Source of the DNA: a virus | Taxonomy: Duplodnaviria; Heunggongvirae; Uroviricota; Caudoviricetes | Length of the DNA stretch: 52,019 bases | Strand: one strand, 5' to 3' | IMG/VR virus record: IMGVR_UViG_2724679140_000011 | Span: 1 to 52,019 of that record | In this document: positions 1 to 52,019 of the stretch, one piece after another | Numbering within the stretch: the first letter of the stretch is position 1 | How the letters are laid out: each line of letters begins with the position of its first letter | Position numbers and translations under genes: made by a program | The notes under the pieces: generated by a model | The model's database searches: none | Seen by the model: only the letters and a program-made list of their open reading frames with translations | What the model was told of the DNA's origin: nothing

Positions 1-727
1 TTATCAGTTACAGGAAAACATAACCAGAGTATTCCGAAAAAGAGAATAATCAATAAAATATTGAAAATACATGGTGCCGGGTGCCTCCCGGTGAATTCTG
101 CAATGACCAGACAGAATCCGCTGCTTGCTACTCTCGCTAATGCAACCCAACCTGACGGTCATTATGCCCCGCCGCTGAGGGGGATTCACCATGCTGGGAC
201 TTTTTAACAAATTGCACTAAAATAACACAACGATTAATCGACAAAATCGTGATTGACTTAACATTTTATTTCTACCCGAAATTATCACTGATGTACTGCA
301 TTATCTTCTGAAAACTCTCAGCTTTCTGTTCAGCGCCCGTCGCACAACTCCCTGACGCCATAACAGCTTTTATGGCTGAGCCTGAACCAATGAAGAAATC
401 CGCTACCAGGTCCACTGAATGACTACCAGCACAAATTACGGATGTTTTTTCACAAGAATACTTACCCGGGTAAAATTGATCTGGCTTATTCGTCCACATA
501 TCAGTGTACGGTAATAACACTATCACACAAAAATACTGGCGCAGACCTTTATATTCACTAAGTCAGTCACTTCTGTGATACATACATGGCCTCGAGCCAG
601 TGGTGTGTTTTTCCCTTTTCTGGTTAACGTAACATACCAATAGCTCTTGTCTAAAAAGCCAGCAAGCTGAAAGACCGGTATTCGAAACCACCAGCGCGTT
701 TAACGTCCTGTGCCGCTTTTTGGGCGC

Positions 728-752
728 AAAAAACCCGCCAGGCGGCGGGTTT
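728..752. terminator. GC-rich hairpin (cccgcc-aggc-ggcggg) flanked by A6 upstream and TTT downstream; possible bidirectional terminator
   Basis: Inverted repeat read directly; the A-run gives a T6 tail on the minus strand. Confidence 0.3.
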
Positions 753-1049
753 AAGCTGTGTGGCGAAGTTACCCCTCTTCACCAAGTATTCGGTAATAAA
801 ATAACTTGTGGTGTTCTCGTTTTTATGCCGATAAAATAAACGGTCCACTTTCAAATGGAGCGATTCATGATTTTTCTCAGAACTGAAAACGGCATCTAGA
901 AACTTGAAAACTGGGAGGAAATTATATCCAGACCAAACTTTGTCACCACTATAGACAAAGGAGTTCAACAACTTGAGGAGATAATTGGTTACTACAAATT
1001 TAAAGAAGAAATCCACTGTGGTTTAACTGGTTGCAACCAACCACATCAA

Positions 1050-1787
1050 ATGGGTTATATTGTAAAAACATCTAGTGGCATTGAAACCAACATCGGAAAT
1101 AAATGTGGTAAAAACGAATTTGGTGTGGAATTTGGTGAAAACGTTCTTAGTTTCAATAAATTTATGCAACTCGAAACCAATCGGGAAATTATTAGTACCG
1201 CAAAAAGTAAATGTGAAGCGTGGCAAAAAAATATTGAAACGATACGAAATATCAAACCCACAATAGATTATCTATCTTCTACCATCGAAAATAGTAAAAA
1301 TTCCAATTACTCCGGAAGACTTGGTGCTACAGAAATTCGTTTTTTGACCAAGAGCCAGATAGGCCTTGTAACCCTTTCTGAAGTGGAAACTGATAAGAAT
1401 ACCAAAACAATTCTGTTCGCAATGAATGAACACATGCGCGAGTCTGGAGAAGCAATAAGTGAATTCTACATAGGAAAAGTATCATTTAGTCATGTTCTTT
1501 TACCAGAAAACAATCTTCGTGATTTTTTTGTTGCGCTCAAAGAAGATCTAAAAAAAATTCAGTGTATTGATCTACAAACAGCCCCAAGCCCAGAAATTTC
1601 TAATGTTGCCAAAATTGCCAGTTCAATCGAAGAACGAATCAAGCGATTAAAAAAACTGAAACATGAAGCCAGTAAATTCCTAACTAAAAAAAATCTGCGT
1701 CCCATCGCAAACAAAATAAAATACTCATCGACAGCGGATGAACTTGAATTCCATAATTTCGAACGCTTTTTAAACGGGCTGAAATGA
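1050..1787 (+). CDS. hypothetical protein, 245 aa, AT-rich isolated gene
   Basis: Long ORF in AT-rich DNA, flanked by hairpin terminators; frame is open upstream to an in-frame TAG at 897-899. Confidence 0.55.
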   Translation: MGYIVKTSSGIETNIGNKCGKNEFGVEFGENVLSFNKFMQLETNREIISTAKSKCEAWQKNIETIRNIKPTIDYLSSTIENSKNSNYSGRLGATEIRFLTKSQIGLVTLSEVETDKNTKTILFAMNEHMRESGEAISEFYIGKVSFSHVLLPENNLRDFFVALKEDLKKIQCIDLQTAPSPEISNVAKIASSIEERIKRLKKLKHEASKFLTKKNLRPIANKIKYSSTADELEFHNFERFLNGLK

Positions 1788-1812
1788 TAAAAGCCCCGAA
1801 AGGGGCTTCTAT
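1788..1812. terminator. rho-independent terminator hairpin (agcccc-gaaa-ggggct)
   Basis: Perfect 6-bp stem with GAAA loop directly after the stop of 1050..1787; A/T runs on both sides. Confidence 0.45.
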
Positions 1813-1901
1813 CAAAATCATTTACGCATTATTCCGCATGCTCAAAAGAATACATGACAGATTAGGACAAAATCAAGTGCAATGTCGCAAAAAGCCTAAG
1901 T

Positions 1902-2732
1902 TTAGTTCACATCATCACCAAAACTTGTCACATTCTGAAAAGCAATATCGGCCTTACGCTCTTCCTGGTGACAAATGTCAACCAGAGAATCAAGAAACGG
2001 CTTCCAATTACGTGTCCATGTCCTGACATGTAGCTCGGGTATCCGCTTCAGTACAACTTTATATACTGTGGTAGACGGTACCGTGGAAAATCCATTTCCG
2101 CTGCAACGTTCGCAGATTTTAAACACTGGCACACCACGCTCGCTTGTGGCTTTGCGGTCCAGTACCTCTCCCTTTCCACCACAACGACACCTGGCACTTA
2201 TCACTCCCTTCCCTTTACATACATCGCAAACGACTGGTACAACTTCCGTTACCTCTGTCCATTTCTCCCAGTCTGACGGTCGAACAGCACGGGAGCGACT
2301 GGCCCAATATGGTGCTTTACCCCATGGGTATGAAACCTTACGAATGACCTGCTTACGGGGTGTTAGTCCGGTACCACTGCAACTATGGCATGTTACGCTG
2401 GTGGCCGCCGATCGGGAATACTCAGCAAAAGCAAACTGAGCCAGTACCAGCATACACCAGCCAAATTCACCACCAGCTGCTTTACGCACATTCTTCGGTG
2501 CAATTTTCATCGCGTGACGCGCCAGCGCCTGGACTGCCATCTGCTCATCAGTCTTGCTGATACCGGCCTTCCCGAAGAAGGCCGCCAGGCCAAACCGCTC
2601 ACGATTGCTGGTGGTACCAATAGCCGCCATAACATCGGTGCCTGTAAGACGTTCCGGAGAGGTTCCTTTCACATCGTCGCCGATATACATTCCCTGAGGA
2701 CTGAAGTATTTTAGCGATACCTCAAGCTTCAT
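1902..2732 (-). CDS. DnaJ-type zinc-finger protein with four CxxCxGxG repeats; possibly a phage late regulator (Q-like position)
   Basis: CHSCSGTG, CDVCKGKG, CRCGGKG, CERCSGNG in translation; last gene of the minus-strand early operon. Confidence 0.6.
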   Translation of the reverse strand: MKLEVSLKYFSPQGMYIGDDVKGTSPERLTGTDVMAAIGTTSNRERFGLAAFFGKAGISKTDEQMAVQALARHAMKIAPKNVRKAAGGEFGWCMLVLAQFAFAEYSRSAATSVTCHSCSGTGLTPRKQVIRKVSYPWGKAPYWASRSRAVRPSDWEKWTEVTEVVPVVCDVCKGKGVISARCRCGGKGEVLDRKATSERGVPVFKICERCSGNGFSTVPSTTVYKVVLKRIPELHVRTWTRNWKPFLDSLVDICHQEERKADIAFQNVTSFGDDVN

Positions 2733-3589
2733 TATTCACACTCCCCAACCAGATTAAGAATAACCGCCTCGCCATTGTCTTTCATATATTCGCCCTTTCC
2801 GCTTGCCAAAAACCAACGACACACCTCCACGGCTTCAGCCCGTGTCACCGGTTTGATGGTCATCAGCAATTTTTCAAGGTAGCGCTCGCGGTCATATACC
2901 GATTCGTGATGCTCAGAGTAACCATACTCATCGCCCTGTTCTTTAGTCGCAGTGTGGCGAACACTGTAGAGCCAGTCCCAGTAAACAAACTCACGAACTA
3001 CATCTGACAATGTATGAGGCTCTGGCAGTACATCACGATAACCATCAACATATGCACGACGCTGATCATCAATTTCATTCATACGGATACCGTCAATGCT
3101 GCCCGCTTTCTTCTCGGCTGCAGTCCAGCCCCAGAGATGATCGTCGATAAATTTCTGGGAAGACTTGATCACTCGCTCGGCTTCCACATCTTCGAGTGCT
3201 GCTTCATAGCTACCAAACATAGCCCTGACTGATGCTGCTTTTTTGATATTCTCCCTGGCGTTTCTGATTGCCTGTGCCGGGTTATCCATGCCGATGGTAC
3301 CGAAAGCAATCTGGAAAGGATCGCCACCATTCGCCAGCAGATAACGCGAATAGCGTTCCTGGGCCTCTTTTGGGGAAATTTTAATTTTCACCAGCGCGGC
3401 CTCAGCAGCATCCAGATGTGCGGGTTCGTTCAGACGGATAACCTCCAGCACCCAAAGATAAGCATCAGTCTGCTTATGCCCGGTGATTCTCCTCTGCTCG
3501 GGCAGGGGCTTGATGTTTGCGAGGGCGGAGCTGTACGCTTCCGTCGGGATGGTGAATAGTACTTTATGTTCGTTGTTATCAGTACGCAT
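2732..3589 (-). CDS. hypothetical phage protein, 285 aa
   Basis: Start overlaps the downstream gene and abuts the primase stop; operon context. Confidence 0.6.
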   Translation of the reverse strand: MRTDNNEHKVLFTIPTEAYSSALANIKPLPEQRRITGHKQTDAYLWVLEVIRLNEPAHLDAAEAALVKIKISPKEAQERYSRYLLANGGDPFQIAFGTIGMDNPAQAIRNARENIKKAASVRAMFGSYEAALEDVEAERVIKSSQKFIDDHLWGWTAAEKKAGSIDGIRMNEIDDQRRAYVDGYRDVLPEPHTLSDVVREFVYWDWLYSVRHTATKEQGDEYGYSEHHESVYDRERYLEKLLMTIKPVTRAEAVEVCRWFLASGKGEYMKDNGEAVILNLVGECE

Positions 3590-4557
3590 TACGCAGCCGC
3601 CTTTTTCTTATGGAAAACCAGCTCTCGAACCTGATCACCGTTCATGAGCATATTGTTGAAATCATCGTGATCCGGCCAGTACACGCTCACGCGCTGCAGG
3701 TCATTCTTCGCCATCAGATTGGCATGAGCACATTCGCAAGCCGCAGCCAGCCCGGTGGCGCTGTTCTCGTCACGGTCGGCAAAAATAATCAGGTGCAGAA
3801 CACCAGCTGGTACGCGGAACTTTTTCATAAAGCCGCTGTTAATGGTTGCCCAGGTGTTCACGTTATAAATCTGGTGCGCTGACAGCGCTGTTTCGATGCC
3901 TTCGGCGATACCCAGAGTGCTGGCGACAGGAAACATGCGGATAGCTACAGAACGAGCGTGATCCAGATAGTTATCTTCCTGCAGGGATTTGAGGCGCTTT
4001 GCACTGCTACCGATATCTGCTTTTTTATCACCATCAAGCAGAGTCTGGTGCAGATAGCACAACTCCCCTTTATCGTCCGTAGCAAGTGAATAAAGAGACT
4101 GGAACACACTCCCGTTGTGTCTCTGCCTGGCATTGAACCGGATCGCCTCAGCAGGAAGACTGAATATTCCACGAGAATTAAGATACGCTGCGCCGGATGT
4201 ACCACGCAGTGCCTCCAGTTTTGAAAACTTGCTCAATACCCGTTTGCGTAAGCTGGTGGCGCTGCTGGTTACCGGGATTTTAACCCGTTGGTAATCATTA
4301 CCGATCAGGCGGTCTATTTCGGTACAAATCTCGTTAAATGGCTTCGCCTGTGTCAGGGTGACAAGTTTCATACCATCGCCACTACCACATACACAGATCC
4401 ACGTTCCTGCACCGTCGCGGTCATCAATTCTGAACTTACCACGTGCACCGCATACCGGGCATTCACCCTTGAAGTGATTTTTTCCGGTTATCGGCGGCAA
4501 GCCGAAGTGCTCTAATATTTCAGGCCAACGGCCTTTCGCTGCATCTGCTGTTTTCAT
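3589..4557 (-). CDS. DNA primase, zinc-ribbon plus TOPRIM domain
   Basis: CPVCGARGKFRIDDRDGAGTWICVCGSGDG zinc ribbon; TOPRIM-like IAEGIETALS and IIFADRDENSATG; N-terminus resembles P4 alpha primase. Confidence 0.8.
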   Translation of the reverse strand: MKTADAAKGRWPEILEHFGLPPITGKNHFKGECPVCGARGKFRIDDRDGAGTWICVCGSGDGMKLVTLTQAKPFNEICTEIDRLIGNDYQRVKIPVTSSATSLRKRVLSKFSKLEALRGTSGAAYLNSRGIFSLPAEAIRFNARQRHNGSVFQSLYSLATDDKGELCYLHQTLLDGDKKADIGSSAKRLKSLQEDNYLDHARSVAIRMFPVASTLGIAEGIETALSAHQIYNVNTWATINSGFMKKFRVPAGVLHLIIFADRDENSATGLAAACECAHANLMAKNDLQRVSVYWPDHDDFNNMLMNGDQVRELVFHKKKAAA

Positions 4558-4558
4558 C

Positions 4559-6217
4559 TTACTGACTCAGACTGTTTATATTTTTCTGGAGTTGTTGCTT
4601 TGCCTGCATAATGCGCCAAGCCTCACTTCCTTCCGGTGGAACATACCGGCCACCAACAACCAGTGGCAGAGAAAGCACTTCGGATGAGTTTTTCGTCATC
4701 CTCCGTGTCCGTTCACGACCTTTAGCAAACCGGATCAGTTTGTGTCTGATGTAGTTACTTACCTCTGGGCTTATTTCCATCGGGAAACTGCTCAACCCAT
4801 CAGGCCATTCACCGAATTTCTCCCTGAAAGTGTGAGCACACCATCCATCACTGACTGGACGCCCCAGCGAAGCACGCTGGCGCTGATAAAATTTGATCTG
4901 ACTCCACCAGGACTGTTTCTCTGCCTTCGTCGACTGATGCTGATTTTTACCCAGCTTATTAAGTTTGCGGCTGGTGTCAGTATCAACGTCTTCACCTCGC
5001 AGCGGCTTGTGTCCACATTTCGGGCAAACATAGACGCCAGCTGGCTTCATGTAGTGGCATTGAGAGCATTCATGTGGCAGTTTTTCGGCCCGTTCCTCAG
5101 CTGCGCGGCGCGCGCTTTCCTCCATGCCGTCAGACTTACCGGGAAGATCGTCGTACTCGATTGAATCCGGATAACCCAGACGGTGCACGGTGCCGCTGTG
5201 ATCGAAGATAAGGCAGGACTCTTTACCCGGTGCGGTGCGCAGTCCACGCCCGAGAGCCTGTAACCAGCGAATTTCGCTTTTTGTTGGCCTGGCGTAGATG
5301 ATGCAACGAACGTCACTATCGAAGCCGGCCACCAGAACGCCCACACTAACAATGATTTTCGTTGCACCGGTTTCAAAGCGGTGAATGATGGTCTGGCGCT
5401 CATCTACCGGAGTGTCTGCGGTCATTACCTCAGCGTTAACACCTGCGAGGTTAAACTGGATTGTCAGGTAATTGGCGTGGGCTACGTTGACGCAGAAAGC
5501 GATGGTAGGTAGATCCCGACCATTCTCCAGCCAGTTCTGTACGATGTCGCCCACCAGCGTAGATCCGCACATGATTTCAGCCAGCTGTGTTTCGTTGTAA
5601 TCGCGGCCGTACTCAAGCGAAGATGTGGTTTTAACACCTTTCAGATCCGGCTTAGTTGGCGCGTAAAATTCGTATTTACTCAGATCGCCACGCTGGATTA
5701 ACTCGCCGATGGTGGTCGGCTTAATCAGTCGGTCATAGTATTTGCCCAGGAACGGAGAAAACGGAGTACCCGACAGGCCAATCACCTTTACGCCTTTGCC
5801 GCGCAGACATTCGATATCCTTCAGGATGCGTTTTTTACGCAGGTGCGCTTCGTCGATAATCAGCAGATCGATATTTTCAGGAAAAACACGACGAATAAGC
5901 GTGTCAGCGCTGGCAATCTGAATTTTCCGGTCCGGATCGTAGTTCGGGTGATCCGCCCAGATATAACCGATTTCATCTCCAGGTAAACCATACTGCACAA
6001 ACCGATTAGCCGTCTGACCAATCAGGATGGTGTACGGAACACAGAACAGAACGCGCATACCACGGCTGACAAAACCAGCAACTATGAAGGCTGCCAGACC
6101 CGTTTTACCGCTACCGGTTGGCGAGTACACCATGAAGGTGTCGTTTGCCTTCCAGTCACGGCGCAACATGTTTAGCGCACGCTCCTGTGCAAAATTCGGC
6201 GTGATTGTCAGCTGCAT
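4559..6217 (-). CDS. SF2 DEAD/DEAH-box helicase, phage replicative helicase
   Basis: Walker A SPTGSGKT, DEAH box IIDEAH, motif VI QALGRGLR, C-terminal CxxC...CxxC zinc ribbon. Confidence 0.8.
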   Translation of the reverse strand: MQLTITPNFAQERALNMLRRDWKANDTFMVYSPTGSGKTGLAAFIVAGFVSRGMRVLFCVPYTILIGQTANRFVQYGLPGDEIGYIWADHPNYDPDRKIQIASADTLIRRVFPENIDLLIIDEAHLRKKRILKDIECLRGKGVKVIGLSGTPFSPFLGKYYDRLIKPTTIGELIQRGDLSKYEFYAPTKPDLKGVKTTSSLEYGRDYNETQLAEIMCGSTLVGDIVQNWLENGRDLPTIAFCVNVAHANYLTIQFNLAGVNAEVMTADTPVDERQTIIHRFETGATKIIVSVGVLVAGFDSDVRCIIYARPTKSEIRWLQALGRGLRTAPGKESCLIFDHSGTVHRLGYPDSIEYDDLPGKSDGMEESARRAAEERAEKLPHECSQCHYMKPAGVYVCPKCGHKPLRGEDVDTDTSRKLNKLGKNQHQSTKAEKQSWWSQIKFYQRQRASLGRPVSDGWCAHTFREKFGEWPDGLSSFPMEISPEVSNYIRHKLIRFAKGRERTRRMTKNSSEVLSLPLVVGGRYVPPEGSEAWRIMQAKQQLQKNINSLSQ

Positions 6218-6328
6218 TGTGCTGCCCCCGCAGTGATGAGATAATAATTTTGTGATGTGGTTTTCATGGATTCCTCCTCACATGGCTGGCGGCCTCCCCA
6301 AAGGCTGCCAGCCCCCTTCCGAATCAAC

Positions 6329-6697
6329 TCACTTAAATTTCGTCGCACGAATAACGTCAATTCCGTTCTCGCTATATCGAAGAGGGTGCTTACCATCCCT
6401 GAGCAGGACAAAACCTGACATCCCCTCAGGTAGCTGAGCCAGCTTCACCAACGAACGGTTGCGGGGAGACTTCTTATCGACCTCAATGGCACACTGCTGG
6501 CCGTCTGATGATGTAACCAGGCAATCAATAAACCCTTTACGACCACCGCTAATGCTGATGCTGAAATTGCGTTGCAGGTGGTATCCCTGAGACTTGATTT
6601 TTTTCTGCATCACATAATCGAAAACAACTTTGTCATCGGAGCGAATGAATCGCTCTTCCATGAGAGTGATTAAATTTTGCTTCAGGTCTTCACTCAT
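6329..6697 (-). CDS. hypothetical protein, 122 aa
   Basis: ORF in early-right operon between Cro-like gene and helicase. Confidence 0.5.
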   Translation of the reverse strand: MSEDLKQNLITLMEERFIRSDDKVVFDYVMQKKIKSQGYHLQRNFSISISGGRKGFIDCLVTSSDGQQCAIEVDKKSPRNRSLVKLAQLPEGMSGFVLLRDGKHPLRYSENGIDVIRATKFK

Positions 6698-6946
6698 ACT
6701 TTTTTATCCATCTTGTACTAGCTTTCTGGTACAACCGTTTTTTCAGGGGTATCCCCCTTTAGATCGAGATCTACCTAACCTATGTACCCGTCTGTTGGAA
6801 AAGCCTGTTCCAGTGCTTCGCACTAACACACGGGCACTCCTCCCCCTCCCCTCCTCTCATTGAATTTTGTGCGCACTCTTTAACTAGTACAAAAATGCAA
6901 TGAGATTTGGGATTCAGCCACCGGACACCTTTAAGCCCGGTACCAA

Positions 6947-7234
6947 TCAGGAGCGCGATTGCGTTCCTGCCAGGGGCGGCTGAGTTGTATACCCCTGTAA
7001 AGCTCTGCCCTGATTTCTCACAAACAGGCGAAGCCTTGTGTTTGCTTCATGCCTTGCCCGGTTCTCCTTGCGGTACGAAACGGGTTCGGCCTCGAACGTC
7101 TCCTGATACACAGCTGCATAACGCTGGATAGCTTTTTGTCGTGTAGTTGGTGTCAGGCTAAGTAACTGCTGCTGAATCCAAGAGGAATCTGCTTGGCTGA
7201 AATCAGAAGGCATTCCCTCAAAACCACCGTTCAT
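6947..7234 (-). CDS. hypothetical protein, 95 aa (cII-position gene)
   Basis: Stop/start abuts the Cro-like gene; position only, no motif recognised. Confidence 0.45.
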   Translation of the reverse strand: MNGGFEGMPSDFSQADSSWIQQQLLSLTPTTRQKAIQRYAAVYQETFEAEPVSYRKENRARHEANTRLRLFVRNQGRALQGYTTQPPLAGTQSRS

Positions 7235-7462
7235 TTAGCTATCGCTACATCTGAAAACTAACTGCTCTTTGGCTATAATTGGCTTTTCGGGAAACGACTT
7301 AGAAGCCGTTTCAATCGCCAGAGCTAAGCGTGGGGAAGCATTTCGATAGCCGTACGCGATGAGATTTAAGTAACCGGAAGATGTACCCGATTTTTCAGCA
7401 AGATCTACCCATTCTTCTTTTGTTGAGGACTTACGCCATGCAAGTAGCTGGTTGTTCATCAT
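7235..7462 (-). CDS. Cro-like XRE-family HTH regulator
   Basis: HTH-like segment LAEKSGTSSGYLNLIAYGYRNASPRLALAI; divergent from CI-like repressor across an operator region. Confidence 0.6.
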   Translation of the reverse strand: MMNNQLLAWRKSSTKEEWVDLAEKSGTSSGYLNLIAYGYRNASPRLALAIETASKSFPEKPIIAKEQLVFRCSDS

Positions 7463-7569
7463 GGTCTCCTATGCAATGAAACAACTTTAGCGATTTGCTA
7501 AATACAATGCAATAATCATTTAGCGTTTTGTGTATTTACCACATTGCTAAATGATGAGAGTATCTTTAC
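7463..7569. promoter_or_regulatory. divergent promoter/operator region (OR-like) with TTAGC...GCTAA dyads
   Basis: ttagcgatttgctaaa, tttagcgttttg...cattgctaaatg between the cro-like and cI-like starts. Confidence 0.55.
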
Positions 7570-8259
7570 ATGGACATAAAAAGCATTCGTAAATCAAACC
7601 TTGAGCGGCTCATAATCGAATATCTCAAGCGAGATGGGCACACAACTAAAGCCTCATTCGCTGAACTGTGTAGGATAAGCCCTGCTCAATTGAGCCAGCT
7701 ATTGGGTCGAAATAGCCACAGAAATGTGGGTGACAAACTGGCAAGAAGGATCGAAGCGGCTATGGAGCGACCTTATGGGTGGCTCGATGGTCTACATGGA
7801 GAAAAGGACGTTAATGAAAATGAATTAGAGTATGTAGGGGCTGTCAGACCGGGGGCAGTTCCAGTGGTAGGAGAGGCTATTCTAGGGATAGACGGAATGA
7901 TAGATATGCTAGAAATCCATGCAGGCTGGTTACAGATCTATAGCGCGGATAAAGACGCCTATGGATTGAAGGTAAAAGGCGATAGCATGTGGCCTAGAAT
8001 CCAGTCCGGAGAATACGTGGTCATAGAGCCAAACACTCCTATCCACCCTGGAGATGAAGTCTTCGTCCGCACAAAGGACGGACATAACATGATAAAGATA
8101 ATGAGTAAAACTCGAGATGGTGATTTTCAATTTTCCAGCGTGAATAGCGAGCATAGGCCTATCACAGTAAGCCCGGATGAAATCGAGAAAATGCACTTTG
8201 TTTCGGCTATTGTTAAACATACCCGTTATGTTGACAATGATGAGATGCCAATCATGTAG
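7570..8259 (+). CDS. CI-like repressor (N-terminal HTH, C-terminal S24 LexA-like peptidase domain)
   Basis: HTH near N-terminus; S24 motifs VKGDSMWP and MIKIMSKTRDG; 229 aa. Confidence 0.85.
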   Translation: MDIKSIRKSNLERLIIEYLKRDGHTTKASFAELCRISPAQLSQLLGRNSHRNVGDKLARRIEAAMERPYGWLDGLHGEKDVNENELEYVGAVRPGAVPVVGEAILGIDGMIDMLEIHAGWLQIYSADKDAYGLKVKGDSMWPRIQSGEYVVIEPNTPIHPGDEVFVRTKDGHNMIKIMSKTRDGDFQFSSVNSEHRPITVSPDEIEKMHFVSAIVKHTRYVDNDEMPIM

Positions 8260-8339
8260 CCTGCCAATTATCCTCACGCAAGCCGACCTCTTGGTCGGTT
8301 TTTTTTATGGGCATCAGCATATCAAATACTCATATTTAT

Positions 8340-8410
8340 CAAAAGCATAAAGAAAAAAGCAAATAATTTAGCATTTTAGTATTGCTCATGATTTACCATT
8401 TTGCTAAATT
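8340..8410. promoter_or_regulatory. second operator-like cluster (OL/PL-like)
   Basis: tttagcattttagtattgctca and ttttgctaaa half-sites resembling the 7463-7569 dyads. Confidence 0.4.
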
Positions 8411-8735
8411 CATTTCATCGGCAACCAACGGAGCCAATGAGATGAACACAAACTCCCAACATAAACCAATTGGCCAGATATTTGATATTCACGCCAAGCT
8501 TAGATCAGCAAATTCGCATTGGTCTTATTGCCATGCTGTGCAGCCTCACGATAAAGGATTTGATTACCAATTTAATACGATATTTGCCGGTGAGATGGAG
8601 TTCGCCGTTTACGAACGCATCGAAAATTATTTTGTATTAGTTGATTTCTTCAAGTCATATGACGAGGCATGTGATGATGCTAAAAAAATCATTGATGAAC
8701 ATCCTGACATAAAAAAAATGCTCTCTACCATTTAA
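8382..8735 (+). CDS. hypothetical early-left protein (likely true start near 8442, MNTNSQ...)
   Basis: First ORF after the OL-like sites; not arginine-rich so not an obvious N analogue. Confidence 0.5.
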   Translation: MLMIYHFAKFISSATNGANEMNTNSQHKPIGQIFDIHAKLRSANSHWSYCHAVQPHDKGFDYQFNTIFAGEMEFAVYERIENYFVLVDFFKSYDEACDDAKKIIDEHPDIKKMLSTI

Positions 8736-9238
8736 CTAAGTAATTAACTCAACTAATCGTCATTAACACCTTTTCGGGTGGGGAAAAACTCACCCTGAGG
8801 AAATGAAAATGCAAAATTCACTTTTTTTAACGAGCCAATTAAAACACCACAAATGCTTTTCGGCTCTGACAATATTAATGATTTTGGAAACAGAGTTAAG
8901 AGTTGCAGGACGGAAGGTGATTCAATGCAGCCGACTATCGAACCCTGCGAGGTTGTTGTTGCTTTCGTTGATTGTGGTGGCCGCGTTCTTACACCCAGCA
9001 TCTATATCTATGTTTTTTACGGGCGATATTTTTGGTCGTAACCACCTGTTTATCAAGAGAATAAAACCCTTGCCGGACGGGTCACTAAAGAATATTTCTG
9101 ACAATCTCCATTACCAAACTTTCGCACTTAATACTGGTGAGCAAAAAGACATCCGTATTCACGGAAGAGTTGTCGCATCTTTAGCTGTGAGGCGCTTCGT
9201 ATGACTTTCATCAAAGATAAATCGGCATATAGATCAGC

Positions 9239-9532
9239 ATGCCTTTATGCGGCCTGCGGTTACGAGGTAATCGCTCGACTTTACCTAAAAAAAACATATG
9301 GACGGTAATTATGAGTATTTTAAAAAGGCAGGATATTCAGGGCGTGAATATCAAAGCAGAACAGTTATCTGGTTTATCGCAAACATTATATGAATATCAC
9401 GACAAGCTCGACAGATTTCAACTTAAAACTATATGTGCTTTGGTTTATGACCTAGCCGCTGAGATTCACGGATGGACCGAAAAGGAGGAGGAAATAGCTA
9501 TGAGTTTGGAGGAAGAACAGCGCAATGGATAA
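9239..9532 (+). CDS. hypothetical protein
   Basis: ORF in same-strand early operon; start uncertain. Confidence 0.4.
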   Translation: MPLCGLRLRGNRSTLPKKNIWTVIMSILKRQDIQGVNIKAEQLSGLSQTLYEYHDKLDRFQLKTICALVYDLAAEIHGWTEKEEEIAMSLEEEQRNG

Positions 9533-9890
9533 ATTAATAGAAATATATCGACGCCGAATACTTAAAGCCGGGTTATTACGCCACCAGCATAAAACCGGAA
9601 GCACCTGCATCATTATTAATATGCCTAAGGGGGGAATAAACACCGTCGAATTAACAGAAATACTGCTTGATGGTCTGTTGAGACGATTCGAAAAGCTGGC
9701 TCTCAGTGAATACGGGAATATTGACGGCGTAAAAGCCATCAGAGGAATTTACAGCAACGCCGTAGATGTGAATGGCAGCGGTGAGTTCCTGACAGAAAGC
9801 GGAAAGGTATTAATCGACGATCTCATTGCTGAGCTGGTCGAGTTTGCCAAGAAACAAAAATCAGTCACAGCGGAGACAAGCCATGAGTGA
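9525..9890 (+). CDS. hypothetical protein, 121 aa
   Basis: ORF overlapping neighbours by a few nt (operon-style coupling). Confidence 0.5.
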   Translation: MDKLIEIYRRRILKAGLLRHQHKTGSTCIIINMPKGGINTVELTEILLDGLLRRFEKLALSEYGNIDGVKAIRGIYSNAVDVNGSGEFLTESGKVLIDDLIAELVEFAKKQKSVTAETSHE

Positions 9891-10095
9891 TCAGACACCA
9901 ATTATCACGCACGAACCAGTAAATATCGTGCTGACAATCGAGAACGGGAAAGTAATCCACGTGCGCCCGGTTCAGAGCGGCGAGGTTACAGCATCGCTGG
10001 AGACTTTTTTATGGATGGCTGAACGCGCCGGTTACACGATCACCCCACCTGCAGGAGAGAAGGACAATGGCCCTGACAGCGATACGAATTCCTGA
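9883..10095 (+). CDS. hypothetical small protein (MSDQTPIIT...)
   Basis: ATGA start/stop overlap with upstream ORF. Confidence 0.4.
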   Translation: MSDQTPIITHEPVNIVLTIENGKVIHVRPVQSGEVTASLETFLWMAERAGYTITPPAGEKDNGPDSDTNS

Positions 10096-10318
10096 GTGGG
10101 TGCACCTGCAGGCGGTCCGTGTTCTCCGCCAGTTCAGAGCCAGACGAATTCATCCCTGTCGTATGCACGGCTCCGGAAACCTGAGTCTGAGGGTTAATCG
10201 CCGCTGGCGGCTGCTGTCCCGAGACGGCGGCCAGAACTGGGAAGTAATGAGCCATGAACGATACAGCAAAGTTAAGGACCGGAAATGAACAATAAACCTT
10301 CAAACCAAAAGGAGAGTA

Positions 10319-10900
10319 TTGATGATTAATTCAACCATTACCCCTGAACCTACATTAACAGGCATCCGTTTTGGTAATCGAATTATTGGTTATTCAACTG
10401 CGGTTCGCCAGATCGACAACGGTAACTATGACAAACGAATTCCGGACGGGCTCGATCTGATAGCTTGCATTATGGAAGGGATTGAAAGCGGCTGGTTTAT
10501 GCCGTGTATTGAAAAACAAATCATCCTATGGCGCTGGCTTGTTGTCGCCGTGTTCATTGCTGAGGAGCAGGAGAAGAACGGGACTGTCGATGTTCAGAAT
10601 GACAAGGGCGGCGTAGATACAGCCGTTGTATACACCGGAAAACCCGGTTCAATCAGCATTTATCCGTGGTCTGAGCGTTTCGCTCTCGCTAACCATATCG
10701 AGGCGGGCGCAATTGAAAAATACGGGCCTGACGTTGGCCAGCAACTGGCGCTGCGTATGTATCAGGACATGGTTGTAACTGACGAAAAATGCGGATTCAG
10801 GCTGTCAGCGATGGGCCGGGAAGGATTCAACATACTGCATGACAGCTTCATTGAACAGATTCAGAAAGAAGGTATGCCAGACATGCCGGTTATGCACTAA
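10319..10900 (+). CDS. hypothetical protein, 193 aa
   Basis: ORF preceded by ggagag SD-like sequence. Confidence 0.55.
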   Translation: MMINSTITPEPTLTGIRFGNRIIGYSTAVRQIDNGNYDKRIPDGLDLIACIMEGIESGWFMPCIEKQIILWRWLVVAVFIAEEQEKNGTVDVQNDKGGVDTAVVYTGKPGSISIYPWSERFALANHIEAGAIEKYGPDVGQQLALRMYQDMVVTDEKCGFRLSAMGREGFNILHDSFIEQIQKEGMPDMPVMH

Positions 10901-10911
10901 GGAGGACGGAA

Positions 10912-11658
10912 ATGAACACAGTAACGATCAATAACAAACAGCTTCCGGCAGTCGAATATCGCGGTCAGCGTGTTGTGACGCTGGCGATGATTGATGAAGT
11001 CCACCAGCGACCGGAAGGAACCGCAAGCGCTGCTTACCTTCGTAACAAAGAGCGTTTTGTTGAAGGAATTGACACGTATCTTATTGAATATTCAGAAAAC
11101 AACGTATTACGTCCTTTCAATGTTGATGTGCCTTTTCGCGGCCTGAGAGTATTTACGGAAACTGGGTACTTGATGCTTACTAAGCCATTCAACGATGATT
11201 TGGCCTGGAAGGTTCAGCGCGACTTAGTTAACGCCTACTTCCGTACTCGCGCACCGCTAACGGAAATCGAGATGATCGCCGCGATGGCCGCCGACGCCGT
11301 TCGTCAACAGAAGCGCCTGAATCATGTGGAAGAGCAGATCGAAACAGTCACAGAAGCGGTGGAAACCATCAAACGCGGAAATATGCGCGCCGGATATGTC
11401 GGTTATCGCCAGGTGGTCGCCAAAAGCGGAATGACTGATGCCAAGTGTCGCAATCTGGTCAATGCCTACAGCATCCCAACCGATACGCACGAATTTATGA
11501 CACCTGATGGTCTTCTTTCGCGCCGGGCTATCGTGGAGCTGGAGCCGTTCATGAAAGCATTTCATCAGATGATGTCAGAGGCAGAGCCACGCGGCACACG
11601 CTGGTATCACCCGAAGATGGGACTTTTCCAGGTGATCGGATGGGAGGATAAAGCATGA
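10912..11658 (+). CDS. ORF6N/antirepressor-like domain protein
   Basis: N-terminal RVVTLAMIDEVHQRPEGTASAAYLRNKERFVEGIDTYLI resembles the ORF6N pattern; aggagg SD upstream. Confidence 0.55.
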   Translation: MNTVTINNKQLPAVEYRGQRVVTLAMIDEVHQRPEGTASAAYLRNKERFVEGIDTYLIEYSENNVLRPFNVDVPFRGLRVFTETGYLMLTKPFNDDLAWKVQRDLVNAYFRTRAPLTEIEMIAAMAADAVRQQKRLNHVEEQIETVTEAVETIKRGNMRAGYVGYRQVVAKSGMTDAKCRNLVNAYSIPTDTHEFMTPDGLLSRRAIVELEPFMKAFHQMMSEAEPRGTRWYHPKMGLFQVIGWEDKA

Positions 11659-12224
11659 TCATCCAGTCAAAACTTATTCGCGCCGCTCTGGTGTGCGCTG
11701 CTAAAAACGACGTTCGTTATTACCTGAACGGTCTTCACATCACGCCAAAACATATTGAGGCAACCAATGGTTTCGTAGCACTGCGCATGACTCACGGCAT
11801 CCGGACGAAGAAAAACATCATTGTCCAGTTCGAAGGTGGCGTCCCGGCCAAAGCCGAAACGACAGAGCTAATTTTCAGTAAAGAGCCGATCGCTGTTCAT
11901 CGCGACCAGTTTCAGCGACGACTGTCCATTACCGGCATTAAATTGGTGGACGGTTGTTTTCCGGATTTGGAACGCATCATTCCGAAAAAGTTTGACCTCT
12001 GTACTCACCCGGTGATCCAGGCTGGTTACCTGAGTTATCCAGAGAAGATGTTTGGTCGTGAGCGTAAATTTATTCCCGTCCAGTTACGTCCCTCCGGTGA
12101 CGGGCAAGCGGTCAGAATTCAGTTTGATTCCATCATCAACTCAATGTATGGCAATCCTGAATTTGTTGTGATGCCTTGTCGTGATCATGACGATTTCAAC
12201 GTAGCTCAGGAGCATCCGGAATGA
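11655..12224 (+). CDS. hypothetical protein, 189 aa
   Basis: Overlapping start with upstream stop. Confidence 0.55.
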   Translation: MIIQSKLIRAALVCAAKNDVRYYLNGLHITPKHIEATNGFVALRMTHGIRTKKNIIVQFEGGVPAKAETTELIFSKEPIAVHRDQFQRRLSITGIKLVDGCFPDLERIIPKKFDLCTHPVIQAGYLSYPEKMFGRERKFIPVQLRPSGDGQAVRIQFDSIINSMYGNPEFVVMPCRDHDDFNVAQEHPE

Positions 12225-12445
12225 AAATCGAATACCAGGACTACGGAGCCGTAGCGAACATCGTGATCACCAGCACTGTGTTCGAATTTCGTAAACATAA
12301 CCGGGTGGTGGATGCTACGTTGCTTTGTTCGCCGGACGTCATTGCAACTCACAGTGGCGTGTTTTTCATGAAGTCGGTTTTATCCGGTAAAACCCGCGAT
12401 ATGTTGCGGGCATATAAAACAGTTCAACAGGAGGCAGGACGATGA
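12221..12445 (+). CDS. hypothetical small protein
   Basis: Translationally coupled ORF. Confidence 0.4.
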   Translation: MKIEYQDYGAVANIVITSTVFEFRKHNRVVDATLLCSPDVIATHSGVFFMKSVLSGKTRDMLRAYKTVQQEAGR

Positions 12446-13074
12446 GTAACAAAATTAAAAACCCGGTTGTGCTTATTCATAAGCGTGAAAACAGCGACAC
12501 CTACGCAGTCGCAATCACCAGCGGTAGCCAGGACTATCACGATGCCGTTCTGATGGCGACCATGGAGCCAGACATGACGGGGGATAGCATCGATACCTGG
12601 AGTAAAACCGGCTATTACATGGCTGAAGAAATCGAGCGACTGAAACAAGCACTGTCCGCTGCGGAAAATAATCTGATTGATTCCGAATGCCTCGTCGCTG
12701 AATTAAGCAAAGCAAAGGATCACGCATATGGGCTGGTCGACACATACGACTGGCAACGTCAGCGTCTCCACACAGCCGCTGAGAAAGTCATCAAATGGTG
12801 CAGACAAGAAGCTGAACACCGTACCGGCGATCCAGAGAAAGCAGAAAACTATGCGTGCGTTAAAGAACTACGCGTCGCATTAACTTTTTGCAAAAGTTCT
12901 GGAGACATCAGGAAGAAAGGTCTGACCATCACCCTGCCCGATATCACATCAAAGGCATTCTGGAGCGGCACTGGAAAAAGCGCAAAATTCCATCCGGAAA
13001 CCTATAAACGCTGGGTGAAAGAAGCTATCAAACGGGATTGTGTTATTGCCGGGATCGGCGTGGAGGTGAAATGA
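12442..13074 (+). CDS. hypothetical protein, 210 aa
   Basis: ORF with aggagg SD upstream. Confidence 0.55.
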   Translation: MSNKIKNPVVLIHKRENSDTYAVAITSGSQDYHDAVLMATMEPDMTGDSIDTWSKTGYYMAEEIERLKQALSAAENNLIDSECLVAELSKAKDHAYGLVDTYDWQRQRLHTAAEKVIKWCRQEAEHRTGDPEKAENYACVKELRVALTFCKSSGDIRKKGLTITLPDITSKAFWSGTGKSAKFHPETYKRWVKEAIKRDCVIAGIGVEVK

Positions 13075-13161
13075 TGAATTGGCCTGAAGCATTCACCGCA
13101 GTAGGAGTTGCAATAGCGGTGGCATTTATTCTGTATTCACTTTTCCGCTGGGGATAAAGGA

Positions 13162-13404
13162 ATGTTCGCTCTGATTCAAAGTGGTCAGATATACACCGAT
13201 AGTGCTGGCTACCCGATAAAAATTATTCGCTGCATAAACAACTCTGTGTTGTACAGAAGAATGGATGGGCGAACACAGTCGGTAAAAATAAACGATTTTA
13301 ATGAACTGTTTGAACGGATCGATCACCAGGAATACCGACAAATTCTGGCAGAAACAGAGCAGGAAGCTCATTTGAAAAAATTACGAGCCATGAAAAGGAA
13401 GTAA
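13162..13404 (+). CDS. hypothetical small protein
   Basis: ORF in operon upstream of xis/int. Confidence 0.45.
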   Translation: MFALIQSGQIYTDSAGYPIKIIRCINNSVLYRRMDGRTQSVKINDFNELFERIDHQEYRQILAETEQEAHLKKLRAMKRK

Positions 13405-13562
13405 AGAATGAATAAAGCGTTTGAGCTATGGGTACACCAGCGTTACGGAAATCGCTATGACCTGACACGAGATGTTGACGGTTTCTACTGTCGTGAAATT
13501 GTGAGGCGAATGTTTGAAGTGTGGTGCCACTGTCGTGGGCTGAATATTGTGTGAGGTGAACT

Positions 13563-13772
13563 GTGGGGCTGGATTGCGTACCTATATCAACCTACTGCCG
13601 CAACGCGGGAGAAACGCTTGATGCCGTTAACAAACGGATACAAAGAGGAATATGGAAAGAAGGGGTACATGTATTAAAAGTCGACGGAGTTAAAGAACGT
13701 TGGGTCGACTTAATGGAGATTACAAAATGGGCAAGAAAGAACAAGGATCATTATCTCTCCCTAGAGGAGTAA
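13563..13772 (+). CDS. excisionase-like (Xis/AlpA-type) small DNA-binding protein
   Basis: 69-aa basic protein immediately upstream of and overlapping the integrase; GTG start with gaggtg SD. Confidence 0.45.
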   Translation: MGLDCVPISTYCRNAGETLDAVNKRIQRGIWKEGVHVLKVDGVKERWVDLMEITKWARKNKDHYLSLEE

Positions 13773-14905
13773 CTATTCGCCAGCATAAAACTGGCAGCAC
13801 CCTGGTTATCACTTTTACATATAAAGGGGTTCTGTGTCGGGAGCCCCTCTCCAGAATGGAAGCAAACGCGCGCGGTGTGAAGTACGCCGAGCGCCTGCTC
13901 GGGGAGATACAAAACCAGATCGTCAGTGGCACCTTTGAATATGCGAAATATTTCCCCAACTCCAAAAAGCTGGAGCTGTTCGGGGTGGTGAAGAAAACCA
14001 AAAACATAAAGTCCTACCTGGACGAGTACCTGAAAATCTGCCAGAACCGCAACCTGTCCCCGTCGACTATAAATGGTTATGAAAAATGCCTGTCGGCACT
14101 GTCAGCTCTGCATAAACTCCACGTGTCAGAACTGACGCCAGCGGTCCTTAAAAACTGGATAGCCAGCCGGAAAACAAAGCTGAAAACGACCAGGAATAAC
14201 CTTTCGTTTCTGCGCAGCGCCATTGATGAAGCTGTTACGGATGGCCTGCTGACCATTAACCCGGTAACCCTCGTCAGCGCCAGCCGGTACCACGTGATCG
14301 ACAGCAGCCCGAGCGCCGACGATTACGAGGTTGACCCGTTCACGCCAGCGGAGACCCTTGCCATTTACCAGAGCTGCAGGTACACGGAATGGGAAAACCT
14401 GTTCCGCTTTGCTTTCAATACAGGTCTGCGGAGCTCAGAACTGTGCGCGCTGCGCTGGGCTGATCTCGACACCATCGCGAACACAGCCCACGTTCAGGCG
14501 GCCAGTGTCGTAGGGATACTTAAAGGCACCAAGACAAAAGCCGGTACCCGTAAGGTGGAGCTGAACAGTGAGGCGCTGGCGGCCCTGCAGGCGCAGAAGC
14601 AATACACCTTTATGAAAAGTGAGTTCATATTCAGCGATCCGAAAACGGGAGAACCCTGGACGAACGCCGACGCTATCCGTAAAAAAGCATGGGTGCCGAC
14701 CCTGAAAAAAGCTGGTGTGCGCTACCGTAACCCGTACCAGACGCGCCACACATTCGCCACCAGACACATTAGCCAAGGTGTAAACCTTTTCTGGCTTGCC
14801 GGGCAGATGGGGCATAAGGGGCCGGAAATGCTGTTCCGCAATTACGGTAAATACCTGGCTGAATACGACGGGAAAACCGCAATGGAAGCTGGAATGAAGA
14901 AGTGA
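13700..14905 (+). CDS. tyrosine integrase, lambda-Int type (probable start 13727)
   Basis: C-terminal catalytic region with ...RHTFATRHISQGVNLFWLAGQMGHKGPEMLFRNYGKY (R...H..R..Y). Confidence 0.85.
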   Translation: MGRLNGDYKMGKKEQGSLSLPRGVTIRQHKTGSTLVITFTYKGVLCREPLSRMEANARGVKYAERLLGEIQNQIVSGTFEYAKYFPNSKKLELFGVVKKTKNIKSYLDEYLKICQNRNLSPSTINGYEKCLSALSALHKLHVSELTPAVLKNWIASRKTKLKTTRNNLSFLRSAIDEAVTDGLLTINPVTLVSASRYHVIDSSPSADDYEVDPFTPAETLAIYQSCRYTEWENLFRFAFNTGLRSSELCALRWADLDTIANTAHVQAASVVGILKGTKTKAGTRKVELNSEALAALQAQKQYTFMKSEFIFSDPKTGEPWTNADAIRKKAWVPTLKKAGVRYRNPYQTRHTFATRHISQGVNLFWLAGQMGHKGPEMLFRNYGKYLAEYDGKTAMEAGMKK

Positions 14906-14911
14906 TTTGAA

Positions 14912-14940
14912 GAAAAAACCCGGTAAATGCCGGGTCTGTT
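14912..14940. terminator. bidirectional rho-independent terminator
   Basis: acccgg-taaatg-ccgggt hairpin with A6 upstream and T-rich downstream, between convergent int and 14947..15714. Confidence 0.5.
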
Positions 14941-14946
14941 TGATGG

Positions 14947-15714
14947 TTATTCTGTCGCGCCACCTATCGAAACATAATCATGAAATTGATCGTCAATGAG
15001 TCGGTCCTTACAGATAACATGTACAATGTGACGACAACAGTTTTCATCATCATACGCACGACCCCAGCGAACAATCTCATCTACAGACAGATCATTCGCA
15101 CTCCATGGCAAAGTACCTGAAACACCACGCGCACCTGGACCAAGTATGTCCATAAATTTCTTCGTGCGTGAATTGTAGATCCGTACCTCGGCAATTCGAA
15201 TGATGCTACTGGCCCAAAGAGCACCACCGGCAATACTTTGAATGTTATCGCAGATGAGAAACTCATGCTTTCGCGCAAGCATTTTATAGATCTCACGCGC
15301 CAAACCTGCTGATTGGAAATCCTGTGCGATAACAGCGCTTTTCACTTGCTTTCCGGTCATCATCTGACCGTTCTCTTCGATAAAATTAAAGTCGTTGAAC
15401 TGTATACGACCTATTCTTATCGTTTTGTTATCGTCTACCATATCAAGACCCAAGAGGGTATTGACCAGATCCTGCATTGGAACCTTCGAATCAAGAAGGT
15501 CACTGCCATAGTCTAAAAAAAAGTCGTCGGTGGAACATCCCAGTTGATACACATCCAAGTAGTACTGAAACTCACCAGAACTGACAATGTACTCATCAGC
15601 CCTCAGTAAGCCAGCCTCGGCAGTGAAAAAATAGAATGACTCAATAAGACGTTTTTCGCCAAATGGCGTGATGTTCAAGTCCTTGTTATATGAAGGTATT
15701 AACGCAGGAGCCAT
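14947..15714 (-). CDS. hypothetical protein, 255 aa (cargo operon gene 2)
   Basis: 12 bp downstream of the 113-aa gene; lies between prophage integrase and the ssrA att copy. Confidence 0.6.
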   Translation of the reverse strand: MAPALIPSYNKDLNITPFGEKRLIESFYFFTAEAGLLRADEYIVSSGEFQYYLDVYQLGCSTDDFFLDYGSDLLDSKVPMQDLVNTLLGLDMVDDNKTIRIGRIQFNDFNFIEENGQMMTGKQVKSAVIAQDFQSAGLAREIYKMLARKHEFLICDNIQSIAGGALWASSIIRIAEVRIYNSRTKKFMDILGPGARGVSGTLPWSANDLSVDEIVRWGRAYDDENCCRHIVHVICKDRLIDDQFHDYVSIGGATE

Positions 15715-15725
15715 TCAGCAACCTT

Positions 15726-16067
15726 TTAATGGTAGTTAATTTCCCTGTAGTTCTTCTGCATGTATAGAGCAATTGCCGCTTCAATTTTCTTCAGCAGATT
15801 ACTGCTTACATACTGAGGATACTGATCTGCTGGCTTCACAACATAGCGCAATTTTTCTTTGTTCATGGCGATCTCAGCGAACGGGATCACGTCACCGTCA
15901 CGAACTTCATTGTTCAATGTCACAATAAACAGCTGACGTGCCGGGGAGACACGATCACTCAGTCTTCTCACGAAGAACTCGTTTGCTGTGTTTGAGTCAA
16001 CAAAAGAACTGACGAGTTGAGTCCGACGCTCAATCGTCTGTATCGATCTTCTCGCTACTGTTCTCAT
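15726..16067 (-). CDS. hypothetical protein, 113 aa (cargo operon gene 1)
   Basis: gaggagac SD before ATG; preceded by two strong palindromes. Confidence 0.6.
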   Translation of the reverse strand: MRTVARRSIQTIERRTQLVSSFVDSNTANEFFVRRLSDRVSPARQLFIVTLNNEVRDGDVIPFAEIAMNKEKLRYVVKPADQYPQYVSSNLLKKIEAAIALYMQKNYREINYH

Positions 16068-16109
16068 GCTAGTCTCCTCAACACTTCACTGGCTGTGCAG
16101 TGAAGGTAC

Positions 16110-16143
16110 AAAAAGCCACTGATGATAACAGCGTCATCAGTGG
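16110..16143 (-). terminator. 10-bp-stem hairpin followed by T5 on the minus strand, in the leader of the cargo operon
   Basis: ccactgatga-taacagcg-tcatcagtgg; a second 8-bp palindrome sits at 16084-16105. Confidence 0.35.
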
Positions 16144-16401
16144 CCCTTGATGGTGATAACCGCGGTTATCTAAATAGTATGATATTACCTTACGGGTAAT
16201 TCTTCAACGATTGCTCTGAATTGAATAGTCTTGAAGTGCTATGAACAGCACAAAACCGTGCTAATCACCGCCCCAGTGGCGCCTAAATATTTCAAAATGT
16301 TGGACAGAATCAGGACGTTAGAGGTACTACGATATGCACGTAAAATGCACGTGAGGTATTTTAAATTAGAAAAATCATTAACATTCAATTGGTTAAGCAT
16401 T

Positions 16402-16437
16402 TTTCGGATACGGGTTCAACTCCCGCCAGCTCCACCA
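16402..16437 (+). repeat. tmRNA (ssrA) 3'-end fragment, attachment-site core copy
   Basis: ggttcaactcccgccagctccacca matches the E. coli ssrA 3' terminus as recalled; upstream flank is not ssrA. Confidence 0.75.
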
Positions 16438-16544
16438 AATAATGATCCGGATACGTCCGGTGAAGTACAGAAAGCCCGCATGGCACAAGCCCTGCGGGCT
16501 TTTTTGTGTTTGTCGTTGTCCGAGAACATCCGGCTAAATCCGAT

Positions 16545-16600
16545 GATTATTGGTATACGTTTCGGTATACGGTAGGATGTATACCTAAAAGCGTATACCA
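16545..16600. promoter_or_regulatory. GGTATAC repeat cluster (2 direct + 2 inverted) upstream of integrase; candidate arm-type sites/operator
   Basis: ttggtatacg...ggtatac...gtatacc...cgtataccaa read directly. Confidence 0.4.
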
Positions 16601-16621
16601 ATTCATGAAGGAGCGGCCACA

Positions 16622-17821
16622 GTGGCACGGACAACACGCCCCCTGACCAACACCGAAGTTCTGCGCGCGAAAGCGTTAGAGAAGGATCTAACGCTGCATG
16701 ATGGCGATGGGCTTTTCCTGATAGTGAAAACTAGCGGCAAGAAACTCTGGCGCTTTCGCTATCAACGCCCAGCAACAAAACAGCGGACTATGATGGGACT
16801 TGGTGCTTTTCCTGCCCTTTCTCTTGCTGATGCCCGAGGGTTAAGAGCAGATTACCTTGCCCTATTAGCCAACGGAATCGACCCGCAAATTCAAGCTGAA
16901 GTTGCAGAGGAACAGCAGCAAATCGCTCTGGACAGTATTTTTTCGACGGTCGCCGCTAACTGGTTCCAGCTCAAAAGCAAAAGCGTTACCCATGATTACG
17001 CTAAAGATATATGGCGTTCACTGGAAAAAGACGTATTCCCCACCATCGGGGAGATCCCTGTCCAGCAAATCAAAGCCCGAACACTGGTTGAAGCCCTTGA
17101 ACCGATCAAAGCTCGTGGGGCGCTGGAGACGGTGCGCCGGTTGGTGCAGCGTGTTAACGAGATAATGATTTATGCCGTAAATACTGGTCTTATTGATGCC
17201 AATCCAGCATCAGGCATTGGAATGGCCTTTGAGAAGCCAAAAAAACAAAATATGCCTACGTTGCGCCCAGAAGAATTGCCTATGCTGATGCGTTCTCTCG
17301 TCATGTCAAATTTGTCTGTTCCGACTCGCTGCCTCATTGAGTGGCAACTCCTGACTCTAGTTCGTCCTTCTGAGGCTTCCGGTGCTAGGTGGGCTGAGCT
17401 CGATCTCGATGCAAAGCTCTGGACTATCCCAGCTGAACGAATGAAGGCTAAGCGGGAACACATAGTCCCTCTATCTCCTCAGGCATTAGAGATTCTTGAT
17501 GTGATGAAGCTAATCAGTGCCCATCGTGAACATGTTTTCCCGAGTCGGAATGACCCAAAGCAACCAATGAATAGCCAGACGGCAAATGCTGCTTTAAAAA
17601 GGATTGGATTTGGTGGTAGATTGGTTGCTCATGGATTGCGTTCAATTGCCAGCACCGCATTAAATGAAGCGGGTTTTAATGCAGATGTAATTGAGGCTGC
17701 TCTTGCACATAGTGATAAAAATGAAGTGCGCAGAGCATATAATCGTTCAACTTACCTTGAGCAACGAATAGGACTTATGAATTGGTGGGGCCAAAAAGTG
17801 TACGAGCGCAATCAATATTAG
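16622..17821 (+). CDS. P4-type tyrosine integrase (CP4-57 IntA-like)
   Basis: N-terminus MARTTRPLT...DGDGLFLIVKTSGKKLWRFRY typical of P4/IntA-like integrases; adjacent to ssrA att copy. Confidence 0.9.
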   Translation: MARTTRPLTNTEVLRAKALEKDLTLHDGDGLFLIVKTSGKKLWRFRYQRPATKQRTMMGLGAFPALSLADARGLRADYLALLANGIDPQIQAEVAEEQQQIALDSIFSTVAANWFQLKSKSVTHDYAKDIWRSLEKDVFPTIGEIPVQQIKARTLVEALEPIKARGALETVRRLVQRVNEIMIYAVNTGLIDANPASGIGMAFEKPKKQNMPTLRPEELPMLMRSLVMSNLSVPTRCLIEWQLLTLVRPSEASGARWAELDLDAKLWTIPAERMKAKREHIVPLSPQALEILDVMKLISAHREHVFPSRNDPKQPMNSQTANAALKRIGFGGRLVAHGLRSIASTALNEAGFNADVIEAALAHSDKNEVRRAYNRSTYLEQRIGLMNWWGQKVYERNQY

Positions 17822-17850
17822 TTAACTTGTTATACATGGAGATATAGTTC

Positions 17851-18309
17851 ATGGAGAATAATCTAGATAATTTATGTTATGAATTCTTTAGAGAGTTTTC
17901 ACGTTATGAATATTGCCTTAAGGCATGTGGACTTCATCATAAAATAAAAGATGCTAAAGCGAACTGGGATGAGTATGCAAAGCAAGTTTCTGAAATCATA
18001 AATAACACAACTGATCCAGAGCTAATTGCTGCTATCACCTACTTTAAAGAACACCCACCCAAAAAACAAATCATAGAAGATGACTCTTTAGTTTGGGATG
18101 ATTCTTTACCACAAGAAAAAGATTTAGCAAAATTTCTTTTTTTGTTAATCCGCCGTGTAAGAAACAATCTTTTTCACGGAGGAAAATTTAACGGGAAATG
18201 GTTTGAACCTGAACGTAGTGAGGCGTTACTGCAACATGGCCTTGTTATTTTGAGGCATTGCGGCACAAGGCATAGTGAAGTAAGCAAAGCCTATTCTGGA
18301 ATAGCCTGA
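17851..18309 (+). CDS. hypothetical protein, 152 aa, AT-rich
   Basis: ORF in AT-rich cargo block, convergent with the helicase gene. Confidence 0.5.
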   Translation: MENNLDNLCYEFFREFSRYEYCLKACGLHHKIKDAKANWDEYAKQVSEIINNTTDPELIAAITYFKEHPPKKQIIEDDSLVWDDSLPQEKDLAKFLFLLIRRVRNNLFHGGKFNGKWFEPERSEALLQHGLVILRHCGTRHSEVSKAYSGIA

Positions 18310-18401
18310 GCGGTGTTATAAAAGAGAAGTTTTTGTTACTGGAAGAATGATAAAATTCAAAAACTTCTCTATTGATTGTTTAAAAAATCGTCTAAATAAG
18401 A

Positions 18402-20984
18402 CTATTGTACCCAAAAGTTACGAAATATATTATGTATTTCGTTTTGAACTAATTGTGGCAGTTCTTCCATGTCAACTTTATTGTCCTTAATCCAATTAAT
18501 GCATTCTTCCTCATCTAAACTATCATTAGGAATAAGCTCTGAAATCATTACAGCAGCAGTTCTTGAAAAGCCAAGCCCTATTAGTGAAATCTGAGTTTTT
18601 AAACTTACACCCAGTTCTAAATAAACACCGATATCTTCAACATCTTTTGCTAAGTCTGTGCGATCTATCGAAAGATAAAAGCTTTTTAATAAATCATTAT
18701 AACATCCTAAAAGCCTTGGAGCTTGATAGCGAGCGATCTCTTCAACATCCTTCATAACCCCTCGTATTAAAGTCGCTTCTTTGAAAACAATATTTTTCTT
18801 TTTGTTATATCTTATTCTATCCGAGATCAATCTTGCTAGGGGATAACCTTTCATCCACTTGGAAACTAACAAGGCCTGTACGTAAGCTCCTTTTGAATTA
18901 TAACCTAGCTTCTTACTCAGAGTATCACTAATTCTAGAGAATGCGGATACATATGAATCTAACGCATCATTACTACCAGGTTCAGAAAGCAGTAATCTCT
19001 CTACAGGTTTGTTTGTATCCCGCGAAAATCTATCCCAAAGGTTTTGCATTAAAAGCGGGCTTATACCAGGATGCCGCACAACCAATTCGTGTGGAAAAGT
19101 TAAAGAATCAAAAACATCAAATATTGCTTCATTTAAAACATCGATATTTTTTATATTGTACTTTTCCATGTAAGGATTATTATCCAAGCCATTATAAAAA
19201 TAAAATGATGAACATAAATAACTAAATAGACTCTGGAGATTAGGATTCCGCTCAGACATACCAAAATGATGCTCTGAAAAAATATAGGAAACCAACTTAT
19301 CCATGTCATGGGAAATAGCATCCGTGGCGCGAGTTATAAATATATTTTTTTTGGTTTTTGGAGGCTCTCCATTCCAAATTTTTTCATTGTCGCTATCGAT
19401 GCAGATGACATTACCTTGGAATTCTTTTCCCCAACGACCAGCTCTGCCAGCAAGATTCCAAAAATCCTCTTCTCGCATCGGGGTTGAATTACCCTTTTTA
19501 GGGCCTCTTATAAAAATATTTTTACAAGCCATGTTTACGCCCTCAACTAAAGTTGAGGTACAAATTAAAAAATCAATCTTACCTTTACTAAACAATCGTT
19601 CAATCTCGCCCTTTATTATTAAAGGCATGTTGCCATAATGAAAAGCGACTCTCTTTTTTAGAGTGCGATTTAATGCGAAATTTTTATGTATAATTGTCTC
19701 ACTAAGCTCAACGAGAGCTAAAATTTCTTCATCCTCAGTCTCATTTTCTATACTTGCAGATATTAGCTTGGAAGTAGATTCTGCTTCAGCGGCTCCATTT
19801 ACGTAAACTACGTTACCAGAAGCCCCCTTACCTAAACAAAGAGCTACAAAAGGCAATCTTTTACTTTCAGGAGATGGTGCATTTTCTAAAGAAAAGTTTC
19901 CTAACTCGCGTTTTTCACCGTTTGCAAAATAATACATCAACCAATCTTTGGTCTTGCGTGGTTTTTGTTCTACCCATATTAAATTTTGATTAACTGTAAC
20001 ATAGTCACTTTTTATAGTTCTTTTGTTTTTTAATATTGGAGCATCACTGAGCAATATTTCAGGATTTAAGGTGAAAGGACTTGCAAAGATAACTTTTGAA
20101 TCAGGGTTATTTAGACAAGTCAGTTCAATTACATGTTGAAGAATAACACCTCTTCCACCATCACCGATCTTGTGTGCTTCATCAACAACTAAGACGTCTA
20201 TCTTTGGAATTTGTGAGAAATGATTGTAGAATAAATTTAATCTTTCCTGTGTAAATATGAAGACATTAGATTTTTCGCTCTGGTATACATTACTCAATGG
20301 TAGTGTCTGAATATTAACTATATTTGTTAAATTAGGATCCAAACGTTTTTGCAACTCAGAATATACTTCTGAAATCAATGCCCTTGTTGGTACGATATAA
20401 ATAACTAAGCAATTCTTATTTCTTTTTACAAACTGCTCCACCCAAGATTCCAGGATAAATGATTTTCCTACAGAGGTAGGAGCAGAGACACTAACCCATG
20501 AGTTTTCTTGTACCGCATCCCAAAACTCTGATTGAAACCTATTAGCATAAATATGCTTATCAGCATCTATTTCAATTGTATATAGAATTTTTCTTTTAGT
20601 TAGTTCTAACTGAGCCTTTAAGGGTAATCTTTCTTCGAAATCAGGGTTAAGATACCCCCTATTTTCAGCAAGTTGTATTGCTGGATTATTAGATAATGAA
20701 TCAAGAATTAATGCAGCACTATCTTTTCTTGCTTCACTTTTTTCATTCAATAAGCAATACTGTGCAATCCTTAAGGCTGCATCTTGGCATTTCTCATCAC
20801 TTGAGAAAGCCAAAGAACTAGCACATGTTAAAAGATAGCCGACATCCTCAGAACTAATCTGTGGGATTACATCTGATTTTAACTCTGGAAATTGATCTTT
20901 TATCGAGTTAGCGACTAATGCCTGATATTTTCTTAAGAATCCTTGATTCTTAATCAACCACCCAGATAAATCTCGCAACGACAT
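18402..20984 (-). CDS. SF2 helicase, 860 aa (Hachiman HamB-like)
   Basis: Walker A APTSVGKS, DEAH box VVDEAH, motif VI LAGRAGRWG; start overlaps upstream gene stop. Confidence 0.8.
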   Translation of the reverse strand: MSLRDLSGWLIKNQGFLRKYQALVANSIKDQFPELKSDVIPQISSEDVGYLLTCASSLAFSSDEKCQDAALRIAQYCLLNEKSEARKDSAALILDSLSNNPAIQLAENRGYLNPDFEERLPLKAQLELTKRKILYTIEIDADKHIYANRFQSEFWDAVQENSWVSVSAPTSVGKSFILESWVEQFVKRNKNCLVIYIVPTRALISEVYSELQKRLDPNLTNIVNIQTLPLSNVYQSEKSNVFIFTQERLNLFYNHFSQIPKIDVLVVDEAHKIGDGGRGVILQHVIELTCLNNPDSKVIFASPFTLNPEILLSDAPILKNKRTIKSDYVTVNQNLIWVEQKPRKTKDWLMYYFANGEKRELGNFSLENAPSPESKRLPFVALCLGKGASGNVVYVNGAAEAESTSKLISASIENETEDEEILALVELSETIIHKNFALNRTLKKRVAFHYGNMPLIIKGEIERLFSKGKIDFLICTSTLVEGVNMACKNIFIRGPKKGNSTPMREEDFWNLAGRAGRWGKEFQGNVICIDSDNEKIWNGEPPKTKKNIFITRATDAISHDMDKLVSYIFSEHHFGMSERNPNLQSLFSYLCSSFYFYNGLDNNPYMEKYNIKNIDVLNEAIFDVFDSLTFPHELVVRHPGISPLLMQNLWDRFSRDTNKPVERLLLSEPGSNDALDSYVSAFSRISDTLSKKLGYNSKGAYVQALLVSKWMKGYPLARLISDRIRYNKKKNIVFKEATLIRGVMKDVEEIARYQAPRLLGCYNDLLKSFYLSIDRTDLAKDVEDIGVYLELGVSLKTQISLIGLGFSRTAAVMISELIPNDSLDEEECINWIKDNKVDMEELPQLVQNEIHNIFRNFWVQ

Positions 20985-20985
20985 T

Positions 20986-21927
20986 TCAACTCTCCAATGC
21001 TTTAATTAAACTAGCCCTAAATGCTTTTACTGAAGGAAAAGGAAGAATAAAAACATGCATAGCAAAGCGATCAAGTTTTTTATTAACTATACCACCTTGC
21101 ACACTAGTTGACCATTTCCCGACTTTAGTATTAATCAAAGCAACTAGTTCACTGATATCAATTGAACTGGGCCCTTGTGGATAATCTTTAAGATCAAACC
21201 CAACTAAGCATATTCCTCTGTATTCCAATTTATTAAAATCCGGGCTATCAGGATCTAAGAATCTTTTCAACGCTTGTTCTAGTTCTATATCATCAACATT
21301 TAAGTGCGACTCCAGCAACTGCATATCACGTGTCTCAGCGCCTTCTATTCCCATAGAACTTTGAAGTAATGGAGCTATACTATCCATACACTCAGAAATA
21401 CCTTTGCTCAGATTGGAATAGAGTTTAGACTCGCCCCAGTATAAACATAATTTTTTATTATCTTTATCTACGCCTATATGTATTCCATCTGCACCATGGT
21501 AATGCATTTGAGAACTCGTTTTCAGGCTCATTTTGCAAATAATTTGTGGAAATCTAAGGAATTGCTCTGCAAATAAAAAAAGAATAAATTCACCGCCTTC
21601 GCCACTATTTGCAAGCCTAGTAAATAATTTTTTTGCTTGATTTGCTAATTTTGTTATTTTCGCTGTTGATTGTGTTTCATTAAAATATTGCACTGCCTCA
21701 TTGATTTTTTTCCTTGGAATAGCATAATCAACTACTTTATCGTTCAAGAATTGGATTAACGCGTCTACCCGAGGACGTCCATTGCCATCAAGATTAAGGC
21801 AATGAAAATGACAAGTTGCATTTGTATTTTCAATCAATGAATTAACTTTAACTTCACTAAAATAACTATTTAGTGTTTGACCATCATCTCTAATCAGATT
21901 TTCAAGCGCGACATGCAGTGCATCCAT
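20986..21927 (-). CDS. putative PD-(D/E)xK-like nuclease partner, 313 aa (Hachiman HamA/DUF1837-like, tentative)
   Basis: Candidate D...ExK motif (GVDKD...WGESK); immediately upstream of and coupled to the helicase. Confidence 0.6.
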   Translation of the reverse strand: MDALHVALENLIRDDGQTLNSYFSEVKVNSLIENTNATCHFHCLNLDGNGRPRVDALIQFLNDKVVDYAIPRKKINEAVQYFNETQSTAKITKLANQAKKLFTRLANSGEGGEFILFLFAEQFLRFPQIICKMSLKTSSQMHYHGADGIHIGVDKDNKKLCLYWGESKLYSNLSKGISECMDSIAPLLQSSMGIEGAETRDMQLLESHLNVDDIELEQALKRFLDPDSPDFNKLEYRGICLVGFDLKDYPQGPSSIDISELVALINTKVGKWSTSVQGGIVNKKLDRFAMHVFILPFPSVKAFRASLIKALES

Positions 21928-22120
21928 GAGTAGGTCCTTGCATATTTTATTTTCCTCATCATTTGCAATATATACTTATTTCAATAGCTTGCAACATTTT
22001 TACTCGACAATGATACTTACACCACACTCGCTGCTTAAAATCATTGTTATCGCTTTAACGTGATAAACGATTCTTTCAATCAGGTACTCATTGAAAGTTA
22101 AAAGTTACTTTGACCATACA

Positions 22121-22156
22121 CAGCGTGCGCTGCCCCGCCCGCCTGCCCGCTTCGCT
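22121..22156. other. cos-like site (P2/P4-type cohesive end region)
   Basis: Reverse complement gggcaggcgggcggggcagcgcac resembles recalled P2/P4 cos GGCGAGGCGGGGAAAGCAC; lies between cargo and delta. Confidence 0.4.
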
Positions 22157-22304
22157 TAACAGACTGGTTTTCATGCACCCCGTAAATCGTCTCAGAAGCC
22201 ACCACACAAGGGCTTTCGCGTCAAAAATGGCGCATGAGACTCATGCGTTTTCATGCGCTATAGATATGCACTCATACGCCTTCAGGCCAGCCAGGGAAAA
22301 GGCG

Positions 22305-22330
22305 TAAAAAATCCCGGTACTGGACCGGGA
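22305..22330 (-). terminator. rho-independent terminator after the delta gene
   Basis: tcccggtactggaccggga hairpin followed by T6 on the minus strand. Confidence 0.5.
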
Positions 22331-22352
22331 CTACGTGGGCGTATTTTGCTAA

Positions 22353-22625
22353 TCAGACAGGAATTAGCTGACGGCTTGACAGCTTTGACGCGGAGCCATA
22401 GCGGTTGAGAGTTTGCTGTTGTTTTTCTGGCATTTGTTCTTTGTCTGATTCCTGTTCATTGCGCCAAGGCTTCATAATTATCGTATCCACGCTTTCCAGA
22501 GCGGTAAATGTGCAGGAACATTCCAGATTCTGGCACTGATACCATGAGCGTTTAACCGATGGAGCTTCATAGGCGCTGGTTCTGGCGTGAGCGACCGTCC
22601 CACATTCAGGACACTTCAGGGCCAT
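22353..22625 (-). CDS. Ogr/Delta-family zinc-finger late transcription activator
   Basis: MALKCPECG...HARTS...YQCQNLECSCTF matches the Ogr/Delta CxxC...CxxC pattern; perfect aaggagg SD before this ATG. Confidence 0.8.
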   Translation of the reverse strand: MALKCPECGTVAHARTSAYEAPSVKRSWYQCQNLECSCTFTALESVDTIIMKPWRNEQESDKEQMPEKQQQTLNRYGSASKLSSRQLIPV

Positions 22626-22626
22626 A

Positions 22627-23181
22627 TCAGTACCCTCCTTTTTCATTAAGTCGGTTAAGGCGGGCCAGGAAAACTTTATGTTGTGCCGGGGTGAAACTGG
22701 TTGAAGCATCAGCGTACATTGATGCATCCACCGTTAATCCGGTTTCGTCGATAATGCTCTTGTATGCTGCTGAAATTACCGGAGTACGCACTTCCGTTTG
22801 TCGGGCTACAGCGGTTCGTAATATTTTCATTGCCGCCTCAAGCCCGTATGGAGCGCAAAGAAAAGGAGCCAGTGCGTCAGTGAGTGCATCACCATGCTCG
22901 CTCATGAAGTTTTCCGTTGCGCTTGTAACACAACTCTCCAGCACAATCTGGTGAGCATAAAGACCATCCCGTGCAGCACAGTTAATCTGCCATTCGAGGA
23001 CAGCAAGACGCTCACGAAGCTCCTCAAGCTGGCTGGCATATGCTGCCGGTTTTTCTTCAGTATTCAGCAGAGCCGCCAGACGAAGCTGGTAGGTACTTTG
23101 CGTATTACGTAGTGTCAGCCAGCTTTTTATCGCCGAGCGGTAATCGTTGAGAGCTTCCTGAGTAATGGTTCCGGCATTCAT
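22627..23181 (-). CDS. psu: Psu-like polarity suppression / capsid decoration protein
   Basis: 184 aa; HG.AL..ALAP and C-terminal FTPAQ..F segments resemble P4 Psu as recalled; adjacent to delta. Confidence 0.6.
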   Translation of the reverse strand: MNAGTITQEALNDYRSAIKSWLTLRNTQSTYQLRLAALLNTEEKPAAYASQLEELRERLAVLEWQINCAARDGLYAHQIVLESCVTSATENFMSEHGDALTDALAPFLCAPYGLEAAMKILRTAVARQTEVRTPVISAAYKSIIDETGLTVDASMYADASTSFTPAQHKVFLARLNRLNEKGGY

Positions 23182-23963
23182 TTCTTCTCGCCCCCTTTAA
23201 CCATGTCACGCTGTTTAAGCATCCGTGAACGCGCTGCAGGGCTGGGGGATTGTCTGGCATCCTGGATGGCTTTATCGTCCGCATAAATGCTGATCCCCGG
23301 CAGGGTAATATCATCCGTTGAAGATACGTTACAGGACAGTACCGGAGTGGTGAGTTGCTCGCTGATAAATTGCTTCAGCACACTTTCGGGGTCGTTTACG
23401 GTATGAACTACACCGATAACAGCAGAAGCGCTTCGGCCCAGAGTCATTTTCAACAGTCCAAGGATCTGAATAAGTTTCTGGCCGTGTTCCTTCATAAACT
23501 CATTCCAGAGCCACACTGCATGAGTTTCAATCAGGCGATTATGTTCGCTGATGTAGTGGTTTGCAGCATCCGCAGTTTTCCAGGGCAGGAATTCATTTTC
23601 TGCCACCTGAGCTGCCAGCAAATCTTCGAACTCATCCAGTGTTTCGCGTCCGAGGGCGATTTCTGCCCGCAGTTTTTTCATGCGTGGTGTCATATTTCCC
23701 TGATTCTCACGAAACAGGTTTCGCCATTCATCATTAAGCGCCTGCGTTTCCGTTTTTGTATCTTCCTGACGTTTACGGATAGTTTCAATCATTGCAGCAG
23801 CTTCAGTTTGTTTTCGCCGTTCTTCCTGCCAGACAGCTTTTGCTGCCTTAACTTTTTCCACCGCTTCGCGAATTTTCGGCGGGAGGGAGGATGTAATGTT
23901 TGCATCAGAGATCTGGTTAACAGTAGTCATGAATGCTCCGGTAGTGTTTTGTTGTCGTGTCAA
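23178..23963 (-). CDS. Sid-like coiled-coil protein (size-determination scaffold), tentative
   Basis: 261 aa, charged coiled-coil-like central region; first gene of the sid/psu/delta-type operon. Confidence 0.4.
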   Translation of the reverse strand: MTRQQNTTGAFMTTVNQISDANITSSLPPKIREAVEKVKAAKAVWQEERRKQTEAAAMIETIRKRQEDTKTETQALNDEWRNLFRENQGNMTPRMKKLRAEIALGRETLDEFEDLLAAQVAENEFLPWKTADAANHYISEHNRLIETHAVWLWNEFMKEHGQKLIQILGLLKMTLGRSASAVIGVVHTVNDPESVLKQFISEQLTTPVLSCNVSSTDDITLPGISIYADDKAIQDARQSPSPAARSRMLKQRDMVKGGEKK

Positions 23964-24089
23964 TTGTGCCGATGCCCATACAAGCGCACTACCGAGGGGG
24001 ATTGTGTCAGTGACAGAACAATGACCTTGTTCTGGCTAGCCAGAGAAATGTGTCATGTCTGATCTTCAACTTTCCTTTAATAAATACTA

Positions 24090-24300
24090 TTCACTACTGT
24101 TCACTTTGATAAAAAAATTGATAATACAGCTAGTTAAGAGGTGAAGGGTTGACAAGGCAGTATTCAGTGACTGTTCATGAGTGTTCATCGGAAGGTAGCG
24201 TGATTTATGATTTTTTTTCATCAAAAGTGAAATTTTTATTCCGAATGATTATTTCATTATTGTTCCTCACAACTATTCACCACTCTTCAGTAGTATTCAA
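24090..24300. repeat. iteron cluster of TGTTCAC-like repeats (P4 ori/crr-type, tentative) within a late promoter region
   Basis: tgttcac, tattcac, tgttcat and gtgaag copies read repeatedly in both orientations. Confidence 0.45.
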
Positions 24301-24843
24301 CAGATGATGAAATAGACGATTTTTCTTTGCCGGGAAATAACATGATTCCCCCCTTTCCCTGGTGTTGCATTTCAATCTGATTTTTATAAAACTAGAACTG
24401 CTCGGTCTTTTATGAATTTATTTGGATATATTTTTAGGTTAAGAATGCGTGGTTATTGATTTTATGCGGTTCTAATTCTTCTGAGCTTGATGCAATTCAT
24501 GAGTATATCCTGAAGTTAGGTTTGCAATGTAAAGCCATATGTAGAAATTGTGCATCCCTGCTGAATGGGTTGCGGTTTCAGTACCATTAAGTTCTATGAC
24601 TTATGGGGTAGTAACCCCTGGATGAAAGTTAGTTCCTATTAATGTCCCTGTATTTATAGTTCGCAGACATAATATCTATCATGCCATTTTATGTGGTTTG
24701 ATATAGTTTTAAATTCCATTAAATCAATATGTGACGCTAAATAAATAATGGGTGCGTAAGCGAGAAATATATACATAATAAGGAACTACCTGAATCCGGG
24801 GGGATTTATCCGGACTGATGAAGGAATTAAAGAGGGTAGATAA

Positions 24844-25104
24844 ATGCATGATATTTCTGTTTCTGCGCCAGCTCCGGCTGCGCCATTATTTCCTGTGCTG
24901 AACCAGCATGAGCGATTTTTACGTCTTCCCGAGGTGATGCATTTATGCGGCTTGTCCCGCTCAACTATATACGACCTGATAAGCCGCGATGCTTTCCCGA
25001 AGCAGATCCCGCTTGGTGGTAAAAATGTTGCCTGGGCACAGTCAGAGGTAAGCGCATGGATGGCGGATCGTATAAGTGCCCGCGGACGGGGATGTGATGC
25101 ATAA
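24844..25104 (+). CDS. AlpA/Vis-family small DNA-binding regulator
   Basis: [48 protein letters not shown] is an AlpA-type HTH. Confidence 0.7.
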
Positions 25105-25655
25105 TGATGCCTGAACGCATTAATCCCCATTTTTCTGGCTTGCATCCTGCAGTCATTTCCAGGTATAGTTTTTCCGCTGCCGCAAAATCGGCAGCCGGAA
25201 TTGGCGTTCCGCGAAACTCAATGGCGACACCAGACGCGCCAAGCGTCTTTTTTTTCGTCGAAGCTCTGGCACACCCATTTTCCAGGCTGTGGTGTTTATG
25301 CGTACACCGTGGTTCTTTCGAGATAATGGCAGTCCGGGCGGGGCAGCCTTCGGGCTGGCCGGTATCCATTGAGGCCGGTTACGCCAACCCCGTTCGGGCT
25401 GCCACCAGTGAAATTGGCGTTTCCGGTGGTAGCAATAACCGCTACTCAATGGAGGCTGCCATCATGGCTACAACCCTCACCCCGTTTTACCCGCAATATG
25501 TCTTTGTGCTTGCCGCAATCCGCCGTGCTGACACTCAACCCCGCATCTGTATGCTTCGCACCGTGGCCTGCGATGAGCGCTTTGCACGCCTTTCGCTGGT
25601 CCGTGATTATGTGCTCTCCCTTTCTGCACGGCTGCCTGCCGGGGAGGTGATGTGA
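25104..25655 (+). CDS. hypothetical protein (P4 early region; start uncertain)
   Basis: ORF in GC-rich region; several overlapping frames, weak call. Confidence 0.3.
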
Positions 25656-25879
25656 TGAATCACGCCGCAATTTCTTATGACGATATTGTCCGCCTCAAGC
25701 ATCTTCGTAACGTGGGGGAATTTGTCACCGGAATGGCTGTTCTTCAGGACTGCTATGAAAAACCTGCAGGTGCTCAATGTGAGCAACTGGTTTCCCTGAT
25801 TTATCTGATGACAGAACAGCTTGATGGCGTGGTACAGCGTTGCCAGGATGACCTGATGAACAAGGAGGTGGTGCAATGA
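25652..25879 (+). CDS. hypothetical small protein
   Basis: Start overlaps upstream stop. Confidence 0.35.
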
Positions 25880-26199
25880 AATCACGCACTCTTCCCCTCT
25901 CACTTCGGCTGGCGTTATATCGCCGCGCGGTTGCCTGCGCCTGGCTGAGTATCTGCCATCAGCACAACCGCCACCTGCAGCTCACTCTGGATGAAATTGA
26001 AACCGCCATTGCCCGTGAGCTTGAAGGTTTTTATCTGCGACAGCACGGGCAAACAAAAGGCATGGAAATCGCCTGCGCCCTGCTTTCAGACCTGATGGAA
26101 TCCGGTCCTCTAATGTCCTGCCCCGCACTCTCCCAGCTCGGAATAGCCGTAATGGATGAGTTATGCGTCCGTCACATTATAAAGCCGGTTTTACACTGA
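25876..26199 (+). CDS. hypothetical small protein
   Basis: Start overlaps upstream stop; precedes alpha. Confidence 0.35.
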
Positions 26200-28547
26200 G
26201 GGAGAACTGCATCATGTCAGGAATGAAAGTCAGTCAGGCCGTGAAGGCTGCCCGCGGTCACTGGGCGCGGATTTTGCCAGCGCTGGGTATGAACATACTG
26301 AAAAATCGCCATCAGCCTTGTCCGGTCTGCGCCGGTAAAGATCGTTTTCGCTTCGACGATCTGGAAGGACGTGGAACATGGTTCTGCAACCAGTGCGGGG
26401 CTGGGGACGGTTTAGCGCTTGTCAGCAAGGTACTGAATGTGGATATCAGTGAAGCAGCAGACAGGATACATGGACTGACACATAGTCTGTCTTCAGCCTC
26501 TTCTGGAGTCTGGACGTCAACCGCAGATACAGATGGCGGGAAACAGGCGGCAGCAGCACTTGCCGCGCGACTACTGCAAGCCTCGCGTGAATCTGCCGGA
26601 AATACTTATCTTACACATAAAGGTTTCCCGGAGCATATTTGCCATGAGCTGACTTCAGGTCATAAAACCGGTGGGGTGATGTTCCACCCCGGTGATTTGA
26701 TCGTCCCGCTCTATAACGCTGACGGGGAACTGGTGAATATTCAGCTTATCAGTGGCAATGGTAGCAAGTGTTTTCTTAAAGGAGGTCAGGTTAAGGAGGC
26801 CTATCATCTGATAGAAGGGGGCGGGAGTTCTGTAAGAAGGATGTGGATTGCGGAAGGTTACGCCACGGCGCTTACCATTCGTCATCTGACAGGAGAAGCC
26901 GTCATGGTGGCATTTTCGTCGGTCAACTTTCTTTCTCTGGCCAGCGTTGCCCATAACAAGTATCCGGGATATCAGTTAATTATTGCAGCGGACCGCGATC
27001 TGAATGGTTCAGGCCAGAACAGGGCTGAAACTGCTGCAAAAGCGTGTCAGTGTGACATTGTGCTGCCACCGGTTTTTGGTGACTGGAATGATGCGCTTAC
27101 CCAATACGGAGAGGAATCCACCCGGAAGGCAATTCTTGAGGCTTTGAAGCCACATAACGCCAGTCCTTTCGACACAATGAGTGAAGCAGAATTCACAGCG
27201 ATGAGTGTCAGCGAAAAAGCTCAGAGGGTTCGGGAGCATTACAGGGATGCACTGGCGGTTGATCCGAACGGGCAGCTTTTATCCCGCTACGAGTCTGGAG
27301 CGTGGAAAGTGATTTCTCAGTCAGATTTTGCCCGAGATGTCGCAGCCCTTTTCCAGCGCCTCGGTGCACCGTTTTCCTCAGGAAAAATTGCTTCACTGGT
27401 GGAAACATTAAAGTTAATTGTTCCGCAGCAGCAAAATCCGGCACGTCATCTGATCGGTTTTCGTAATGGCGTCCTCGATACGCGAACAGGGCTGTTTAGT
27501 CCGCACTGTAAAGAGAACTGGCTGCGTACCCTGTGTGAAGTCGATTTCACGCCACCGGTAGAGGGGGAAACGCTTGAAACTCATGCCCCGGCATTCTGGC
27601 GCTGGCTGGACCGGGCTGCCGGACACAAGCCAGAAAAACGCGACATTATTCTTGCGGCGTTATTTATGGTGCTGGCGAATCGCTATGACTGGCAGCTCTT
27701 TCTGGAAGTGACTGGCCCTGGTGGAAGTGGCAAAAGTATTCTGGCTGAAATTGCGACCATGCTTGCTGGAGAGGATAACGCCACCTCTGCGACCATTGAA
27801 ACGCTGGAGTCCCCGCGAGAACGTGCGGCTCTGATAGGTTTTTCTCTTATTCGCCTGCCTGATCAGGAGAAGTGGAGCGGCGACGGCGCCGGGCTTAAGG
27901 CTATAACTGGTGGCGATGCGGTATCGGTGGACCCCAAATATCAGAATGCTTATTCAACACATATTCCGGCGGTTATCCTGGCCGTAAATAATAATCCTAT
28001 GCGCTTCACTGATCGCAGTGGTGGTGTGTCCCGCAGGAGAGTTATTCTGCATTTTCCTGAGCAGATAGCACCGGAAGAACGCGATCCGCAGCTGAAAGAT
28101 AAAATTGCACGAGAACTGGCTGTGATTGTTCGCCAGCTCATGCAGCGTTTCAGCGATCCGATGAGCGCCAGAACATTGCTTCAGTCGCAGCAGAATTCTG
28201 ATGAGGCTCTCACCATCAAGCGTGATGCTGATCCAGCATTTGATTTTTGTGGCTATCTTGAGGCATTACCTGACACCAACGGCATGTTTATGGGGAACGC
28301 CAATATTGTCCCACGCCAGCCACGTACCTACCTTTACCATGCCTACCTCGTATACATGGAGGCTAATGGATATAAAAACACCCTGAGTCTTACGATGTTT
28401 GGCAAAGGGTTGCCAGTCATGCTGAAGGAGTACGGGCTACATTATGAGAAACGGCGAACTAATCAGGGAATGCAGACTAACCTCACTTTAAAAGAGGAAA
28501 GTAATGCAGACTGGCTACCCAAGTGCGATGAGCCAACAATCAAATAA
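26163..28547 (+). CDS. P4 alpha-like primase-helicase (zinc ribbon + TOPRIM + D5-type helicase); probable start 26214
   Basis: [53 protein letters not shown], Walker A GPGGSGKS. Confidence 0.85.
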
Positions 28548-28565
28548 TTACAACTAACCCGGCTG

Positions 28566-28593
28566 ATGCCGGGTTTTATTTTTGCTGGCACAA
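28566..28593 (+). terminator. rho-independent terminator after alpha
   Basis: cccggctgatgccggg hairpin followed by ttttattttt. Confidence 0.5.
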
Positions 28594-28607
28594 GAATGTA
28601 GAGTTAT

Positions 28608-28690
28608 CTGTTCACTCTTCACCGTACAGTTAACTTCTATTTCCTTGATTTTGAATGGTAAAAATCCAAAGTGAACAGTGTGAACAATTT
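28608..28690. repeat. second TGTTCAC/GTGAACA iteron cluster (crr-like, tentative)
   Basis: tgttcactcttcacc and gtgaacagtgtgaaca. Confidence 0.4.
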
Positions 28691-28764
28691 ATTGAAAAAA
28701 GAGTTTTTTTGAATATAGAAGACCTATTTAGCGTGATTTTTTTAAAGTTCAATAAGTATTGCAC

Positions 28765-28790
28765 CCCGCTATTGGTATACGCTTAGGTAT
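28765..28790. promoter_or_regulatory. GGTATAC direct repeats near right end of the P4-like element (candidate arm-type sites)
   Basis: ttggtatacgcttaggtatac, same 7-mer as at 16545-16600. Confidence 0.3.
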
Positions 28791-28846
28791 ACAAACAAAA
28801 ACAACTTAAATAAATAACCAATTAAAACATAGATATAACATACAAA

Positions 28847-28870
28847 TTCAGACTCCGCCAGCCCCAATCA
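28847..28870 (+). repeat. degenerate ssrA 3'-end-like sequence, candidate distal att remnant
   Basis: ttcagactccgccagccccaatca versus ttcaactcccgccagctccacca. Confidence 0.45.
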
Positions 28871-28995
28871 TGATTGGACGGTATAAGGACAACACCAATA
28901 AAAACAGGAAGTTAGCAGTCTCAGCAGGACACCGACCAGACGGTGAAGAGACATAAAAGGATACGCAAAGGAGCCGCGGCTCCTGGTGACATGAA

Positions 28996-29018
28996 AGCCC
29001 ACAGATGTGGGCTTTTTC
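28996..29018 (+). terminator. hairpin agcccacagatgtgggct followed by T5
   Basis: Read directly; just beyond the autotransporter 3' end. Confidence 0.4.
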
Positions 29019-29026
29019 GTTGATGG

Positions 29027-32000
29027 TCAGAACGACCAGTTCACACCAGCTACCCCGTTCCACGGGGATTCCACACCGGCACCATGGCTATACCCCACCC
29101 CAAGATGCCCGCTTAACGTACTGCTGAATGAGGCTTTAATACCTGCCTGGTATATTCCACGTCTGCCCGACAAATCATTGACGAAATTACCGTCACTATT
29201 CACTTTCACCCGGTTATCATCGACAAATTCTTTGCGCACAGCCGCCTTCAGCCACGGCTCAACTTCCATACCGTTCCCCAGACGCATGTTGTAACTCAGC
29301 GTTGCACCCAGTTCACGATATAAACTGCGGGTATCGACTGATTTCGATTCCATGCCATTGGATAAATGATATTCAGGGTTATCAGCGGTGAACCCCCGTT
29401 AACGATGCATACGGCGTCAGGTTCCAGTTACCATCGGTAAATCGCATCCCGGTTTCAATGTGACCGCCCAGCCCGTTGCTGCGATAACTGCCGTTGGCGG
29501 CTCCACCGCTGCCAACCGTGGAGTCGCGAGCTTCGGTACCTGCTAATACCAATAAATTACCGCCATTTTCCAGCAACATATTGGTCGCTAAATTGCCGGA
29601 AATGGAAAAAGTGCCGTACTGGTGAGTACCGCTGATTTCAATACCGTTAGCCGTGCTCGTCTGGAGAGCGGCACCGCTGTTCTGGACGATATCTGTCGCT
29701 TTGCCATTATCGTTAACTGTCAGCGTACCGCCTTCATTGATCTTTGTTTTTATTGCCTCTCCGTTAGCTGAAACTGTTTGTATTCCGCCGTCGTTAATCG
29801 TTGTCTCATTCGCCACCCCCTCGACGATTTGTTCGCCGCCGGTGAGCGTCGTGCCTGTCGCAGTGGCTTTTGTTTTGACGATCTCCCGTCCGCCCGTATT
29901 GACCTGTGTTTTGTCAGAAGAGGTGTCTGACTCCATGGTTAACACGCCGCCATTTGCCAGCAGGATATTGTTCGCCGCACCCTGCTCGATGCTGAACGCG
30001 ACGCCATCCGCGCGTGTTCCTGTGACCCGCGTCGCCCTGGTGGTTGCAACCAAAGCGTCCTGGCTACTCTGCTGTATCCCCGTTGCGCTGCCTTTCTCCC
30101 GCACATCGAGTGTGCCGCCGTCATTAAGCACCGAGTTTTCAGCCAGACCGCCCTCATTAACTACCTGTGAACACCCATTAATAATGGAACCTTCCGCTGT
30201 CCCGTTTGCCATAATTTGTTGTAGGCCAGAGACGATATCGGTATTGATTGCCTTACCATAATTCTGAACGGTTTGCGTGCCACCATTGATGTGTGTTTTC
30301 TCTGTTGACCCACCATCAACAATTTGTTCACCACTTTCGATATTTGCCTCAGTGGCTAATCCATATACCGTTTGCTTGCCACCTTTGATATTTGCTTTAT
30401 CAGAAGTGGCACTGGCATATATTGTTTGGGTGCCAGCACTATTGAGTACAGTGCCAACATCTTTTCCATAAACATCCATTTTGCCGTTGGCATTAATAAT
30501 CGTATCAACTGCCCGGGAACCAGTGACGACTGTTAATGAGCCAGCGTTTTCCAGCACTACATTTTTAGCTTCTGAATTCCTGATGTAGAAAGCATCACCA
30601 TAACTGTTGGTTCCTTCGATAAGGGTTCCGGAAGTTGTGGAAGCAATTAATGCGCCGCCGGATTGTTGCTCAACATGCTTAGCCTCACCACCGTCCTGAA
30701 CCTCCAGAACGCCACCATTATTAAGTCTGGTGGTATCTGTTTTAGCCTCCTTCTGGACAATCAGCTTACCGCCAGCATCAACGGTAGTATTTTTCGCCGA
30801 GGTTTTAGCCACTACCGTCAGTTCGCCGGTATTTTCCAGCACAACATAATTAGCCTCCCCTCCGGTAATAGTGAAGTGAGAGAGCTTGTTGTATCCTTCA
30901 ATATCAGTCCCTGCGCCCGTGTTGGCAACTAAAGCACTGCCCGTCTCCTGGTTAACCCCATGTGCAATACCACCGGTATAGACAATCAGCGAGCCTCCGG
31001 CGCTAATATTGCTGCCAGTTGCCGTACCATCTTTCTCAACAACCTGCCGGCTCCCGGAGGATATAATTGTCGTGTCAGCTTTCCCGCCGCTCTTGATATT
31101 TTGCGTTCCGCCGTTGATATTGGTACCCGTGGCAATACCATGATTATTAATATTCTGTGTACCACCATTGATTATGGTATTGGTCGCGTTTCCGGTAACA
31201 TCCATTACCCCGCCGTTATCTATTCGGGTCGCATCAGCTTTAGCATTCGTTAAAACTGACATTGTTCCTTTATCTTTAATAATCGTCTTGTTTGCCGAAC
31301 CATATGCGTTTATGTCTAAATGACCACCGTTTTCCAGCAACACATTGTCTGCCACGTGATTGTGGATGGAGAATGCACCTTCACTATTCGTACCGCTCAC
31401 CGTCGTACCGTTAGTGTTTGTTTTTAAAATTGCACCATCGTGCTGGGTAACATTTGTTGCCGTACCACCACTAACATCAAGCACGCCACCGGAATAAACT
31501 TCAATAACATCCGAGGAGCTGGTGTAATCAACAATTTGCGTACCACCAGAATAGATCTGAGTATTTTTGCCGTTGACTTATTATTCAGAGACTGAGTTCC
31601 ACCTTCAATCGTCGTGTCCAGCGCATGGCTTTCATATACTCTTTGCTCACCGCCATTTTTAATGGTGGTTGTTCCTACTGTGCTCTGTTCAACATACTGT
31701 CGTCCACCATTTATGATTGTGTTCGTTGCAATACTTCCTTGCGTGATGTCCTGATAACCGGACTTATTTATCGTTGTACCATCAACATGCCCCTGAGTTG
31801 TTACTTTCTGCCCTCCACCATCAATGATGGTTCCATTCGCAGTCCCCCCACTTATGTGTGAATTACCACCCTTAATTGTCGTTCCATTGCTGATACCACC
31901 TGTATAAACGTCCTGATTGCCACTGTCGATTATCGTACCGGTGGAAATGCCCCCGTCATGAATTGTCTGTCTTCCTCCGTTAATGGTTGTATTATTAGCC

Positions 32001-32293
32001 TGCCCCACAAAATTGTTATGACTTCCTACATCTTGATATCCACCCGATTCAATAAGACTTCCATTAGATACCCCGCCATGAACATTCTGCTGGCCATGGT
32101 TGATAATATGAGTGTTATTTGTTGTACCTCGTTCATCTACTCTTTGGCTGCCATCTACAGTCTCATCGTTTACCACACCAATAACATCAGGAGTGAAGGC
32201 CGTCATCCCAGGCGGGGCATATATCAAGGCAGATATCAATAAGGAAAGTACTGAGCGGCGACAATAATGGGGACTGGTCCTGTTCATAAATTT
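29027..32293 (-). pseudogene. autotransporter adhesin (AIDA/YpjA-like) disrupted into three frames
   Basis: Extended signal peptide MKFMNRTSPHYCRRSVLSLLISALIYA; repetitive GGTQ/T-I-x-GG passenger; C-terminal barrel ending NWSF; frame breaks near 31424-31484 and 29354-29381. Confidence 0.7.
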
Positions 32294-32699
32294 CATCCTC
32301 TGAAAAGTGAATACTGAGTAGCGTTTAAGCGACCTTAGCTCTGCTGCAACATCAGCCCACAGGCACCAGACCAGGGGATTCATCCTGAAGAGACAGCGCA
32401 AGTGTATTGTGTTCACCGCTCATCAAAGACATCATGATGAAATGATGATATTCCACATAAGAAAGAAGCATTTTTTAAACGCAGTGCGCTGAAGTATGGT
32501 TGGATAAAAAAGTCAATCTATTCAGGGAATACGGGGGTATTCTTTTCTTTCGACAATCAGGCCGTCGGCAAAATAAAATGATTTACATAATCGTTTCTGA
32601 TGAATATCTTCTGCTCACATAAAAATAACACAATAACTTTGAGATCGCAGATTCTTTTACTTTTACAGCATTCGTCCCCCCATTGTTGGGCAAATATAG

Positions 32700-32815
32700 A
32701 TTGGGCCAGAGCACGAAAGTTAATACCACGTTTGCACAGCTCCTCCAACAGCACGACAAGATGCCACATACTGCGCCCCAGTCGGTTCGGTTTACAGACT
32801 ACCCGTGCGTCCACC
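32700..32815 (-). pseudogene. Pin/Hin-family serine invertase fragment
   Basis: VVCKPNRLGRSMWHLVVLLEELCKRGINFRALAQSI matches the central resolvase-domain pattern; no N-terminal catalytic region. Confidence 0.5.
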
Positions 32816-32819
32816 GCCG

Positions 32820-32940
32820 ATAATGTCCTGAGCAGTTTTTTCAGTCCGGACCTCCTGCCACGGTTTTACGTTGAAGAGGTAACCCTGAGCACGCAGTTCA
32901 TCAGTCAGGCGTGGTGTACCGTAACCCTATTATTGATGGG
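32820..32940 (-). pseudogene. IS3-family transposase fragment
   Basis: YGTPRLTDELRAQGYLFNVK in another frame, truncated by a stop. Confidence 0.4.
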
Positions 32941-33199
32941 TAAGATCAAAAAAACTTTCAGGCAGCTAAGGAAAGTTGAACCAGACATTAGAATAAATAT
33001 TTCAACCAATTACAGCACCAATTCAGACACCGCCAGCTCAACAAATAAATCAAGGGGTTACGTGAAAGCGTAGCCCCTTTTTCTTTGGTAGTGGCAGCAA
33101 AATGGTTGTAGTGTAAAAAATAATCCCGTTTAATCAATCAATAATACATATTGTTTCAATCTACGTTATTATCTCTTTGTAAAAATAGCCATTTATTAA

Positions 33200-33943
33200 T
33201 CATTGAAAACTGCTTTTAGAACTTGATACAACGGGACTAGTCACAACAGGACTATTCTCAACGGGATCATCCTCAGAGGAACTATCATCAAAGTCATCAT
33301 CCATAAATAAAATATCATCGAATGGTGCCACGCCCGTGATGAGTTTTATTTTATTATTACGATCAGTCAAGACTCCACTTAAACCGTTTTCGCTCACAGG
33401 TTTTAATGATTTTTCATTACTCTTGTTGTAAGCAGGCGCATTAAAAATACACGGAGTATCAAGATCAAACAATGACGTTCCCCAGTTCACATATTGAATA
33501 TCATAGTTACTGAAGTTCTGTCCAGAAAAGAAGCATCCCTTAAAATCCAATCCACCTAAATTATATAAACCATCCTCTTCTTTTTGGAGAGTAATGTTAA
33601 TTTTGGCTATCTCCCGGACATCATCGCCATTTTTATATTTGAATACCGTTTCAAGATTTTCCCCACACAGTTTGACTTCTGGAAATAATTTGAAATCAAA
33701 GCCTATATTATTATGTATCAACGTAGATGAACAAAAGATGGAGAAAGCTTGCAGTGCTGAATTATAGCTTTCGATTTTATCCTGAGGCTGCGCTCTTGGT
33801 AAAAACTCATAGCAACATTCATAAAAATTAAGTAGAAACTCTGAAGACCTTCCATTTTTATCAAATAATATCCCCTTGAACTCATTCACAAACGCATCTT
33901 TTTTTTCTTGAATATCTATGGGGTGTTCCTTTGACTCTGACAA
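33200..33943 (-). CDS. hypothetical protein, 247 aa, AT-rich, acidic/Ser-rich C-terminal tail
   Basis: Downstream gene of a two-gene AT-rich operon. Confidence 0.5.
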   Translation of the reverse strand: MSESKEHPIDIQEKKDAFVNEFKGILFDKNGRSSEFLLNFYECCYEFLPRAQPQDKIESYNSALQAFSIFCSSTLIHNNIGFDFKLFPEVKLCGENLETVFKYKNGDDVREIAKINITLQKEEDGLYNLGGLDFKGCFFSGQNFSNYDIQYVNWGTSLFDLDTPCIFNAPAYNKSNEKSLKPVSENGLSGVLTDRNNKIKLITGVAPFDDILFMDDDFDDSSSEDDPVENSPVVTSPVVSSSKSSFQ

Positions 33944-33957
33944 AGATGAAATCTCAT

Positions 33958-34572
33958 CTATTTTTTTTCATATGAATTACGTGATTCCATACAGACATTT
34001 GGCGGCGTTTCTAAAATAACACTACGCGTACTACTTGGCTTAAGTAAACCAACATGAAAATCACTTTTTCTTATATTATCGAAAAGGTTCTGTTCATTTC
34101 TTTTAACGCATTCAAAAAACTGATCGTCATTATTTTTATTCGATAATTTTTTAGTTTCAGAAAACACATTTTCATTGTTTTCCAGCTTTAGTTTAATGAG
34201 AAGATTTTCCCAGACCTGCTTGCTTAAACATATTACGTCAGGCTCACCAGAACTAACTAACTCGTGATTATTATTAAAGTGTACGTTGAATACCTTTAAG
34301 TTATTTTCACCAACTTCATATTTAATACGTTTTAATTGTTCTCCAACTCCCATAATGACAAAGGCGTTGCCTTCATGATATATACATTCAGACATCATTT
34401 TTTGTAAAGTTTCAAGAGCACCGCGATACGTCTCTGATGCAGCTTCCTTACAAATTAATTTTAAAATACTATGAGCTAGTAGCTCCATGTGTTTAGAAGA
34501 TTTATTTTCATTATAACTTCCACTACCCAAAACTGCGCTAGCGTTAAATCCGTTGCTTTTACTAACTAACAT
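33958..34572 (-). CDS. hypothetical protein, 204 aa, AT-rich
   Basis: Upstream gene of the operon; 14-bp gap to the next gene. Confidence 0.5.
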   Translation of the reverse strand: MLVSKSNGFNASAVLGSGSYNENKSSKHMELLAHSILKLICKEAASETYRGALETLQKMMSECIYHEGNAFVIMGVGEQLKRIKYEVGENNLKVFNVHFNNNHELVSSGEPDVICLSKQVWENLLIKLKLENNENVFSETKKLSNKNNDDQFFECVKRNEQNLFDNIRKSDFHVGLLKPSSTRSVILETPPNVCMESRNSYEKK

Positions 34573-35321
34573 TGTCTATTCCTCAATTAATGTCTACATG
34601 GCTATTTTTAATGTTATTACTGTTTGTCACTATAAAAAAACGCTCATTTGAGAAAATTACTGATATTAACTGCTTCACTTGCTACGCATGGAACTTTTAA
34701 TTAAATTAGCACAGGAATGTTAAATTTAATAAACAAAAGGTTATTTCGCTGTATGATAAAAAAACCGTTATAATTTATTAGTGAAAATCGTTTTTCAAGT
34801 GTTAGAAATTTATATCTCAATAGCGTTGGTTAATGAGCATAGCCACGCTCCTGTAACGCTCACAAAACTCATCTGCCTGCGGCGGGTGTTCTGGTCAGTA
34901 GTAGATGTTTAAGGCGTGGCAGAGACATTTCATCCTTACTCTACGGCATTGTTCTACATACATTGGTTGTGGTACTCACTCATCATCAGTGAGCGAACAG
35001 AGAATAGTTCAGTGATTTGAGTAATTAACCTGATTAAATTAAGGGGTATAATAAATGATAATACTCTGGCTTTATCGTTAATTACTTAATTCCACATGTA
35101 AGCAATTTGCCCGCTTGGCATAGCAGGCATTTTTTCCAGGTACTTTTGAATGAGTACTGATGGATAAATACATTGCAGTGGCGTGCCACGTACCAAAACA
35201 CCAGCCCTCATTCGAAACCACCCACCGCACTTCTTCCTTGAAATGGCGTTAGTCATGAAATATAGACCGCCATCGAGTACCCCTTGTACCCTTAACTCTT
35301 CCTGATACGTAAATAATGATT

Positions 35322-35368
35322 TGGTGGCCCTTGCTGGACTTGAACCAGCGACCAAGCGATTATGAGTC
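35322..35368 (-). repeat. tRNA-Ile (CAU anticodon, ileX/ileY-like) 3' fragment, att-site copy
   Basis: Minus strand reads gactcataatcgcttggtcgctggttcaagtccagcaagggccacca; the 5' half is absent. Confidence 0.7.
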
Positions 35369-35564
35369 ATGAGGCAAGTTCGTTCTATATTGTTTTTGTT
35401 TGTTCGTGATTGTTTTATTAGTTGTTTATAATCAATGAATTATGTAATTTTCTCTGTCTCCGCTTGGTTCCGTTTTTTCTTCATTGTACGATCGTTACCT
35501 GACCCATTACCTGACCCAAAATCACGAGTTATTCTGATTGTTACTGGTTTAGAAAAGAGGTTCT

Positions 35565-36881
35565 ATGGCCGTCAATCTTACTGAAACAGCCATCCGAGCA
35601 TTGAAAGCAAAAAAGACATCGTTCTATGTCTGGAGCAACAGCTCTCAACGTGGCACTGGACGACTTGGTGTCAAAGTTCAGTCTTCTGGCAGCAAGATTT
35701 TCTATTTCCGCTATTATGTGGAAAAAGGGAAAAAAGAAAGATTCATTCAATTGGGTATATGGCCTGAGATGAAACTGGCCACAGCGAATGAACTGGCAAA
35801 AAAGTATGGTGCCTGGCTCATTGAAGGAAAGGATCCCCAGGCAGAACTGGAACGACAACAGTTTGCAGAACAGCAGCGGATACAACTCCATCAATCACAG
35901 GGCTCATTTGAAGCATTGATTCATGGTTATGTTAACAAAATGAAAATTGATAATAAGAGGACATGGCAGGATGTTCTGAAACGCCTTGAAAATGAATGCT
36001 ATACAGTGATCCCCCGTGAAACTAAAGCTAAAGATGTGACTTCCGGACAGATTAAACATATCCTGGCCGGGATCATTCAGCGTGGTGCTGTGGTTCACTC
36101 TAACCGGATCCGTTCTTACCTGATGGCTGCATTTAACTATGGACTGAAAGCAGATAACGATCCGATGAACACAAGTGCAGGGATTACTTTTGGGCTGGAG
36201 GCAAATCCGGTGTCAGTGATACCGAAACAGTCATCTGCTGAAAAAGTCGGTGATACTTGGCTGACACTTGAAGAGTTGCGTTTTCTAATGGAACATTTTG
36301 CTGAAGCAACCAACGTTGGATTATTGATGCAACATTTGATCCGATTCTGTATCTATACCGGAGGGCAACGTCCCTTCGAAATGATCGCCAGTCAGTGGTG
36401 TGATGTTGATTTTCAACAAAAAACGCTGCTGGTGACTGCTGATGTCTCTAAAAATAAACGAGAGCATTTGATACCGTTGACTGAATCAGCATTACAGGAA
36501 TTATCCTGTGTGCAGGAGTTAACAAAAGAAAAATCCAGCCCTTACATTTTTCCACTTTCGACTAATGGTAAGCGTCCGGTTCGTACGGACAGTCTGGCTC
36601 GCGCTATCATGTATTTCCGGGCTTTTAATCCTGACTTTAAAATTTTTACAGCACGTGACTTACGTCGGACCTGTAAAACGTTAATGGGAGAAGCTGGGAT
36701 CAGTAAGGAGATCCGCGATCGTATTCAAAATCATGCGTTGAACGATGTCAGTTCAAAACATTATGATCGATACGATTATTTGCCAGAAAAACGCAGAGCA
36801 CTTGAGATCTGGGAGGACCGGGTTAATAACTATCAACAGCAAACAGGCAATAATGTTGTCAATCTGTTTGGCAGAAGGTGA
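35565..36881 (+). CDS. P4-type tyrosine integrase
   Basis: 438 aa; N-terminus ...TSFYVWSNSSQ...KIFYFRYY typical of the P4-type arm-binding domain; adjacent to the tRNA fragment. Confidence 0.9.
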   Translation: MAVNLTETAIRALKAKKTSFYVWSNSSQRGTGRLGVKVQSSGSKIFYFRYYVEKGKKERFIQLGIWPEMKLATANELAKKYGAWLIEGKDPQAELERQQFAEQQRIQLHQSQGSFEALIHGYVNKMKIDNKRTWQDVLKRLENECYTVIPRETKAKDVTSGQIKHILAGIIQRGAVVHSNRIRSYLMAAFNYGLKADNDPMNTSAGITFGLEANPVSVIPKQSSAEKVGDTWLTLEELRFLMEHFAEATNVGLLMQHLIRFCIYTGGQRPFEMIASQWCDVDFQQKTLLVTADVSKNKREHLIPLTESALQELSCVQELTKEKSSPYIFPLSTNGKRPVRTDSLARAIMYFRAFNPDFKIFTARDLRRTCKTLMGEAGISKEIRDRIQNHALNDVSSKHYDRYDYLPEKRRALEIWEDRVNNYQQQTGNNVVNLFGRR

Positions 36882-36980
36882 GGGAGTTCCTGGTCGCTGT
36901 ACGAATTGTGTACAATTGATGGGTATTGTTGATGCACTTGGTTCTTGTATTGTTTACTATAATTATTGAGGTAAATTTTC

Positions 36981-37607
36981 GTGCCGGTATTACTCAGAGG
37001 GGATTCAAAAATGGCTGTAATTCCAATGTCTTACTCCCCTGCTACTGTAGCTCGTCGTTTTTCGATACTGGATGGAGTAACTATTCAGGGCGTGCTTTAC
37101 CAGATCATCTGGGATCCAAAGACTCCGTTTGCTGCGGTAATCGAAGCTGCACCTTCTGTTATTGATGGTGATGTTCGCCATAAGGTTGTTGCCACTCTGG
37201 AGCTTCAGCGTCGTCCCCGGCTTGAAGGCGTGTTTGTCCAGAAATTCTGGGAAGAACAGGATGTTGCTCAGATTGAAGGGATTGTTGTCGATGGCGCTGT
37301 ACGTGATGTTGGTCTTGCAACGTTTGTTTATGAAACGATAGTCACAAAAGCGGGCGTTGTACTATTAAGTGATAACGAGCAATATGAAGGAGGTAAAGCT
37401 CTCTGGCAGCATATTGCGCGTCGTTCAACGAATCTGAAGGTGTTTATTTTAGATACTGATTCCGCACGGTATTACCCGTTTGATGGCGAACGGATCAGTT
37501 ATGACGGGAAAAGCATCCCGGAATCAGAAATCTGGAGTGAACATCCTGAGCGAAACAGACACGCTGTCGTTCTTGTGGCTGAATCTGTTAATGGCAAAGC
37601 CGCATAA
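36981..37607 (+). CDS. hypothetical protein, about 200 aa
   Basis: ORF downstream of the integrase, convergent with the 534-aa gene. Confidence 0.5.
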   Translation: MPVLLRGDSKMAVIPMSYSPATVARRFSILDGVTIQGVLYQIIWDPKTPFAAVIEAAPSVIDGDVRHKVVATLELQRRPRLEGVFVQKFWEEQDVAQIEGIVVDGAVRDVGLATFVYETIVTKAGVVLLSDNEQYEGGKALWQHIARRSTNLKVFILDTDSARYYPFDGERISYDGKSIPESEIWSEHPERNRHAVVLVAESVNGKAA

Positions 37608-37689
37608 TTTGCCGAGTGTCTCGTTTTTTGAGATCTTGCTGGAAAGTCTCCCTTGGGGATAGCGAACTGCTATCCCCTTTCTCAGTGAG

Positions 37690-39294
37690 TTACTGTTCGA
37701 CCAGACATTTTCCCCATAAAGGTCGTATCGAGTATCTATCTTCGCTATATGGATTTATTTTATTTTTTTCCCTCTGTGCTATCAGCAACGTGTCGATCTC
37801 ATCCTTAATAATGTGTTGAACTGCTTGACGGTAACGGTTAAGCGAAGTGTCACTGATATCTTGTGGAAGTTGTAGACTGCTATCTGCCTTGACGAGTTCA
37901 TTCACACCATCTTTAATTTTGCGTCCCTGACCATCAGGTATACCTTCATTCAGATCATAGCCTTTCAGTCCTGCAAGACGAATATTCACGTCAATCTTTT
38001 CTGTACGTTTCTTTTTGTTACTTACCAACAGAATTTTATTGGCGTTATACCATTTTTCAAATGTTTCCAGTTGTTTCATGATGTTTGTGAAGTTATTCAG
38101 TTCGCTCCTGAATTCAATAGATTTTCTAATTTCACGCTCTTTTGCATCAATGTTTATTCCTGGATAATTTATTTCCCTTTTTAACGGTTCTATGTATGCC
38201 TGTTGCAGGCAACCAGCAAGATTCATTGCTGCATCCTGCAGGGTATTGGTATAAATCAGTTTCAGAAGTTCATCGCGCTGTATAGTGATTTGACAATAGT
38301 CTTTTTCCCATGCGGTGGTGTTTTCAATCGTGTCACTTTCATCGGAAATAATTGTTGTGAATTTCCAGGTGTAACGAATAAAATCATTTCCTTTAAAATA
38401 TTGCACTAATTTATTTAACCATTCATATATTTCCAGAGCATAAAGTTTAACGTATCCATCATATATTATCTTTGTTGCATTTTTGTTGGCTAGCGAAAAC
38501 ATTTTGTCCACGAATTCTGTACGCCCGATTGTTAGCAATTGTTTTCTAAGTTTACTCACATCGTTAGTATCTGGTTTCTCACAATTCCAGGGACTTTTGT
38601 ATTCATTTTCAAAAGGAGAAAGCCATTCAGGAATCTCTGTTTTTGAGTGATAGCAGTTGTTAATAGCCAAACCAAGGGTTCTGGCAAGTATCGCTGATTC
38701 ATCAATTTGATGGTATCGGTTCAGTTGTTCCAGTAATTCTTTAGTACATGAGTGCGCAACAGAAAGATCCTGATGGCAATATCCTTGTCGAACCAGAGCG
38801 GGAAGTGGTGAGCAATGAGCTTTACAATCTGTCAGAATATTGAACAAATCGTTTCTGACGAATTCTTCCATCTCAGGTGTTTTCCAGCCACCACTATTTT
38901 GGCCGACAAATTTTGCTGTTGGTTCCCTGTTCATATCTCCCCAGGTTTTCAGGCTGACGAGTCTGTTATCAAAACCATTGTATAAATGGCACATAACCTG
39001 AAAAGCAGCATACAGCTCTTTAGATAGTGGATTATCGGTCTCACCTATGGAGTAGTCCTCTCTATTTTGCTCTAAAATATTTTGTAGTTTTGTGTTAGCG
39101 CGTAATGCCGAGAGAATCCGATGTTGTTCATCAAACCAGGGACGATATTCTGGATCCAGATACAATCTGCGTGCTTTGAAAATGAGTAGAAGCAACTGTT
39201 CGGAAACAGCTTCATGTATGTGGGGAAACGGCATGGAGGTGCCAGATAAAACACGATAGTACGGGTGGTTTGTTTTTACCTTTTTAGTTACCAT
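37690..39294 (-). CDS. hypothetical protein, 534 aa, AT-rich orphan gene
   Basis: Long ORF in AT-rich DNA with no recognisable motif; integrase-proximal position. Confidence 0.65.
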   Translation of the reverse strand: MVTKKVKTNHPYYRVLSGTSMPFPHIHEAVSEQLLLLIFKARRLYLDPEYRPWFDEQHRILSALRANTKLQNILEQNREDYSIGETDNPLSKELYAAFQVMCHLYNGFDNRLVSLKTWGDMNREPTAKFVGQNSGGWKTPEMEEFVRNDLFNILTDCKAHCSPLPALVRQGYCHQDLSVAHSCTKELLEQLNRYHQIDESAILARTLGLAINNCYHSKTEIPEWLSPFENEYKSPWNCEKPDTNDVSKLRKQLLTIGRTEFVDKMFSLANKNATKIIYDGYVKLYALEIYEWLNKLVQYFKGNDFIRYTWKFTTIISDESDTIENTTAWEKDYCQITIQRDELLKLIYTNTLQDAAMNLAGCLQQAYIEPLKREINYPGINIDAKEREIRKSIEFRSELNNFTNIMKQLETFEKWYNANKILLVSNKKKRTEKIDVNIRLAGLKGYDLNEGIPDGQGRKIKDGVNELVKADSSLQLPQDISDTSLNRYRQAVQHIIKDEIDTLLIAQREKNKINPYSEDRYSIRPLWGKCLVEQ

Positions 39295-40073
39295 AATGTT
39301 AAATTCTTCCGTCTATTGCATAGCTGTTTCCTGTAGAGAAACTTGATACAGTCCTTTGTCAGGACATTGATACAGAGTTAACAGCCTCTACGAAATGGGA
39401 ATCAGTTATGCAGTGGCATTATACGATGCTGAATCTAATACGATATCCTTAGCGTTTATTCCTGATTTTTTTACGAGCATTCCCTTTTGTTGCATATTGC
39501 TCAGGACGTAAATGATTTTACGGTTATAGCCCTCTACAGTCACGTCACTTTCATCTGAAAATATGTATCGTTTTCATTCAATTATTATCTTTTGTCTGCA
39601 CTTTAGCTTTAGCAAGTTGGCAAAAATCAACTCCCTCTTACAAGTTCTATTATCGCTAGAAGATAATTTTGTGAACTTCGTCACGTTTTCAAACTAATGT
39701 TGTGGGGGCTTTTCTGGGGAAAATTTTTGGTCACTACCCCTCCTCTTGATATCATAGATCATAACAAGATTTTTTTTGTTTTTGTCTGCATAAAATAACC
39801 TACGAAGATTATGATTTTGGTTTTTATTTTGTATATTAAAAAGTATTGTTTGAATTATTTTTATATTGTGACTTTCTTTGTTGTTATTGTGTTATAAGAA
39901 GTCAGTTAATTAAATCAATTCTCGCAATTTGATTTCTTTGTTGTGCAAATGTATTGTTTTGCTCGTGAGTTGCTGGTGCTGTTCAGCAGCATACCACTAC
40001 AGATAGATGTAGTGATTTGAGCAGCTCACATGCATATACAATCTGAAAATCATGAATGTATAAGGAGAGCAAT

Positions 40074-40301
40074 ATGTGGAAGCCGTTAAGAGATGAGAAC
40101 CGTTTATCAATTTTGAAGATCTATGGATACACCTGTGACAGACTGGTACGAGAAGAGGAACGTCAGAACATTACGTCTATTTCTCGTTCACAAGCCTGGA
40201 AACTGGAACGTGAAGGAAAATTCCCGCCACGTAAAACTATTGGAAAGAAATCCTGTGGATGGTTATTAAGTGATCTATTGTGGTGGATTAGTCAGTATTA
40301 A
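40074..40301 (+). CDS. AlpA-family DNA-binding regulator
   Basis: aaggag SD then ATG; ISRSQAWKLEREGKFPPRKTIGKKSCGWLLSDLLWWI resembles the AlpA HTH. Confidence 0.6.
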   Translation: MWKPLRDENRLSILKIYGYTCDRLVREEERQNITSISRSQAWKLEREGKFPPRKTIGKKSCGWLLSDLLWWISQY

Positions 40302-40363
40302 CCTTATAGTATCAGAATAATATATATTTCTATATTTTAATTTTATAATTAAAAAGGAGTTTC

Positions 40364-41110
40364 ATGATGAAACGTGTCTCTTTTTCTCTTGCAGAAACAT
40401 ATGAAGCTGATGTAATTAAAAAGTATCAGTATTTAAAAAAATGCTCATTTTCAGCAGCGATTAAAGAGTGTTTAAAGCTAGGGGCTCCTGTTTTAAACAG
40501 GATAAATGAAAATATTGCTGCTATAACTGATATAGAGGATAAGCTACGTCAGTTTTTTAATGAGGAACCATTTGTGCAACGGACAAAGCCTGAAATAACA
40601 AAAGGAGAGTTTTTTCATAGCATTTATAAATCGCATATCAAATATGAATATGATGTTCTCGATAGAAAGATATTTCCTCATGAAAGCACCAGAAATGCTA
40701 TGGGAGTTGCAGAGAAAAAGGGAATTAAAGAGAATGCGACCTTAATGCTGGAATATTATAAAGTTGAGAAGGCAATTTGTATTTACACGAACAGAAAAGT
40801 TTCCCATACCCTGAATTGTGCAGGAGGGTTTTATAAAACCATTCTGATTAAAACCAGTGTTTTTGGGGATTGTTTTTTTGACTTTTGCAATTCAGTTTGC
40901 CTGCCGATAGATGAGTTGATTGAGTATGGTACGAAAGAAACAGTGAGGCGACATCAGATTCGTAGTACAGGATTTTGTACTTTTCATATTCCGATTTTTT
41001 ATATCAACAATAAGGCTGTAATAGTGCCTGTTCTGAGAACAGAGGAAGTTTCACAAAGTTCCAGAACAGGTGGAGATGTTATTATTATTAACCCATTTGA
41101 AGATGAATGA
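40364..41110 (+). CDS. hypothetical protein, 248 aa, N-terminal RHH-like segment
   Basis: aaaggag SD; N-terminal KRVSFSLAETYEADVIKKYQ resembles a ribbon-helix-helix start. Confidence 0.55.
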   Translation: MMKRVSFSLAETYEADVIKKYQYLKKCSFSAAIKECLKLGAPVLNRINENIAAITDIEDKLRQFFNEEPFVQRTKPEITKGEFFHSIYKSHIKYEYDVLDRKIFPHESTRNAMGVAEKKGIKENATLMLEYYKVEKAICIYTNRKVSHTLNCAGGFYKTILIKTSVFGDCFFDFCNSVCLPIDELIEYGTKETVRRHQIRSTGFCTFHIPIFYINNKAVIVPVLRTEEVSQSSRTGGDVIIINPFEDE

Positions 41111-41331
41111 TTATGGCCCGCGTAGATTTATTCATAACCCAGAAATCGTGGTGTAAATGATGAACAGAAACCGCTTTCTGAGGTTAAAGAGAGCAATCAT
41201 TACCCGGGAGTGGCCAACTCTTTTATCGAGTACTTTTCCGATGTATCTGGAGAGTCTCCCTTAGAAAAGAGTAATGCGACTCAGGAAAAAACAGGTTCAA
41301 TAATTAATTCATGACACCAGTTTGAGGCATT

Positions 41332-41892
41332 ATGGCGAGTTTTGCATACATAGACTCTGAAAAATGGTCAAAACTTAATCGCTTAAAATCCATGATTCAG
41401 AGATATTTTAAAGAACCACTATTGCAGTTAACAGGCGAATTGGGTCGCCCGGATTATACTCTGGCAGACAGAAAACGGTTAGTTCGACTCCTGACGCAGG
41501 ATATGCAAAGGGGTGATATTCTGATTACTAAATCGTTAACTTGTTTTGGTAATACGCCGGAAAAAATACAGGAGGTTTTATCTTTAAGTATCAGACAAGG
41601 TATTAATATTTGCTTTTTTATGTCATCAGAGTTGCCGGATGGTGATGATATTCCTGTGGTACTCACCGGGATGATTTTACCTACAGATATTAGAGGAAAA
41701 ATTCCCGACATCAGTATCCGGAAAATTAAAAGAAAACCAGGAAGGAAAGAAGGGAGTATTCATAGTAAAAATATCAGACAGTTGAAATTGCAGGGGTTCA
41801 GTCAGTCACAAACAGCCAGAAAATTAAGCATCAGTTTATCCACTGTAAAAAGACACTGGGATAAAGGTATTGTTGATCTAACTGCAGAGTAA
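41332..41892 (+). CDS. degenerate serine-recombinase-like protein with C-terminal Hin-type HTH
   Basis: Resolvase-like layout with C-terminal SQSQTARKLSISLSTVKRH; the canonical YxRVS catalytic motif is not intact. Confidence 0.5.
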   Translation: MASFAYIDSEKWSKLNRLKSMIQRYFKEPLLQLTGELGRPDYTLADRKRLVRLLTQDMQRGDILITKSLTCFGNTPEKIQEVLSLSIRQGINICFFMSSELPDGDDIPVVLTGMILPTDIRGKIPDISIRKIKRKPGRKEGSIHSKNIRQLKLQGFSQSQTARKLSISLSTVKRHWDKGIVDLTAE

Positions 41893-42280
41893 TATTTTAT
41901 AGTCCTTGTAGCTATTGGCATTGGAGTTATAAATACATGTGTGTTGGATAGGTAATATATATTATATCTGTGATGTATAGTATCTGGTATCTGTGTAATG
42001 ATGGATATGATGTACTAATAGAGCTAATGGTATTCTGATACCAAATAATTAGTTGTGTATAGATCATAACTCTGTTTAATGTTTTAGAACGTTCTAATGT
42101 AACTGTGTAACATCATCCTGTTCTCTAATGTAACAATAGGTAGTAGCGTTTTTCTTAATTGACGCCCAGAGGGTTATATATCCCTCTGGGAAGTACTGAT
42201 ACGAATATTAATATCTGCTTCTGTTGTGTATTGGGTAGGTTAACTATTAGCTTATCCCTGAAAGCAAAAGGAATATTAAC

Positions 42281-42895
42281 ATGATTACGATTGAAACTCT
42301 TTACGGTGAATGCCATGAGGCTCACGGGTTAAAAATAAGAAACCAGGTGGATAACCTTTTCCAGAAACATCCCAGAATAACGGCAATACGGGTGGATCTC
42401 CATTACCCTCCCGTGATTGACAACGGGGATACCATTACCTGTTTTCCTAACCTGAGTCCCGGAGAGATATCTCGTTTCCGTAACTCGCTGAATGCGAAAA
42501 TTAATGCAGATCAACACCGTAAAAAACAACAAGGCAAACGCACCTACGCAACGTCGGTTTGTATTATCTGGGCGAAAGAATATACGCAGTCCTTTAAATG
42601 TCATTATCACGTCTGCCTTTTTTTTAACAAAGACGCTTATTACCACCTGGGAGACTATGAGCGCTCTGACACCCTGAGAGGGTTAATTACCGGAGCCTGG
42701 TACAGTGCCTTAGGGTTAGAACTGGAAGATCACCAGGGACTAGTTCATTTCCCTGCTAATGGACGTTACATCCTGGATATTAACGATCCTGATTTCCCTG
42801 AGCAGTATCAGCGCTTATTGGCACGTCTGGATTATCTGACGAAGCTCGACACTAAAGCATCAGGCCAGCGTAACTTTGGCTACAGCGGTTTTTGA
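42281..42895 (+). CDS. YagK/YfjJ-family (inovirus Gp2-like) protein, tentative
   Basis: CHYHVCLFFNKD segment; family typical of CP4-type islands as recalled. Confidence 0.5.
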   Translation: MITIETLYGECHEAHGLKIRNQVDNLFQKHPRITAIRVDLHYPPVIDNGDTITCFPNLSPGEISRFRNSLNAKINADQHRKKQQGKRTYATSVCIIWAKEYTQSFKCHYHVCLFFNKDAYYHLGDYERSDTLRGLITGAWYSALGLELEDHQGLVHFPANGRYILDINDPDFPEQYQRLLARLDYLTKLDTKASGQRNFGYSGF

Positions 42896-42922
42896 CCTAT
42901 TGTAACTGTAAGGTGATTTATT

Positions 42923-43489
42923 ATGTATACAGAATCAAACGTTAAGCTTTCCTGTAATGCCCTCTGGCAAAAGTGTGTCCTTGCAACTCTGTACCGGGCT
43001 GCAGCTACACATCCTAAAATTAAATTATTACAATTTAAATTAATACCTTACCCTGGTATGAATAAGGCAATTCCATCTCTGATGGCTGATTTTACTGGTG
43101 AACTGCATAGACTAATTTCTGAATATTTGCAGTGTAAGCGACGTAAAGATAAATCTGTTGAGCCCACCCCTTTATATTATCTCTGGAGTAGGGAGGCCAT
43201 GGCTAACGATACCACTCCTTATCTTATGGTACTGCTACTTAATAACGATGTCTGGTGTAAGAGTCGTGAGGTGGTGGTTCTCAGAAATCTGATTGAGCAG
43301 GCGTGGGGAAAAGTATTGGATGAAGATAACTCTGTTACACATCTGGTTGTGTATCCTGAAGTGCTGTCGTTAGTATTTGATGCAGCTAACACATACAACA
43401 CTGAGCTTGGTGTACTGGAACAGACGGCCCAGGCTTACATTGAATCGCATGGTGCCATTGAACGTCATCTTGGGTGTAGTGACTTTTAA
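42923..43489 (+). CDS. paralogue of 42281..42895 (YagK/YfjJ-like)
   Basis: Similar length and shared YLMVLLLNND-type core with the upstream gene. Confidence 0.5.
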   Translation: MYTESNVKLSCNALWQKCVLATLYRAAATHPKIKLLQFKLIPYPGMNKAIPSLMADFTGELHRLISEYLQCKRRKDKSVEPTPLYYLWSREAMANDTTPYLMVLLLNNDVWCKSREVVVLRNLIEQAWGKVLDEDNSVTHLVVYPEVLSLVFDAANTYNTELGVLEQTAQAYIESHGAIERHLGCSDF

Positions 43490-43819
43490 CCTCAGGTGAT
43501 GCATAAGGGCCTTTCGCTGAGAGGCCCTGTTTACACAATTAAATAAATCGAGCCCGACCAGCAATTTTGACGTTGACGGCAGGATTATTGAGGGGCAATC
43601 AATGTGTTATTCGGCAGCGATTACGGTAGTGAACGGACCTGCTGTCTGAATGGTATCGATCCGCAAGCGTATCTGCGCCATATTCTGTGCGTACTACTGA
43701 AATGGCTAATGGCAGTAAAGAGAGACTTTACATATATTTGCATAAAGTAGGATTTTACGACTAGTCAACATTTTTTATAATTCTTCAGGTTCAGAGTATC
43801 TGACATACAGGGTTATGTA

Positions 43820-44536
43820 TTGGGGAGACATTTAATGTTTGGCCATCTGCTACGATACTTTAGTTTCTGTAAAAAAGATTTATTAGTATTTCATCCTGAA
43901 TCTGATTATTCAGATAATTTACGTAAAGCCTTCTCTTTTACAAAAAGGCTGGGATTTAATGAAGAATGGAATGGAGTCACAAAAAACAAAGAATACGATT
44001 ATCAGGATGTATTCAGTCATGTCTGTCTGCAGTCTGGCGTGACAGACTTTTCCGCTTCAGCAGGACAATGCTTAAAGTGGAGTCATTATTTTCAGCCATA
44101 TTTTGAGAATATCCTTGAATGTCGGGTATGGGTTACCGTCGGACAACTCTGGAAACAGGAAAGATTTATTTACAATCCGTCAGTTGCGGATTTTCAGCGC
44201 TGGTCTGAAAAAGGGATTCAGCCTGAGGATTTCAGACATCACTCAGGGTTTAACTTTCATGCGTGGTTGACGACGGAAAATGGTGTGATTGTGGATGTTT
44301 CCTTTATGAGTACGTTATCGCGGCGATTACCTGAACACCTGAGTGAAGTCAGTGGAAGTGTGATTATTGGCCCGCCAGAGACGGTTCTTCCTGAGCATAA
44401 ATATGTTCCCATGATTGTCGGTCAGAGGATTGTTGAGAAAATAGAAAAACGCTCTTTCATTGATTTTCTGGCGCACGACGATATTGATTTATATACAGTG
44501 CCTGCAATCCTGGTTCCGGTATGGAAAGAATGTTAA
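43820..44536 (+). CDS. hypothetical protein, 238 aa
   Basis: ORF upstream of the CDI locus. Confidence 0.5.
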   Translation: MGRHLMFGHLLRYFSFCKKDLLVFHPESDYSDNLRKAFSFTKRLGFNEEWNGVTKNKEYDYQDVFSHVCLQSGVTDFSASAGQCLKWSHYFQPYFENILECRVWVTVGQLWKQERFIYNPSVADFQRWSEKGIQPEDFRHHSGFNFHAWLTTENGVIVDVSFMSTLSRRLPEHLSEVSGSVIIGPPETVLPEHKYVPMIVGQRIVEKIEKRSFIDFLAHDDIDLYTVPAILVPVWKEC

Positions 44537-45338
44537 AGCACGGAATAACACTATGCACTTACCGTTTTCCGGAACTCAGCTTGTTATCTGAGCGGTCAAC
44601 AGAGCAGTCTTTTAGTGTTTGCACCTGGTTGCCACTAAACCGGAGTCATTTATCAGAAGTATATTTTCATGGAAGGATATTGTCAGCGCCAGTGATATAA
44701 GACAGTAATGCGGATAACCGTCCCGCATAAACACCACCCAGATTTCCTCAACACTGGTCACGGTGACAAGCGCACCATGATCATCTCTGTATCGCTGAAT
44801 CAGGAGTCTCAGCCTCCTGATGTGTTTTGTTAATTTCCTGTTTTTACTAAAAATTCCCACTCCTTCTTTCATTGCATTTTGTCGTGCTCTTCCTTCATAT
44901 CCTTCCCGTTTTCCAGAAATCACTTAAATGCTGTTGAATCGTCACGCATTGCAATTTTCAATGACTGAAATCAAAAAATGATATTTTTTTAGCTAACCAA
45001 CTGTATTAAAAGCATTCAGTGGAATAATTTTCTGCACTTTTCCATTAATTATGGTTATAAGTTTTGCGATATGCTGTTTTTGCGATATTCGGCAGAATAA
45101 AGATCTGTTCATTTGTGTTATATCGATCGATAAATCTGTCATATTGCTGTCGCTCAGATCATTATTCTATAATGATCAAAATTAAGTCAATTCTGAACGG
45201 ATTTGTTACTCAGCATTCTGGTACCGGTTGGTGTGGGTAAATACCGGAAGGGCGGTAGCGTACCACTGCAAAACATGGTGGGAGGTATCGTCAGGAGGCT
45301 GGTGATTGTTGGTATGGCATGAATAAAAGGTTTTTCGT

Positions 45339-47078
45339 TTGACTGGAAAATTATGTTGCAGGAACGAGAGGGCTGAGGAACAAAGCGTATTCCGGCGCTG
45401 TCCGTCCTTGCTGTCACTGACACTGATGTCTGTTTTACTATCGCCTTTATCTCTTCAGGCAGCGGATATCCGGCGTAGTGGAGAGGATACATTTATCATT
45501 CAGCAGCAGCGTCAGGAAGCCCTTGAGCAACAACTGACGCCTTCAGCCCCTGATGTTCGCCTTTCTGCACCTGGCTCTTTTGCCCATAAGATTAATTTTC
45601 CTGTTGAAACGCCCTGTTTTCAGATTAAACAGACGGAACTGAAGGGGGCTGATGCGTTACCACACTGGCTGCCTTTACAAAAAATCGCCAACGGGGCGGT
45701 CGGGCATTGCCTGGGGGCGAAAGGAATTAATCTGCTGATGAGTACATTGCAGAACCGTCTGGTCGATCATGGTTATGTCACCACCCGTGTTCTGGCACCT
45801 TCGCAGGATTTAAAAAGCGGTATCCTCCGGCTGGTTATTATTCCCGGTGTTGTGCGACATGTGCGTCTGACACCGGACAGTGATGACTATATTCAGTTGT
45901 ATTCCTCATTCCCGGCACACGAAGGTTCTCTGCTGGATTTACGGGACATTGAGCAGGGGCTGGAGAATATGCAACGACTGCCGGGTGTGCAGGCTGATAT
46001 GGAAATTGTGCCCGGTGAGCAGCCAGGGGAAAGTGATATTCTTATTACCCGTAAACAGGATAAATACTGGCGACTGGGGTTTTCGCTTGATGATTCAGGT
46101 ACCCGCAGCACAGGGCGTTATCTCGGTGGTATAACATTTTCTCTGGATAATCCTTTTTCCCTGAGTGACCTGCTGTATGTTTCTGCCACCCATAATTTTC
46201 CACATTACGGGGGTAAGGGCAGTAAAAACTACACGGCCCATTACTCTGTGCCTTTCGGTTACTGGCAGTTTTCCGTCACCGCCAGTGATTACGATTACCA
46301 TCAGACGGTAGCTGGTGCGGTTGAGGATTACCAGTACAGTGGCGAGAGTCAGAATCTGGGCATGCAGCTGAGCCGGGTACTGCACCGTAACGGGACGCAG
46401 AAAACGGTGCTGACTTACGATGTTCAGGCCCGCAGGTCGCGTAACTACATTAATGATACGGAAATCCAGGTGCAGCGCCGGCAGACAGCGGCCTGGCGAC
46501 TTGGGCTGCAGCACCGTCATTATATTTCTCAGGCCACACTGGATGCTGGTGTCAGCTGGCAACGGGGAACCCGCTGGTTTGGTGCACAGCCGGCACCGGA
46601 GGAAATCTTCGGTGAGGCAACGGCGCTCAGTAAGATCCTGCAGATGAATGCATCCTTTAATCTGCCCTTTACACTGGCAGAGCAGCCCTTCAGTTATTCC
46701 TTCCGGTATCAGCGCCAGCTGAGCAATACCCCGCTGACCCCACAGGAACAGTTTGCCATCGGTAACCGCTGGACGGTTCGTGGTTTTGACGGGGAGCGAA
46801 CGCTGAATGCCAGTAACGGCTGGTATATCCGCAACGACCTGGCCTGGCGTACGCCACTGCCGGAGCAGGAGTTATATCTGGGAATGGATTACGGCGAGGT
46901 GGGGGGAGCCGGCAGTGAATATCTGGTGGGACGTCATCTGGCCGGTGGTGTTGTGGGGCTGAGGGGGCAACTGTTCAGTACGGATTATGACGTTTTCATC
47001 GGTCGTCCGTTTTCAAAGCCGGCGGGTTTTATGACGAGTGATGTGACAGCCGGTTTTAATCTGTTCCGGGATTTCTGA
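45339..47078 (+). CDS. cdiB: two-partner secretion outer-membrane transporter (TpsB; ShlB/FhaC/CdiB family); start uncertain between 45339 and 45426
   Basis: RR-containing signal peptide, POTRA-like region, C-terminus ending GFNLFRDF typical of a beta-barrel. Confidence 0.85.
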
Positions 47079-47087
47079 GAAAGTTTC

Positions 47088-47615
47088 ATGCGTAACGGGA
47101 AATATGACGTTCTGAGTCCCCTGTATTCCGGTGAGCCGGTCAATGAGGCGGAAGTCCTGGGGGCGGCCGTCTGGTTGTGGATGCACTCCCCCCTGCATCG
47201 TGATGCGCCACTGCATACCCTGCCGGACCTGCTGCTGCCGGTGATTAAGCACCGACAGTATGTGGTGGCAACAGAGCAGGGGCGACCGGTTTTCTTCATG
47301 AGCCAGGCCTGGCTCAGCCCGGAGGCAGAGGCGCGTTATCTTACGCAGCCGGCAATTCTCATGCCTCAGTCGGACTGGAACAGCGGCGACCGGATGTGGG
47401 TCTGTGACTGGGTTGCCCCTTTTGGACACACTCCGGATATGAGTCGTCTTGTCCGGCAGGATATTTTTCCCCGTCTGTGCTGGCGTTCGCTGTACCACCG
47501 TGGGCAGCAGACCGGGTTACGGGTGATGAATTTCCGGGGTGCACAGGTCAGTCGTGAAGAGGCGCGCCAGTGGCGTGTGCAGCACCCGCTTGCTGTGGAT
47601 GTGCCGGAGAGATAA
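47088..47615 (+). CDS. cdiC: HlyC-family toxin-activating lysine acyltransferase (CdiC-like)
   Basis: VWLWMHSPLHRD...SGDRMWVCDWVAPFGH closely parallels HlyC VSWLW..SPLHRNW...SGDRKWFIDWIAPFG as recalled. Confidence 0.85.
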   Translation: MRNGKYDVLSPLYSGEPVNEAEVLGAAVWLWMHSPLHRDAPLHTLPDLLLPVIKHRQYVVATEQGRPVFFMSQAWLSPEAEARYLTQPAILMPQSDWNSGDRMWVCDWVAPFGHTPDMSRLVRQDIFPRLCWRSLYHRGQQTGLRVMNFRGAQVSREEARQWRVQHPLAVDVPER

Positions 47616-47630
47616 GTCAGGTTTATCAGA

Positions 47631-50600
47631 ATGAACAGAAATTGTTACCGCATTATTTTTAACAAAGCCCGGGGAATGCTGATGGTGGTGGCAGATATTG
47701 CCCGTTCCGGTCGCGCCGGTACATCACTGTCCTCCCGCACAGGATATCCACACAGGCAACGTATCTGCCGTGTCACGCCGCTTGCATTCTCTTTGTGGCT
47801 GGCTTCGGGGATGGTGCATTCTGTCAATGCTGCAGGCATTGCCGCAGACCATGGCGCACCGGGGCATCAGCAGCCCACGATTACGCAGACGGCCAGCGGC
47901 ATTCCGCAGGTGAATATTCAGACGCCTTCTGCCGGTGGGGTTTCACATAACACATACAGCCAGTTCGACGTCGGTAACAAGGGTGTCATTCTGAATAATG
48001 CCCATAACAATGTGCAGACTCAGCTGGGTGGCATGGTGGCCGGGAACCCGTGGCTGGCGAAGGGAGAGGCCAGAATCATTCTTAATGAAGTGAACAGTCG
48101 CAATCCCAGCCAGTTGAACGGTTTTGTTGAGGTTGCCGGTAAAAAGGCGCAGGTGGTGATTGCGAACCCGGCCGGCATCAGTTGCGACGGGTGCGGTTTT
48201 ATTAATGCGAACCGGGCCACGCTGACCACGGGGCAGCCTCAGATGAAAAACGGCAGTCTGACCGGATTCAGTGTTGAACGTGGTGAGATTCAGATTACGG
48301 GCAAAGGGATGGATGCCTCGCGCACGGATTATACCGATATCATTGCCCGGTCAGTGAAGATTAATGCGGGTATCTGGGCGCAGGACCTGAAAGTGACCAC
48401 CGGACGTAACAATGTGGATATCGCGCACGGGCAGACTGAGAAAAAAGCCGCTGATGCCTCTTCGCAGCCACAGGTGGCGCTGGATGTGTCCAGCCTTGGT
48501 GGAATGTATGCCGGAAAAATTCGCCTTGTCGGTACGGAAACGGGGGTGGGGGTTCGTAACGCCGGTCATATTGGTGCGCAGGCAGGGGCGGTTACCCTGA
48601 CGGCTGACGGACGTATTGAAAACAGTGGCAGTATCAGTGCGAAAACGGATGTGCATCTGGCGACAACCCGGGAGCTGCATAACAGTGGTTCTGTTTATGC
48701 GGGGCAGGATACGCAGATACAGAGTAATGGTGTATTCACCCATACAGGCTCTGTGGCATCACGTCGCAACACCCGGATTCAGACAGCGCGTCTGACCGGC
48801 GGTGAGCGGAGTCTGCTGGCCGCCGGGGTGAAAGATGACGGACGTCTGGCGGCAGCGGGCAACCTGACTGTCAGTACCACCGGCGAACTGGCGGCACACG
48901 GACAGGTTCTGTCCGGTGGGGACATGCAACTGAAGGGGCAGGGGCTGGATTTAAGCAACAGCCGGATACAGGGACAACATACTGAGCTGGATGCAACCAG
49001 TGGAAATCTGTCCACACAGAATGTGCAACTGAGCGCCGGCACGCTTTCCGCCCGGACTGCCGGGCACTTCAGCAATAATGGTGGCACGATAAATGCCGAC
49101 ACACTGCAGATATCGGCACAGAGCCTGTCAAACCACAGGGGTAAACTGATTCAGACGGGAACAGGGGATTTTTCACTGAACCTGCCGGGAGGTGTGGATA
49201 ACCGGGAAGGGCTGCTTGCGGCAAATGGCGCGGTGCGCCTGGATGCACTGAGCCTTGATAATCGCAGGGGGAAAGTGCAGGCGGTGCAGTCAGGCAGTCT
49301 GCAGGTGAAGACAACCGGTGCCGTGGACAACCAGCAGGGAAGTCTCACCGCCAGCCGTGATGTCCGGCTTAACGCTCAGGCGCTGAATAACGACAACGGA
49401 CTGATTTCAGCTGCTGCCGGAACGGGCAGGATAAAAACACAGCAGGCTGTCAGCAATACGGAGGGACGAATGGAGTCCGCCGGCAGGCTGGGTATTTCGG
49501 CAGGGAGTCTGAATAACCACCAGGGTACGGTGGTGTCTGACGGGCTGTCCGTGACGCTGGATGGTGCGCTGGATAATACGTCCGGCAGACTGCTTTCACA
49601 GAAAACGCTGTCTGTGTCAGGCAGCGAACTGGTCTCTGATGATGGTCTGATTCAGTCCGGCAGTGACATGACGCTGGATGTACAGGACGGGGTACTCAGT
49701 AACCGGAACACGAAAACACGGGGTGGTATCAGCAGCGCCGGTACCCTGACAGTACGGGCTGGTATGCTGAATAACCAGCAGGGATTTATAGTGGGTCAGA
49801 AGGATATGACCCTGAACGCCGGAACGCTCGATAACCGTCAGGGCGTGCTGGGGAGTCAGGCGTCATTGCAGATATCGTCAGGTACGCTGATGAACCAGAA
49901 AGGCGCACTGAAGGCCGGGACGGATATGTTGCTGAGTGGTGGTGATGTCAGTAATCAGGAAGGGACGCTTGCCGCCGGCAGAGACCTGAATGCGCACCTG
50001 AATGTGCTGGAAAATCAGCAGGGGGCGGTGGTCAGCAACGGTAACAGCAGGCTTGATGTCACACGGTTTGATAATCAGGGCGGCAGACTGGTGGCACAGC
50101 AGTCACTGACCCTTTCCTCGACGGATATCATCAACGATGCCAGTGGCCTGATACAGAGTGGTGCATCGCTGAATCTCCGTGCTGACACACTGAGTAACCG
50201 TAACAGTGGTGACCGGGGCGGGGTTATCAGTCAGGGCCCGATGACGCTGAATGCCGGCACACTGGACAGCACTGCCGGTGTGCTTTTGTCGGGAGATGCT
50301 CTGTCCTTGACTGCAGGCGTGGTTAACAATACATCCGGTCAGGTGGTGGCAAACGGTCTGCTCGGCTGGAACAGCCAGGCGCTGAACAATCAGTCCGGTC
50401 TTATTCAGGGGAGGGGTATCAGCATTAATACCGCAGGCCAGACGCTGGATAACAGACGCGGTACGCTGAACAGCCTGCAGGAACTGACTGTCAGTACCGG
50501 AGCAATGGATAACCGGGGCGGGACCGTGGGGGCGAAAACGACAGCTGACCTGAGCACCACCTCGCTGGATAACCGTGAGGGGGGCCGGCTGGTCAGTGAA

Positions 50601-52019
50601 GGTGAACTCCGTCTGCATACGGGAGGTCTGCAGAACAGCCACGGACAAATACAGTCTGTGGGCGACATGTTGCTCAACAGTGTACGGGGCGTTGTGGACA
50701 ACGTCTCTGGTCTGATTCGCAGTGGTTCCGCCATTACGCTGAACGCCCTGCAGTTTATCAATCGCCACACGCAGAATACCGGCCAGGGGCTGGAAGCGCA
50801 GACAATACACATCACGACGCAGGACCTTGATAACCAGGAGGGCAGTATTCTGGCAGACAGGGCGCTTACGGTTATGGCAGACAGGACGCTCAGTAATAAT
50901 GACGGCGTCCTATCTTCCGGCGCGACATTGTCTGTCAGTGGCCGTCAGCTGGCGTTTTCGAACCGTGACGGCGTGGTTAAGGCCGGGCAGTCAGTATCTG
51001 TGGATGCCGGTCAGCTCGGTGGTGACGGGAAGCTGCTTTCGCTGGGCAATATGACGCTGAAAAGTAACACAACGTTCAGCAACAGTGGTCAGACTATTGC
51101 GAACGGAAACCTTACGCTTTCCGTTAATGGCGATGTCTCTAATACCGGCAGCCTGCTGGCAGGCAGCCGGCTTGACCTGAACAGCATCCGCCTTGAAAAC
51201 ACAGAGAAAGGTGAAATCAGTGCCGGGCAGACCTGGCTTAACGTGACGGACACACTGCTGAACCGTGGGCTGATTGACGGGAAATATACGCGTCTTCAGG
51301 CGAACACCCTGACGAATTCCGGTACCGGGCGAATCTACGGCGATGCTGTTGGTGTCTGCGCTGCCACATTTAATAATCTGGAAGAAAATGGCGTGGCGGC
51401 GACGCTGGCCGGGCGTGAGCGTGTGGACTTAGGGGTACAGACCCTGAATAACCGGACGCACAGCCTGATTTACAGTGCAGGTGATATGCATACTGGTGGC
51501 ATGCTGGATGCGAATGGTGCCGCCACGGGGAAAGCCGGTGTACTGAATAATCACAGTGCCACTATTGAAGCCGCCGGATATCTGGTACTGAGTGCCGGAC
51601 AAATCAATAACGTCAATGACCATTTCACCACGGAGCGCGTGGTGGTTTCCACGGAAAAGGTGACTGAGTATCAGCTCAGCGGCTCAGATAAACGCTGGAG
51701 CGCCGGTGAACCGGGCGTTTATGTGGATAACGATTCCAGTAACTCACTGAAAAAACTGCATACACCGGAAGGCGCCAGAGATAAATTCACGCAGTACGAT
51801 TACACCCGTACCGTGGAAGAAAACCGGGTAAAAGAATCCGACCCGGGAAAAATTCTGTCCGGTGCCGGCATGACGATTGTGGCAGACAAACTGCTTAATG
51901 ATAAGAGTCAGGTTGTTGCAGGCGGCCTGCTGACCATTCCGTCAGGAAGCGTGGAAAATGTCAGTGTCAGTGGCGAGCGGCATGTTACGGACTCAGGAAC
52001 ATCCACGTATTATTACCGT
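47631..52019 (+). CDS. cdiA: TpsA/CdiA-like filamentous exoprotein, 5' portion (runs off window end)
   Basis: Extended signal peptide MNRNCYRIIFNKARGMLMVVADIARSG; TPS domain with VIANPAGIS; long beta-helical repeats; open frame to position 52019. Confidence 0.9.
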   Translation, partial: MNRNCYRIIFNKARGMLMVVADIARSGRAGTSLSSRTGYPHRQRICRVTPLAFSLWLASGMVHSVNAAGIAADHGAPGHQQPTITQTASGIPQVNIQTPSAGGVSHNTYSQFDVGNKGVILNNAHNNVQTQLGGMVAGNPWLAKGEARIILNEVNSRNPSQLNGFVEVAGKKAQVVIANPAGISCDGCGFINANRATLTTGQPQMKNGSLTGFSVERGEIQITGKGMDASRTDYTDIIARSVKINAGIWAQDLKVTTGRNNVDIAHGQTEKKAADASSQPQVALDVSSLGGMYAGKIRLVGTETGVGVRNAGHIGAQAGAVTLTADGRIENSGSISAKTDVHLATTRELHNSGSVYAGQDTQIQSNGVFTHTGSVASRRNTRIQTARLTGGERSLLAAGVKDDGRLAAAGNLTVSTTGELAAHGQVLSGGDMQLKGQGLDLSNSRIQGQHTELDATSGNLSTQNVQLSAGTLSARTAGHFSNNGGTINADTLQISAQSLSNHRGKLIQTGTGDFSLNLPGGVDNREGLLAANGAVRLDALSLDNRRGKVQAVQSGSLQVKTTGAVDNQQGSLTASRDVRLNAQALNNDNGLISAAAGTGRIKTQQAVSNTEGRMESAGRLGISAGSLNNHQGTVVSDGLSVTLDGALDNTSGRLLSQKTLSVSGSELVSDDGLIQSGSDMTLDVQDGVLSNRNTKTRGGISSAGTLTVRAGMLNNQQGFIVGQKDMTLNAGTLDNRQGVLGSQASLQISSGTLMNQKGALKAGTDMLLSGGDVSNQEGTLAAGRDLNAHLNVLENQQGAVVSNGNSRLDVTRFDNQGGRLVAQQSLTLSSTDIINDASGLIQSGASLNLRADTLSNRNSGDRGGVISQGPMTLNAGTLDSTAGVLLSGDALSLTAGVVNNTSGQVVANGLLGWNSQALNNQSGLIQGRGISINTAGQTLDNRRGTLNSLQELTVSTGAMDNRGGTVGAKTTADLSTTSLDNREGGRLVSEGELRLHTGGLQNSHGQIQSVGDMLLNSVRGVVDNVSGLIRSGSAITLNALQFINRHTQNTGQGLEAQTIHITTQDLDNQEGSILADRALTVMADRTLSNNDGVLSSGATLSVSGRQLAFSNRDGVVKAGQSVSVDAGQLGGDGKLLSLGNMTLKSNTTFSNSGQTIANGNLTLSVNGDVSNTGSLLAGSRLDLNSIRLENTEKGEISAGQTWLNVTDTLLNRGLIDGKYTRLQANTLTNSGTGRIYGDAVGVCAATFNNLEENGVAATLAGRERVDLGVQTLNNRTHSLIYSAGDMHTGGMLDANGAATGKAGVLNNHSATIEAAGYLVLSAGQINNVNDHFTTERVVVSTEKVTEYQLSGSDKRWSAGEPGVYVDNDSSNSLKKLHTPEGARDKFTQYDYTRTVEENRVKESDPGKILSGAGMTIVADKLLNDKSQVVAGGLLTIPSGSVENVSVSGERHVTDSGTSTYYYR

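Follow-up and report, generated by a model that had tools for sequence, protein, structure and literature searches.

A nonsense mutation at codon 11 very probably inactivates an accessory gene of the PHROG 7003 family in a lambda-like Escherichia coli prophage

The window, that is, the whole 52,019-nt stretch of viral DNA analysed here, carries near its left end a gene that is very probably an ordinary nonsense pseudogene, in which a single G>T change disabled an accessory gene of a prophage. The open reading frame of 245 aa by which the gene is currently represented would be what is left of a 306-aa protein. What is new is a correction of the annotation together with a pointer to a nameless protein family; the pseudogene phenomenon and PHROG 7003 were already known. 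The coordinates of the features are collected in Table 1.

Table 1. Features of the gene and its surroundings, in window coordinates.
Feature	Position	Strand	Basis
G+C hairpin with a 9-bp stem (AACCCGCCG/CGGCGGGTT) and T6 on the minus strand	731..752	.	fold; recurrence
Candidate -10 hexamer TAAAAT of a putative own promoter	832..837	+	conserved upstream block by eye; not called by the consensus scan
Shine-Dalgarno GGAG, 6 nt 5' of ATG 867	857..860	+	identical in 6/6 aligned sequences
10-residue stub MIFLRTENGI, the sole part translated from the native start	867..896	+	translation
Complete gene, 306 codons plus stop, PHROG 7003 moron family	867..1787	+	orthologue CDS ends, profile match, dN/dS
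TAG, nonsense at codon 11, ancestral GAG (Glu)	897..899	+	alignment with orthologues
Motif H-C-G-L-T-G-C-N-Q-P-H, codons 50-60, putative metal ligands	1014..1046	+	homologue alignments
245-aa remnant ORF from Met62 of the real protein; RefSeq WP_237802166.1	1050..1787	+	ORF list, RefSeq
C-G, codons 80-81, last invariant Cys of the motif	1104..1109	+	homologue alignments
Span with four poly-A tracts (1225-1231, 1550-1557, 1649-1655, 1686-1693)	1225..1693	+	A-run count
Extended hairpin between the convergent moron gene and Q	1785..1814	.	fold
Late-gene antiterminator (Q-type), convergent with the moron gene	1902..2732	-	RefSeq 'antitermination protein' in all orthologous loci

Direct reading of the sequence placed the ATGs at 855-857, 867-869 and 1050-1052 and the TAG at 897-899 in one shared frame, which is free of stops from 900 as far as the TGA at 1785-1787. 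This agrees with the original prediction, which had described ATG 855, the TAG and the 245-aa ORF as lying in a common open frame. The program-made list of ORFs contained only the 245-aa ORF for this frame. With a GC content of 35% and a stop probability of 0.074 per codon, the chance of finding 50 stop-free codons 5' of ATG 1050 was about 0.02, so that an accidentally open frame was already unlikely.

Five orthologues from other E. coli lambdoid prophages, with a DNA identity of 79-99%, were then aligned across the TAG, which had been set beforehand as the test. All of them are annotated as intact CDSs of 921 nt and 306 aa, and in the RefSeq annotation the ends of all five correspond exactly to 867..1787 of the window. 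Opposite the TAG, three orthologues had GAG, and the other two had AAG and GAA. The site was spanned by each of the five, a stop at codon 11 was absent from every one, and none started at the position equivalent to 1050. Since the orthologues carry sense codons at this site, the TAG is a derived G>T transversion that converted GAG (Glu11) into a stop. The frame had originally been offered as a nonsense-interrupted gene, an upstream leader ORF or a coincidence; the intact 306-aa CDSs that run through the site favour the interrupted gene, and the other two options do not survive the conservation of the upstream codons and the invariant motif contained in them. The frame 3' of the TAG was fully intact and showed no second disabling mutation. 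Compared with the nearest intact orthologue there were just three synonymous and three non-synonymous differences, too few for a test of relaxed selection, and the nonsense mutation may be of recent origin.

The same alignment was informative about the start of the gene. Both the GGAG at 857-860 and ATG 867 were invariant among the window and the five orthologues. ATG 855, from which a translation of 310 aa had been proposed, was rejected as the start on two grounds: orthologue H12 has an in-frame TGA between the two ATGs, and homologues at 25-40% identity begin with MIF... at the ATG equivalent to 867, behind a Shine-Dalgarno of their own, and have no ATG 12 nt 5' of it. These comparisons place the native start at ATG 867 instead of 855 and reduce the conceptual protein from 310 to 306 aa. 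Ribosomes that initiate at ATG 867 would release a 10-residue peptide at the TAG of codon 11, and the sequence 867..1787 would represent a loss-of-function allele, namely a pseudogene of an accessory gene expressed in the lysogen.

The two parts of the gene were compared for their substitution patterns in pairs of orthologues by the Nei-Gojobori method (five pairwise comparisons, with dS from 0.24 to more than 1, about 1.1). The dN/dS was 0.10-0.12 in the upstream part (codons 1-61), 0.08-0.10 in the remainder (codons 62-306) and about 0.09 over the whole gene. These ratios indicate that codons 1-61 are coding and under purifying selection like the rest of the gene.

A remote homology search had also been suggested for the conceptual translation. 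Two intact orthologues, 99 and 78% identical to the conceptual product of the window, matched the profile of PHROG 7003 end to end, with E = 5.3e-111 and 9.7e-101, respectively (positions 1-306 of 309). A word-indexed search returned 103 relatives, all labelled hypothetical and nearly all of about 306 aa, from Escherichia, Salmonella, Enterobacter, Citrobacter, Pectobacterium, Leclercia, Serratia, Yersinia, and Providencia. The exhaustive profile search yielded 1003 clusters (50% identity) at E <= 0.001, and almost all of the members were stand-alone proteins of about 300 aa. In the phage collection, tblastn matched seven records, none of which was named phi80; the Pseudomonas and Burkholderia phages among them match in the N-terminal third only.

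In an alignment of 21 homologues with identities down to 22%, just 23 columns were invariant. They include H50, C51, C56, N57, Q58, P59, H60, C80, and G81, which were also found in an alignment of 18 N-domain sequences. Of the five invariant Cys/His residues, four (H50, C51, C56, and H60) are encoded 5' of Met62. The codons of the invariant motif are present in the DNA, but ribosomes that begin at ATG 867 do not get beyond codon 11, and an ORF that starts at Met62 retains C80 alone.

The 306-aa protein has a mass of 35 kDa and a GRAVY of -0.50, contains no transmembrane or hydrophobic segment and is predicted to be soluble. Its AlphaFold2 model was confident (pLDDT 92, pTM 0.76) and shows an N-domain rich in beta structure (about residues 1-85), followed by a C-terminal region that is long and helical. 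Pfam returned only sub-threshold noise for two orthologues and nothing for ten distant members, while NCBIfam gave no match for the intact orthologues. The profile search of PDB sequences found 0 matches at E <= 1, and Foldseek with the full model against the PDB gave a best E of 0.44, with generic helical proteins throughout and no informative neighbour. The family is large, under purifying selection and confidently folded, and it has no name, domain or structural relative.

WP_237802166.1, the 245-aa ORF, is annotated in RefSeq (PGAP) as an ordinary intact 'hypothetical protein' CDS. There was no purine-rich Shine-Dalgarno in the 25 nt 5' of ATG 1050 (aactggttgcaaccaaccacatcaa). The encoded sequence is without four of the five invariant Cys/His residues and keeps C80 only. 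The AlphaFold2 model puts Met62 in the middle of the N-domain, within strand E59-68, and not at a domain border; on these grounds the ORF is a remnant rather than a domain-sized product. Because it has no ribosome-binding site and has lost four of the five invariant Cys/His residues, the remnant is most likely not made in quantity and is probably non-functional. We regard the RefSeq entry as an annotation artefact which merits a flag as the pseudogene remnant of a 306-aa protein.

The spread of the allele was examined by megablast of the segment against 5426 complete E. coli genomes with a coverage cut-off of at least 80%. The gene was present in 15 genomes. Four mouse-derived strains among these (M8, IGC_EcoliInv_1.1, RSHH22, and SK6988) were 100% identical to the window over 700-1900, and the other 11, of which five were fetched for annotation, showed identities of 79-98.6%. 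Across the first 16.5 kb the four mouse strains were 99.7-99.9% identical to the window, a similarity that fits one prophage lineage and one mutational event. The exact 245-aa remnant protein is on record from 152 contigs (NCBI, JGI, ENA, and Logan assemblies). The identity in four independently sequenced genomes and the presence on these contigs indicate that the TAG is not a sequencing error. The frequency of the allele could simply mirror a much-sequenced lineage of mouse E. coli, and it also leaves room for a product that is tolerated or residually active.

Four other explanations were weighed, and together they hold only a small part of the probability. One is that the 245-aa ORF is a functional, N-terminally truncated protein made by internal initiation or re-initiation, which would consist of the helical C-terminal domain without the Cys/His domain. 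The listing of WP_237802166.1 by PGAP as a normal CDS, the lack of a second disabling mutation 3' of the TAG, the wide occurrence of the allele on 152 contigs, and the resemblance of the helical part from about residue 87 to a separate domain in the AlphaFold2 model all speak for it. Yet ATG 1050 is not preceded by a Shine-Dalgarno and sits 150 nt past the stop, a long distance for re-initiation; Met62 falls within strand E59-68, four of the five invariant Cys/His residues are missing, and of the 150 best family members in the exhaustive search the great majority align from profile position 1-20 and measure about 300 aa, with few that start later or are much shorter. We consider a functional truncated product improbable. 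Re-initiation at the non-canonical codons ATT 921 or ATA 924, shortly after the TAG and behind GGGAGG, seems unlikely from the sequence, as both are weak start codons at an unfavourable spacing. Slightly less probable again is a TAG that is leaky or suppressed, by an amber-suppressor tRNA of the host or by basal readthrough, which would make the allele a down-tuned version of a costly gene. The ORF is otherwise undamaged, many samples have kept the allele, and independent knock-outs in other lineages would fit a cost of full expression. The stop, however, is not conserved in any orthologue, and this also disposed of programmed readthrough or recoding, for which a conserved in-frame stop is the defining test. 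A tRNA scan found no tRNA gene in the 52-kb window and none is annotated in the fetched M8 stretch from the tail genes to the integrase, which argues against an amber suppressor borne by the phage DNA. Amber suppressors are rare among natural isolates of E. coli, and basal readthrough of UAG is about 1% or less.

The two remaining explanations are far weaker. A regulatory leader peptide encoded by 855/867..899, or a coincidence, with the real gene beginning at 1050, would account for a short ORF with a good Shine-Dalgarno directly 5' of a longer ORF in the same frame. But no orthologue has a stop there, the supposed leader is codons 1-10 of the protein, and strong purifying selection acts on the protein sequence encoded by 900-1049, which also includes the invariant motif. 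Refuted by the sense codons in the orthologues, the dN/dS and the motif, this explanation is very improbable. An error of sequencing or assembly at T897 is suggested by the fact that a single base separates the site from the nearest orthologue; it is contradicted by four identical complete genomes from different laboratories and the 152 contigs, which refute it, and by a position outside any homopolymer, and its probability is close to nil. A single nonsense mutation in an accessory gene of the prophage thus stays the best explanation of the whole.

The gene has also been broken elsewhere. Four runs of at least seven A residues (7-8 bases each) were counted in the window gene against 0.7 expected from its composition (P = 0.002). 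Two alleles of the same 90% cluster carry frameshifts in such tracts: P0254, which has 132 aa and is on 11 contigs, one of them a 5.41-Mb chromosome, at the first tract, whose run is lengthened by Q120K, and P0255, which has 260 aa and is on 6 contigs, one of them a 5.38-Mb chromosome, at the second. In phage phi467 (LN997803.1, 3001-3918 of the fetched stretch) the gene is annotated as two CDSs, owing to indels of -1 and +1 in the A-runs that correspond to 1225-1231 and 1686-1693, respectively; it is otherwise identical to H5 (WP_062860141.1), the intact allele of an Stx2f prophage. The paired, compensating indels in homopolymers suggest a sequencing error in LN997803.1. The poly-A frameshifts could represent recurrent inactivation, switching of the phase-variation type, or in part sequencing error in homopolymers.

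The GC content was 0.33-0.37 over 900-1950 and 0.49-0.55 over 1950-6500, which upholds the earlier description of the gene as AT-rich relative to the neighbouring phage genes. In every enterobacterial locus examined, the gene stands alone on the strand that does not carry the late genes, with the late antiterminator (Q-type or DUF1133) on one side and the late region on the other. The next feature differs between prophages and is a holin, tRNA genes, a DNA methyltransferase, or, in Stx2f prophages, stxA2f. The slot between antiterminator and holin and the opposite orientation were the same at 25-40% identity in phage vB_EcoS-611R1 and in a Serratia prophage. A homologue adjoins the immunity region in a Klebsiella and a Pseudomonas phage, and its neighbour in a metagenomic element is a small capsid-terminase-primase module. 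The distribution is patchy: the gene occurs in 15 of the 5426 genomes, 183 genomes carry part of the region, and thousands share the neighbouring phage genes. On account of the deviant composition, the flanking hairpins, the patchy distribution and the slot, the sequence 867..1787 fits a single-gene moron cassette of a lambda-like E. coli prophage. Late transcription from 3' of Q would have to cross the gene in antisense. In the Stx2f prophages (E. coli 2015C-4136CT1, stretch 1417-5005; phi467), it is the sole gene between Q and stxA2f and is antisense to the Q-dependent toxin transcript.

Hairpin terminators had been reported to bracket the ORF. Both hairpins exist, but the better U-tract is on the minus strand in relation to the gene, and the consensus terminator scan called neither. 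The promoter and terminator scan found no more sites than in shuffled sequences and none at the expected positions, and Rfam on 500-2200 gave four matches, all far below the gathering scores. For the hairpin at 1785-1814, z was -5.4 when the plus strand was folded and -5.8 for the minus strand; 0 of 200 shuffles were as stable. It is likely a bidirectional terminator. Read on the minus strand (1814-1785), it is followed by UUUUAUCAUUU, about 90 nt 3' of the stop codon of Q, and is a candidate for the tR'-type terminator of the late leader. As for the other hairpin, positions 728-785, which include 731-752, were 89-94% identical in many of the 183 matched E. coli genomes, most of which are without the moron gene. 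The hairpin 731-752 looks like a shared backbone element of the lambdoid late leader rather than a part of the moron, and is possibly a second terminator that Q-modified polymerase reads through.

Several further observations were made on the surrounding prophage. The antiterminator at 1902-2732 (minus strand) has 276 aa, which we take to be longer than lambda Q, and its residues 167-215 gave a weak local match to the cysteine-rich zinc-finger region of DnaJ (E = 1e-4), which would be consistent with a zinc domain of the CxxCxGxG type. On the minus strand at 272-526, an ORF of 84 aa contains DFFIGSGSA, which in our view resembles the AdoMet-binding motif of N6-adenine DNA methyltransferases. 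In the related prophages H11 and H12 this position is taken by a gene for a site-specific DNA methyltransferase or by a fragment of one, and the ORF is probably a remnant of that gene. The M8 prophage (NZ_CP019953.1) is largely complete by annotation, with head, tail, lysis, and replication genes, a repressor and an integrase. Its interval between the gene and the holin is about 3 kb longer than in the window, which is closer to IGC_EcoliInv_1.1 here; this interval (25500-31000 of the fetched stretch) contains an IS200/IS605 transposase, iraM, a short 'tolA' CDS, and YdfR and DUF1737 genes, both partial. Beyond about 16.5 kb of the window, the best of the matches listed was E. coli strain 190 with 100% identity; each of the four mouse strains has a second matching place and may carry this part too. 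Among the proteins annotated over about 16400-24000 are one with an integrase domain, one with a HamA C-terminal domain (a component of the Hachiman defence system) and a phage polarity suppression protein. This combination suggests that a P4-like satellite or a defence island adjoins the prophage.

Lysogens would express the intact 306-aa protein from their prophage, and its function would be an accessory one. Its likeliest role, which we propose tentatively, is the protection of the lysogen against other phages; the proposal draws only on position, orientation, composition and patchy distribution. A search with 5027 PADLOC models (PADLOC-DB v2) gave no convincing match to a defence family: one orthologue had a weak and partial match to the candidate family PDC-M69A (E = 0.0023), which covered 52 of the 113 positions of the profile, and the other orthologue matched 0 families. 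No description of the ORF was found in a full-text search of the literature on Stx2f, phi467, lambdoid morons, and antiterminator Q with defence. The more specific idea that the family is an unrecognised prophage immunity gene, with a Cys/His metal-binding sensor and a helical effector or oligomerisation domain, and that the TAG is the 'off' allele of a costly gene, is rather unlikely; the frameshift alleles that arose independently at poly-A tracts, and the excess of such tracts, lend it slightly more weight. If it were true, about 1000 clusters (50% identity) with no Pfam or structural relative would provide stand-alone protection of lysogens from the slot between Q and lysis, and the repeated inactivation, by the amber codon here and in poly-A tracts of at least two other E. 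coli lineages and phi467, would mean a fitness cost or on/off switching. The family occupies the same prophage slot as the Shiga toxin genes and is a reasonable candidate for a functional screen. The TAG knock-out in mouse commensal E. coli (M8 and its relatives) and the intact alleles with 98.6% identity offer a ready-made isogenic comparison.

Compared with known systems, the window DNA encodes the same protein as PHROG 7003 apart from the TAG at codon 11; the function of this PHROG is unassigned, so that membership says nothing about the mechanism. The case resembles the ordinary decay of prophage genes in that a single disabling mutation struck a non-essential accessory gene and other damage is present in the M8 interval. 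It differs in that the prophage is otherwise largely complete and the same gene was independently broken at poly-A tracts elsewhere. The temperate-phage loci of BstA (PMC8585504) and Tai (PMC11364771) are alike in kind only, as stand-alone morons with a patchy distribution. [quoted passage not shown] The closest likeness is to the lambdoid morons, such as bor and lom of lambda, gp15 of HK97 and stx in the interval between Q and S, which are likewise single-gene, AT-rich units with hairpins and a patchy distribution, whereas the characterised moron products have no relationship in sequence or fold to the 306-aa protein, and an own promoter is putative here. Stx shares the interval between Q and lysis, and in Stx2f prophages the gene lies directly between Q and stxA2f; stx, however, is co-oriented with the late operon, while the moron gene is oriented against it.

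Follow-up and report, generated by a model that had tools for sequence, protein, structure and literature searches.

The Q gene and its family

Near one end of the window, by which is meant the whole stretch of DNA that was analysed (52,019 nucleotides), lies a run of seven tightly packed, co-directional genes on the minus strand, diverging from a repressor gene. From position 7462 down to position 1902 the run encodes, in order, a cro-like HTH protein, two proteins of unknown function, a DEAD-box helicase, a Toprim/zinc-ribbon primase and a phrog_6204 protein of unknown function, and it closes with the gene under study, here called Q, whose start codon overlaps the stop codon of the preceding open reading frame. 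The 276-residue product therefore closes the early operon, as the original prediction had stated. This gene order recurs in the phages phi467, ENT39118 and Klebsiella phage ST11-OXA48phi15.1. The Q protein carries the RefSeq name 'antitermination protein' (WP_061892491.1), and its cluster at 90% identity holds 104 member sequences from 80 contigs. The genes, and the parts of Q discussed below, are as follows.

7570-8259, divergent from the early-right operon: S24 cI-like repressor
1902-7462, minus strand: early-right operon of seven genes with Q last (open reading frame map and family matches)
1902-2732, minus strand: Q gene, 276 amino acids, stop codon at 1904-1902 (ATG-started open reading frame; PF03589, phrog_127 and lambda Q matches)
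2553-2732, minus strand: N-terminal segment, codons 1-60, colinear with lambda Q residues 1-60
2196-2396, minus strand: insertion relative to lambda Q, codons 113-179, with motif 1, a long beta-hairpin and motif 2
2091-2189, minus strand: motifs 3 and 4 (CRCGGKG and CERCSGNG), codons 182-214, counterpart of the lambda Cys4 zinc ribbon
1983-2075, minus strand: C-terminal helices, codons ~220-250, counterpart of the helix-turn-helix (HTH), aligned to lambda 'AAYRAVTMLIPNLTQPTWSRTVKPLYDAL'

Profile, sequence and fold searches all assigned the protein to the Q-lambda antiterminators and not to a family unrelated to transcription control, in agreement with the earlier remark that the gene occupies the place where lambdoid phages encode a late antiterminator. 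The Pfam family PF03589 ('Antitermination protein Q'), named as the Q-lambda family by Yin et al. 2022 (PMC9388147), matched in two stretches at 175.8 bits, above the cut-off of 26.7, and phrog_127 ('anti-termination protein Q-like') matched over the full length (residues 1-270, E=1.3e-98). When the PDB sequences were searched with phmmer, lambda Q was the sole match (7ubm_Q, E=2.9e-36). The HMMER alignment was split, residues 1-123 of the query corresponding to lambda residues 1-126 and residues 180-268 to lambda residues 116-205, with ~43% identity within the aligned parts, and the match was colinear from end to end. Three Q families without obvious sequence similarity have been described (PMC9388147), and neither Q21 (PF06530) nor Q82 (PF06323) was matched in the Pfam search at E<=0.01. 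These two share with the present Q their regulatory role and their position in lambdoid genomes, and Q-lambda and Q21 are regarded as functional analogues, not structural homologues (PMC9388147).

The AlphaFold2 (AF2) model of Q had a moderate mean pLDDT of 74, with values of 65-82 across the arm. Its significant Foldseek matches in the PDB were eight Q-lambda chains only, the best being 7ubn_Q (E=1.3e-11, target-normalised TM 0.77), and outside these chains no match was better than E=2. The entries available for comparison are 4MO1 and 7UBJ-7UBN for lambda Q, of which P22 gp23 is a close relative. Lambda Q consists of a four-helix body with an HTH, a zinc-ribbon arm and a 60-residue N-terminal segment, the last being disordered in the free protein and folding, with NusA, into a torus or nozzle at the RNA exit channel (PMC9388147). 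Body, arm and N-terminal segment all have recognisable counterparts in the present Q, which thus has in common with lambda Q and P22 gp23 the N-terminal torus segment, the four-helix HTH body and the Cys4 zinc-ribbon arm. In the N-terminal segment, MKLEVSLKYFSP and LTGTDVMAAIG of this Q stand against MRLESVAKFHSP and LSGTDVMAAMG of lambda Q, and G39 is invariant in the alignment of Q proteins with lambda Q. The segment was modelled with low pLDDT (50-67), as expected for a disordered segment. The helices at residues 220-230 and 236-272 were modelled at pLDDT 84-92, and the recognition helix is predicted to be HVRTWTRNWKPF.

Cysteine motifs and the zinc-ribbon arm

The original prediction had described four CxxCxGxG repeats. 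A regular-expression search found three exact copies, CHSCSGTG at residue 115 (motif 1), CDVCKGKG at residue 169 (motif 2) and CERCSGNG at residue 207 (motif 4), whereas motif 3, CRCGGKG at residue 182, is a CxCxGxG variant that is one residue short. The spacings from motif to motif are about 54, 13 and 25 residues. Three exact CxxCxGxG motifs together with at least one further motif of the CxCxGxG type were present in 116 of the 120 closest homologues, and the eight motif cysteines were invariant in an alignment of 68 sequences, indicating that the motifs are real and not due to chance.

Motifs of this kind are also the mark of the DnaJ/Hsp40 CR domain (PF00684), in which repeated CxxCxGxG knuckles similar to those of this Q bind zinc in pairs, and the protein had been termed 'DnaJ-type' for this reason. 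The protein could on that basis be a DnaJ-like zinc-finger chaperone or holdase whose repeats act on unfolded proteins and not in transcription. In favour of such a role there are, besides the three exact motifs and the near-exact one, the PF00684 flags precomputed on many homologues and weak profile matches: the Pfam DnaJ_CXXCXGXG profile (PF00684) aligned with residues 169-215, that is, motifs 2-4, at 25.7 bits (E=1.4e-5), and NCBIfam DnaJ_bact scored 21.9 bits (E=9.6e-5). Both values are, however, below the curated cut-offs, the gathering score being 32.7 in the first case and the cut-off 377.2 in the second. Neither Pfam (E<=0.01) nor NCBIfam detected a J domain, a G/F region or a DnaJ C-terminal domain; the arm region alone, when searched against the PDB sequences, retrieved lambda Q only and no DnaJ up to E 10; and no DnaJ structure was among the Foldseek matches of the AF2 model. 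Moreover, outside the motifs the sequence runs colinear with that of lambda Q all the way from its first residue to the C-terminus. The CxxCxGxG motif itself does not discriminate between DnaJ and Q, because the lambda ribbon uses the same type of knuckle. The resemblance to DnaJ thus holds at the level of the motif, and a chaperone of this kind is highly improbable.

The comparison with lambda Q instead relates the motifs to the zinc-ribbon arm. Lambda and P22 Q have two Cys-pair motifs and this Q has four. In a MAFFT alignment, lambda C118, C121, C144 and C147 stand opposite motifs 3 and 4; the lambda pairs, CRDCHGTG and CGRCKGVG, are 26 residues apart and motifs 3 and 4 are 25 residues apart, and in both proteins they are preceded by ARCR. 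The third motif is CxC in this Q where lambda Q has CxxC. Residues 113-179 were left without a partner in lambda Q, so that the present Q has ~67 extra residues just ahead of the lambda-type ribbon that lambda Q lacks. Between motifs 1 and 2 the AF2 model contains two paired strands of 12 residues each (123-134 and 157-168). From sequence and model we interpret residues 113-179 as an additional zinc ribbon that sits at the base of the Q arm. The four motifs most likely bind two zinc ions, one through motifs 1 and 2 and the other through motifs 3 and 4, and motifs 1 and 2 would then most likely clamp an extra beta-hairpin of variable length. A DnaJ-like pairing of motif 1 with 4 and motif 2 with 3 was considered less likely, because motifs 3 and 4 are the ones that align with the lambda ribbon, with their spacing preserved, because the segment between motifs 1 and 2 is predicted to form a hairpin paired with itself, and because relatives differ in the length of that segment (14 to 63 residues).

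The distribution of the motifs was surveyed in 55 near-full-length representatives of clusters formed at 50% identity. Exactly four Cys pairs were present in 23 of them, five or six in several and two in 12. In the canonical four-pair members the spacing from motif 1 to motif 2 ranged over 14-63 residues, and that from motif 2 to motif 3 was 13 in nearly all. Of 250 phage records, 133 contained an uninterrupted match over at least 80% of the query length; among the matches listed, the Q proteins of ES18, mEp460, Stx2c phages and Klebsiella, Cronobacter and Providencia phages aligned in one piece, and those of lambda and P22 in two. Among the relatives sampled, the two-ribbon arm is therefore commoner than the single-ribbon form of lambda.

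In lambda, the surface of the Q arm contacts the zinc-binding domain of the RNA polymerase beta' subunit and the tip of the arm repositions sigma region 4 (PMC9388147). The extra ribbon is inserted beside the counterpart of the beta'-contacting surface and close to that of the tip. In this lineage of Q the hairpin that separates motif 1 from motif 2 is rich in Trp. It is possible, if rather doubtful, that the extra ribbon alters the geometry of loading, in which case lambda Q would be a minimal and atypical member of the family; such an altered geometry would mean a pause at ~+7 to +12, a different spacing between Q-binding element and pause, and additional contacts with polymerase or DNA.

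Conserved block downstream of Q

A Q-dependent late cassette comprises the promoter PR', a Q-binding element, a sigma-dependent pause element and the terminator tR' (PMC9388147). Directly 3' of the Q stop codon, a conserved block was identified in the window and in related phages (five phages in the alignment) with the following features.

1847-1876, minus strand: predicted late promoter PR', part of a block that five phages share directly 3' of the Q stop codon
1876-1871, minus strand: -35 hexamer TTGATT (TTGAYT across phages), five-phage alignment
1870-1853, minus strand: 18-nt spacer TTGTCC.AA..TGTC.TG with a candidate Q-binding element, five-phage alignment
1868-1865 and 1859-1856, minus strand: candidate Q-binding sub-sites GTCC and TGTC, respectively
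1852-1847, minus strand: -10 hexamer TATTCT (TAYNCT across phages), five-phage alignment
~1839, minus strand: predicted start site A, a conserved purine 8 nt past the -10 hexamer
1833-1828, minus strand: candidate sigma-dependent pause element, -10-like AATAAT, at ~+7 to +12
1786-1813, minus strand: intrinsic terminator, tR' candidate, GAUAGAAGCCCC-UUUC-GGGGCUUUUAUC (folding and alignment)
1050-1787, plus strand: antisense open reading frame (moron), convergent with Q and in the path of the late transcript
725-755, minus strand (late-transcript strand): second hairpin with a U-run, AAACCCGCCGCCUGGCGGGUUUUUUG

Identity of the block to the window was 63-69% among related phages and that of its flanks 24-45%, and the cassette pattern occurred once in the window, with 0 occurrences expected by chance. 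The hairpin at 1813-1786 had a folding energy of -22.3 kcal/mol (z = -5.7), with none of 200 shuffled sequences folding as well, and a hairpin followed by a T-run was present at the same place after Q in all five phages; the second hairpin, at -17.7 kcal/mol, had a z of only -1.5. These features were located by reading of the sequence, comparative alignment and folding, as a consensus promoter and terminator scan of positions 1-2100 had listed neither PR' nor either strong hairpin. The scanner required a score of 9, and the proposed PR', with its weak hexamers, matches 8 of 12 positions; the hairpins were presumably missed through extension of the stem, which consumed the T-run.

The assignment of the Q-binding element is supported by co-variation among the phages. 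Where the predicted recognition helix is HVRTWTR the spacer opens with TTGTCC, and where it is HQSSWSR with TTGCAT; the two groups do not differ in the sequence of the arm or in the TGTC sub-site ~10 bp downstream. This fits the 13-bp bipartite element of lambda, in which the body of Q contacts positions 1-4 and the arm positions 11-13 (PMC9388147). The role of the pause candidate is less certain. It lies within a conserved stretch (GGAATAATGCG / GGATATAACGCC in the five phages), but in three diverged phages of the five its last base is C and not T, which leaves a function as a sigma-dependent pause uncertain. The assignment made here leans by analogy on mEp460, a phage with a four-motif Q, in which the lambda sequence AACGATGGG itself occupies the corresponding position, with a terminator nearby. 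Compared with lambda, where the pause element is at +1 to +6, the candidate is displaced to ~+7 to +12, and the predicted terminated leader, at ~51 nt, is much shorter. With these differences, we infer from the sequence comparison that the block after the Q stop codon is the usual PR', pause and tR' cassette.

A genuine Q might also serve another promoter, perhaps one beyond the antisense open reading frame and upstream of the terminator at 755-725, and the hairpin at 1813-1786 would then serve only to terminate the early operon and the convergent moron. The weak match of the proposed -35 and -10 hexamers would agree with this, as would the bidirectional nature of the hairpin, which also ends the open reading frame at 1050-1787, and the occurrence of the whole module at 728-7099 as a unit in many E. 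coli prophages. The block is nevertheless kept after Q in phages that lack the antisense open reading frame, including Klebsiella phage ST11-OXA48phi15.1, where only ~400 bp separate Q from the holin gene; its spacer co-varies with the recognition helix of Q; and positions 760-1050 showed no conserved promoter of this kind. We consider such an arrangement unlikely and retain PR' at 1847-1876 as the promoter served by Q.

Late genes, related phages and probable mode of action

It had been stated that no lysis or structural genes follow the gene, and from this that it may regulate genes of a helper phage or act as a chaperone-like factor. The absence is true only of the 1.9 kb of the window that remain downstream of Q. 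Positions 1-9000 of the window are 100% identical to the chromosome of E. coli IGC_EcoliInv_1.1 (NZ_CP054665.1, from position 2791421), a strain isolated from a 'G2 mouse', and extension of the sequence to the left in this chromosome revealed genes for lysis, terminase, head and tail, all in the orientation of Q. Beyond window position 1 come first a DUF1737 pseudogene and the gene for a DUF826 protein, both in the orientation of Q; a class II holin gene follows ~1.5 kb outside the window, then genes for a lysozyme and an Rz-type lysis protein, also in the orientation of Q; the next genes leftward encode the small and large terminase subunits, portal, protease, decoration protein and major capsid protein; and the tail genes (tail tube, tape measure, J and tail fibre) come last and end at ssrA. 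At window positions 13563-14905, next to the CP4-57 intA, are an excisionase and an integrase gene. The element is a complete lambdoid prophage of ~46 kb at ssrA. The missing late genes were thus an artefact of the window edge, and both the helper-phage and the chaperone proposals lose their support, since this premise is false.

By strain, site and size the prophage appears to correspond to phage Nef, which Frazao et al. 2019 described as 46,170 bp in size, inserted at ssrA, inducible with mitomycin, forming particles and able to lysogenise (PMC6731689). That a prophage at the ssrA site is reported to be inducible and to form particles (PMC6731689) is indirect support for activity of Q. A satellite or defective element without late genes, whose regulator activates those of a helper phage, would be in keeping with the 52-kb window considered by itself, in which Q is not followed by any lysis or structural gene, but the window ends 1.9 kb downstream of Q and the chromosome has the full late region up to ssrA. 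Integrase and excisionase genes are present at the other end of the prophage, and the published phage at the ssrA site makes its own particles (PMC6731689), so a satellite regulator is hardly credible. The gene is very probably the late antiterminator (Q), of the Q-lambda family, of a complete and active lambdoid prophage.

Between Q and the lysis genes lie ~3.3 kb of accessory DNA with the antisense moron, the second terminator, a methylase remnant, an STnc100 sRNA and pseudogenes. The matches to many E. coli prophages have their boundary at window position 728, to the left of Q. No tRNA or tmRNA was found in the window by ARAGORN, and PADLOC returned nothing for Q or for the antisense open reading frame. 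The tRNA-Arg features annotated in some O157 matches have no counterpart here, Rfam giving the STnc100 sRNA at that place; further Rfam matches (Thr_leader, P9 and sn2343) were far below the gathering scores and were dismissed as chance.

In every phage inspected the same or a related Q was present with lysis genes downstream. The closest comparison is the Stx2f phage phi467 (LN997803), in which Q is 98.6% identical and is preceded by the same helicase, primase and phrog_6204 genes. The PR' block of phi467 is identical at 50 of 52 positions, and the terminator and the downstream antisense open reading frame are nearly identical. Its order is Q, antisense open reading frame, stx2fA/B, two tRNA genes and then S, R and Rz, and the flanking genes in the Stx2f phage have been named q and s (PMC7366253). 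In place of stx2fA/B and the tRNA genes, the present prophage has the methylase remnant, the STnc100 sRNA and the pseudogenes, and no toxin gene. In Cronobacter phage ENT39118, Escherichia phage CharmingMan and Klebsiella phage ST11-OXA48phi15.1, Q is 62-67% identical and lysis genes follow, as they do after the more distant four-motif Q of ES18 (gp73). The Q proteins of ES18 (gp73), mEp460, Stx2c phages and Providencia PSTCR3 have four Cys pairs, are encoded upstream of lysis genes and align in one piece at 37-43% identity; they have a shorter hairpin between motifs 1 and 2, and their recognition helices and promoter spacers differ. The mEp460 late gene regulator, annotated as similar to the Q of the Qin prophage, has a regular CxxC in its third motif.

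Lambda has its Q gene at the same position, the end of the early-right operon, followed by a promoter, a -10-like element, a terminator and the lysis genes. By homology to lambda Q, a mechanism in three steps is likely, with putative assignments of start site, pause site, Q-binding element and zinc pairing. The C-terminal HTH body and the zinc-ribbon arm would bind the Q-binding element in the PR' spacer (~1876-1847). RNA polymerase would pause a few bases past the start as sigma70 re-binds the -10-like AATAAT (1833-1828), and Q would be transferred to the paused polymerase. With NusA, the N-terminal 60 residues of Q would fold into a nozzle in the exit channel that blocks terminator hairpins, so that the modified polymerase would ignore the terminator at 1813-1786 and the second hairpin at 755-725, cross the ~3.3 kb of accessory DNA and proceed into the lysis genes (holin, lysozyme and Rz) and those for terminase, head and tail. 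The antitermination activity that this Q would have in the prophage is deduced by us from these relationships; experimental work on this Q protein or promoter was not found in the literature.

The finding of a Q gene is ordinary and already known, as RefSeq and phage records annotate it and the family has been characterised structurally and mechanistically. Its value lies partly in the removal of a false lead, namely the absent late genes and the helper-phage regulator or chaperone proposed in their place. As a near-identical Q lies upstream of stx2f in phi467, the predicted block of PR', pause element and terminator is a candidate control region for Stx2f expression. Furthermore, the Q structures solved so far are all of the single-ribbon lambda protein and none has the extra ribbon, yet the two-ribbon arm is the commoner form of Q among the relatives sampled.

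Extent of the prophage and its relation to phi467

The prophage is about 46 kb long and was followed over positions 1-14905 of the window together with two genome stretches, L001 (positions 1-20000) and L010 (positions 5414-17501). It is bordered by ssrA on the left and by the CP4-57 intA on the right, and its host is strain IGC_EcoliInv_1.1, from 'G2 mouse'. Over the early region the sequence is almost the same as in the Stx2f-converting phage phi467; however, the prophage carries no toxin genes. Two S24-peptidase ORFs were found in tandem, and the counterpart of the second one in phi467 is named DicA-like.

7570-8259, +, full cI-like repressor of 229 aa, S24 peptidase
8803-9204, +, second, shorter ORF annotated as S24 family peptidase

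To the left of the window (L001 15134-19581), the stretch from Q (the late antiterminator gene) to the terminase genes contains several decayed genes amid intact lysis genes.

Within L001 15134-19581, DUF1737 pseudogene
Within L001 15134-19581, partial YdfR gene
Within L001 15134-19581, frameshifted AlpA-family gene

The gene upstream of Q

Between the primase gene and Q is a translationally coupled gene whose product matched phrog_6204 (E=9e-183) and gave no match in Pfam. The gene is kept at the same position in phi467 and Cronobacter phage ENT39118, whereas shorter ORFs take its place in Escherichia phage CharmingMan and Klebsiella phage ST11-OXA48phi15.1.

2732-3589, -, protein of 285 aa, function unknown

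Features along the predicted late transcript

Convergent with Q, and antisense within the predicted late transcript, is an ORF that matched phrog_7003 (E=3.5e-79), with no match in Pfam or PADLOC. It is N-terminally short, since only positions 62-309 of the profile were covered, and its counterpart at the same place in phi467 is split into two ORFs. The bidirectional terminator at 1786-1813 is shared by this ORF and the Q side.

1050-1787, +, ORF of 245 aa, function unknown

Further along the late-transcript strand, a hairpin followed by a U-run is a second potential terminator, which polymerase modified by Q would need to get past; its fold z-score is only -1.5. The module from 728 to about 7100 is common to many E. 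coli prophages.

725-755, -, hairpin and U-run, AAACCCGCCGCCUGGCGGGUUUUUUG

An 84-aa ORF matched PADLOC profile PDLC03265 (E=1e-15) over positions 249-330 of 333 and is a methyltransferase remnant. Phage mEp460 has an intact methylase in a comparable position past its Q gene.

272-526, -, type II DNA methyltransferase, C-terminal fragment

Lastly, the prophage-associated sRNA STnc100 (Rfam RF02076) lies between Q and the lysis cassette, oriented with late transcription; the family model was matched over its full length with 96.2 bits (gathering score 47, E=4e-21). Prophages carrying a PF03589 Q have been linked to the sRNAs STnc100 and PasD (2026 preprint).

16-224, -, STnc100 sRNA

Follow-up and report, generated by a model that had tools for sequence, protein, structure and literature searches.

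What is the two-gene cassette that separates the integrase gene of this prophage from its attachment site, and what might it do for the element that carries it? In the initial annotation of the window, the 52,019-nt stretch of DNA analysed here, the pair had been described as unannotatable. This held insofar as nothing in Pfam, NCBIfam or PADLOC matched either protein, but both proteins belong to PHROG families whose function is unknown (phrog_3307 and phrog_2594), and folds could be assigned to them.

The insert between the integrase gene and the att arm

The cassette lies on the minus strand at 14906..16284 and comprises a terminator, a large gene, a small gene, a leader, a promoter and ~75 nt upstream of it. 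Its flanks belong to the prophage backbone and lie outside the cassette: on one side an excisionase gene (13563-13772) beside the plus-strand gene of a lambdoid tyrosine integrase (int; 13700..14905), and on the other the plus-strand att arm with a 3' fragment of ssrA, the tmRNA gene (16285..16437), which forms the prophage boundary. The ssrA 3' end, CGGATACGGGTTCAACTCCCGCCAGCTCCACCA, is located at about 16405-16437, where an Rfam search matched tmRNA only in part and below threshold, up to 16437, in agreement with the att fragment proposed previously; ARAGORN found no complete tmRNA gene within the window. The shared bidirectional terminator previously placed past int was likewise recovered as an intrinsic-terminator-like hairpin (14912..14940) that scored on both strands at 14916-14937 (minus site 14937..16; plus site 14918..35). 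On the minus strand, where the stem is followed by TTTTTTCTTC, it would end the cassette operon, and on the plus strand it lies just past int. The neighbour of the prophage is a P4-like satellite carrying Hachiman.

Comparison with related prophages lacking the insert, as had been proposed at the outset, revealed an empty site in E. coli 25-07233, whose prophage has an integrase of the same family and joins int directly to the att arm. Homology to this prophage ends at 14883, within the 3' end of int, and restarts at 16285, in the att arm, and the insert is therefore 1.38 kb long (about 14906-16284). At the same int-att site another relative carries a different gene (DUF4760), and the pair itself is found in 10 of the 133 E. 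coli genomes that have this integrase family. The cassette thus interrupts genes that are adjacent in related phages, and it possesses its own predicted promoter and terminator (consensus matches on the minus strand at 16207-16179 and 14937-14916, respectively). Taken from these sequence comparisons, the view that the region is a self-contained accessory cassette, or phage moron, between int and attP of a lambdoid prophage is strongly supported, as the initial annotation had anticipated. Like the morons of HK97/HK022-type lambdoid phages, it has a promoter and a terminator of its own, is missing from close relatives at exactly this junction, occupies sites of the same kind (int-att, the Q-holin region and tail gene clusters) and differs in base composition from the neighbouring int (GC 0.442 versus 0.526). 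Unlike those morons, it holds two genes, has an elaborate leader control, and also occurs on small plasmids and in chromosomal islets.

Other phage genomes carry the pair, in the same order, at no fewer than five distinct sites. In Enterobacter prophages it occupies the interval from Q to the holin gene, on the opposite strand; in Yersinia and other siphoviruses, the space separating the tail tube gene from the TAC/TMP genes; in Pantoea, a place within the baseplate cluster of a myovirus; and in SSU5-type phage-plasmids (SSU5) and at locus L039, a position adjoining parA. Beyond these, the pair is present on 375 plasmids, including the 9,964-bp Acinetobacter pMMD, where it stands beside OXA-24, on an integrative island together with MqsRA and RelB, and in phage-free chromosomal islets of Photorhabdus, where a chloramphenicol acetyltransferase gene adjoins it. 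Among three Photorhabdus species, identity is 92-94% in the flanks and only 68% in the pair, a divergence that, by analogy, is usual for fast-turnover toxin-antitoxin and defence loci. As judged from these loci, the cassette has travelled as a whole among numerous sites and a wide range of mobile-element types. A structural phage protein was rejected because the pair turns up in so many unrelated contexts, in some cases on the strand that does not carry the late genes, and also on a 10-kb plasmid. The expectation that the pair would be confined to prophages, whose failure had been set beforehand as grounds for giving up the cargo reading, did not hold, given the plasmids and the Photorhabdus islets. 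Because the non-prophage sites are themselves other mobile or variable loci, we now read the pair as cargo of mobile elements in general and no longer of phages only; for the same reason, these sites give no pointer to a housekeeping role.

The two genes and their products

The two minus-strand open reading frames reported earlier are present at 14947..15714 (large gene, 255 aa) and 15726..16067 (small gene, 113 aa), and both are real genes, since each has ~30 homologue clusters with strongly conserved columns. The small gene is the first of the operon and is preceded by a Shine-Dalgarno sequence, GAGGAG (16074..16079, minus strand), of which GGAG is conserved in the leader alignment. The intergenic spacer, previously given as 12 bp, measures 11 nt (15715..15725, minus strand) and bears a Shine-Dalgarno-like AAGG ahead of the ATG of the large gene. 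At all homologous loci this spacer is 10-20 nt long, and translational coupling of the two genes is likely from the sequence. The small gene was found directly upstream of the large gene at 33/33 loci examined, the pairing being kept even where the large-protein homologues are only 24-33% identical, and the identities of the small and large proteins are correlated across loci (r = 0.89). The 113-aa protein is the obligate partner of the 255-aa protein. Two independent frameshifts disrupt the large gene beside an intact small gene, one in the PhiR12 phages (at a T8 run, region 15511-15518 of the window) and one in Xenorhabdus indica; they could reflect a cost or the dispensability of the large gene, or alternatively sequencing errors or neutral decay.

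The large protein is acidic (pI 4.8), and its predicted structure displays the mixed alpha/beta core of the GNAT superfamily together with an N-terminal beta-meander extension. The acetyl-CoA pyrophosphate loop between beta4 and alpha3 (motif A, Q/R-x-x-G-x-G/A) is represented by Q134-S-A-G137-L-A139, which reads R-G-A-G-L-A in most close homologues; G137 and L138 are invariant in the alignment of these homologues, and the motif A glycine is no longer conserved once the family is aligned at its widest. The residues that stay invariant throughout the broad family are Q123, Y143, D156, Q159, W167 and W204, with W167 apparently standing, as read from the widest alignment, where the catalytic Tyr of motif B usually sits. 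Curated GNAT models in Pfam and NCBIfam did not match the large protein, and Acetyltransf_1 gave weak matches in only 3/40 family members (best E 0.007). The family profile nevertheless picked up, at E 1e-5 to 1e-4, GNAT domains (Pfam Acetyltransf_1) in unrelated proteins. A PDB sequence search with the family profiles gave no significant match, and the best PDB sequence match of the large protein was AAC(2'), at E about 0.09. Its structural neighbours include the GNAT toxins AtaT, TacT and 7byy, as well as AAC(2'), AAC(6'), MccE and streptothricin acetyltransferases. According to this structural model, the 255-aa product has the fold of a GNAT acyl-CoA N-acyltransferase with a plausible acetyl-CoA loop. 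A Cys3His zinc site (C60, C155, C227 and H229) was also considered and rejected, its residues being invariant in close homologues and their conservation lost in the broader family.

The small protein is basic (pI 9.8, rising to 11.9 for residues 1-45). Its predicted fold, a beta-meander with a long C-terminal helix, appears partly GNAT-like and lacks the acetyl-CoA loop motif, so that in the model the protein looks like half a GNAT. Pfam gave zero matches at E <= 1, the YjhX family included, and a fold search of BFVD with this protein gave no significant match. The possibility that it arose by duplication within the large protein was dismissed at an hhalign probability of 0.06%.

Promoter, palindromes and leader

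A single promoter-like site was identified within 14700-16700, a sigma-70-like consensus match on the minus strand (16179..16207) with -35 TTGAAG and -10 TATCAT separated by 17 nt. Its spacer contains the palindrome TTACC-N5-GGTAA (16185-16199), which occurs in the window once as a perfect match and 8 times with one mismatch (1.15 expected). Control of the cassette by the prophage repressor was therefore considered; the OR operators of this repressor (TTAGC-N5-GCTAA) are similar to, but distinct from, the cassette palindrome. Among homologous cassettes the promoter position is conserved and the spacer palindromes are clade-specific.

Palindromes had already been noticed in the leader, but there are three of them rather than two (16155-16170, 16115-16144 and 16084-16105), with that of the promoter spacer as a fourth. 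The first leader hairpin is a perfect palindrome, GATAACCG / CGGTTATC (16155..16170), at about +2 to +17 of the predicted transcript, and is a candidate operator. Its motif, GATAAC-N4-GTTATC, is unique in the 52-kb window, differs from the repressor operators and is conserved in Atlantibacter, Enterobacter, Leclercia and MAG cassettes. The second (16110..16144, minus strand), between the promoter and the first gene, is terminator-like and a putative attenuator, with a perfect 11-bp stem (GCCACTGATGA / TCATCAGTGGC) followed by UUUUU. The third, CTTCACTG-N6-CAGTGAAG (16084..16105, minus strand), lies just upstream of the Shine-Dalgarno sequence of the small gene.

The leader folded better than 200/200 shuffles (z = -4.0), and a hairpin with a T-run recurs at the place of the second hairpin in 7/8 distinct Enterobacterales leader types, with differing stem sequences. 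Cassettes as distant as those of Photorhabdus, Xenorhabdus and Acinetobacter still show palindromes in the promoter and at +1, their sequences differing by clade; the cassettes of these three genera lack the terminator hairpin and carry extra DNA palindromes instead. A second promoter past the leader terminator was rejected, as the 47 nt to the ATG in the window hold no acceptable hexamers. No Rfam family matched the leader and no tandem repeats were found in it, and a ToxI-like RNA was rejected on both counts; of the tandem-repeat RNA and terminator of ToxIN-like type III toxin-antitoxin systems, the terminator-like hairpin alone is present. Because the predicted fold of the small protein contains neither a ribbon-helix-helix nor a helix-turn-helix, the case for its binding DNA comes from its charge and the palindromes.

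Possible functions of the pair

The explanation that we favour, and hold tentatively, is that the cassette encodes a toxin-antitoxin-like or exclusion module that regulates its own expression and acts through an acetyltransferase. A toxin-antitoxin or abortive-infection role, as had been proposed for the pair, is what we infer from the GNAT fold shared with TacT and AtaT, the promoter palindromes, the presence on small plasmids, the parA neighbour and the frameshifts in the large gene. In such a module, the operon would be expressed from the resident element, and the small basic protein, either by itself or in complex with the enzyme, would bind the palindromes in and just past the promoter and so autoregulate the operon, the leader terminator keeping read-through low. 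The small protein would also bind the acidic acetyltransferase and either hold it inactive or set its specificity. Phage infection or loss of the element would upset this balance, and the enzyme would use acetyl-CoA to acylate an essential component of the cell or phage, most likely in translation, as GNAT toxins do. The ensuing growth stop would exclude the incoming phage or kill cells that had lost the element.

GNAT toxin systems arrest growth by acetylating aminoacyl-tRNA and are neutralised by their partner. The present pair resembles these type II systems (TacAT, AtaRT, ItaRT and KacAT) in being bicistronic with the small gene first, in residing on prophages and plasmids and in having promoter palindromes that suggest autoregulation. 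The differences are also considerable. The partner, basic and apparently partly GNAT-like, is not the DUF1778 ribbon-helix-helix antitoxin of TacAT, AtaRT and KacAT, and the large protein is not a toxin of ~160-180 aa recognised by GNAT models: GNAT toxins are basic, tRNA-binding proteins of about 175 aa, in contrast to the acidic 255-aa enzyme here, with its N-terminal beta-meander and no Pfam GNAT match. The leader terminator, and an invariant Trp that appears to occupy the position expected for the catalytic Tyr, further set the pair apart. A search with PADLOC-DB v2.0.0 matched neither protein to any family at E <= 1, the same search returning the neighbouring HamA at E = 0 and HamB at E = 1e-135, and no published study of the pair was found by accession, PHROG id, phage name or topic. 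By these sequence searches, the pair belongs to no known toxin-antitoxin or defence family. The partner has no recognisable antitoxin fold, which speaks against such membership. A bolder proposal, which we regard as doubtful, is that the pair represents the first member of a class of immunity or addiction systems of mobile elements that has yet to be described, in which a GNAT acyltransferase and a separately encoded, basic half-GNAT partner would together make up a split pseudo-dimeric enzyme, the partner would double as DNA-binding autoregulator, a leader attenuator would gate expression, and the target would be new to toxin-antitoxin and defence effectors.

Most GNATs are harmless modifying enzymes, and the two proteins may together form a non-toxic accessory acetyltransferase, a reading that we consider unlikely but worth serious weight. 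The putative half-GNAT partner suits a split enzyme of the kind represented by two-domain pseudo-dimeric GNATs (MshD, Eis, FemX-type, and the N-terminal plus catalytic domains of HAT1), in which one half is catalytically dead, although here the putative halves are separate polypeptides from adjacent genes, have no mutual sequence homology and are only presumed to associate. Such an enzyme would modify a small molecule or host protein for the benefit of the carrier. An aminoglycoside or a peptide-nucleotide antibiotic might be detoxified in this way, for example, or a receptor precursor altered (lysogenic or plasmid conversion). The antibiotic acetyltransferases and MccE among the structural neighbours, with AAC(2') as the best PDB match, point the same way, as do the chloramphenicol acetyltransferase gene and OXA-24 next to the Photorhabdus and pMMD pairs. 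A benign enzyme would, however, have no need of multiple promoter operators and a leader terminator, and the basic charge of the partner would be left unexplained; the parA and MqsRA/RelB neighbourhood is typical of addiction and defence genes, and no NCBIfam resistance family showed similarity.

The polarity of a toxin-antitoxin pair could also be reversed, the small basic protein being the toxin (for instance one that binds nucleic acid or an enzyme) and the GNAT neutralising it by binding or acetylation, as in TopAI (YjhX)-YjhQ of E. coli or with enzymatic type VII antitoxins. A small basic and a large acidic protein conform to the usual toxin/antitoxin charge pattern, and yjhX-yjhQ likewise places a small basic protein upstream of a GNAT-family protein in one operon, an order and sizes that we take to resemble those of the present pair. 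Neither protein, however, matches those families in Pfam, and the two frameshifted large genes with intact small genes disfavour this arrangement, because an unopposed toxin would be lethal or selected against; we consider it improbable. Even less credence is given to a counter-defence pair whose acetyltransferase would inactivate a host immune protein and help the element to establish. AcrVA5, which acetylates Cas12a, is a precedent for anti-CRISPR proteins of GNAT fold, and the phages, phage-plasmids and mobilizable plasmids that carry the pair all face host defences; set against this are the autonomous and apparently autoregulated sigma-70 promoter (predicted), the late-gene or att-proximal moron sites in place of early or leading regions, the persistence in chromosomal islets without phage, and the need for an obligate partner, unlike the single-protein anti-defence enzymes known. 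Least probable of all, and very unlikely, is that the short leader transcript, predicted to span about 60 nt from near 16172 at the promoter to near 16110 at the conserved terminator, has a function of its own, as a regulatory sRNA or as an antitoxin-like RNA with type III-like read-through setting the RNA:protein ratio. The leader fold and the strong hairpin and U-run, recurrent before the first gene despite differing stems, would accord with this, but the tandem repeats of ToxI-type antitoxin RNAs and any Rfam match are lacking, and the element is not family-wide because the Photorhabdus, Xenorhabdus and Acinetobacter versions have no terminator hairpin.

The int-att junction of this ssrA-integrating phage family emerges as a cargo hotspot that may be empty or hold the GNAT pair or DUF4760, and it adjoins a hotspot for P4-like satellites with Hachiman. 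The cassette is already widespread, on clinically relevant elements (SSU5-type phage-plasmids of Klebsiella, E. coli and Enterobacter, and Acinetobacter baumannii plasmids carrying OXA-24) and in gut E. coli prophages, and it could thus influence how phage therapy turns out, how well plasmids persist and how prophages compete. A split GNAT whose half-GNAT subunit is obligate would be structurally interesting even if the enzyme were benign. If the pair is a toxin-antitoxin-like or exclusion module, an acetyltransferase-based system with an unprecedented partner would join the defence and addiction repertoire of mobile elements.

The cassette and its insertion site

Two minus-strand open reading frames, a large gene encoding 255 aa (14947..15714) and a small gene encoding 113 aa (15726..16067), were located as described in the initial annotation, although the gap between them measured 11 nt rather than 12 bp; AAGG precedes the ATG of the large gene. 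To the left of the pair, the plus strand carries an excisionase gene (13563-13772) and a lambdoid tyrosine integrase gene, int (13700-14905), and the terminator-like hairpin after int (14916-14937) scored on both strands, as anticipated for a shared bidirectional terminator. The expected tmRNA attachment fragment was recovered as an ssrA 3' end at about 16405-16437, which is a partial tmRNA match only, with no tmRNA gene found by ARAGORN, and a P4-type integrase gene (16622-17821) directly follows it. The window derives from E. coli and is 100% identical to the mouse-gut strains M8, RSHH22 and SK6988 and to two IGC strains.

Comparison with related prophages bore out the assignment of the pair as int-att cargo. 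Of 5426 complete E. coli genomes, 133 have the integrase family but only 10 have the pair. In a related prophage of strain 25-07233 the site is empty and the att arm follows int directly. Homology with the window ends at 14883 and restarts at 16285, delimiting a 1.38-kb insert at the cargo site (14906-16284). The same site in O103-type STEC prophages, whose integrase is 92% identical, holds a single 302-aa DUF4760 gene (4323-5231 in the locus from E. coli E2865, L037, NZ_AP018808.1) and not the GNAT pair. The cassette has its own terminator-like hairpin, a GC content of 0.44 versus 0.53 for int, and the sole sigma-70-like promoter of the region (minus strand, consensus match; -35 at 16207-16202, -10 at 16184-16179). 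Judged from its sequence, it is an autonomous inserted unit fitting the definition of a phage moron.

The island to the right of the ssrA fragment (16622-28547) is a P4-like satellite carrying a 152-aa ORF without a family match (17851-18309), a complete Hachiman system (HamB, 18402-20984; HamA, 20986-21927), Psu (22627-23181), a Psu/delta-like gene (23178-23963), isrK and C4-type RNAs (25176-25409) and an alpha-type primase-helicase (26163-28547). Since lambdoid int-att cargo and P4 int-psu cargo lie on either side of ssrA, two hotspots stand back to back. Immediately before the start of the P4-type integrase gene, dense overlapping inverted repeats on GGTATAC/GTATACC (16547-16602) may form an integrase or regulator binding array. 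Past the satellite, the regions 29382-32416, 35565-36881 and 45339-47078 contain AIDA-type (ypjA-like) autotransporter fragments, a third tyrosine integrase and a ShlB/FhaC-type two-partner-secretion transporter, so that several islands together make up the ssrA locus of this strain. The STnc100 sRNA family is matched at full length (96 bits; 16-224, minus strand) in the late or lysis-proximal region of the prophage. The early region encodes a ParE family toxin-like protein (about 10067-10288; 15168-15389 in L001, the M8 locus) with no obvious adjacent antitoxin in the M8 annotation; the same gene also occurs in a related prophage without the cassette.

The two proteins and their pairing

In line with the initial failure to recognize a motif, neither protein matched Pfam, NCBIfam or PADLOC, and the pair fell in PHROGs families without assigned function (phrog_3307 and phrog_2594). 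The AlphaFold2 model of the large protein (pLDDT 77, pTM 0.76) predicts a GNAT-fold acyltransferase. Its Q134-S-A-G137-L-A139 stretch fits GNAT motif A, the weakest matches of the large-family profile land on Pfam Acetyltransf_1 domains in unrelated proteins, and weak GNAT sequence matches came from a few family members and from AAC(2') in the PDB. Across the broad family, Q123, Y143, D156, Q159, W167 and W204 are invariant and the cysteines are not conserved; in our alignment reading, an invariant Trp appears to occupy the motif B position usual for the catalytic Tyr. The large protein is acidic (pI 4.8) and the small one basic (pI 9.8 overall, 11.9 for residues 1-45). The small-protein model (pLDDT 82) suggests a partial GNAT-like fold, with a beta-meander and a long C-terminal helix; the acetyl-CoA loop motif is absent, and the two protein sequences show no relationship.

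About 30 homologue clusters per protein were found among 5.8 billion clusters, all from Enterobacterales at the search sensitivity used, with mean column identities of 69% and 63%. Searched with a profile, a set of 1.84 billion representative proteins yielded only 56 relatives of the large protein. In all 33 fetched loci the small gene directly precedes the large one, and this order is kept in the remote relatives L038, L039, SSU5, pMMD and pJ9-3, where the large protein is 24-33% identical and the small partners match the small-protein profile with E values of 1e-14 to 1e-23. From locus to locus, the identity of one protein tracks that of the other (r = 0.89). These comparisons indicate that both genes are genuine and obligately paired.

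In two independent cases, the large gene is frameshifted while the small gene is intact. A T8 run of the coding strand (A8 on the plus strand; window 15511-15518) has lost 1 nt in each of the five PhiR12 phage records, which shifts the frame at about codon 67, and the Xenorhabdus indica frameshift is also a 1-nt deletion; an otherwise similar allele is intact in NCTC9112. The PhiR12 frameshift could reflect sequencing error, slippage or counter-selection in lytic propagation.

Promoter and leader architecture

Read along the minus strand from the -35 hexamer towards the ATG, the leader contains the spacer palindrome TTACC-N5-GGTAA between -35 and -10 (16185-16199), the perfect palindrome GATAACCG-CGGTTATC at about +2, after the -10 (16155-16170), a hairpin with a perfect 11-bp stem and UUUUU after it (16144-16110), a third hairpin (16105-16084) and the Shine-Dalgarno sequence GAGGAG before the small gene's ATG. 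The predicted fold of the leader RNA has an energy of -39 kcal/mol (z = -4.0), and none of 200 shuffles folded as well.

A hairpin and T-run at the same position, with stems of differing sequence, recurred in seven of eight distinct Enterobacterales leader types. GATAAC-N4-GTTATC is shared by the Atlantibacter, Enterobacter, Leclercia and MAG cassettes, different palindromes occupy the promoter spacer in Yersinia and Pantoea, Xenorhabdus carries ATTACCTTAAGGTAAT together with TTATC-N5-GATAA, TATCAC-N5-GTGATA is present two or three times in Photorhabdus, and pMMD has a 9-bp inverted repeat. That the palindromes are specific to each clade yet keep a fixed position speaks for a cassette-encoded regulator, and elimination and charge point to the small protein.

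The +1 palindrome occurs once in the 52-kb window and differs from the prophage repressor operators, TTAGC-N5-GCTAA. Operators of the latter type in the immunity region (7464-7569; e.g. 7486-7502, with a hybrid site at 7536-7550) resemble, without exactly matching, the cassette spacer palindrome. One-mismatch matches to TTACC-N5-GGTAA numbered 8 in the window versus 1.15 expected, and cross-talk between the prophage repressor and the cassette promoter may occur.

Distribution and possible function

The pair lies between the antiterminator Q and holin genes, on the opposite strand, in Enterobacter lambdoid prophages, between the tail tube and chaperone/tape-measure genes in Yersinia, Xenorhabdus and other siphoviruses, within baseplate genes in a Pantoea myovirus, directly upstream of parA in SSU5 and L039, and alongside MqsRA and RelB in an integrative island. 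Occurrence outside prophages, named initially as a refuting observation, was found: PLSDB contained 375 plasmid carriers (Klebsiella 114, Acinetobacter 112, Escherichia 83, Enterobacter 44), including pMMD, a 9,964-bp mobilizable A. baumannii plasmid with OXA-24, and three Photorhabdus species have the pair on the chromosome, in an islet bounded by btuR/SDR/cat and sohB, where the flanks are 92-94% identical and the pair only 68%. As all these non-prophage sites are likewise mobile or fast-turnover loci, the result broadens the cargo reading and does not overturn it. In the Photorhabdus islets (L023, L024 and L025), the pair is directly preceded by a chloramphenicol acetyltransferase (CAT family) gene (~4560-5390 in L024), and L024 retains a phage tail-fibre remnant downstream.

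At the level of sequence and predicted structure, a GNAT protein and its partner are tightly paired in an autonomous, mobile cassette under complex cis-control. We tentatively read it as an autoregulated toxin-antitoxin-like or phage-exclusion module, a possibility that falls somewhat short of even. The small protein would repress the cassette promoter and restrain or direct the acetyltransferase, which would acylate an essential target once the balance is disturbed. This reading is favored by the structural kinship of the large protein with GNAT toxins, the operator architecture, the locations (moron sites, next to parA, on small plasmids, among toxin-antitoxin genes), the rapid turnover of the pair at the fixed Photorhabdus locus and the two large-gene frameshifts. 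GNAT/RHH type II systems would be closest in working, but the cassette has neither the DUF1778 partner nor the GNAT model match of TacAT/AtaRT-type systems, and it falls outside TopAI-YjhQ, ToxIN-type systems and the systems covered by PADLOC.

Against the toxin-antitoxin-like reading, the pair matches no known toxin-antitoxin or defence family, the predicted small partner lacks a classical antitoxin fold, the large enzyme is acidic and far bigger than GNAT toxins, and an invariant Trp appears to stand at the usual motif B place of the catalytic Tyr. Among the rival readings, a benign split acetyltransferase is less probable than this module. A reversed polarity, with the small protein as the toxin, seems unlikely. 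A counter-defence enzyme is more doubtful still, and a leader-RNA-centred, type III-like system is highly improbable. A literature search found no paper on this gene pair, whose family combines a GNAT with an unusual partner protein and occurs widely on mobile elements of clinical relevance.

Follow-up and report, generated by a model that had tools for sequence, protein, structure and literature searches.

A displaced ssrA 3' fragment as the apparent shared boundary of a lambdoid prophage and a P4-like satellite in Escherichia coli

Fels-2 and SopE-phi are P2-like enterobacterial phages that integrate at the tmRNA gene ssrA, and tandem islands and displaced fragments at tRNA and tmRNA genes were reportedly treated by Williams in 2003. 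When an element integrates into a gene of this kind, the gene is restored and a fragment of it is left displaced; arrays of several elements in tandem, every one with a fragment and an integrase of its own, have been catalogued, and no integration target is more enriched than the tmRNA gene (Islander, PMC4383910). Excision of CP4-57 from E. coli K-12 yields ssrA deltaT357, whose tmRNA deltaU357 is inactive with trans-translation abolished, and the G3:U357 pair is needed for tmRNA alanylation (PMC10107115). The loss of tmRNA linked to CP4-57 excision has been described as a regulatory switch, termed 'rescue-switching' (Onodera et al. 2022, PMC10107115). In P4-like satellites, the interval from int to psu is a known defence hotspot (de Sousa & Rocha 2021, PMC8628076; Rousset et al. 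2022, PMC9122126).

We examined a 52,019-nt stretch of Caudoviricetes DNA (IMG/VR record IMGVR_UViG_2724679140_000011; hereafter the window), in which an earlier note, made from the sequence alone, had reported a 26-nt exact match to the ssrA 3' end. Local alignment of the 363-nt E. coli ssrA gene, taken from an annotated genome, against the whole window matched positions 16402-16437 to ssrA nt 328-363 with 34 of 36 identities, and the next-best local alignments scored at background level. The two mismatches were adjacent, at 16409-16410 (TA in the window vs CG in ssrA). The surrounding region (16380-16440) reads ...ttggttaagcattTTTCGGATACGGGTTCAACTCCCGCCAGCTCCACCAaataatg, and within it CGGGTTCAACTCCCGCCAGCTCCACCA (16411-16437, + strand) is the ssrA 3' end including CCA, identical at 27 of 27 nt, so that the match proved exact as claimed and its length was corrected to 27 nt. 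This 27-mer had a single occurrence in the window and was matched in none of 100 shuffles.

No ssrA similarity was observed 5' of 16402 in the alignment of the full 363-nt gene, and ARAGORN found no tmRNA or tRNA genes in the 52-kb window. The Rfam tmRNA model (RF00023) scored 17.3-28.2 bits, below its gathering score of 47, with confident alignment only over the last ~36 nt. An intact (363-nt) or pseudogenised ssrA at 16075-16437 was looked for and ruled out using ARAGORN, Rfam and Smith-Waterman alignment, only nt 328-363 being present, and the earlier description of the upstream flank as something other than ssrA, and of the fragment as an att copy rather than the gene, was borne out. The fragment is a genuine att copy, neither a chance match nor a gene. 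Judging from its flanks, a lambdoid prophage to the left and a P4-like satellite to the right, it is a displaced ssrA 3' fragment that is attR of the prophage and attL of the satellite simultaneously, in agreement with the earlier proposal that it marks the junction of two tandem integrative elements. This fragment and a second one at 28847-28866 both lie on the + strand, the ssrA orientation looked for under an Islander-type criterion, and each could be paired with an integrase gene (16402-16437 with 13700-14905, and 28847-28866 with 16622-17821).

The left flank (1-16401, ~16.4 kb) was recognized as the right arm of a lambdoid prophage from Pfam domains and from a one-piece match to a prophage. 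It contains genes for a Q antiterminator (1902-2732, -; Pfam Antiterm), a Toprim primase (3589-4557, -; Pfam), a helicase of the prophage replication module (4559-6217, -; Pfam) and a CI-like S24 repressor (7570-8259, +; Pfam Peptidase_S24), and to the right of the repressor gene the arm is completed by early-left genes followed by xis and int. The excisionase (13563-13772, +), whose ORF had no Pfam match, was named from the RefSeq annotation at the colinear position in NZ_CP054665. The lambdoid tyrosine integrase (13700-14905, +) has Arm-DNA-bind_2 and Phage_integrase domains, and its RefSeq start corresponds to window 13727; both the domains and the colinear prophage agree with the lambdoid-type element and integrase previously placed on this side. 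Between int and attR are two cargo ORFs on the - strand (14947-15714 and 15726-16067; 255 and 113 aa), which matched phrog_3307 and phrog_2594, both of unknown function, and had no Pfam or PADLOC matches. That the related prophage of strain A41 has other genes in this int-att slot suggests a slot for variable cargo or morons. From int through att, the DNA was 94% identical to Escherichia phage PhiR12 records. A full-length match to the Rfam STnc100 sRNA (96 bits) was also observed at 16-224 (-), downstream of the Q gene and at the start of the late region.

Window positions 1-16500 matched the prophage of E. coli IGC_EcoliInv_1.1 (NZ_CP054665; hereafter IGC) in one piece, with 99.9% identity and 100% coverage, and the prophages of three other mouse-derived strains were nearly as close. 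Leftward, the IGC prophage includes lysis genes, terminase, lambda-type head and tail genes and host-specificity protein J, and its left end is an intact ssrA adjoining smpB, called by ARAGORN as a tmRNA with the ANDENYALAA tag (L006 8414-8776). The distance in IGC from the end of ssrA to the position equivalent to window 16437 is 47,082 bp. By colinearity with this strain, an intact ssrA should lie ~30.6 kb upstream of the window start, and the left boundary of the phage is probably the one seen in IGC, with both ssrA and the phage attL outside the window. The earlier note had expected ssrA-related sequence at the other boundary of the lambdoid element, and it was found as the intact ssrA of this 99.9%-identical prophage in another strain. 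Among the features of a lambdoid phage, Q, the S24 repressor, the replication module and a terminal int-xis were observed in the window, and the head and tail genes were seen in NZ_CP054665 only.

The right flank extends from 16438 to 28866 (12.43 kb), and its gene content and boundaries agree with the ~12.4-kb P4-like element with a P4-type integrase at 16622 that had been described to the right of the fragment. The P4-type tyrosine integrase (16622-17821, +; Arm-DNA-bind_3, Phage_int_M and Phage_integrase) is 62% identical to K-12-type CP4-57 IntA. Following it are an unknown ORF, considered satellite cargo (17851-18309, +), and genes for the helicase HamB (18402-20984, -; PADLOC HamB1, 1135 bits; Pfam DEAD and Helicase_C) and for HamA (20986-21927, -; PADLOC HamA1, 450 bits; Pfam HamA), and from these matches HamB and HamA are assigned as a Hachiman defence system within the int-psu cargo slot (17851-21927). 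The remaining genes are delta (22353-22727, -; Pfam Ogr_Delta), psu (22627-23181, -; Pfam Psu), a sid-like ORF matching a Psu-like PHROG and supported only as a Psu-like paralogue (23178-23963, -), an AlpA-family regulator (24844-25104, +; Pfam Phage_AlpA), an Ash/Icd-like protein (25104-25655, +; Pfam), a DUF5375 protein (25876-26199, +; Pfam) and the alpha primase-helicase (26163-28547, +; Pfam). A CI-type immunity RNA (C4; 25322-25409, +) was observed with 84.6 bits to Rfam RF01695, above the gathering score, and its target sites (25163-25253, +) are just upstream. A match to isrK (76.7 bits) was also above the gathering score, and one to c4-a1b1 (45.9 bits) was just under the gathering score of 46.7. 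The P4 core set of int, psu, delta, sid, alpA and alpha is thus all there and in conserved order, with sid only as the Psu-like paralogue. The 19-mer GGCGAGGCGGGGAAAGCAC, which we take to be the P2/P4 cos sequence, had no match here with up to three mismatches allowed, and a G+C-rich cos-like stretch is located at ~22125-22150, in the interval separating HamA from delta.

At the left end of the satellite, a terminator scan found an intrinsic terminator with a hairpin and T-run (16472-16505, +). A terminator 3' of the ssrA CCA is kept in strains with abutting P4-type elements, CP4-57 included, as observed in alignments of 789, M8 and IGC. A candidate IsrM sRNA at 16428-16505 was rejected, scoring 22.6-39 bits where the gathering score is 376, with only the terminator hairpin and a degenerate stretch resembling the ssrA end aligned; these alignments suggest that IsrM of Salmonella has its end at a homologue of this terminator, in an island linked to ssrA. 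A repeat scan found four TTGGTATACG-type repeats, two direct and two inverted, between attL and int (16550-16601), and two more ~55 nt upstream of attR (28772-28795). The exact 10-mer TTGGTATACG occurred three times in the window (16550 +, 16592 - and 28772 +), with degenerate neighbours at 16562 and 16578. These exact copies were confined to the vicinity of the two satellite ends, the copy at 28772 lying ~75 nt before the far end, and the repeats are plausible candidates for arm-type Int binding sites.

The far end of the satellite was determined from genomes in which the site is empty. The sequence at 28847-28866 (+), TTCAGACTCCGCCAGCCCCA, is a degenerate ssrA-like core only loosely similar to TTCAACTCCCGCCAGCTCCACCA, and its local score of 13 was equalled or exceeded in 11 of 40 shuffles; support for a degenerate copy by ssrA similarity alone failed, since this score is within the shuffle range. 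Where the site is empty, as in the E. coli genomes Ecol_224, RM10809-3 and numerous others, ATCATGATTGGACGGTATAAGG and then the ypjA autotransporter gene come immediately after ssrA...CAGCTCCACCA. BLAST alignments between these genomes and the window have 28847 as their first position, which is within the ssrA 3' end, and extend into ypjA. Because the empty-site alignments begin at 28847 within the ssrA end, 28867 is the first chromosomal base, where the flank ATCATGATTGG... begins. An unoccupied attB with these same flanks exists in Ecol_224 and RM10809-3, in which ssrA...CCACCA is joined straight to ATCATGATTGG. At the level of sequence, the empty-site genomes prove 28847-28866 to be the satellite attR, with its boundary at 28866/28867. 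The degenerate second copy earlier placed at 28847-28870 was therefore confirmed as a copy and its end was moved to 28866, positions 28867-28870 being chromosomal flank; ssrA-related sequence is thus present at the far boundary of the P4-like element, validated by the empty-site comparison.

We compared this attR with those of related elements. With attL it shares only CCGCCAGC, an 8-nt block, and a shifted TTCA, and it is without U357 and two further nucleotides (a 3-nt deletion). The attR of K-12 CP4-57 is of the same type, with ~30 nt of element sequence to its left in common. Relative to the wild-type ssrA end, CAGC-TCCACCA, the attR end was observed as CAGC-CCACCA (K-12, CX08 and WP4-S18), CAGC-CACCA (E21845), CAGC-CCCA (the window and TUM14664) or CAGC-CA (strain 190 and U90), and every one of these variants, before ATCATG, is without U357. 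The satellite of strain 190 is 99.9% identical to that of the window, yet its attR end differs by two C residues, and the difference in length may reflect either real variation of the crossover site or a homopolymer sequencing error.

Beside the satellite attR, the ypjA/EhaD-type autotransporter gene was observed to be split (29027-32416, -) into a beta-barrel piece (29027-29353) and two AIDA-repeat parts (29382-31484 and 31424-32416), in agreement with a pseudogene annotation in related genomes. A third att scar was also observed at 35322-35368 (-), consisting of the 47-nt 3' half of tRNA-Ile(CAU) ileY, from the anticodon loop to CCA; strain 190 has the identical sequence in its ileY 3' half and downstream flank. 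The scar is adjoined by a third tyrosine integrase (35565-36881, +; Arm-DNA-bind_3). In E. coli RM10809-3, which has 99.9% identity over 33000-45000, the island extends over ~53 kb as far as an intact ileY, and its cargo includes two-partner-secretion/CDI genes, tellurite resistance, Ag43 and CbtA/CbeA. The window contains only the first ~16.7 kb of this ileY island, including ShlB/FhaC (45339-47078), and an intact ileY is absent from it.

We consider it very probable that the fragment at 16402-16437 is the scar of successive site-specific integration events at the tmRNA gene of E. coli, involving the ~47-kb lambdoid prophage and the 12.4-kb satellite. Both elements, with a tyrosine integrase each, use the ssrA 3' end as attB, and the phage attP would bear a near-copy of that end, TTTCGGATACGGG...CCACCA. 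The attL of IGC reads ...TTTCGGACGCGGG...CCACCA and then continues as phage sequence, and the attR of both IGC and the window reads ...TTTCGGATACGGG...CCACCA. Because the IGC attL keeps CG and attR has TA, the TA at 16409-16410 can be assigned to the phage attP as a variant, and strand exchange would accordingly lie to the right of 16410, within the identical 27 nt. Exchange inside these 27 nt would regenerate a full ssrA at the phage left end, outside the window, and would leave a hybrid fragment at 16402-16437 in which the 5' 9 nt, with both mismatches, are phage-derived. In the Rfam alignment the G-to-A change breaks the first T-stem pair, and had the exchange taken place further left, the regenerated ssrA would have been damaged. 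The same fragment is continuous with the satellite left arm (terminator, candidate arm-type repeats and int), so that it is also the satellite attL. We infer that the satellite crossover took place inside CCGCCAGC, the sole block identical in attL and attR, which is consistent with the K-12 excision product CGCCAGC-CCACCA (PMC10107115 table).

Both integrases are probably still active. We consider it unlikely that these are instead fossil att scars, with one or both elements fixed as cryptic remnants that do not excise and a fragment that has no present role in recombination. The degeneracy of the satellite attR, with its 8-nt block identical to attL and its 3-nt deletion, would fit such a history, as would the lack of a match to the P2/P4 cos 19-mer and the classical naming of CP4-57-type elements as cryptic. 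Both integrase ORFs, however, are full length with every domain present, xis and AlpA-family genes are there, and the P4 core gene set of the satellite is complete. In addition, relatives of the lambdoid int-att region have been deposited as phage genomes, with E. coli C and K-12 as listed hosts, and the K-12 CP4-57, whose attR is no less degenerate and whose Int is 62% identical, does excise (PMC10107115).

The occurrence of the two elements in other genomes was examined with a query spanning the junction (15000-18000), which had matches in 1,628 of 5,426 complete E. coli genomes, mostly via the int half; 4 genomes carried at least 80% of the phage part. From 16402 on, the satellite was 99.8-99.9% identical in strains 789, Res13-Lact-PEB17-18 and 10035210-2, where it is directly against ssrA, and strain 190 carries the same satellite behind a different lambdoid prophage. 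Within IMG/VR contigs, the phage arm and core adjoin the empty-site flank (L015, L017), the left ends of other islands (L012-L014, L016) or a similar P4-like left end (L018), and in strain genomes they adjoin CP4-57 (IGC and M8) or a P2-like prophage (A41). From these neighbours, the lambdoid phage and the satellite are seen to occur independently of each other. In the A41 prophage, a relative of the one studied here, the int-att slot was observed to hold other genes, including one for a protein with a STAS-like domain.

Either order of integration gives an identical final structure. We favour, as more parsimonious, a satellite that was resident first and a phage that arrived later, because complete genomes often have a P4-type element at ssrA and seldom have this phage. 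The reverse order, with the phage first entering an unoccupied ssrA and the satellite later using the displaced 36-nt fragment as a secondary attB, is possible, although we hold it to be the less probable course by a clear degree. It predicts the same final structure, the displaced fragment keeps the whole TTCAACTCCCGCCAGCTCCACCA core seen in the satellite attL, and the phage beside the empty-site flank in L015 and L017 indicates that phage-first lysogens exist. Set against this is the far greater frequency at ssrA of P4- or CP4-57-like elements than of the phage, which is the difference between 1,628 and 4 genomes noted above.

The exact junction of this phage with this satellite was absent from the 5,426 complete E. 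coli genomes, and the exact 36-nt phage-type att fragment had no matches in GTDB species representatives, and for these reasons the arrangement rests on this one assembly. The absence of this exact pairing from all of the complete genomes is what could be expected of a chance similarity or of an assembly mis-join at a short repeat, in which case the fragment would not be an att site. We regard this explanation as highly improbable given the 27-nt exact match that no shuffle reproduced, and given that each flank independently ends or begins at the fragment in many genomes and viral contigs. Analogous junctions were also observed, in which CP4-57 takes the place of the satellite or another lambdoid prophage that of the phage. 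A clean attP of the free phage was sought in GenBank phage records and none was obtained, as the PhiR12 records start inside att or run into sequence of the P4-like type. In one of these, phage PhiR12_5 (PV340554.1, 4292-5153), the att core was observed to be followed by a terminator of the P4-like type and by fragments of an integrase (312 nt) and of an IS407-like transposase; this record may include DNA of an adjacent island, or its termini may have been placed within a prophage region.

With serial integration as the preferred reading, the products of excision can be predicted. Excision of the phage would restore ssrA directly abutting the satellite, with an expected junction of ssrA...CGGGTTCAACTCCCGCCAGCTCCACCA joined to AATAATGATCC, and the phage should leave cleanly within the 27-nt core. 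Satellite excision from the arrangement seen here would alter the dead fragment only and leave ssrA untouched, the expected junction being ...TTTCGGATACGGGTTCAACTCCCGCCAGC joined to CCCAATCATGATTGG. If the satellite were to excise after loss of the phage, or en bloc from the true ssrA, the product would be ...CAGCCCCA joined to ATCATG, encoding a tmRNA without the G3:U357 pair. In the instances where the satellite is directly adjacent to ssrA, its excision would be expected to inactivate tmRNA, because its attR is without U357, like that of CP4-57 of K-12. The interposed lambdoid prophage may then act as an insulator that uncouples satellite excision from tmRNA loss, and the series of attR lengths (CAGC followed by CCACCA, CACCA, CCCA or CA) may reflect repeated imprecise exchange by P4-type Int at the last ssrA nucleotides. 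We put forward these two ideas jointly and tentatively, at somewhat less than even probability for the pair. If the insulator idea is true, the coupling of satellite excision to tmRNA loss would depend on lysogeny by the ssrA phage.

The type of feature described here is already known, and the pairing is new in how known modules are combined, not in kind. Its analysis gives precise boundaries for two mobile elements, places the window in the E. coli ssrA-ypjA-ileY hypervariable region, and makes the excision products predictable, with satellite excision expected to be harmless to ssrA only while the phage lies between. As in tandem tDNA islands, ssrA would be regenerated at one end and a displaced 3' fragment left at the other, with the middle fragment being attR of one element and attL of the next; there is no difference in principle from those islands, although the pairing found here was unseen in the 5,426 complete E. 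coli genomes. Like the ssrA phages Fels-2, SopE-phi and the PhiR12 type, the phage in the window would carry an attP copy of the ssrA 3' end, so that its integration preserves ssrA. It is lambdoid, whereas Fels-2 and SopE-phi are P2-like, and its attP copy has two mismatches in and next to the T-stem (16409-16410) that mark the fragment as phage-derived. The satellite resembles other P4-like satellites in its int, variable cargo, delta/psu/sid, alpA, CI RNA and alpha, with HamAB in the int-psu slot, and differs in that the P2/P4 cos 19-mer was unmatched. With CP4-57 of K-12 (Kirby et al. 1994; Wang et al. 2009; Onodera et al. 2022, PMC10107115) it shares a P4-type Int just downstream of the ssrA end, a conserved terminator after CCA, an AlpA-family regulator, and an attR of the type AATTCAGACTCCGCCAGCC... 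that is without T357 and has the same ypjA flank. The CP4-57 cargo consists of yfj genes, whereas the satellite in the window carries Hachiman and the full psu/delta/sid/alpha set, and the window attR is two nucleotides shorter than that of CP4-57 (CAGCCCCA vs CAGCCCACCA). Finally, the attL of CP4-57 is the functional gene, whereas that of the satellite in the window is the displaced fragment behind a lambdoid prophage.

Follow-up and report, generated by a model that had tools for sequence, protein, structure and literature searches.

The window analysed here (the whole stretch of viral DNA, 52,019 nt; IMG/VR record IMGVR_UViG_2724679140_000011) carries an open reading frame of 152 codons, ORF152, at 17851..18309 on the + strand. 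It begins with ATG and is predicted to encode a stand-alone HEPN-like protein of 152 aa (RefSeq WP_016809720.1; PHROG 19013, phrog_19013). A GGAG ribosome-binding site, read from the sequence, is located 9 nt before the ATG (17838..17841, + strand). The stop codon of the upstream integrase gene lies 29 nt from the ORF152 start, and a consensus promoter scan returned 0 sigma-70-like sites near ORF152. Because of this short gap and the negative promoter scan, ORF152 is probably transcribed together with int. The spacing between int and the ORF152 orthologue is 32 nt in one related locus (L096) and 7 nt in another (L107). Downstream, ORF152 and the convergent hamB gene are separated by a gap of 92 nt, inside which an AT-rich inverted repeat with 16-nt arms and a 22-nt spacer is found (18320..18373). 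The repeat departs from the GC-rich terminator consensus, and the terminator consensus scan around ORF152 was negative; judged from its sequence and placement, it may act as a bidirectional terminator ending both transcripts. No RNA family was detected at or near ORF152 in an Rfam scan.

The integrase (16622..17821, + strand) is a P4-type tyrosine recombinase with the Pfam domains Arm-DNA-bind_3, Phage_int_M and Phage_integrase, and it forms the left border of a defence hotspot. On the other side of ORF152, on the − strand, are the genes of a Hachiman system: HamB, a DEAD helicase of 860 aa (18402..20984; PADLOC HamB1, full length, E = 0), and HamA, a DUF1837 protein of 313 aa (20986..21927; Pfam HamA 2.9e-61; PADLOC HamA1 9.5e-136). 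The right border of the hotspot consists of the delta, psu and sid-like genes (22353..23963, − strand), with Ogr/Delta (Ogr_Delta) at 22353–22727, Psu at 22627–23181 and a Psu-like Sid at 23178–23963. Beyond them lie an Ash-family protein (25104–25655), the isrK and C4 antisense RNA of the P4 immunity region (25176–25409; Rfam) and a P4 alpha-type primase-helicase (26163–28547). A fragment of ssrA is present left of the integrase, at attL, and a 23-nt direct repeat, 91% identical between its copies (16548–16570 and 28770–28792), brackets about 12.2 kb. The P4 core genes, the ssrA fragment and the bracketing repeat together identify the element as a P4-like satellite of about 12 kb inserted at ssrA.

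In a survey of thousands of elements, the main defence hotspot of P4-like satellites was located between int and psu-delta-sid (PMC13586616). It is this interval that ORF152 and HamAB fill, and ORF152 is thus cargo in the defence hotspot of a P4-like satellite. Related integrases of other E. coli (83–88% nucleotide identity) cease to align at about 17790–17800, close to where int ends and short of ORF152; ORF152 therefore belongs to the variable cargo and not to the integrase module. A role as integrase accessory or excisionase was rejected, since the alignments of int relatives stop upstream, family members occur widely in settings other than integrase loci, and no HTH is seen in the structural model. 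The GC content of ORF152 (0.359) is as low as that of HamB (0.346) and HamA (0.348), compared with 0.484 in the integrase gene and 0.49 in delta-sid. A preliminary description of this DNA had placed a 152-aa frame at 17851–18309, between the integrase and a nuclease-helicase operon, on the strand opposite to that pair and in a shared AT-rich block; strand, position and composition all hold, and the pair is HamA/HamB.

Copies of the satellite that are identical and carry the same annotation occur in E. coli D3 and in strain 190, adjoined by different tandem prophages. The satellite lies in tandem with another prophage, which varies among strains and is P2-like in D3. The HamA gene of D3 (L001, 23136–23819, corresponding to 20986–21927 of the window) seems to be disrupted: its annotated product is a shortened 'HamA C-terminal domain' protein, and its tblastn alignment falls into two pieces. 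In strains AH04, AH02 and CT01, an IS5-like element underlies the alignment to the Hachiman region.

ORF152 is a real gene, conserved and subject to purifying selection. In a collection of 5.8 billion proteins, 696 homologues were found at E ≤ 1e-3 (best 1e-100), and a profile search with the family retrieved 2019 cluster representatives (clusters at 50% identity), almost without exception stand-alone proteins of 150–170 aa. The exact protein is present on at least 1000 public contigs of E. coli, Klebsiella and Salmonella, and dN/dS against 91%-identical orthologues is 0.18–0.19. The label 'unknown function' given earlier is accurate as far as curated libraries are concerned. ORF152 has no match in Pfam or NCBIfam, and its sole PADLOC matches, to Cas8c (E 0.009 and 0.023), were set aside as noise. 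The PHROG entry phrog_19013 matches it over the full length (1e-93) but likewise carries the annotation 'unknown function'. None of the three E. coli accession numbers of the protein was mentioned in the literature searched, where no report of a defence phenotype or RNase activity was found either.

The alignment of the family contains an invariant block, RxRNNLFHGGKFNG, and an N-terminal FxRxExxLK. HEPN domains are characterized by an R-x4-6-H motif in which a polar residue (N, D or H) comes right after the arginine (Anantharaman et al., PMC3710099), and in many families by an acidic residue upstream of the active-site motif, typically as E-x3-[KR], placed in core helix 2 (PMC3710099). Both elements are recognizable in ORF152. 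The R-x4-H motif R104-N-N-L-F-H109 is encoded at 18160..18177 (+ strand) and has the polar N105 after R104, while E20-Y-C-L-K24, encoded at 17908..17922 (+ strand), fits E-x3-[KR]. Across 141 sequences, representatives of 50% clusters, conservation was 100% for R104, 99% for N105, 98% for H109, 99% for E20 and 97% for K24. In the AlphaFold2 model of ORF152 (pLDDT 91.6, pTM 0.87), a long N-terminal helix is seen; E20-x3-K24 lies in the first long helix, as against core helix 2 in the published scheme, and R104–H109 covers the end of helix 92–107 and the start of the following loop, a helix-end position that agrees with the published description of HEPN (PMC3710099). Two family-specific beta-hairpin insertions, 72–83 and 111–118, flank the R-x4-H motif. 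Weak fold similarity was seen to 1wwp, to the HEPN toxins 8xdj, 7ae2 and 5yep, and to Cas13b, HI0074, AbiA and AF0298. The exact protein also bears the automatic UniRef name 'Apea-like HEPN domain-containing protein'. On the strength of the motifs, their placement and the weak fold similarity, ORF152 is likely to belong to the HEPN superfamily.

In the remote-homology comparison that the preliminary description had proposed, no curated model recognized the protein, and HEPN motifs and weak fold similarity came to light. Sequence and profile comparisons with Pfam, NCBIfam, PADLOC and PDB gave no homology to an established HEPN family; the PDB searches returned nothing relevant, and Pfam HEPN_Apea gave a marginal value of 0.044 in one of 25 homologues when all alignment members were scanned at E ≤ 10. 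Foldseek of the model against PDB and BFVD produced no significant match. These negative results, together with two beta-hairpin insertions that minimal HEPN proteins do not have, speak for a different reading, in which ORF152 is no functional HEPN RNase but a novel small helical protein whose R-x4-H-like motif serves nucleotide or ligand binding, regulation or anti-defence. This reading is considered improbable.

Among known proteins, the closest in shape to ORF152 are the minimal HepT toxins of HEPN-MNT (HepT-MntA) pairs (PDB 5yep, 7ae2/7ae8, 8xdj, 1wwp and 1jog), and going by the model ORF152 may work like them. No sequence or profile similarity to HepT is detectable, and ORF152 differs by its two beta-hairpin insertions and long N-terminal helix. 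In contrast to HEPN-MNT pairs, no MNT nucleotidyltransferase antitoxin is adjacent to ORF152, whose neighbours are the integrase and the convergent hamB; nor was a conserved small partner found in 78 loci of the family.

ApeA is reportedly, from the work of Gao et al. in 2020, a single-gene defence. As presented in a recent preprint, it is a tRNA anticodon nuclease of about 580 aa whose N-terminal and Mid domains supply a ligand pocket and underpin its assembly into doughnut-shaped decamers or dodecamers (bioRxiv 10.64898/2026.01.26.701840). ORF152 would share with it the logic of a single-gene, antitoxin-free HEPN protein, and it has an insertion after helix 3, as the HEPN domain of ApeA has insertions between H3 and H4. 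Unlike ApeA, it comprises 152 aa and has neither an N-terminal nor a Mid domain. Because it is far shorter, has none of these ApeA domains, and matches neither the PADLOC ApeA model nor Pfam HEPN_Apea, ORF152 is not an ApeA. The lactococcal Abi proteins of the HEPN class (AbiD/F, AbiU2, AbiV and AbiJ; PMC3710099) resemble it as predicted stand-alone HEPN effectors on mobile elements, and one member of the ORF152 family lies directly downstream of an AbiJ_NTD4 protein. ORF152 is shorter than these, has no N-terminal sensor domain and matches none of their models. To Hachiman its likeness is one of neighbourhood, the same hotspot and the same low GC; it is not homologous to any Ham protein. A 2026 study of P2/P4 hotspots validated Crouga, Bandua, Aernus, Toga, Reve and Hailong as new systems (PMC13586616), none of which fits a HEPN protein of 152 aa.

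Outside the satellite, members of the family were found in a variety of settings. P2-like prophages of 12 E. coli genomes have, between their tail-fibre assembly and tail sheath genes (the Z/fun locus), a member with 55% identity, which is convergent with an unannotated gene of 241 aa. A near-identical pair of such a member and the 241-aa gene directly follows the P4-type alpha primase in Mangrovibacter. The member of 150 aa and the 241-aa gene, sometimes joined by a 269-aa gene, make up a travelling module of near-identical copies (L084, 8981–11330, in E. coli NZ_AP022409; also L090–L093, L006 and L007). Neither the 241-aa nor the 269-aa protein has a PADLOC match, and the former is also without a Pfam match. 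Six E. coli genomes have a small integrase island adjoining ffs whose last gene is a 150-aa member (nucleotide identity about 69%). A DUF2188 gene (PADLOC candidate PDC-S16) precedes family members by about 200 nt in Phytobacter (L003, 9550–9795) and in L083 (8569–8796), the latter being the E. coli integrase island by ffs. A 29%-identical relative resides in the tail module of the E. coli phage vB_EcoM-683R1. In this myovirus the relative (L002, 7926–8438) and two other small hypothetical genes are lodged between the genes for tail and baseplate, a moron-like position.

A further setting is an operon with a short prokaryotic Argonaute. In four complete Rhodobacterales/alphaproteobacterial loci (L029, 7146–10453; L032, 5811–9051; L040, 7213–10453; L043, 7213–10453), a gene of the ORF152 family is the third gene after a REase(DREN)-APAZ gene and a short pAgo gene; a fifth locus, L028, is partial and ends at the contig end. 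The first protein corresponds to PADLOC Aga_REase-PNTD1-PNTD2 (1e-177), the second to pAgo_I (8e-170), and the family gene overlaps the pAgo stop codon (translational overlap). This arrangement suggests a three-gene variant of a SPARDA-like system, which is normally described as two genes. Other immediate neighbours of family members include AbiJ_NTD4/PDC-S32, HATPase_c_3 with Hypoth_Ymh, HNH, HsdR, AAA ATPases, IrrE-type regulators, integrases and resolvases. In rare fusions, an ORF152-type domain follows an Mrr_cat nuclease domain. Ordinary metabolic and housekeeping genes are also numerous among the neighbours, and the enrichment in defence contexts is qualitative and drawn without a control. 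The family is a mobile single-gene module, often but not exclusively found in defence and mobile-element contexts.

The relation of ORF152 to Hachiman was examined from both sides. In the forward direction, 80 loci from 80 different species, each encoding a member of the ORF152 family and drawn from alpha-, beta- and gammaproteobacteria, Binatia, Acidobacteriota and others, were searched for HamA and HamB within ±10 kb (tblastn 1e-5, phmmer 1e-3); neither was found in any of the 80. Viral loci of the family, other than copies of this element, likewise had no HamA or HamB. Clustering of the ORFs within ±5 kb at about 78 loci revealed no conserved neighbour, the largest neighbour family being present in five of them. 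The reverse comparison started from HamA. Among its metagenomic relatives are those of three P4-like satellites (L110–L112), whose HamA and HamB are 62–71% identical and whose integrase is about 84% identical to those of the window; in all three, the HamB stop lies 32–57 nt from the integrase stop with no gene between. A fourth locus (L114; HamB 47%) is also devoid of an ORF152-type gene. Thus, Hachiman exists in sister satellites without ORF152.

Within one satellite lineage, the picture is different. In orthologous satellites of Raoultella/Klebsiella and Enterobacter, the order int-ORF152-HamB-HamA is kept, with identities of 91% for ORF152, 97% for HamB, 98% for HamA and 96% for Int. A metagenomic contig retains the same order at 67% for ORF152, 83% for HamB and 91.5% for Int. 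The Enterobacter satellite (L101–L104, Enterobacter and metagenome contigs) is in decay, with a frameshifted, split int and no remaining psu, sid or alpha, yet ORF152-HamB-HamA is intact; the cargo has outlived its vehicle. The dS values are alike for ORF152, HamB, HamA and Int (0.20–0.37), and the four genes were therefore inherited together. The dN/dS of ORF152 is about 3-fold higher than that of HamB (0.06), HamA (0.03) and Int (0.06). In complete E. coli genomes, the same 19 carry ORF152 and this HamAB, with all copies at least 99% identical; they represent one clonal element, so this co-occurrence is uninformative on function and was discarded as evidence of coupling.

From the lasting order, its survival in the decayed Enterobacter satellite, the matching low GC and shared dS of ORF152 and HamAB, and the ability of the family to be recruited as third gene of another defence operon (short pAgo), it could be argued that ORF152 is a lineage-specific accessory of Hachiman, an extra RNase effector or modulator acting with HamAB in this satellite. 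Such a role is quite unlikely. The integrase diverges along with the trio, so vertical descent of one element accounts for the synteny; HamAB occurs without ORF152 in sister satellites, and the Ham genes are missing from all 80 family loci elsewhere. ORF152 is convergent with the ham operon and not part of it, no PADLOC Ham model matches it, and its dN/dS is about three times that of HamA or HamB. No homology to HamA, HamB or HamC and no regular co-occurrence with Hachiman was found. These results support the conclusion that ORF152 travels independently of Hachiman and that the linkage of the trio is confined to a single satellite lineage.

Of the two possibilities raised by the preliminary description, an independent cargo gene is therefore supported by the 80 Hachiman-free species loci and by the sister satellites, and the co-occurrence comparison it had suggested came out as independence in all 80 species loci. 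The other, an accessory or regulator of the neighbouring system, finds no support as a general rule, and what is left of it is the syntenic trio of one satellite lineage down to 67% identity. The outcome that it had named as telling against a link, a gene mostly independent of the pair and belonging to an unrelated family, essentially describes the present case, the family probably being part of the HEPN superfamily, recognized by motifs and weak fold similarity and not by a curated model.

Persistence of ORF152 in decayed elements, and carriage of the family by mobile elements of diverse kinds (P2, P4, integrase islands and the tail module of a Mu-like phage), would also be expected of a HEPN-type toxin serving maintenance or competition of the element rather than defence, either as an addiction module or as a weapon against helpers or competitors. 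In the addiction version, an unrecognized antitoxin could be a small RNA, a peptide or the integrase transcript. No MNT gene or conserved partner is adjacent to ORF152, in the window or across the 78 loci, no Rfam family is found near it, and the positions of the family are known defence hotspots. A maintenance toxin is therefore considered unlikely.

Taking these lines together, the reading that we favour, by a slight balance of probability, is that ORF152 is self-contained hotspot cargo, a minimal stand-alone HEPN protein and a candidate abortive-infection effector. In the scheme envisaged, ORF152 would dimerize like other HEPN domains, by analogy with these, and two R-x4-H motifs would create a composite metal-independent RNase site. 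The beta-hairpins 72–83 and 111–118 beside the motif might act as a gate or in substrate binding. We infer that the protein would be held latent in uninfected cells. Because no antitoxin-like partner is present, regulation would have to be intrinsic, with the two beta-hairpins as candidates, at the level of expression, or through a phage trigger. Upon phage infection, host or phage RNA (tRNA or mRNA) would be cleaved, resulting in protection of the abortive-infection type to the benefit of satellite and host. The mechanism is modelled on what has been described for HEPN proteins and ApeA (PMC3710099; bioRxiv 10.64898/2026.01.26.701840). An argument against it is that a constitutively active HEPN RNase without antitoxin would be toxic, and the protein poses the question of how a putative RNase of 152 aa, with neither antitoxin nor sensor domain, stays silent and is then triggered.

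In a broader version of this proposal, ORF152 would represent a widespread 'mini-HEPN' family without antitoxin, comprising about 2000 50% clusters and forming a new single-gene anti-phage system which moves between P4 and P2 hotspots and also serves as third effector in REase-APAZ/short-pAgo (SPARDA-like) operons. This we regard as possible but doubtful. ORF152 is best regarded as representing a new, uncharacterized family of a kind already known, namely HEPN effectors that stand alone in mobile defence hotspots. It is a plausible candidate anti-phage gene, and not a surprising one, as automated databases already label it HEPN-like. In the P4 hotspot, most previously uncharacterized genes prove antiviral, and six of eight unknown P4 loci gave protection (PMC13586616). 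If functional, ORF152 would be among the smallest stand-alone HEPN defence effectors, and its occurrence in many clinical Enterobacteriaceae (at least 1000 contigs) would add to the background of phage resistance that is relevant to phage therapy. The picture of Hachiman is unchanged, as Hachiman does not need ORF152.

Several features were noted elsewhere in the window. Left of the satellite (region 13700–16067), another integrase, which differs in type (Arm-DNA-bind_2), is encoded at 13700–14905; after it, just left of the ssrA-derived attachment site, come two ORFs on the − strand (255 and 113 aa) that have no Pfam or PADLOC match. An STnc100 sRNA match lies at the left end of the window (16–224). 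More AT-rich blocks (GC 0.34–0.37) are present at about 33000–35000 and 38000–42000, and may represent further horizontally acquired cargo.

Follow-up and report, generated by a model that had tools for sequence, protein, structure and literature searches.

Two adjacent minus-strand genes in an AT-rich block of a viral sequence encode a nuclease-like protein and an SF2 helicase, and the question is whether they form a Hachiman defence system, a divergent or distinct nuclease-helicase system, or an operon with a role outside immunity. The window analysed is the whole 52,019-nucleotide stretch of DNA (IMG/VR virus record IMGVR_UViG_2724679140_000011, positions 1 to 52,019). An earlier sequence-only reading considered the pair Hachiman-like in architecture only. 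With a probability of about 0.9, the locus represents an intact type I (I-A) Hachiman hamA-hamB operon that a P4-like satellite prophage in the smpB/ssrA region of Escherichia coli carries in its psu/cos-int hotspot as accessory cargo.

Gene structure and expression signals

20986..21927 (-): hamA, 313-aa DUF1837 PD-(D/E)xK nuclease, putative effector; RefSeq WP_016809718.1
18402..20984 (-): hamB, 860-aa SF2 Ski2/Hel308-like helicase, putative sensor; RefSeq WP_016809719.1
20982..21000 (-): hamA stop/hamB start junction, internal GGAG Shine-Dalgarno and 1-nt spacer; ...ggagagTTGAaATGtcg
21967..21994 (-): candidate sigma-70 promoter-like site, TTGCAA-16-TATATT, 9/12 matches in a consensus scan
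18323..18370 (strand not assigned): 13-bp hairpin, candidate bidirectional terminator between the convergent ends of hamB and a 152-aa open reading frame
22231..22247 (-): intrinsic-terminator-like hairpin and T-run, downstream of delta and upstream of the cos-like motif and hamA

An open reading frame check returned exactly the two minus-strand genes, of 313 and 860 aa, that had been called before. In DNA of 35% GC, frames of this length are well above chance expectation, and each has hundreds of homologues; RefSeq already names the products DUF1837/HamA and DEAD/DEAH helicase. The genes are adjacent and on the same strand, which is the gene order that PADLOC and DefenseFinder use for type I. 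The TGA stop of hamA (20988-20986) and the ATG of hamB (20984-20982) are separated by the single base 20985, and a GGAG lies 9-10 nt 5′ of the hamB ATG, within the 3′ end of hamA. Translational coupling, proposed earlier for positions 20984/20986, is therefore plausible.

The promoter-like site lies ∼40 nt 5′ of the hamA ATG, which is preceded at 8 nt by an AAGGA Shine-Dalgarno sequence. Promoter-like sites in the window are not enriched over shuffled sequences, and the site at 21967..21994 is a candidate by consensus alone. The operon is probably transcribed from its own promoter at ∼21967-21994, with read-through from sid-psu-delta, a late operon on the same strand, as a further possibility. 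At the other end, the predicted RNA fold of 18305-18405 (-) has a ΔG of -17.9 kcal/mol (z -3.76), and UUUUAU follows the stem.

The satellite backbone and its cargo slot

17822..22120 (strand not assigned): variable cargo slot, 34-35% GC, extending from the integrase stop to the cos-like site
16622..17821 (+): P4-type tyrosine integrase with Arm-DNA-bind_3, Phage_int_M and Phage_integrase domains
22125..22147 (-): GC-rich cos-like motif (GGCAGGCGGGCGGGGCAGCGCAC), a candidate, at the backbone/cargo boundary and homology breakpoint
22353..22625 (-): delta, Ogr/Delta zinc-finger late activator; PF04606, E 3.1e-16; RefSeq WP_016809717.1
22627..23181 (-): psu, polarity suppression/Rho inhibitor and capsid decoration protein; PF07455, E 2e-35
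23178..23930 (-): Sid-position protein with a Psu-like fold; PF07455, E 2.4e-07; RefSeq coordinates
25176..25409 (+): isrK and C4 antisense RNA; Rfam RF01394, 76.7 bits, and RF01695, 84.6 bits
26214..28547 (+): alpha primase-helicase with Zn_Ribbon_Prim, Toprim_3, D5_N, DUF5906 and Pox_D5 domains; RefSeq WP_016809711.1

The setting had been described as a P4-like cargo slot, an AT-rich block between a P4-type integrase and delta/psu, and both composition and domain matches bear this out. GC content falls to 0.34-0.35 at 18-22 kb, from 0.44-0.47 on the left-hand side and 0.49 on the right-hand side; resolved to 200 nt, the low-GC stretch reaches from ∼17800 to ∼22000-22200. The P4-like core set is present, comprising integrase, psu, delta, sid, an alpA-type regulator, the alpha primase and an immunity RNA region, with which the isrK and C4 matches are consistent. 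Phage_AlpA, Phage_ASH and DUF5375 domains are found as well, and the Pfam Psu domain occurs twice. The other hypothetical open reading frames of the window gave only generic helicase similarity in a PADLOC and Pfam scan, namely a prophage helicase at 4559-6217.

Homology to the backbone in ∼1000 E. coli genomes ends at ∼17800 and restarts at ∼22121-22131, with different cargo in between. Strain FREC5, for example, has delta, psu and sid that are 99.4% identical, and an AAA ATPase and S8 peptidase as its cargo. The motif at 22125-22147 presumably resembles the P2/P4 cos; a search of the sequence with a P2/P4 cos 19-mer consensus, allowing up to three mismatches, found no match, and blastn of the cos-delta-psu-sid region against a phage collection gave no DNA match. 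ARAGORN detected neither a tRNA nor a tmRNA across the window, and the attachment-site gene lies outside it. The ssrA/smpB location is inferred because the same element has it in other genomes, where the integrase adjoins smpB, the ssrA site.

Two stretches of the window were compared with E. coli NZ_CP054662.1 and are 100% identical to it, and identical proteins are found on ∼700-800 public contigs. The two-gene pair is conserved alone in Klebsiella and Yersinia elements, and in Acinetobacter it forms part of a defence island, next to a type I R-M gene.

HamA and HamB as type I Hachiman proteins

HamA matches the PADLOC HamA1 model (PDLC00163) end to end (E 9.5e-136, residues 2-312/313 covered) and Pfam HamA/DUF1837 (PF08878) with an E-value of 2.9e-61 and 207.7 bits (cut-off 25). 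By PADLOC and Pfam, its 313 residues are DUF1837 alone, without Cap4, trypsin or other N-terminal fusion. All 35 homologues compared (43-84% identity) retain D147, E166 and K168, together with the upstream residues E110 and E113. Of the D...ExK motif picked out in the sequence-only reading, WGESK (E166-S-K168) stands, but the aspartates of GVDKD are not conserved and the acidic residue is instead D147 in HYHGADG. In a confident structure model of HamA (pLDDT 88.6, pTM 0.89), the conserved residues map to strands 148-154 and 159-169, or next to them, and to the beginning of helix 112-123. The model has the restriction-endonuclease-like fold of HamA/DUF1837; its best Foldseek match is 8zue_A (probability 1.00). 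At the sequence level, phmmer against the PDB gave no match, and a profile of 35 sequences gave only a weak one, to 9wh1_A within its DUF1837 region (E 0.022), with ECOR31 HamA not matched.

HamB matches PADLOC HamB1 (PDLC00186) with an E-value of 0 and 1135 bits, residues 1-856 aligning to profile positions 1-860/864. It carries the Pfam domains DEAD and Helicase_C, and the 860-aa translation shows intact helicase motifs I, II and VI, as previously noted: Walker A APTSVGKS, the DEAH box VVDEAH and LAGRAGRWG. The closest solved chains are HamB-type (9wh1_B, E 3.9e-58; 8zue_B, 1.4e-20; 8vx9_B, 5.4e-12).

Membership in Hachiman is thus based on profile matches, fold and conserved catalytic residues, and goes beyond the likeness in architecture to which the earlier reading had been confined. 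A divergent or distinct nuclease-helicase system, the other option then raised, is ruled out because each protein aligns with its PADLOC type I model from end to end. Neither outcome that the earlier reading named as refuting it was obtained: HamA has a strong DUF1837/HamA match by both profile and fold, and the helicase is not confidently matched by any housekeeping model. In PADLOC, type II Hachiman consists of HamA2, HamB2 and a third gene, HamC. Type II is rejected: type I models outscore HamA2 (450 vs 355 bits) and HamB2 (1135 vs 943 bits), and the 152-aa neighbour has no PADLOC match besides a marginal one to Cas8c (E 0.0093). Type I-B (AbpAB) is also rejected, as HamA has no N-terminal extension outside its profile match and its active site is conserved. 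A DUF1837-only HamA that retains the PD-(D/E)xK residues places the system in type I-A as defined by Cui et al. (2025).

Relation to known systems

The closest known systems are the type I-A HamAB of ECOR31 (PDB 8VX9/8VXY; Tuck et al., 2024) and that of DEC14B (Cui et al., 2025), although the present locus belongs to a different clade. HamB has 860 aa here and 1174 aa in ECOR31, the two matching over the RecA2 core only (E 5.4e-12), and HamA has no detectable sequence match to its ECOR31 counterpart. AbpAB of E. coli K-12 (yfjL-yfjK, type I-B, PDB 8ZUE; Cui et al., 2025) differs in that AbpA joins an N-terminal Cap4 nuclease to a dead DUF1837, whereas the HamA described here is unfused and has a conserved DUF1837 active site. 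The closest solved HamB, of 853 aa (residues 115-815 aligned), is that of the Hachiman-trypsin-MBL system (PDB 9WH1; bioRxiv 10.1101/2025.09.03.673762). Its trypsin-HamA, whose DUF1837 is the weak profile match given above, is a 528-aa fusion that acts via protease and an MBL effector; neither gene nor domain is found at the present locus.

The cargo position, from psu/delta and the candidate cos to int, is that of the P4-like satellite hotspot (Rousset et al., 2022, PMC9122126; PMC13586616; PMC11718236), where a shared backbone carries alternative systems in other strains. Hachiman is explicitly among the P4 cargo and already published in the psu-int hotspot (PMC13586616; PMC11718236, Fig. 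9). Nothing substantive differs here; the order is sid-psu-delta, and a small HEPN-like open reading frame is also in the slot. The arrangement of hamAB in a P4-like satellite is thus an ordinary one, already annotated in databases and published.

Alternative explanations

That the DUF1837 of HamA is a catalytically dead scaffold, as in types I-B/C/D and AbpAB-like or trypsin-HamA-like variants, with DNA cut by something else, is suggested by the nearest solved relatives: among Hachiman chains, 9wh1_B and then 8zue_B for HamB by sequence, and 8zue_A for HamA by fold, all chains of such variants. This reading is nevertheless very improbable, given a HamA of DUF1837 only, an operon without an extra effector gene and a D...ExK triad that is invariant in the HamA clade, triad loss being reported for types I-B to I-D (Cui et al., 2025, PMC11914072). 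Least credible of all is a housekeeping or repair operon in which a Hel308/Ski2-type helicase is joined by an accessory nuclease and has no part in immunity. HamB does show weak similarity to Hel308/Ski2/Pol-theta helicase cores, but NCBIfam Hel308-type equivalogs score 62-81 bits, far below their cut-offs of 887-1216. Of 5426 complete E. coli genomes, moreover, only 20 have the operon, each time in this satellite slot with its foreign GC content, and in other strains IS elements or frameshifts recurrently break it. Equivalog scores, patchy occurrence and recurrent disruption effectively refute this explanation.

The remaining alternative concerns a third gene of the AT-rich block, absent from the earlier reading:

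17851..18309 (+): 152-aa HEPN-like open reading frame, WP_016809720.1

The 152-aa product has no Pfam or PADLOC family other than the marginal Cas8c match, is named 'Apea-like HEPN' by one source and has an invariant R104-x4-H109, a HEPN-type Rx4H motif. A three-gene system, in which this protein works with HamAB as a regulator or antitoxin-like brake or as a second RNase effector, would fit that motif, the AT-rich composition shared with the cargo and the position of the protein, or its 91%-identical relatives, between int and hamB at every place read. A parallel for the brake is PezAT, which is reported to modulate Hachiman in Streptococcus (PMC13064477). The gene is convergent with hamB, however, with no co-transcription and a hairpin between the two. 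HamAB homologues of 63% identity in Klebsiella and Yersinia and 50% in Acinetobacter lack it, hamB lying directly beside int, and its own 50-65% identical homologues are found in unrelated islands without HamAB. A three-gene system is accordingly improbable. On gene-neighbourhood comparison the 152-aa frame is rejected as a Hachiman component and regarded as independent co-resident cargo. A slim chance, marginally better than that of the three-gene system, is given to the wider speculation that it is either a HamAB toxicity brake or RNA-targeting abortive effector in a three-component Hachiman, or a previously undescribed mini-HEPN gene that acts on its own, in defence or as a toxin, and moves among defence hotspots.

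Proposed mechanism

For the type I-A Hachiman pair, a mechanism can be proposed from the homologous systems of ECOR31 (Tuck et al., 2024, PMC12278908) and DEC14B (Cui et al., 2025, PMC11914072), both of type I-A. HamA and HamB would form a 1:1 complex in which HamB holds the HamA nuclease in check while scanning intact dsDNA. Phage infection would produce damaged DNA or 3′ single-stranded ends that load into the Ski2/Hel308-like HamB, and ATP-driven helicase activity would then license or release HamA, whose D147/E166/K168 site would degrade DNA indiscriminately. The infected cell and the phage would both die, protecting the clonal population and the resident satellite. HamB thus likely senses damaged or 3′-ssDNA and licenses DNA degradation by HamA, leading to abortive infection.

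Because ECOR31 HamA is not matched at the sequence level, transfer of this mechanism rests on conservation of fold and motifs. The closest solved HamB (9wh1_B), moreover, comes from a trypsin-HamA/MBL variant whose effector works in another way, a point against the main reading. Published models also differ: HamB releases HamA in that of Tuck et al. (2024, PMC12278908), whereas in that of Tian et al. (PMC13064477) HamA is active solely inside the ATP-bound complex. Tuck et al. (2024, PMC12278908) assayed the Hachiman loci of ECOR04 (NZ_QOWP01000021) and ECOR28 (NZ_QOXN01000003), either of which may be this hamAB allele; otherwise, a literature search found no published experiments on it.

Significance

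Beyond correct annotation the locus adds little: it is one more P4-like satellite that moves abortive-infection systems via the psu-int hotspot. As its HamA clade has no solved structure detectable by sequence, the allele could make a compact model of type I-A, at 313 + 860 aa. Comparison with AbpAB of K-12 CP4-57 suggests that at least two different Hachiman subtypes are found on ssrA-linked P4-like elements in E. coli.

Operon and family membership

The features of the cargo slot and its surroundings are:

16622-17821, P4-like satellite integrase
17851-18309, plus strand, 152-aa ORF in the AT-rich slot between the satellite integrase and hamB, convergent with hamB
18402-20984, minus strand, hamB, 860-aa ORF
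20986-21927, minus strand, hamA, 313-aa ORF
21967-21994, candidate hamAB promoter, between sid-psu-delta and hamAB
22231-22247, terminator-like hairpin, between sid-psu-delta and hamAB
25176-25253, plus strand, isrK RNA, satellite immunity region (Rfam)
25322-25409, plus strand, C4 RNA, satellite immunity region (Rfam)

ORF translation reproduces the coordinates and lengths of the two minus-strand genes proposed in a sequence-only reading, and the APTSVGKS, VVDEAH and LAGRAGRWG motifs noted there are all found in the 860-aa product. The hamA stop codon (TGA, 20988-20986) is followed by one base and the hamB ATG at 20984, with a GGAG 9-10 nt upstream of this ATG, within hamA. The operon is co-directional with sid-psu-delta; the terminator-like hairpin and the operon's own candidate promoter intervene. 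The AT-rich block described earlier is also present, with GC of 0.34-0.35 over 18-22 kb against 0.44-0.49 in the flanks and bounds at ~17800 and ~22100 (200-nt resolution).

Both proteins match PADLOC type I Hachiman profiles end to end: HamA matches HamA1 (PDLC00163; E 9.5e-136, residues 2-312 on profile positions 3-312 of 314) and HamB matches HamB1 (PDLC00186; 1135 bits, residues 1-856 on 1-860 of 864), with the type II models scoring below type I for both. In Pfam, HamA is assigned to PF08878 HamA (E 2.9e-61, 207.7 bits, cut-off 25) and HamB to DEAD plus Helicase_C. A housekeeping helicase, Hel308 or a relative, was considered and rejected, as the NCBIfam equivalogs score 62-81 bits against cut-offs of 887-1216. 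From these profile matches and the low housekeeping scores, hamAB is assigned to canonical type I Hachiman, beyond an architectural look-alike. The proposal of a Hachiman-like HamA plus HamB pair was right, and the suggestion that the system might be divergent or distinct gives way to a more ordinary outcome.

HamA active site and structural relatives

In an alignment of 35 HamA homologues, 43-84% identical, residues E110, E113, K132, K136, H142, D147, E166, S167 and K168 are invariant. Invariance of D147, E166 and K168 places the predicted PD-(D/E)xK triad at D147...E166-x-K168. Of the nuclease motif read earlier as GVDKD...WGESK, the ExK portion (WGESK) stands; the aspartates of GVDKD do not, the conserved one being that of HYHGADG. 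Modelling with AlphaFold2 from the same alignment gives a confident structure (pLDDT 88.6, pTM 0.89); in it D147 opens strand 148-154, E166 and K168 lie within strand 159-169, and E110 and E113 are at the N-terminus of helix 112-123. In the Cui et al. scheme (PMC11914072), type I-A comprises HamA proteins that consist of DUF1837 alone and keep an intact (D/E)xK, as this HamA does; HamA of types I-B to I-D is a fusion protein from which the active site is missing.

A Foldseek search of the model against the PDB gives a single significant match (probability 1.00), 8zue_A, the E. coli K-12 Hachiman/AbpA protein. Sequence searches of the PDB with HamA return no match or a marginal one, so its clade lacks a solved member that can be recognised from sequence. 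For HamB, 9wh1_B (853 aa; E 3.9e-58 over residues 115-815), the HamB partner in a trypsin-HamA/MBL variant of Hachiman, is the nearest solved chain, followed by K-12 AbpB (8zue_B, E 1.4e-20); ECOR31 HamB (8vx9_B, 1174 aa) matches at E 5.4e-12.

Proposed mechanism and operon decay

By homology to ECOR31 HamAB (PMC12278908), HamB would restrain HamA on intact dsDNA, infection-generated DNA damage or 3' ssDNA would engage HamB, and its ATP-dependent helicase activity would license DNA degradation by HamA, leading to abortive infection. An alternative published view (PMC13064477) is that HamA is active only inside the ATP-bound HamAB complex.

The operon is inactivated at several comparison loci from other genomes, namely L017 (CP081706), L016 (CP010140), L020 (CP133145), L001 (CP103626) and L019. 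ISKpn26 (IS5 family) is inserted in hamB in three genomes, strains D3, 4012 and CP133145 have a hamA that is either truncated (to 227 aa) or broken in two, and IS1 is found in hamA in one metagenome assembly. Such recurrent inactivation is consistent with a costly, potentially self-toxic system and fits a fitness cost of carrying Hachiman.

A third gene in the slot

The sequence-only reading did not include a third gene in the AT-rich slot, the 152-aa ORF, which is separated from hamB by a 13-bp hairpin (z -3.76). Neither Pfam nor PADLOC places it in a family; in one source it is named "Apea-like HEPN", and an invariant R104-x4-H109 HEPN-type motif (R104-NNLF-H109) is seen in 21 homologues. 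About 700 homologues were found. Copies of at least 91% identity lie between int and hamB at every locus read; homologues of 50-65% identity are in unrelated variable islands without HamAB, and HamAB homologues of Klebsiella, Yersinia and Acinetobacter lack the ORF. A subunit role is rejected on these two grounds, a functional link with HamAB is judged highly improbable, and the ORF is concluded to be independent cargo. It may be a mini-HEPN gene that acts on its own, as a toxin or in defence. The distant homologues occur in other islands of variable or defence-like character: a Pantoea resolvase plus DUF2326/MC8/CTD12 island, an E. coli lambda-like int end and a Rheinheimera Abi_C neighbourhood.

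Satellite backbone and tandem elements

The P4-like backbone is complete. As the earlier reading had it, a P4-type integrase lies on one side of the operon and delta and psu on the other; delta matches Ogr_Delta (E 3.1e-16), psu is recognised at E 2e-35, and next to them a protein in the Sid position has a Psu fold. An AlpA-type regulator, an Icd/ASH-like protein, DUF5375 and the alpha primase are also found. The late-operon order is sid-psu-delta (22353-23930); Klebsiella satellites with 63%-identical HamAB (loci L034-L036) differ in having sid-delta-psu, the gene order of P4.

In other genomes the P4-like satellite adjoins smpB, the ssrA site. In the window a second integrase-bearing element stands in tandem between the satellite and this site; the tandem pair consists of a prophage-like element (~1-16600) and the satellite (16622-28547). 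The former carries a helicase (4559-6217), toprim, an antitermination protein and an integrase (13700-14905). ARAGORN finds no tRNA or tmRNA gene in the window, and an STnc100 sRNA match (Rfam) is at its start (16-224, minus strand). Between that integrase and the satellite are two hypothetical ORFs of 255 and 113 aa (14947-16067, minus strand), neither with a Pfam or PADLOC match. Different genes take this position elsewhere (271 plus 127 aa in locus L003, 265 aa in L015), which suggests a second variable cargo slot.

A further AT-rich island (33000-44500, 34-41% GC) contains a tyrosine recombinase (35565-36881), HTH proteins, two inovirus Gp2-like proteins (42281-43489) and a 534-aa hypothetical protein (37690-39294) that neither Pfam nor PADLOC recognises. 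On one side of the island is a frameshifted AIDA/YpjA-type autotransporter (29382-32416); on the other, a two-partner-secretion/haemagglutinin locus starts at ~45300.

Hotspot and distribution

Pieces of the backbone recur in approximately 1000 of the 5426 complete E. coli genomes. Homology consistently stops at the integrase stop (~17800) and restarts at 22121-22131, at the GC-rich cos-like motif. The hamAB genes are present in just 20 of the 5426, all at 99.9% identity or more and all chromosomal; across Enterobacteriaceae, public contigs contain exact HamA (823) and exact HamB (682). Strain FREC5 (NZ_CP180702.1, locus L033, 5523-8884) is a clean example of a cargo and integrase swap on one backbone: its delta/psu/sid are 99.4% identical, its integrase is different and located at tRNA-Leu, and an AAA-family ATPase and S8 peptidase pair fills the same slot.

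Over the two stretches compared (16622-24000 and 28500-48500), the window and E. coli strain IGC_RcoliRes_1.1 (NZ_CP054662.1) show 100% identity; in that genome hamA is annotated as a DUF1837 domain-containing protein (WP_016809718.1) and hamB as a DEAD/DEAH box helicase (WP_016809719.1). The system is already known, its location already described and its database annotation already present. Hachiman is listed in P4 and absent from P2 (PMC13586616), and is among the psu-associated defence loci in Fig. 9 of PMC11718236, a paper that also proposes a possible role of Psu in promoting the expression of defence cargo encoded in the same direction. Hachiman as a cargo of P4 satellites has thus already been published.

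Follow-up and report, generated by a model that had tools for sequence, protein, structure and literature searches.

Two AT-rich open reading frames beside an ileY remnant are very probably the halves of one frameshift-inactivated gene, ypjCB

The closest described relative of the locus analyzed here is found in Escherichia coli K-12, where ypjC (b2650, a pseudogene) and ypjB (b2649) occupy the same position, match the same family models and share the neighbors ypjA/ehaD, the pinH remnant and the tRNA-Ile gene ileY. RefSeq treats the K-12 MG1655 locus as the same single coding sequence, marked "internal stop". In K-12, a constitutive RpoD (sigma-70) promoter and an H-NS site lie upstream of ypjC (PMC3946193), and Hha binds the ypjC region, with the level of the ypjC transcript responding to Hha (PMC2408971). 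Deletion of K-12 ypjC led to a modest increase in the colonization of K-12 biofilms by an enteroaggregative strain (PMC3646849); given this mild phenotype, some activity may reside in the N-terminal fragment or in its transcript. IS-mediated loss of the ypjCB region together with ileY has been reported for strains W and B (PMC3032704). Our literature searches with the old O157 locus tags, EhaD and b2649 found nothing relevant among the papers listed.

Two further groups of described systems bear on the comparison. Programmed frameshifting in dnaX (A_AAA_AAG) and in the IS1 and IS3 families (A_AAA_AAN) uses an X_XXY_YYZ heptamer in the 0 frame with a continuation in the -1 frame, an arrangement that is also found in the window. 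The pentapeptide-repeat proteins (Pfam PF00805), which include the type III effectors PipB2 and EspX, are built of consecutive pentads with hydrophobic centers that resemble one stretch of YpjCB.

The window is the whole stretch of DNA that was analyzed, 52,019 nucleotides in length. The initial annotation had described, at 33200-34572, an AT-rich operon of two genes lying between mobile-element debris, with no recognized family. We re-checked the coordinates of both open reading frames in the window and found them exactly as described: ORF1 (33958..34572, minus strand) has an ATG start and encodes 204 aa, ORF2 (33200..33943, minus strand) encodes 247 aa when counted from its first TTG, and 14 bp separate the two. 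Nowhere else in its neighborhood is the DNA as AT-rich, and the impression of very AT-rich sequence was borne out: GC content in 400-bp windows across 33200-34800 was 0.30-0.36, as compared with 0.453 for the whole window. The 204-aa ORF has a GC content of 0.32 (GC3 0.26) and the 247-aa ORF one of 0.355 (GC3 0.32). The features discussed below are as follows.

33200..34572, minus strand: ypjCB pseudogene, an ancestral reading frame of 457 codons split by a frameshift (NF050179, the repaired product and RefSeq annotation)
33958..34572, minus strand: N-terminal fragment, codons 1-204 plus the premature TAG at 33958-33960, containing the whole of DUF5507
33961..33968, minus strand: A8 homopolymer, the lesion (alignment with seven alleles, junction survey of 21 loci)
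33200..33961, minus strand: C-terminal remainder of ypjCB (codons 205-457 and the stop), read in the -1 frame, DUF5508 region
33464..33568, minus strand: conserved pentad stretch, the most conserved part of the family (invariant columns)
33203..33325, minus strand: C-terminal tail PFDDILFMDDDFDDSSSEDDPVENSPVVTSPVVSSSKSSFQ, acidic and rich in Ser and Pro, with predicted disorder (composition, pLDDT)
34573..35321, minus strand: AT-rich upstream region from the ileY remnant to the ypjCB start, a promoter and silencing region by homology to K-12
35322..35368, minus strand: 3' 47 nt of ileY, an attachment-site remnant (alignment to K-12 ileY, synteny break, annotation of the O22:H8 locus)

Profile searches assigned both ORFs to a known family, contrary to the earlier impression that none could be recognized. 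Pfam DUF5507 matches the 204-aa ORF over its full length (PF17612; 1.2e-107) and the 247-aa ORF matches Pfam DUF5508 (PF17621; 4.2e-167), two domains that intact YpjCB proteins carry together. Moreover, both ORFs match a single NCBIfam model of 465 positions, Ecoli_YpjCB (NF050179), the 204-aa ORF over positions 1-203 with 382.3 bits and the 247-aa ORF over positions 227-465 with 545.1 bits. When the reading frame was set back by one base at the A-run, the frame-repaired product of 457 aa scored 934.9 bits over positions 1-465 of the model, for which the curated cut-off is 650 bits. The annotation beneath the megablast matches reads "ypjCB: YpjCB family protein" or "DUF5507 domain-containing protein", and in the closest strains (99.9% identity) RefSeq gives one coding sequence, "YpjCB family protein, frameshifted". 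We conclude that the two ORFs are very probably the halves of a single known gene, ypjCB, which corresponds to K-12 ypjC plus ypjB and is inactivated here by a frameshift. The frameshifted gene is already annotated as a pseudogene, and the locus is a known one rather than a new operon.

Gene order supports the same assignment. The window is colinear with K-12 as far as the middle of ileY, and the DNA of the locus is 97.6% identical between the two; both copies are pseudogenes, although their lesions differ, K-12 carrying a CAG-to-TAG change at codon 161 and the window the loss of 1 bp in an A-run at codon 204. In all seven loci that were fetched with their flanks, the order pinH remnant/ypjA - ypjCB - tRNA-Ile ileY was identical, and the tRNA-Ile gene was intact in six of the seven. 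In the window, unlike in K-12, ileY is split by a further island. Our comparisons show ypjCB to be an Escherichia-restricted accessory gene that occupies the ileY side of the island region between ssrA and ileY.

The lesion was located by a DNA alignment of eight alleles. Where the other alleles read TAT GAA AAC AAA ATA GAT, the window reads TATGAAAAAAAATAGAT, with the C missing; put differently, intact alleles carry AAAACAAAA or A9 at this site and the window carries A8 (33961-33968). With A8 in place of AAAACAAAA, translation ends at the TAG at 33958-33960: the native frame, read from the ATG at 34572, runs GAA AAA AAA TAG and stops after 204 residues, and the remaining 253 codons sit in the -1 frame. 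The 14-bp "gap" is therefore the product of a 1-bp deletion within one reading frame, not an intergenic spacer, and the ORFs are positions 1-203 and 227-465 of one model, not the two genes of an operon. By the measure of an uninterrupted reading frame, the window copy of ypjCB is not a functional gene, being cut by the premature TAG. Intact alleles, among them WP_000906745.1 and WP_000906744.1 (449 aa, O157:H7-type), WP_001521105.1 (484 aa) and P0170 and P0172 (457 aa), are full-length and colinear with the window sequence but, unlike it, can be read through without a break; in the linker, the long alleles also contain an extra 35-residue segment. Lengths of 449, 457, 476, 484 and 491 aa are common among intact alleles, within a range of 449-492 aa.

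Initiation signals differ between the two halves. The ypjCB ATG (34570-34572) is preceded, 8 nt upstream, by GAGG (34581-34584), whereas the 25 nt before the TTG at 33943 (AAAAAAAATAGATGAGATTTCATCT) contain no Shine-Dalgarno-like sequence. That TTG is no more than the first codon resembling a start to follow the out-of-frame TGA, which lies just upstream of the A-run. In such an allele, only the N-terminal DUF5507 fragment would be made, and then only when silencing by H-NS and Hha is relieved; the C-terminal DUF5508 part would essentially not be produced.

The A8 allele has close intact relatives. The 457-aa allele P0172 differs by one residue from each of the window ORFs, two in total, and reads ...NSYEKKIDE... 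where most alleles read ...NSYENKIDE.... DNA for a YEKKIDE allele confirmed an in-frame A9 run (L028, TCATATG-A9-TAGAT; protein P0302). A 205-aa variant ending ...YEKNR* (P0169) was present in 46 contigs and would correspond to an A7 form, as judged from the protein only. The existence of the intact A9 allele suggests a path from AAAACAAAA through A9 to A8, in which a C-to-A change would have given an in-frame A9 run (Asn to Lys, still intact) and replication slippage would then have dropped one A. From these alleles, such a change followed by the loss of one A appears to be the simplest path to A8; direct deletion of the C may be an alternative. As judged by alignment span, all of the 60 best-matching complete genomes, which came from many hosts, shared the identical 1601-bp span with the query, i.e., A8. 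The A8 alleles are nearly identical and have no second lesion, one strain carrying a short recombinant 5' stretch, and the downstream frame was fully open in every A8 genome examined.

The sequence at the junction allows the lesion to be read in another way, as a leaky or recoded gene in which a -1 ribosomal slip, or an extra A added by RNA polymerase, yields the 457-aa protein at a down-tuned level. In the frame of ORF1, the A-run forms the heptamer A_AAA_AAA (33961-33967) and is followed at once by the TAG; because A8 contains this slippery heptamer, inactivation may be incomplete. The -1 product would be full-length YpjCB (934.9 bits), identical to the product of the A9 allele and with an expected junction peptide of NSYEKKIDEISSLSESK. 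C_AAA_AAA directed 25-60% -1 frameshifting under over-expression in E. coli (PMC1851650), and E. coli genes avoid AAAAAAA whatever the frame, an avoidance put down to slippage and indels (PMC4066793). As noted, none of the A8 genomes examined has a break in the downstream frame, and A9, A8 and inferred A7 (P0169) alleles all exist. In a variant of this idea, the tract could act as a mutational on/off switch, with A9 on and A8 and A7 off. Against this, the site differs from those of dnaX, IS1 and IS3 in lacking a stimulatory Shine-Dalgarno element or structure, in being a recent mutation and in not being conserved in the family. There was no Shine-Dalgarno-like motif upstream of the A-run, and the 79 nt downstream had a folding energy of -6.7 kcal/mol (z-score 0.19), with 114 of 200 shuffled sequences folding as well. 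The A-run was absent from 18 of the 21 surveyed loci, 14 of which read AAAACAAAA while the rest differ; A8 occurred in three, all from the clade of the window. Since most homologues have an unbroken ORF with the non-slippery AAAACAAAA, the family does not conserve the site as a recoding signal; and since the 60 closest genomes are all fixed at A8, there is no sign of rapid switching. Plain nonsense mutations inactivate the gene in other lineages, which fits simple decay. We regard a leaky gene as unlikely, and a little less likely still the more specific idea that slippage supplies a low level of full-length YpjCB, with A9, A8 and A7 as a crude expression dial for a fast-evolving protein that is specific to E. 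coli and silenced by H-NS.

Two genuine genes, the halves being separate proteins and the 247-aa ORF being reached by termination at the stop and reinitiation at the TTG 14 nt further on, would fit the closeness of the two ORFs and the older annotations that give the halves as separate proteins. The K-12 stop and the frameshift of the window clade also share a location, the linker that joins the two Pfam domains and is predicted to be disordered. The split, however, is a single-base deletion relative to nearly identical intact alleles, the TTG at 33943 has no ribosome-binding site, and the curated annotation is that of a pseudogene. The K-12 break lies elsewhere, at codon 161, and there is thus no conserved gene boundary; with GAGG 8 nt before ORF1, nothing comparable before ORF2 and a boundary that relatives do not share, we consider an operon of two genes very improbable. 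That the ORFs arose by chance in AT-rich non-coding DNA is less credible again, to the point of being negligible: the sole support for it is that the gene has no known function, and the reading frames are far longer than shuffling produces (the longest stop-to-stop stretch is 255 codons, whereas 1000 shuffles of the region gave 78 on average and 181 at most), with ORFs of 449-492 aa conserved in thousands of contigs. The remaining frames at the locus contain 26-83 stops.

We compared complete E. coli genomes to assess how widely ypjCB is carried and how often it is intact. Megablast against 5426 complete genomes located it in 3080, usually as a single copy and in every case on the chromosome; ~43% of the genomes had no copy. 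The comparison of this locus across E. coli, which the initial annotation had proposed, found an accessory locus and, in place of an operon, a single gene with varied lesions. To describe the lesions, we used 21 loci fetched out of 24 full-length carriers in a list spread across the megablast ranks. Eight of the 21 were intact and 13 (~60%) were disrupted, 10 of these by the K-12-type CAG-to-TAG change at codon 161, two by the A8 frameshift and one by a TAG at codon 119. One O157:H7 strain had a frameshift of its own (A7 to A8 at nt 1226). At least four independent lesions were found among the sampled carriers, and in other strains ypjCB has been lost together with ileY through an IS-mediated (IS1) deletion.

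The alleles are mosaics that differ by an indel of 35 residues in the linker. Pairwise dN/dS between alleles was 0.5-0.9, intact pairs included (0.75 between the O157-type and the 484-aa type, both intact); values in this range indicate weak constraint or diversifying selection. Each pseudogene allele holds one lesion only. A single lesion with an open downstream frame fits recent inactivation, and continued use of the halves may be a further explanation. Taken with its frequent absence, ypjCB appears to be dispensable and decaying across E. coli.

The family is restricted to E. coli and Shigella, where it always stands beside ileY. Apart from the Ig-repeat match described below, a HMMER (phmmer) scan of 1.84 billion representative proteins returned a single full-length cluster and family fragments. 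When 185,579 species, each represented by one genome, were scanned with a pattern, the records came from E. coli and Shigella only, save for a short contig in a metagenome bin labeled Planococcaceae. The homologues are thus not conserved core genes of ordinary GC content in relatives, which is the outcome that would have spoken against horizontally acquired cargo. That proposal is favored by the AT-richness of the gene, its accessory distribution, its position next to a tRNA gene, its restriction to E. coli and Shigella and its binding by H-NS and Hha in K-12. As the analysis turned up no donor lineage, a horizontal origin can only be inferred; old horizontally acquired cargo is a reasonable, if unproven, description of ypjCB.

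The ancestral YpjCB protein is predicted to consist of an N-terminal alpha/beta domain, a long disordered linker, a helical and beta-meander domain, a pentapeptide-repeat-like segment and an acidic disordered tail. AlphaFold2 models varied in quality: that of the full-length protein was unreliable (pLDDT 36), and that of the C-terminal half (pLDDT 55.7) was usable only for a core at residues 10-135, in which three helices and a three-stranded sheet were modeled with a pLDDT of ~60-86 and outside which the chain was disordered. A strongly acidic, Ser-rich tail on the downstream protein had been pointed out before, and its composition agrees: the last 44 residues of the 247-aa ORF include 9 D, 2 E, 10 S and 4 P, with a pLDDT of ~31-39.

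The most conserved stretch of the family consists of seven pentads, LYNLG GLDFK GCFFS GQNFS NYDIQ YVNWG TSLFD, each with a hydrophobic center, which in five of the seven directly follows D or N. This periodicity was matched in only 3 of 20000 shuffles. When the segment was scanned alone, the Pfam Pentapeptide model (PF00805) gave 12.6 bits (E 0.1) against a cut-off of 20.2; with a score below the cut-off, YpjCB is not filed as a pentapeptide-repeat protein. The stretch also spans just ~35 residues and AlphaFold2 gives no confident beta-helix, unlike in pentapeptide-repeat proteins, and PDB, phmmer, profile and Foldseek searches detected no homology of YpjCB to these proteins or to effectors.

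Remote homology and structure prediction, which had been suggested as a way to place the proteins, led only to the YpjCB family itself and to no fold relative. The best Foldseek match in the PDB had an E-value of 0.017 and a TM-score of 0.15, sequence and profile searches of the PDB returned 0 matches, and the sole match in PHROGs was a family of unknown function that contains the YpjCB protein itself. Outside the family, phmmer matched a 2688-aa Ig-repeat protein (P0154), a repeat-summed match that we regard as unreliable. Residues 319-384 of P0001 (about 33500-33700 of the window) are weakly similar to the ~70-residue Ig-like repeats of that protein; the summed E-value was 1.4e-7, whereas single BLAST segments reached 5e-4 or worse, and the similarity could be a remote beta-sandwich likeness or an artefact of repeat summing. 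PADLOC returned 0 defence families at E <= 1, and a defence system and a phage structural gene were both rejected as identities for ypjCB.

Some features of the protein hint at a role. Reading the sequence by eye, we saw no signal peptide, and the N-terminus is rich in Ser and Asn, its first 21 positions being free of acidic residues; together with the acidic disordered tail, these properties are compatible with a partner-binding protein secreted by a non-classical route. The same N-terminus and missing signal peptide, along with low GC content and a place in an island, give circumstantial hints of a type III effector. The conserved pentapeptide-like turn and the acidic tail likewise suggest a secreted factor that binds a host component or a partner. 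A role for YpjCB as a protein-binding accessory or host-interaction factor, possibly secreted non-classically, is speculation to which we give a low probability.

The region upstream of the gene resembles that of K-12, the block 34573..35321 being 96.7% identical to K-12 over its full extent. Promoter-like sequences were no commoner in the upstream region than expected by chance, and Rfam gave no match in the ypjCB region. On the other side, ~120 nt past the ypjCB stop, a strong GC-rich hairpin of 12 bp followed by a T-run lies on the plus strand (33052-33079), resembling a terminator for transcription arriving from the pinH side.

The mobile-element debris said to flank the locus is present on both sides, as a remnant of the pinH recombinase gene downstream of ypjCB (~32696-32863) and as the 3' 47 nt of ileY (35322-35368, minus strand), at the end of which (35368) synteny with K-12 breaks. 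Beyond the ileY remnant a second island is inserted, with a tyrosine integrase (35565-36881) and genes of the two-partner-secretion/CDI type, including ShlB/FhaC (45339-47078), an HlyC-like acyltransferase (47088-47615) and an N-terminal fragment of a filamentous haemagglutinin. In the near-identical O22:H8 strain RM10809-3, this island runs on into IS66 copies and a tellurite-resistance (ter) island, an arrangement in agreement with the ter insertion site described as "tRNA-Met ypjC-ygaQ" (PMC8193136). On the pinH side, the autotransporter gene ypjA/ehaD (28816-32416) is also a pseudogene, with a deletion of ~1.3 kb relative to K-12 plus a frameshift, and its ORFs (29382-31484 and 31424-32416) overlap.

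Further elements lie elsewhere in the window, which holds a tandem array of elements at ssrA but no intact ssrA. ARAGORN found no intact tRNA or tmRNA in the window, and only a 23-nt repeat of the 3' end of ssrA is present (28847-28869). A P4-like satellite (16403-28900), identical to one beside ssrA in strain 789, carries an integrase, ogr, psu, an icd-like gene and a primase (26163-28547), a Hachiman pair made up of a DEAD/DEAH helicase (18402-20984, minus strand) and HamA (20986-21927, minus strand), and, by Rfam, C4 antisense RNA (25322-25409) and isrK (25176-25253). The end of a lambdoid prophage occupies 1-15000, with a Q antiterminator (1902-2732, minus strand), a primase (3589-4557, minus strand), a helicase (4559-6217, minus strand), an S24 repressor (7570-8259) and an integrase (13700-14905); the sRNA STnc100 lies at 16-224 on the minus strand.

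These findings are of little import for new biology, as the ypjC/ypjB pair has long been known, and it would be wrong to enter the locus as a pair of genes or as an unrecognized family. YpjCB is nevertheless a true orphan, confined to one species, silenced by H-NS and Hha, almost neutral in its evolution and repeatedly lost, and its gene offers a tidy example of how old cargo of islands is shed by E. coli. Should intact alleles, for instance those of the sampled O157:H7 and urine isolates, prove to act in host interaction, the on/off pattern among lineages would become interesting.
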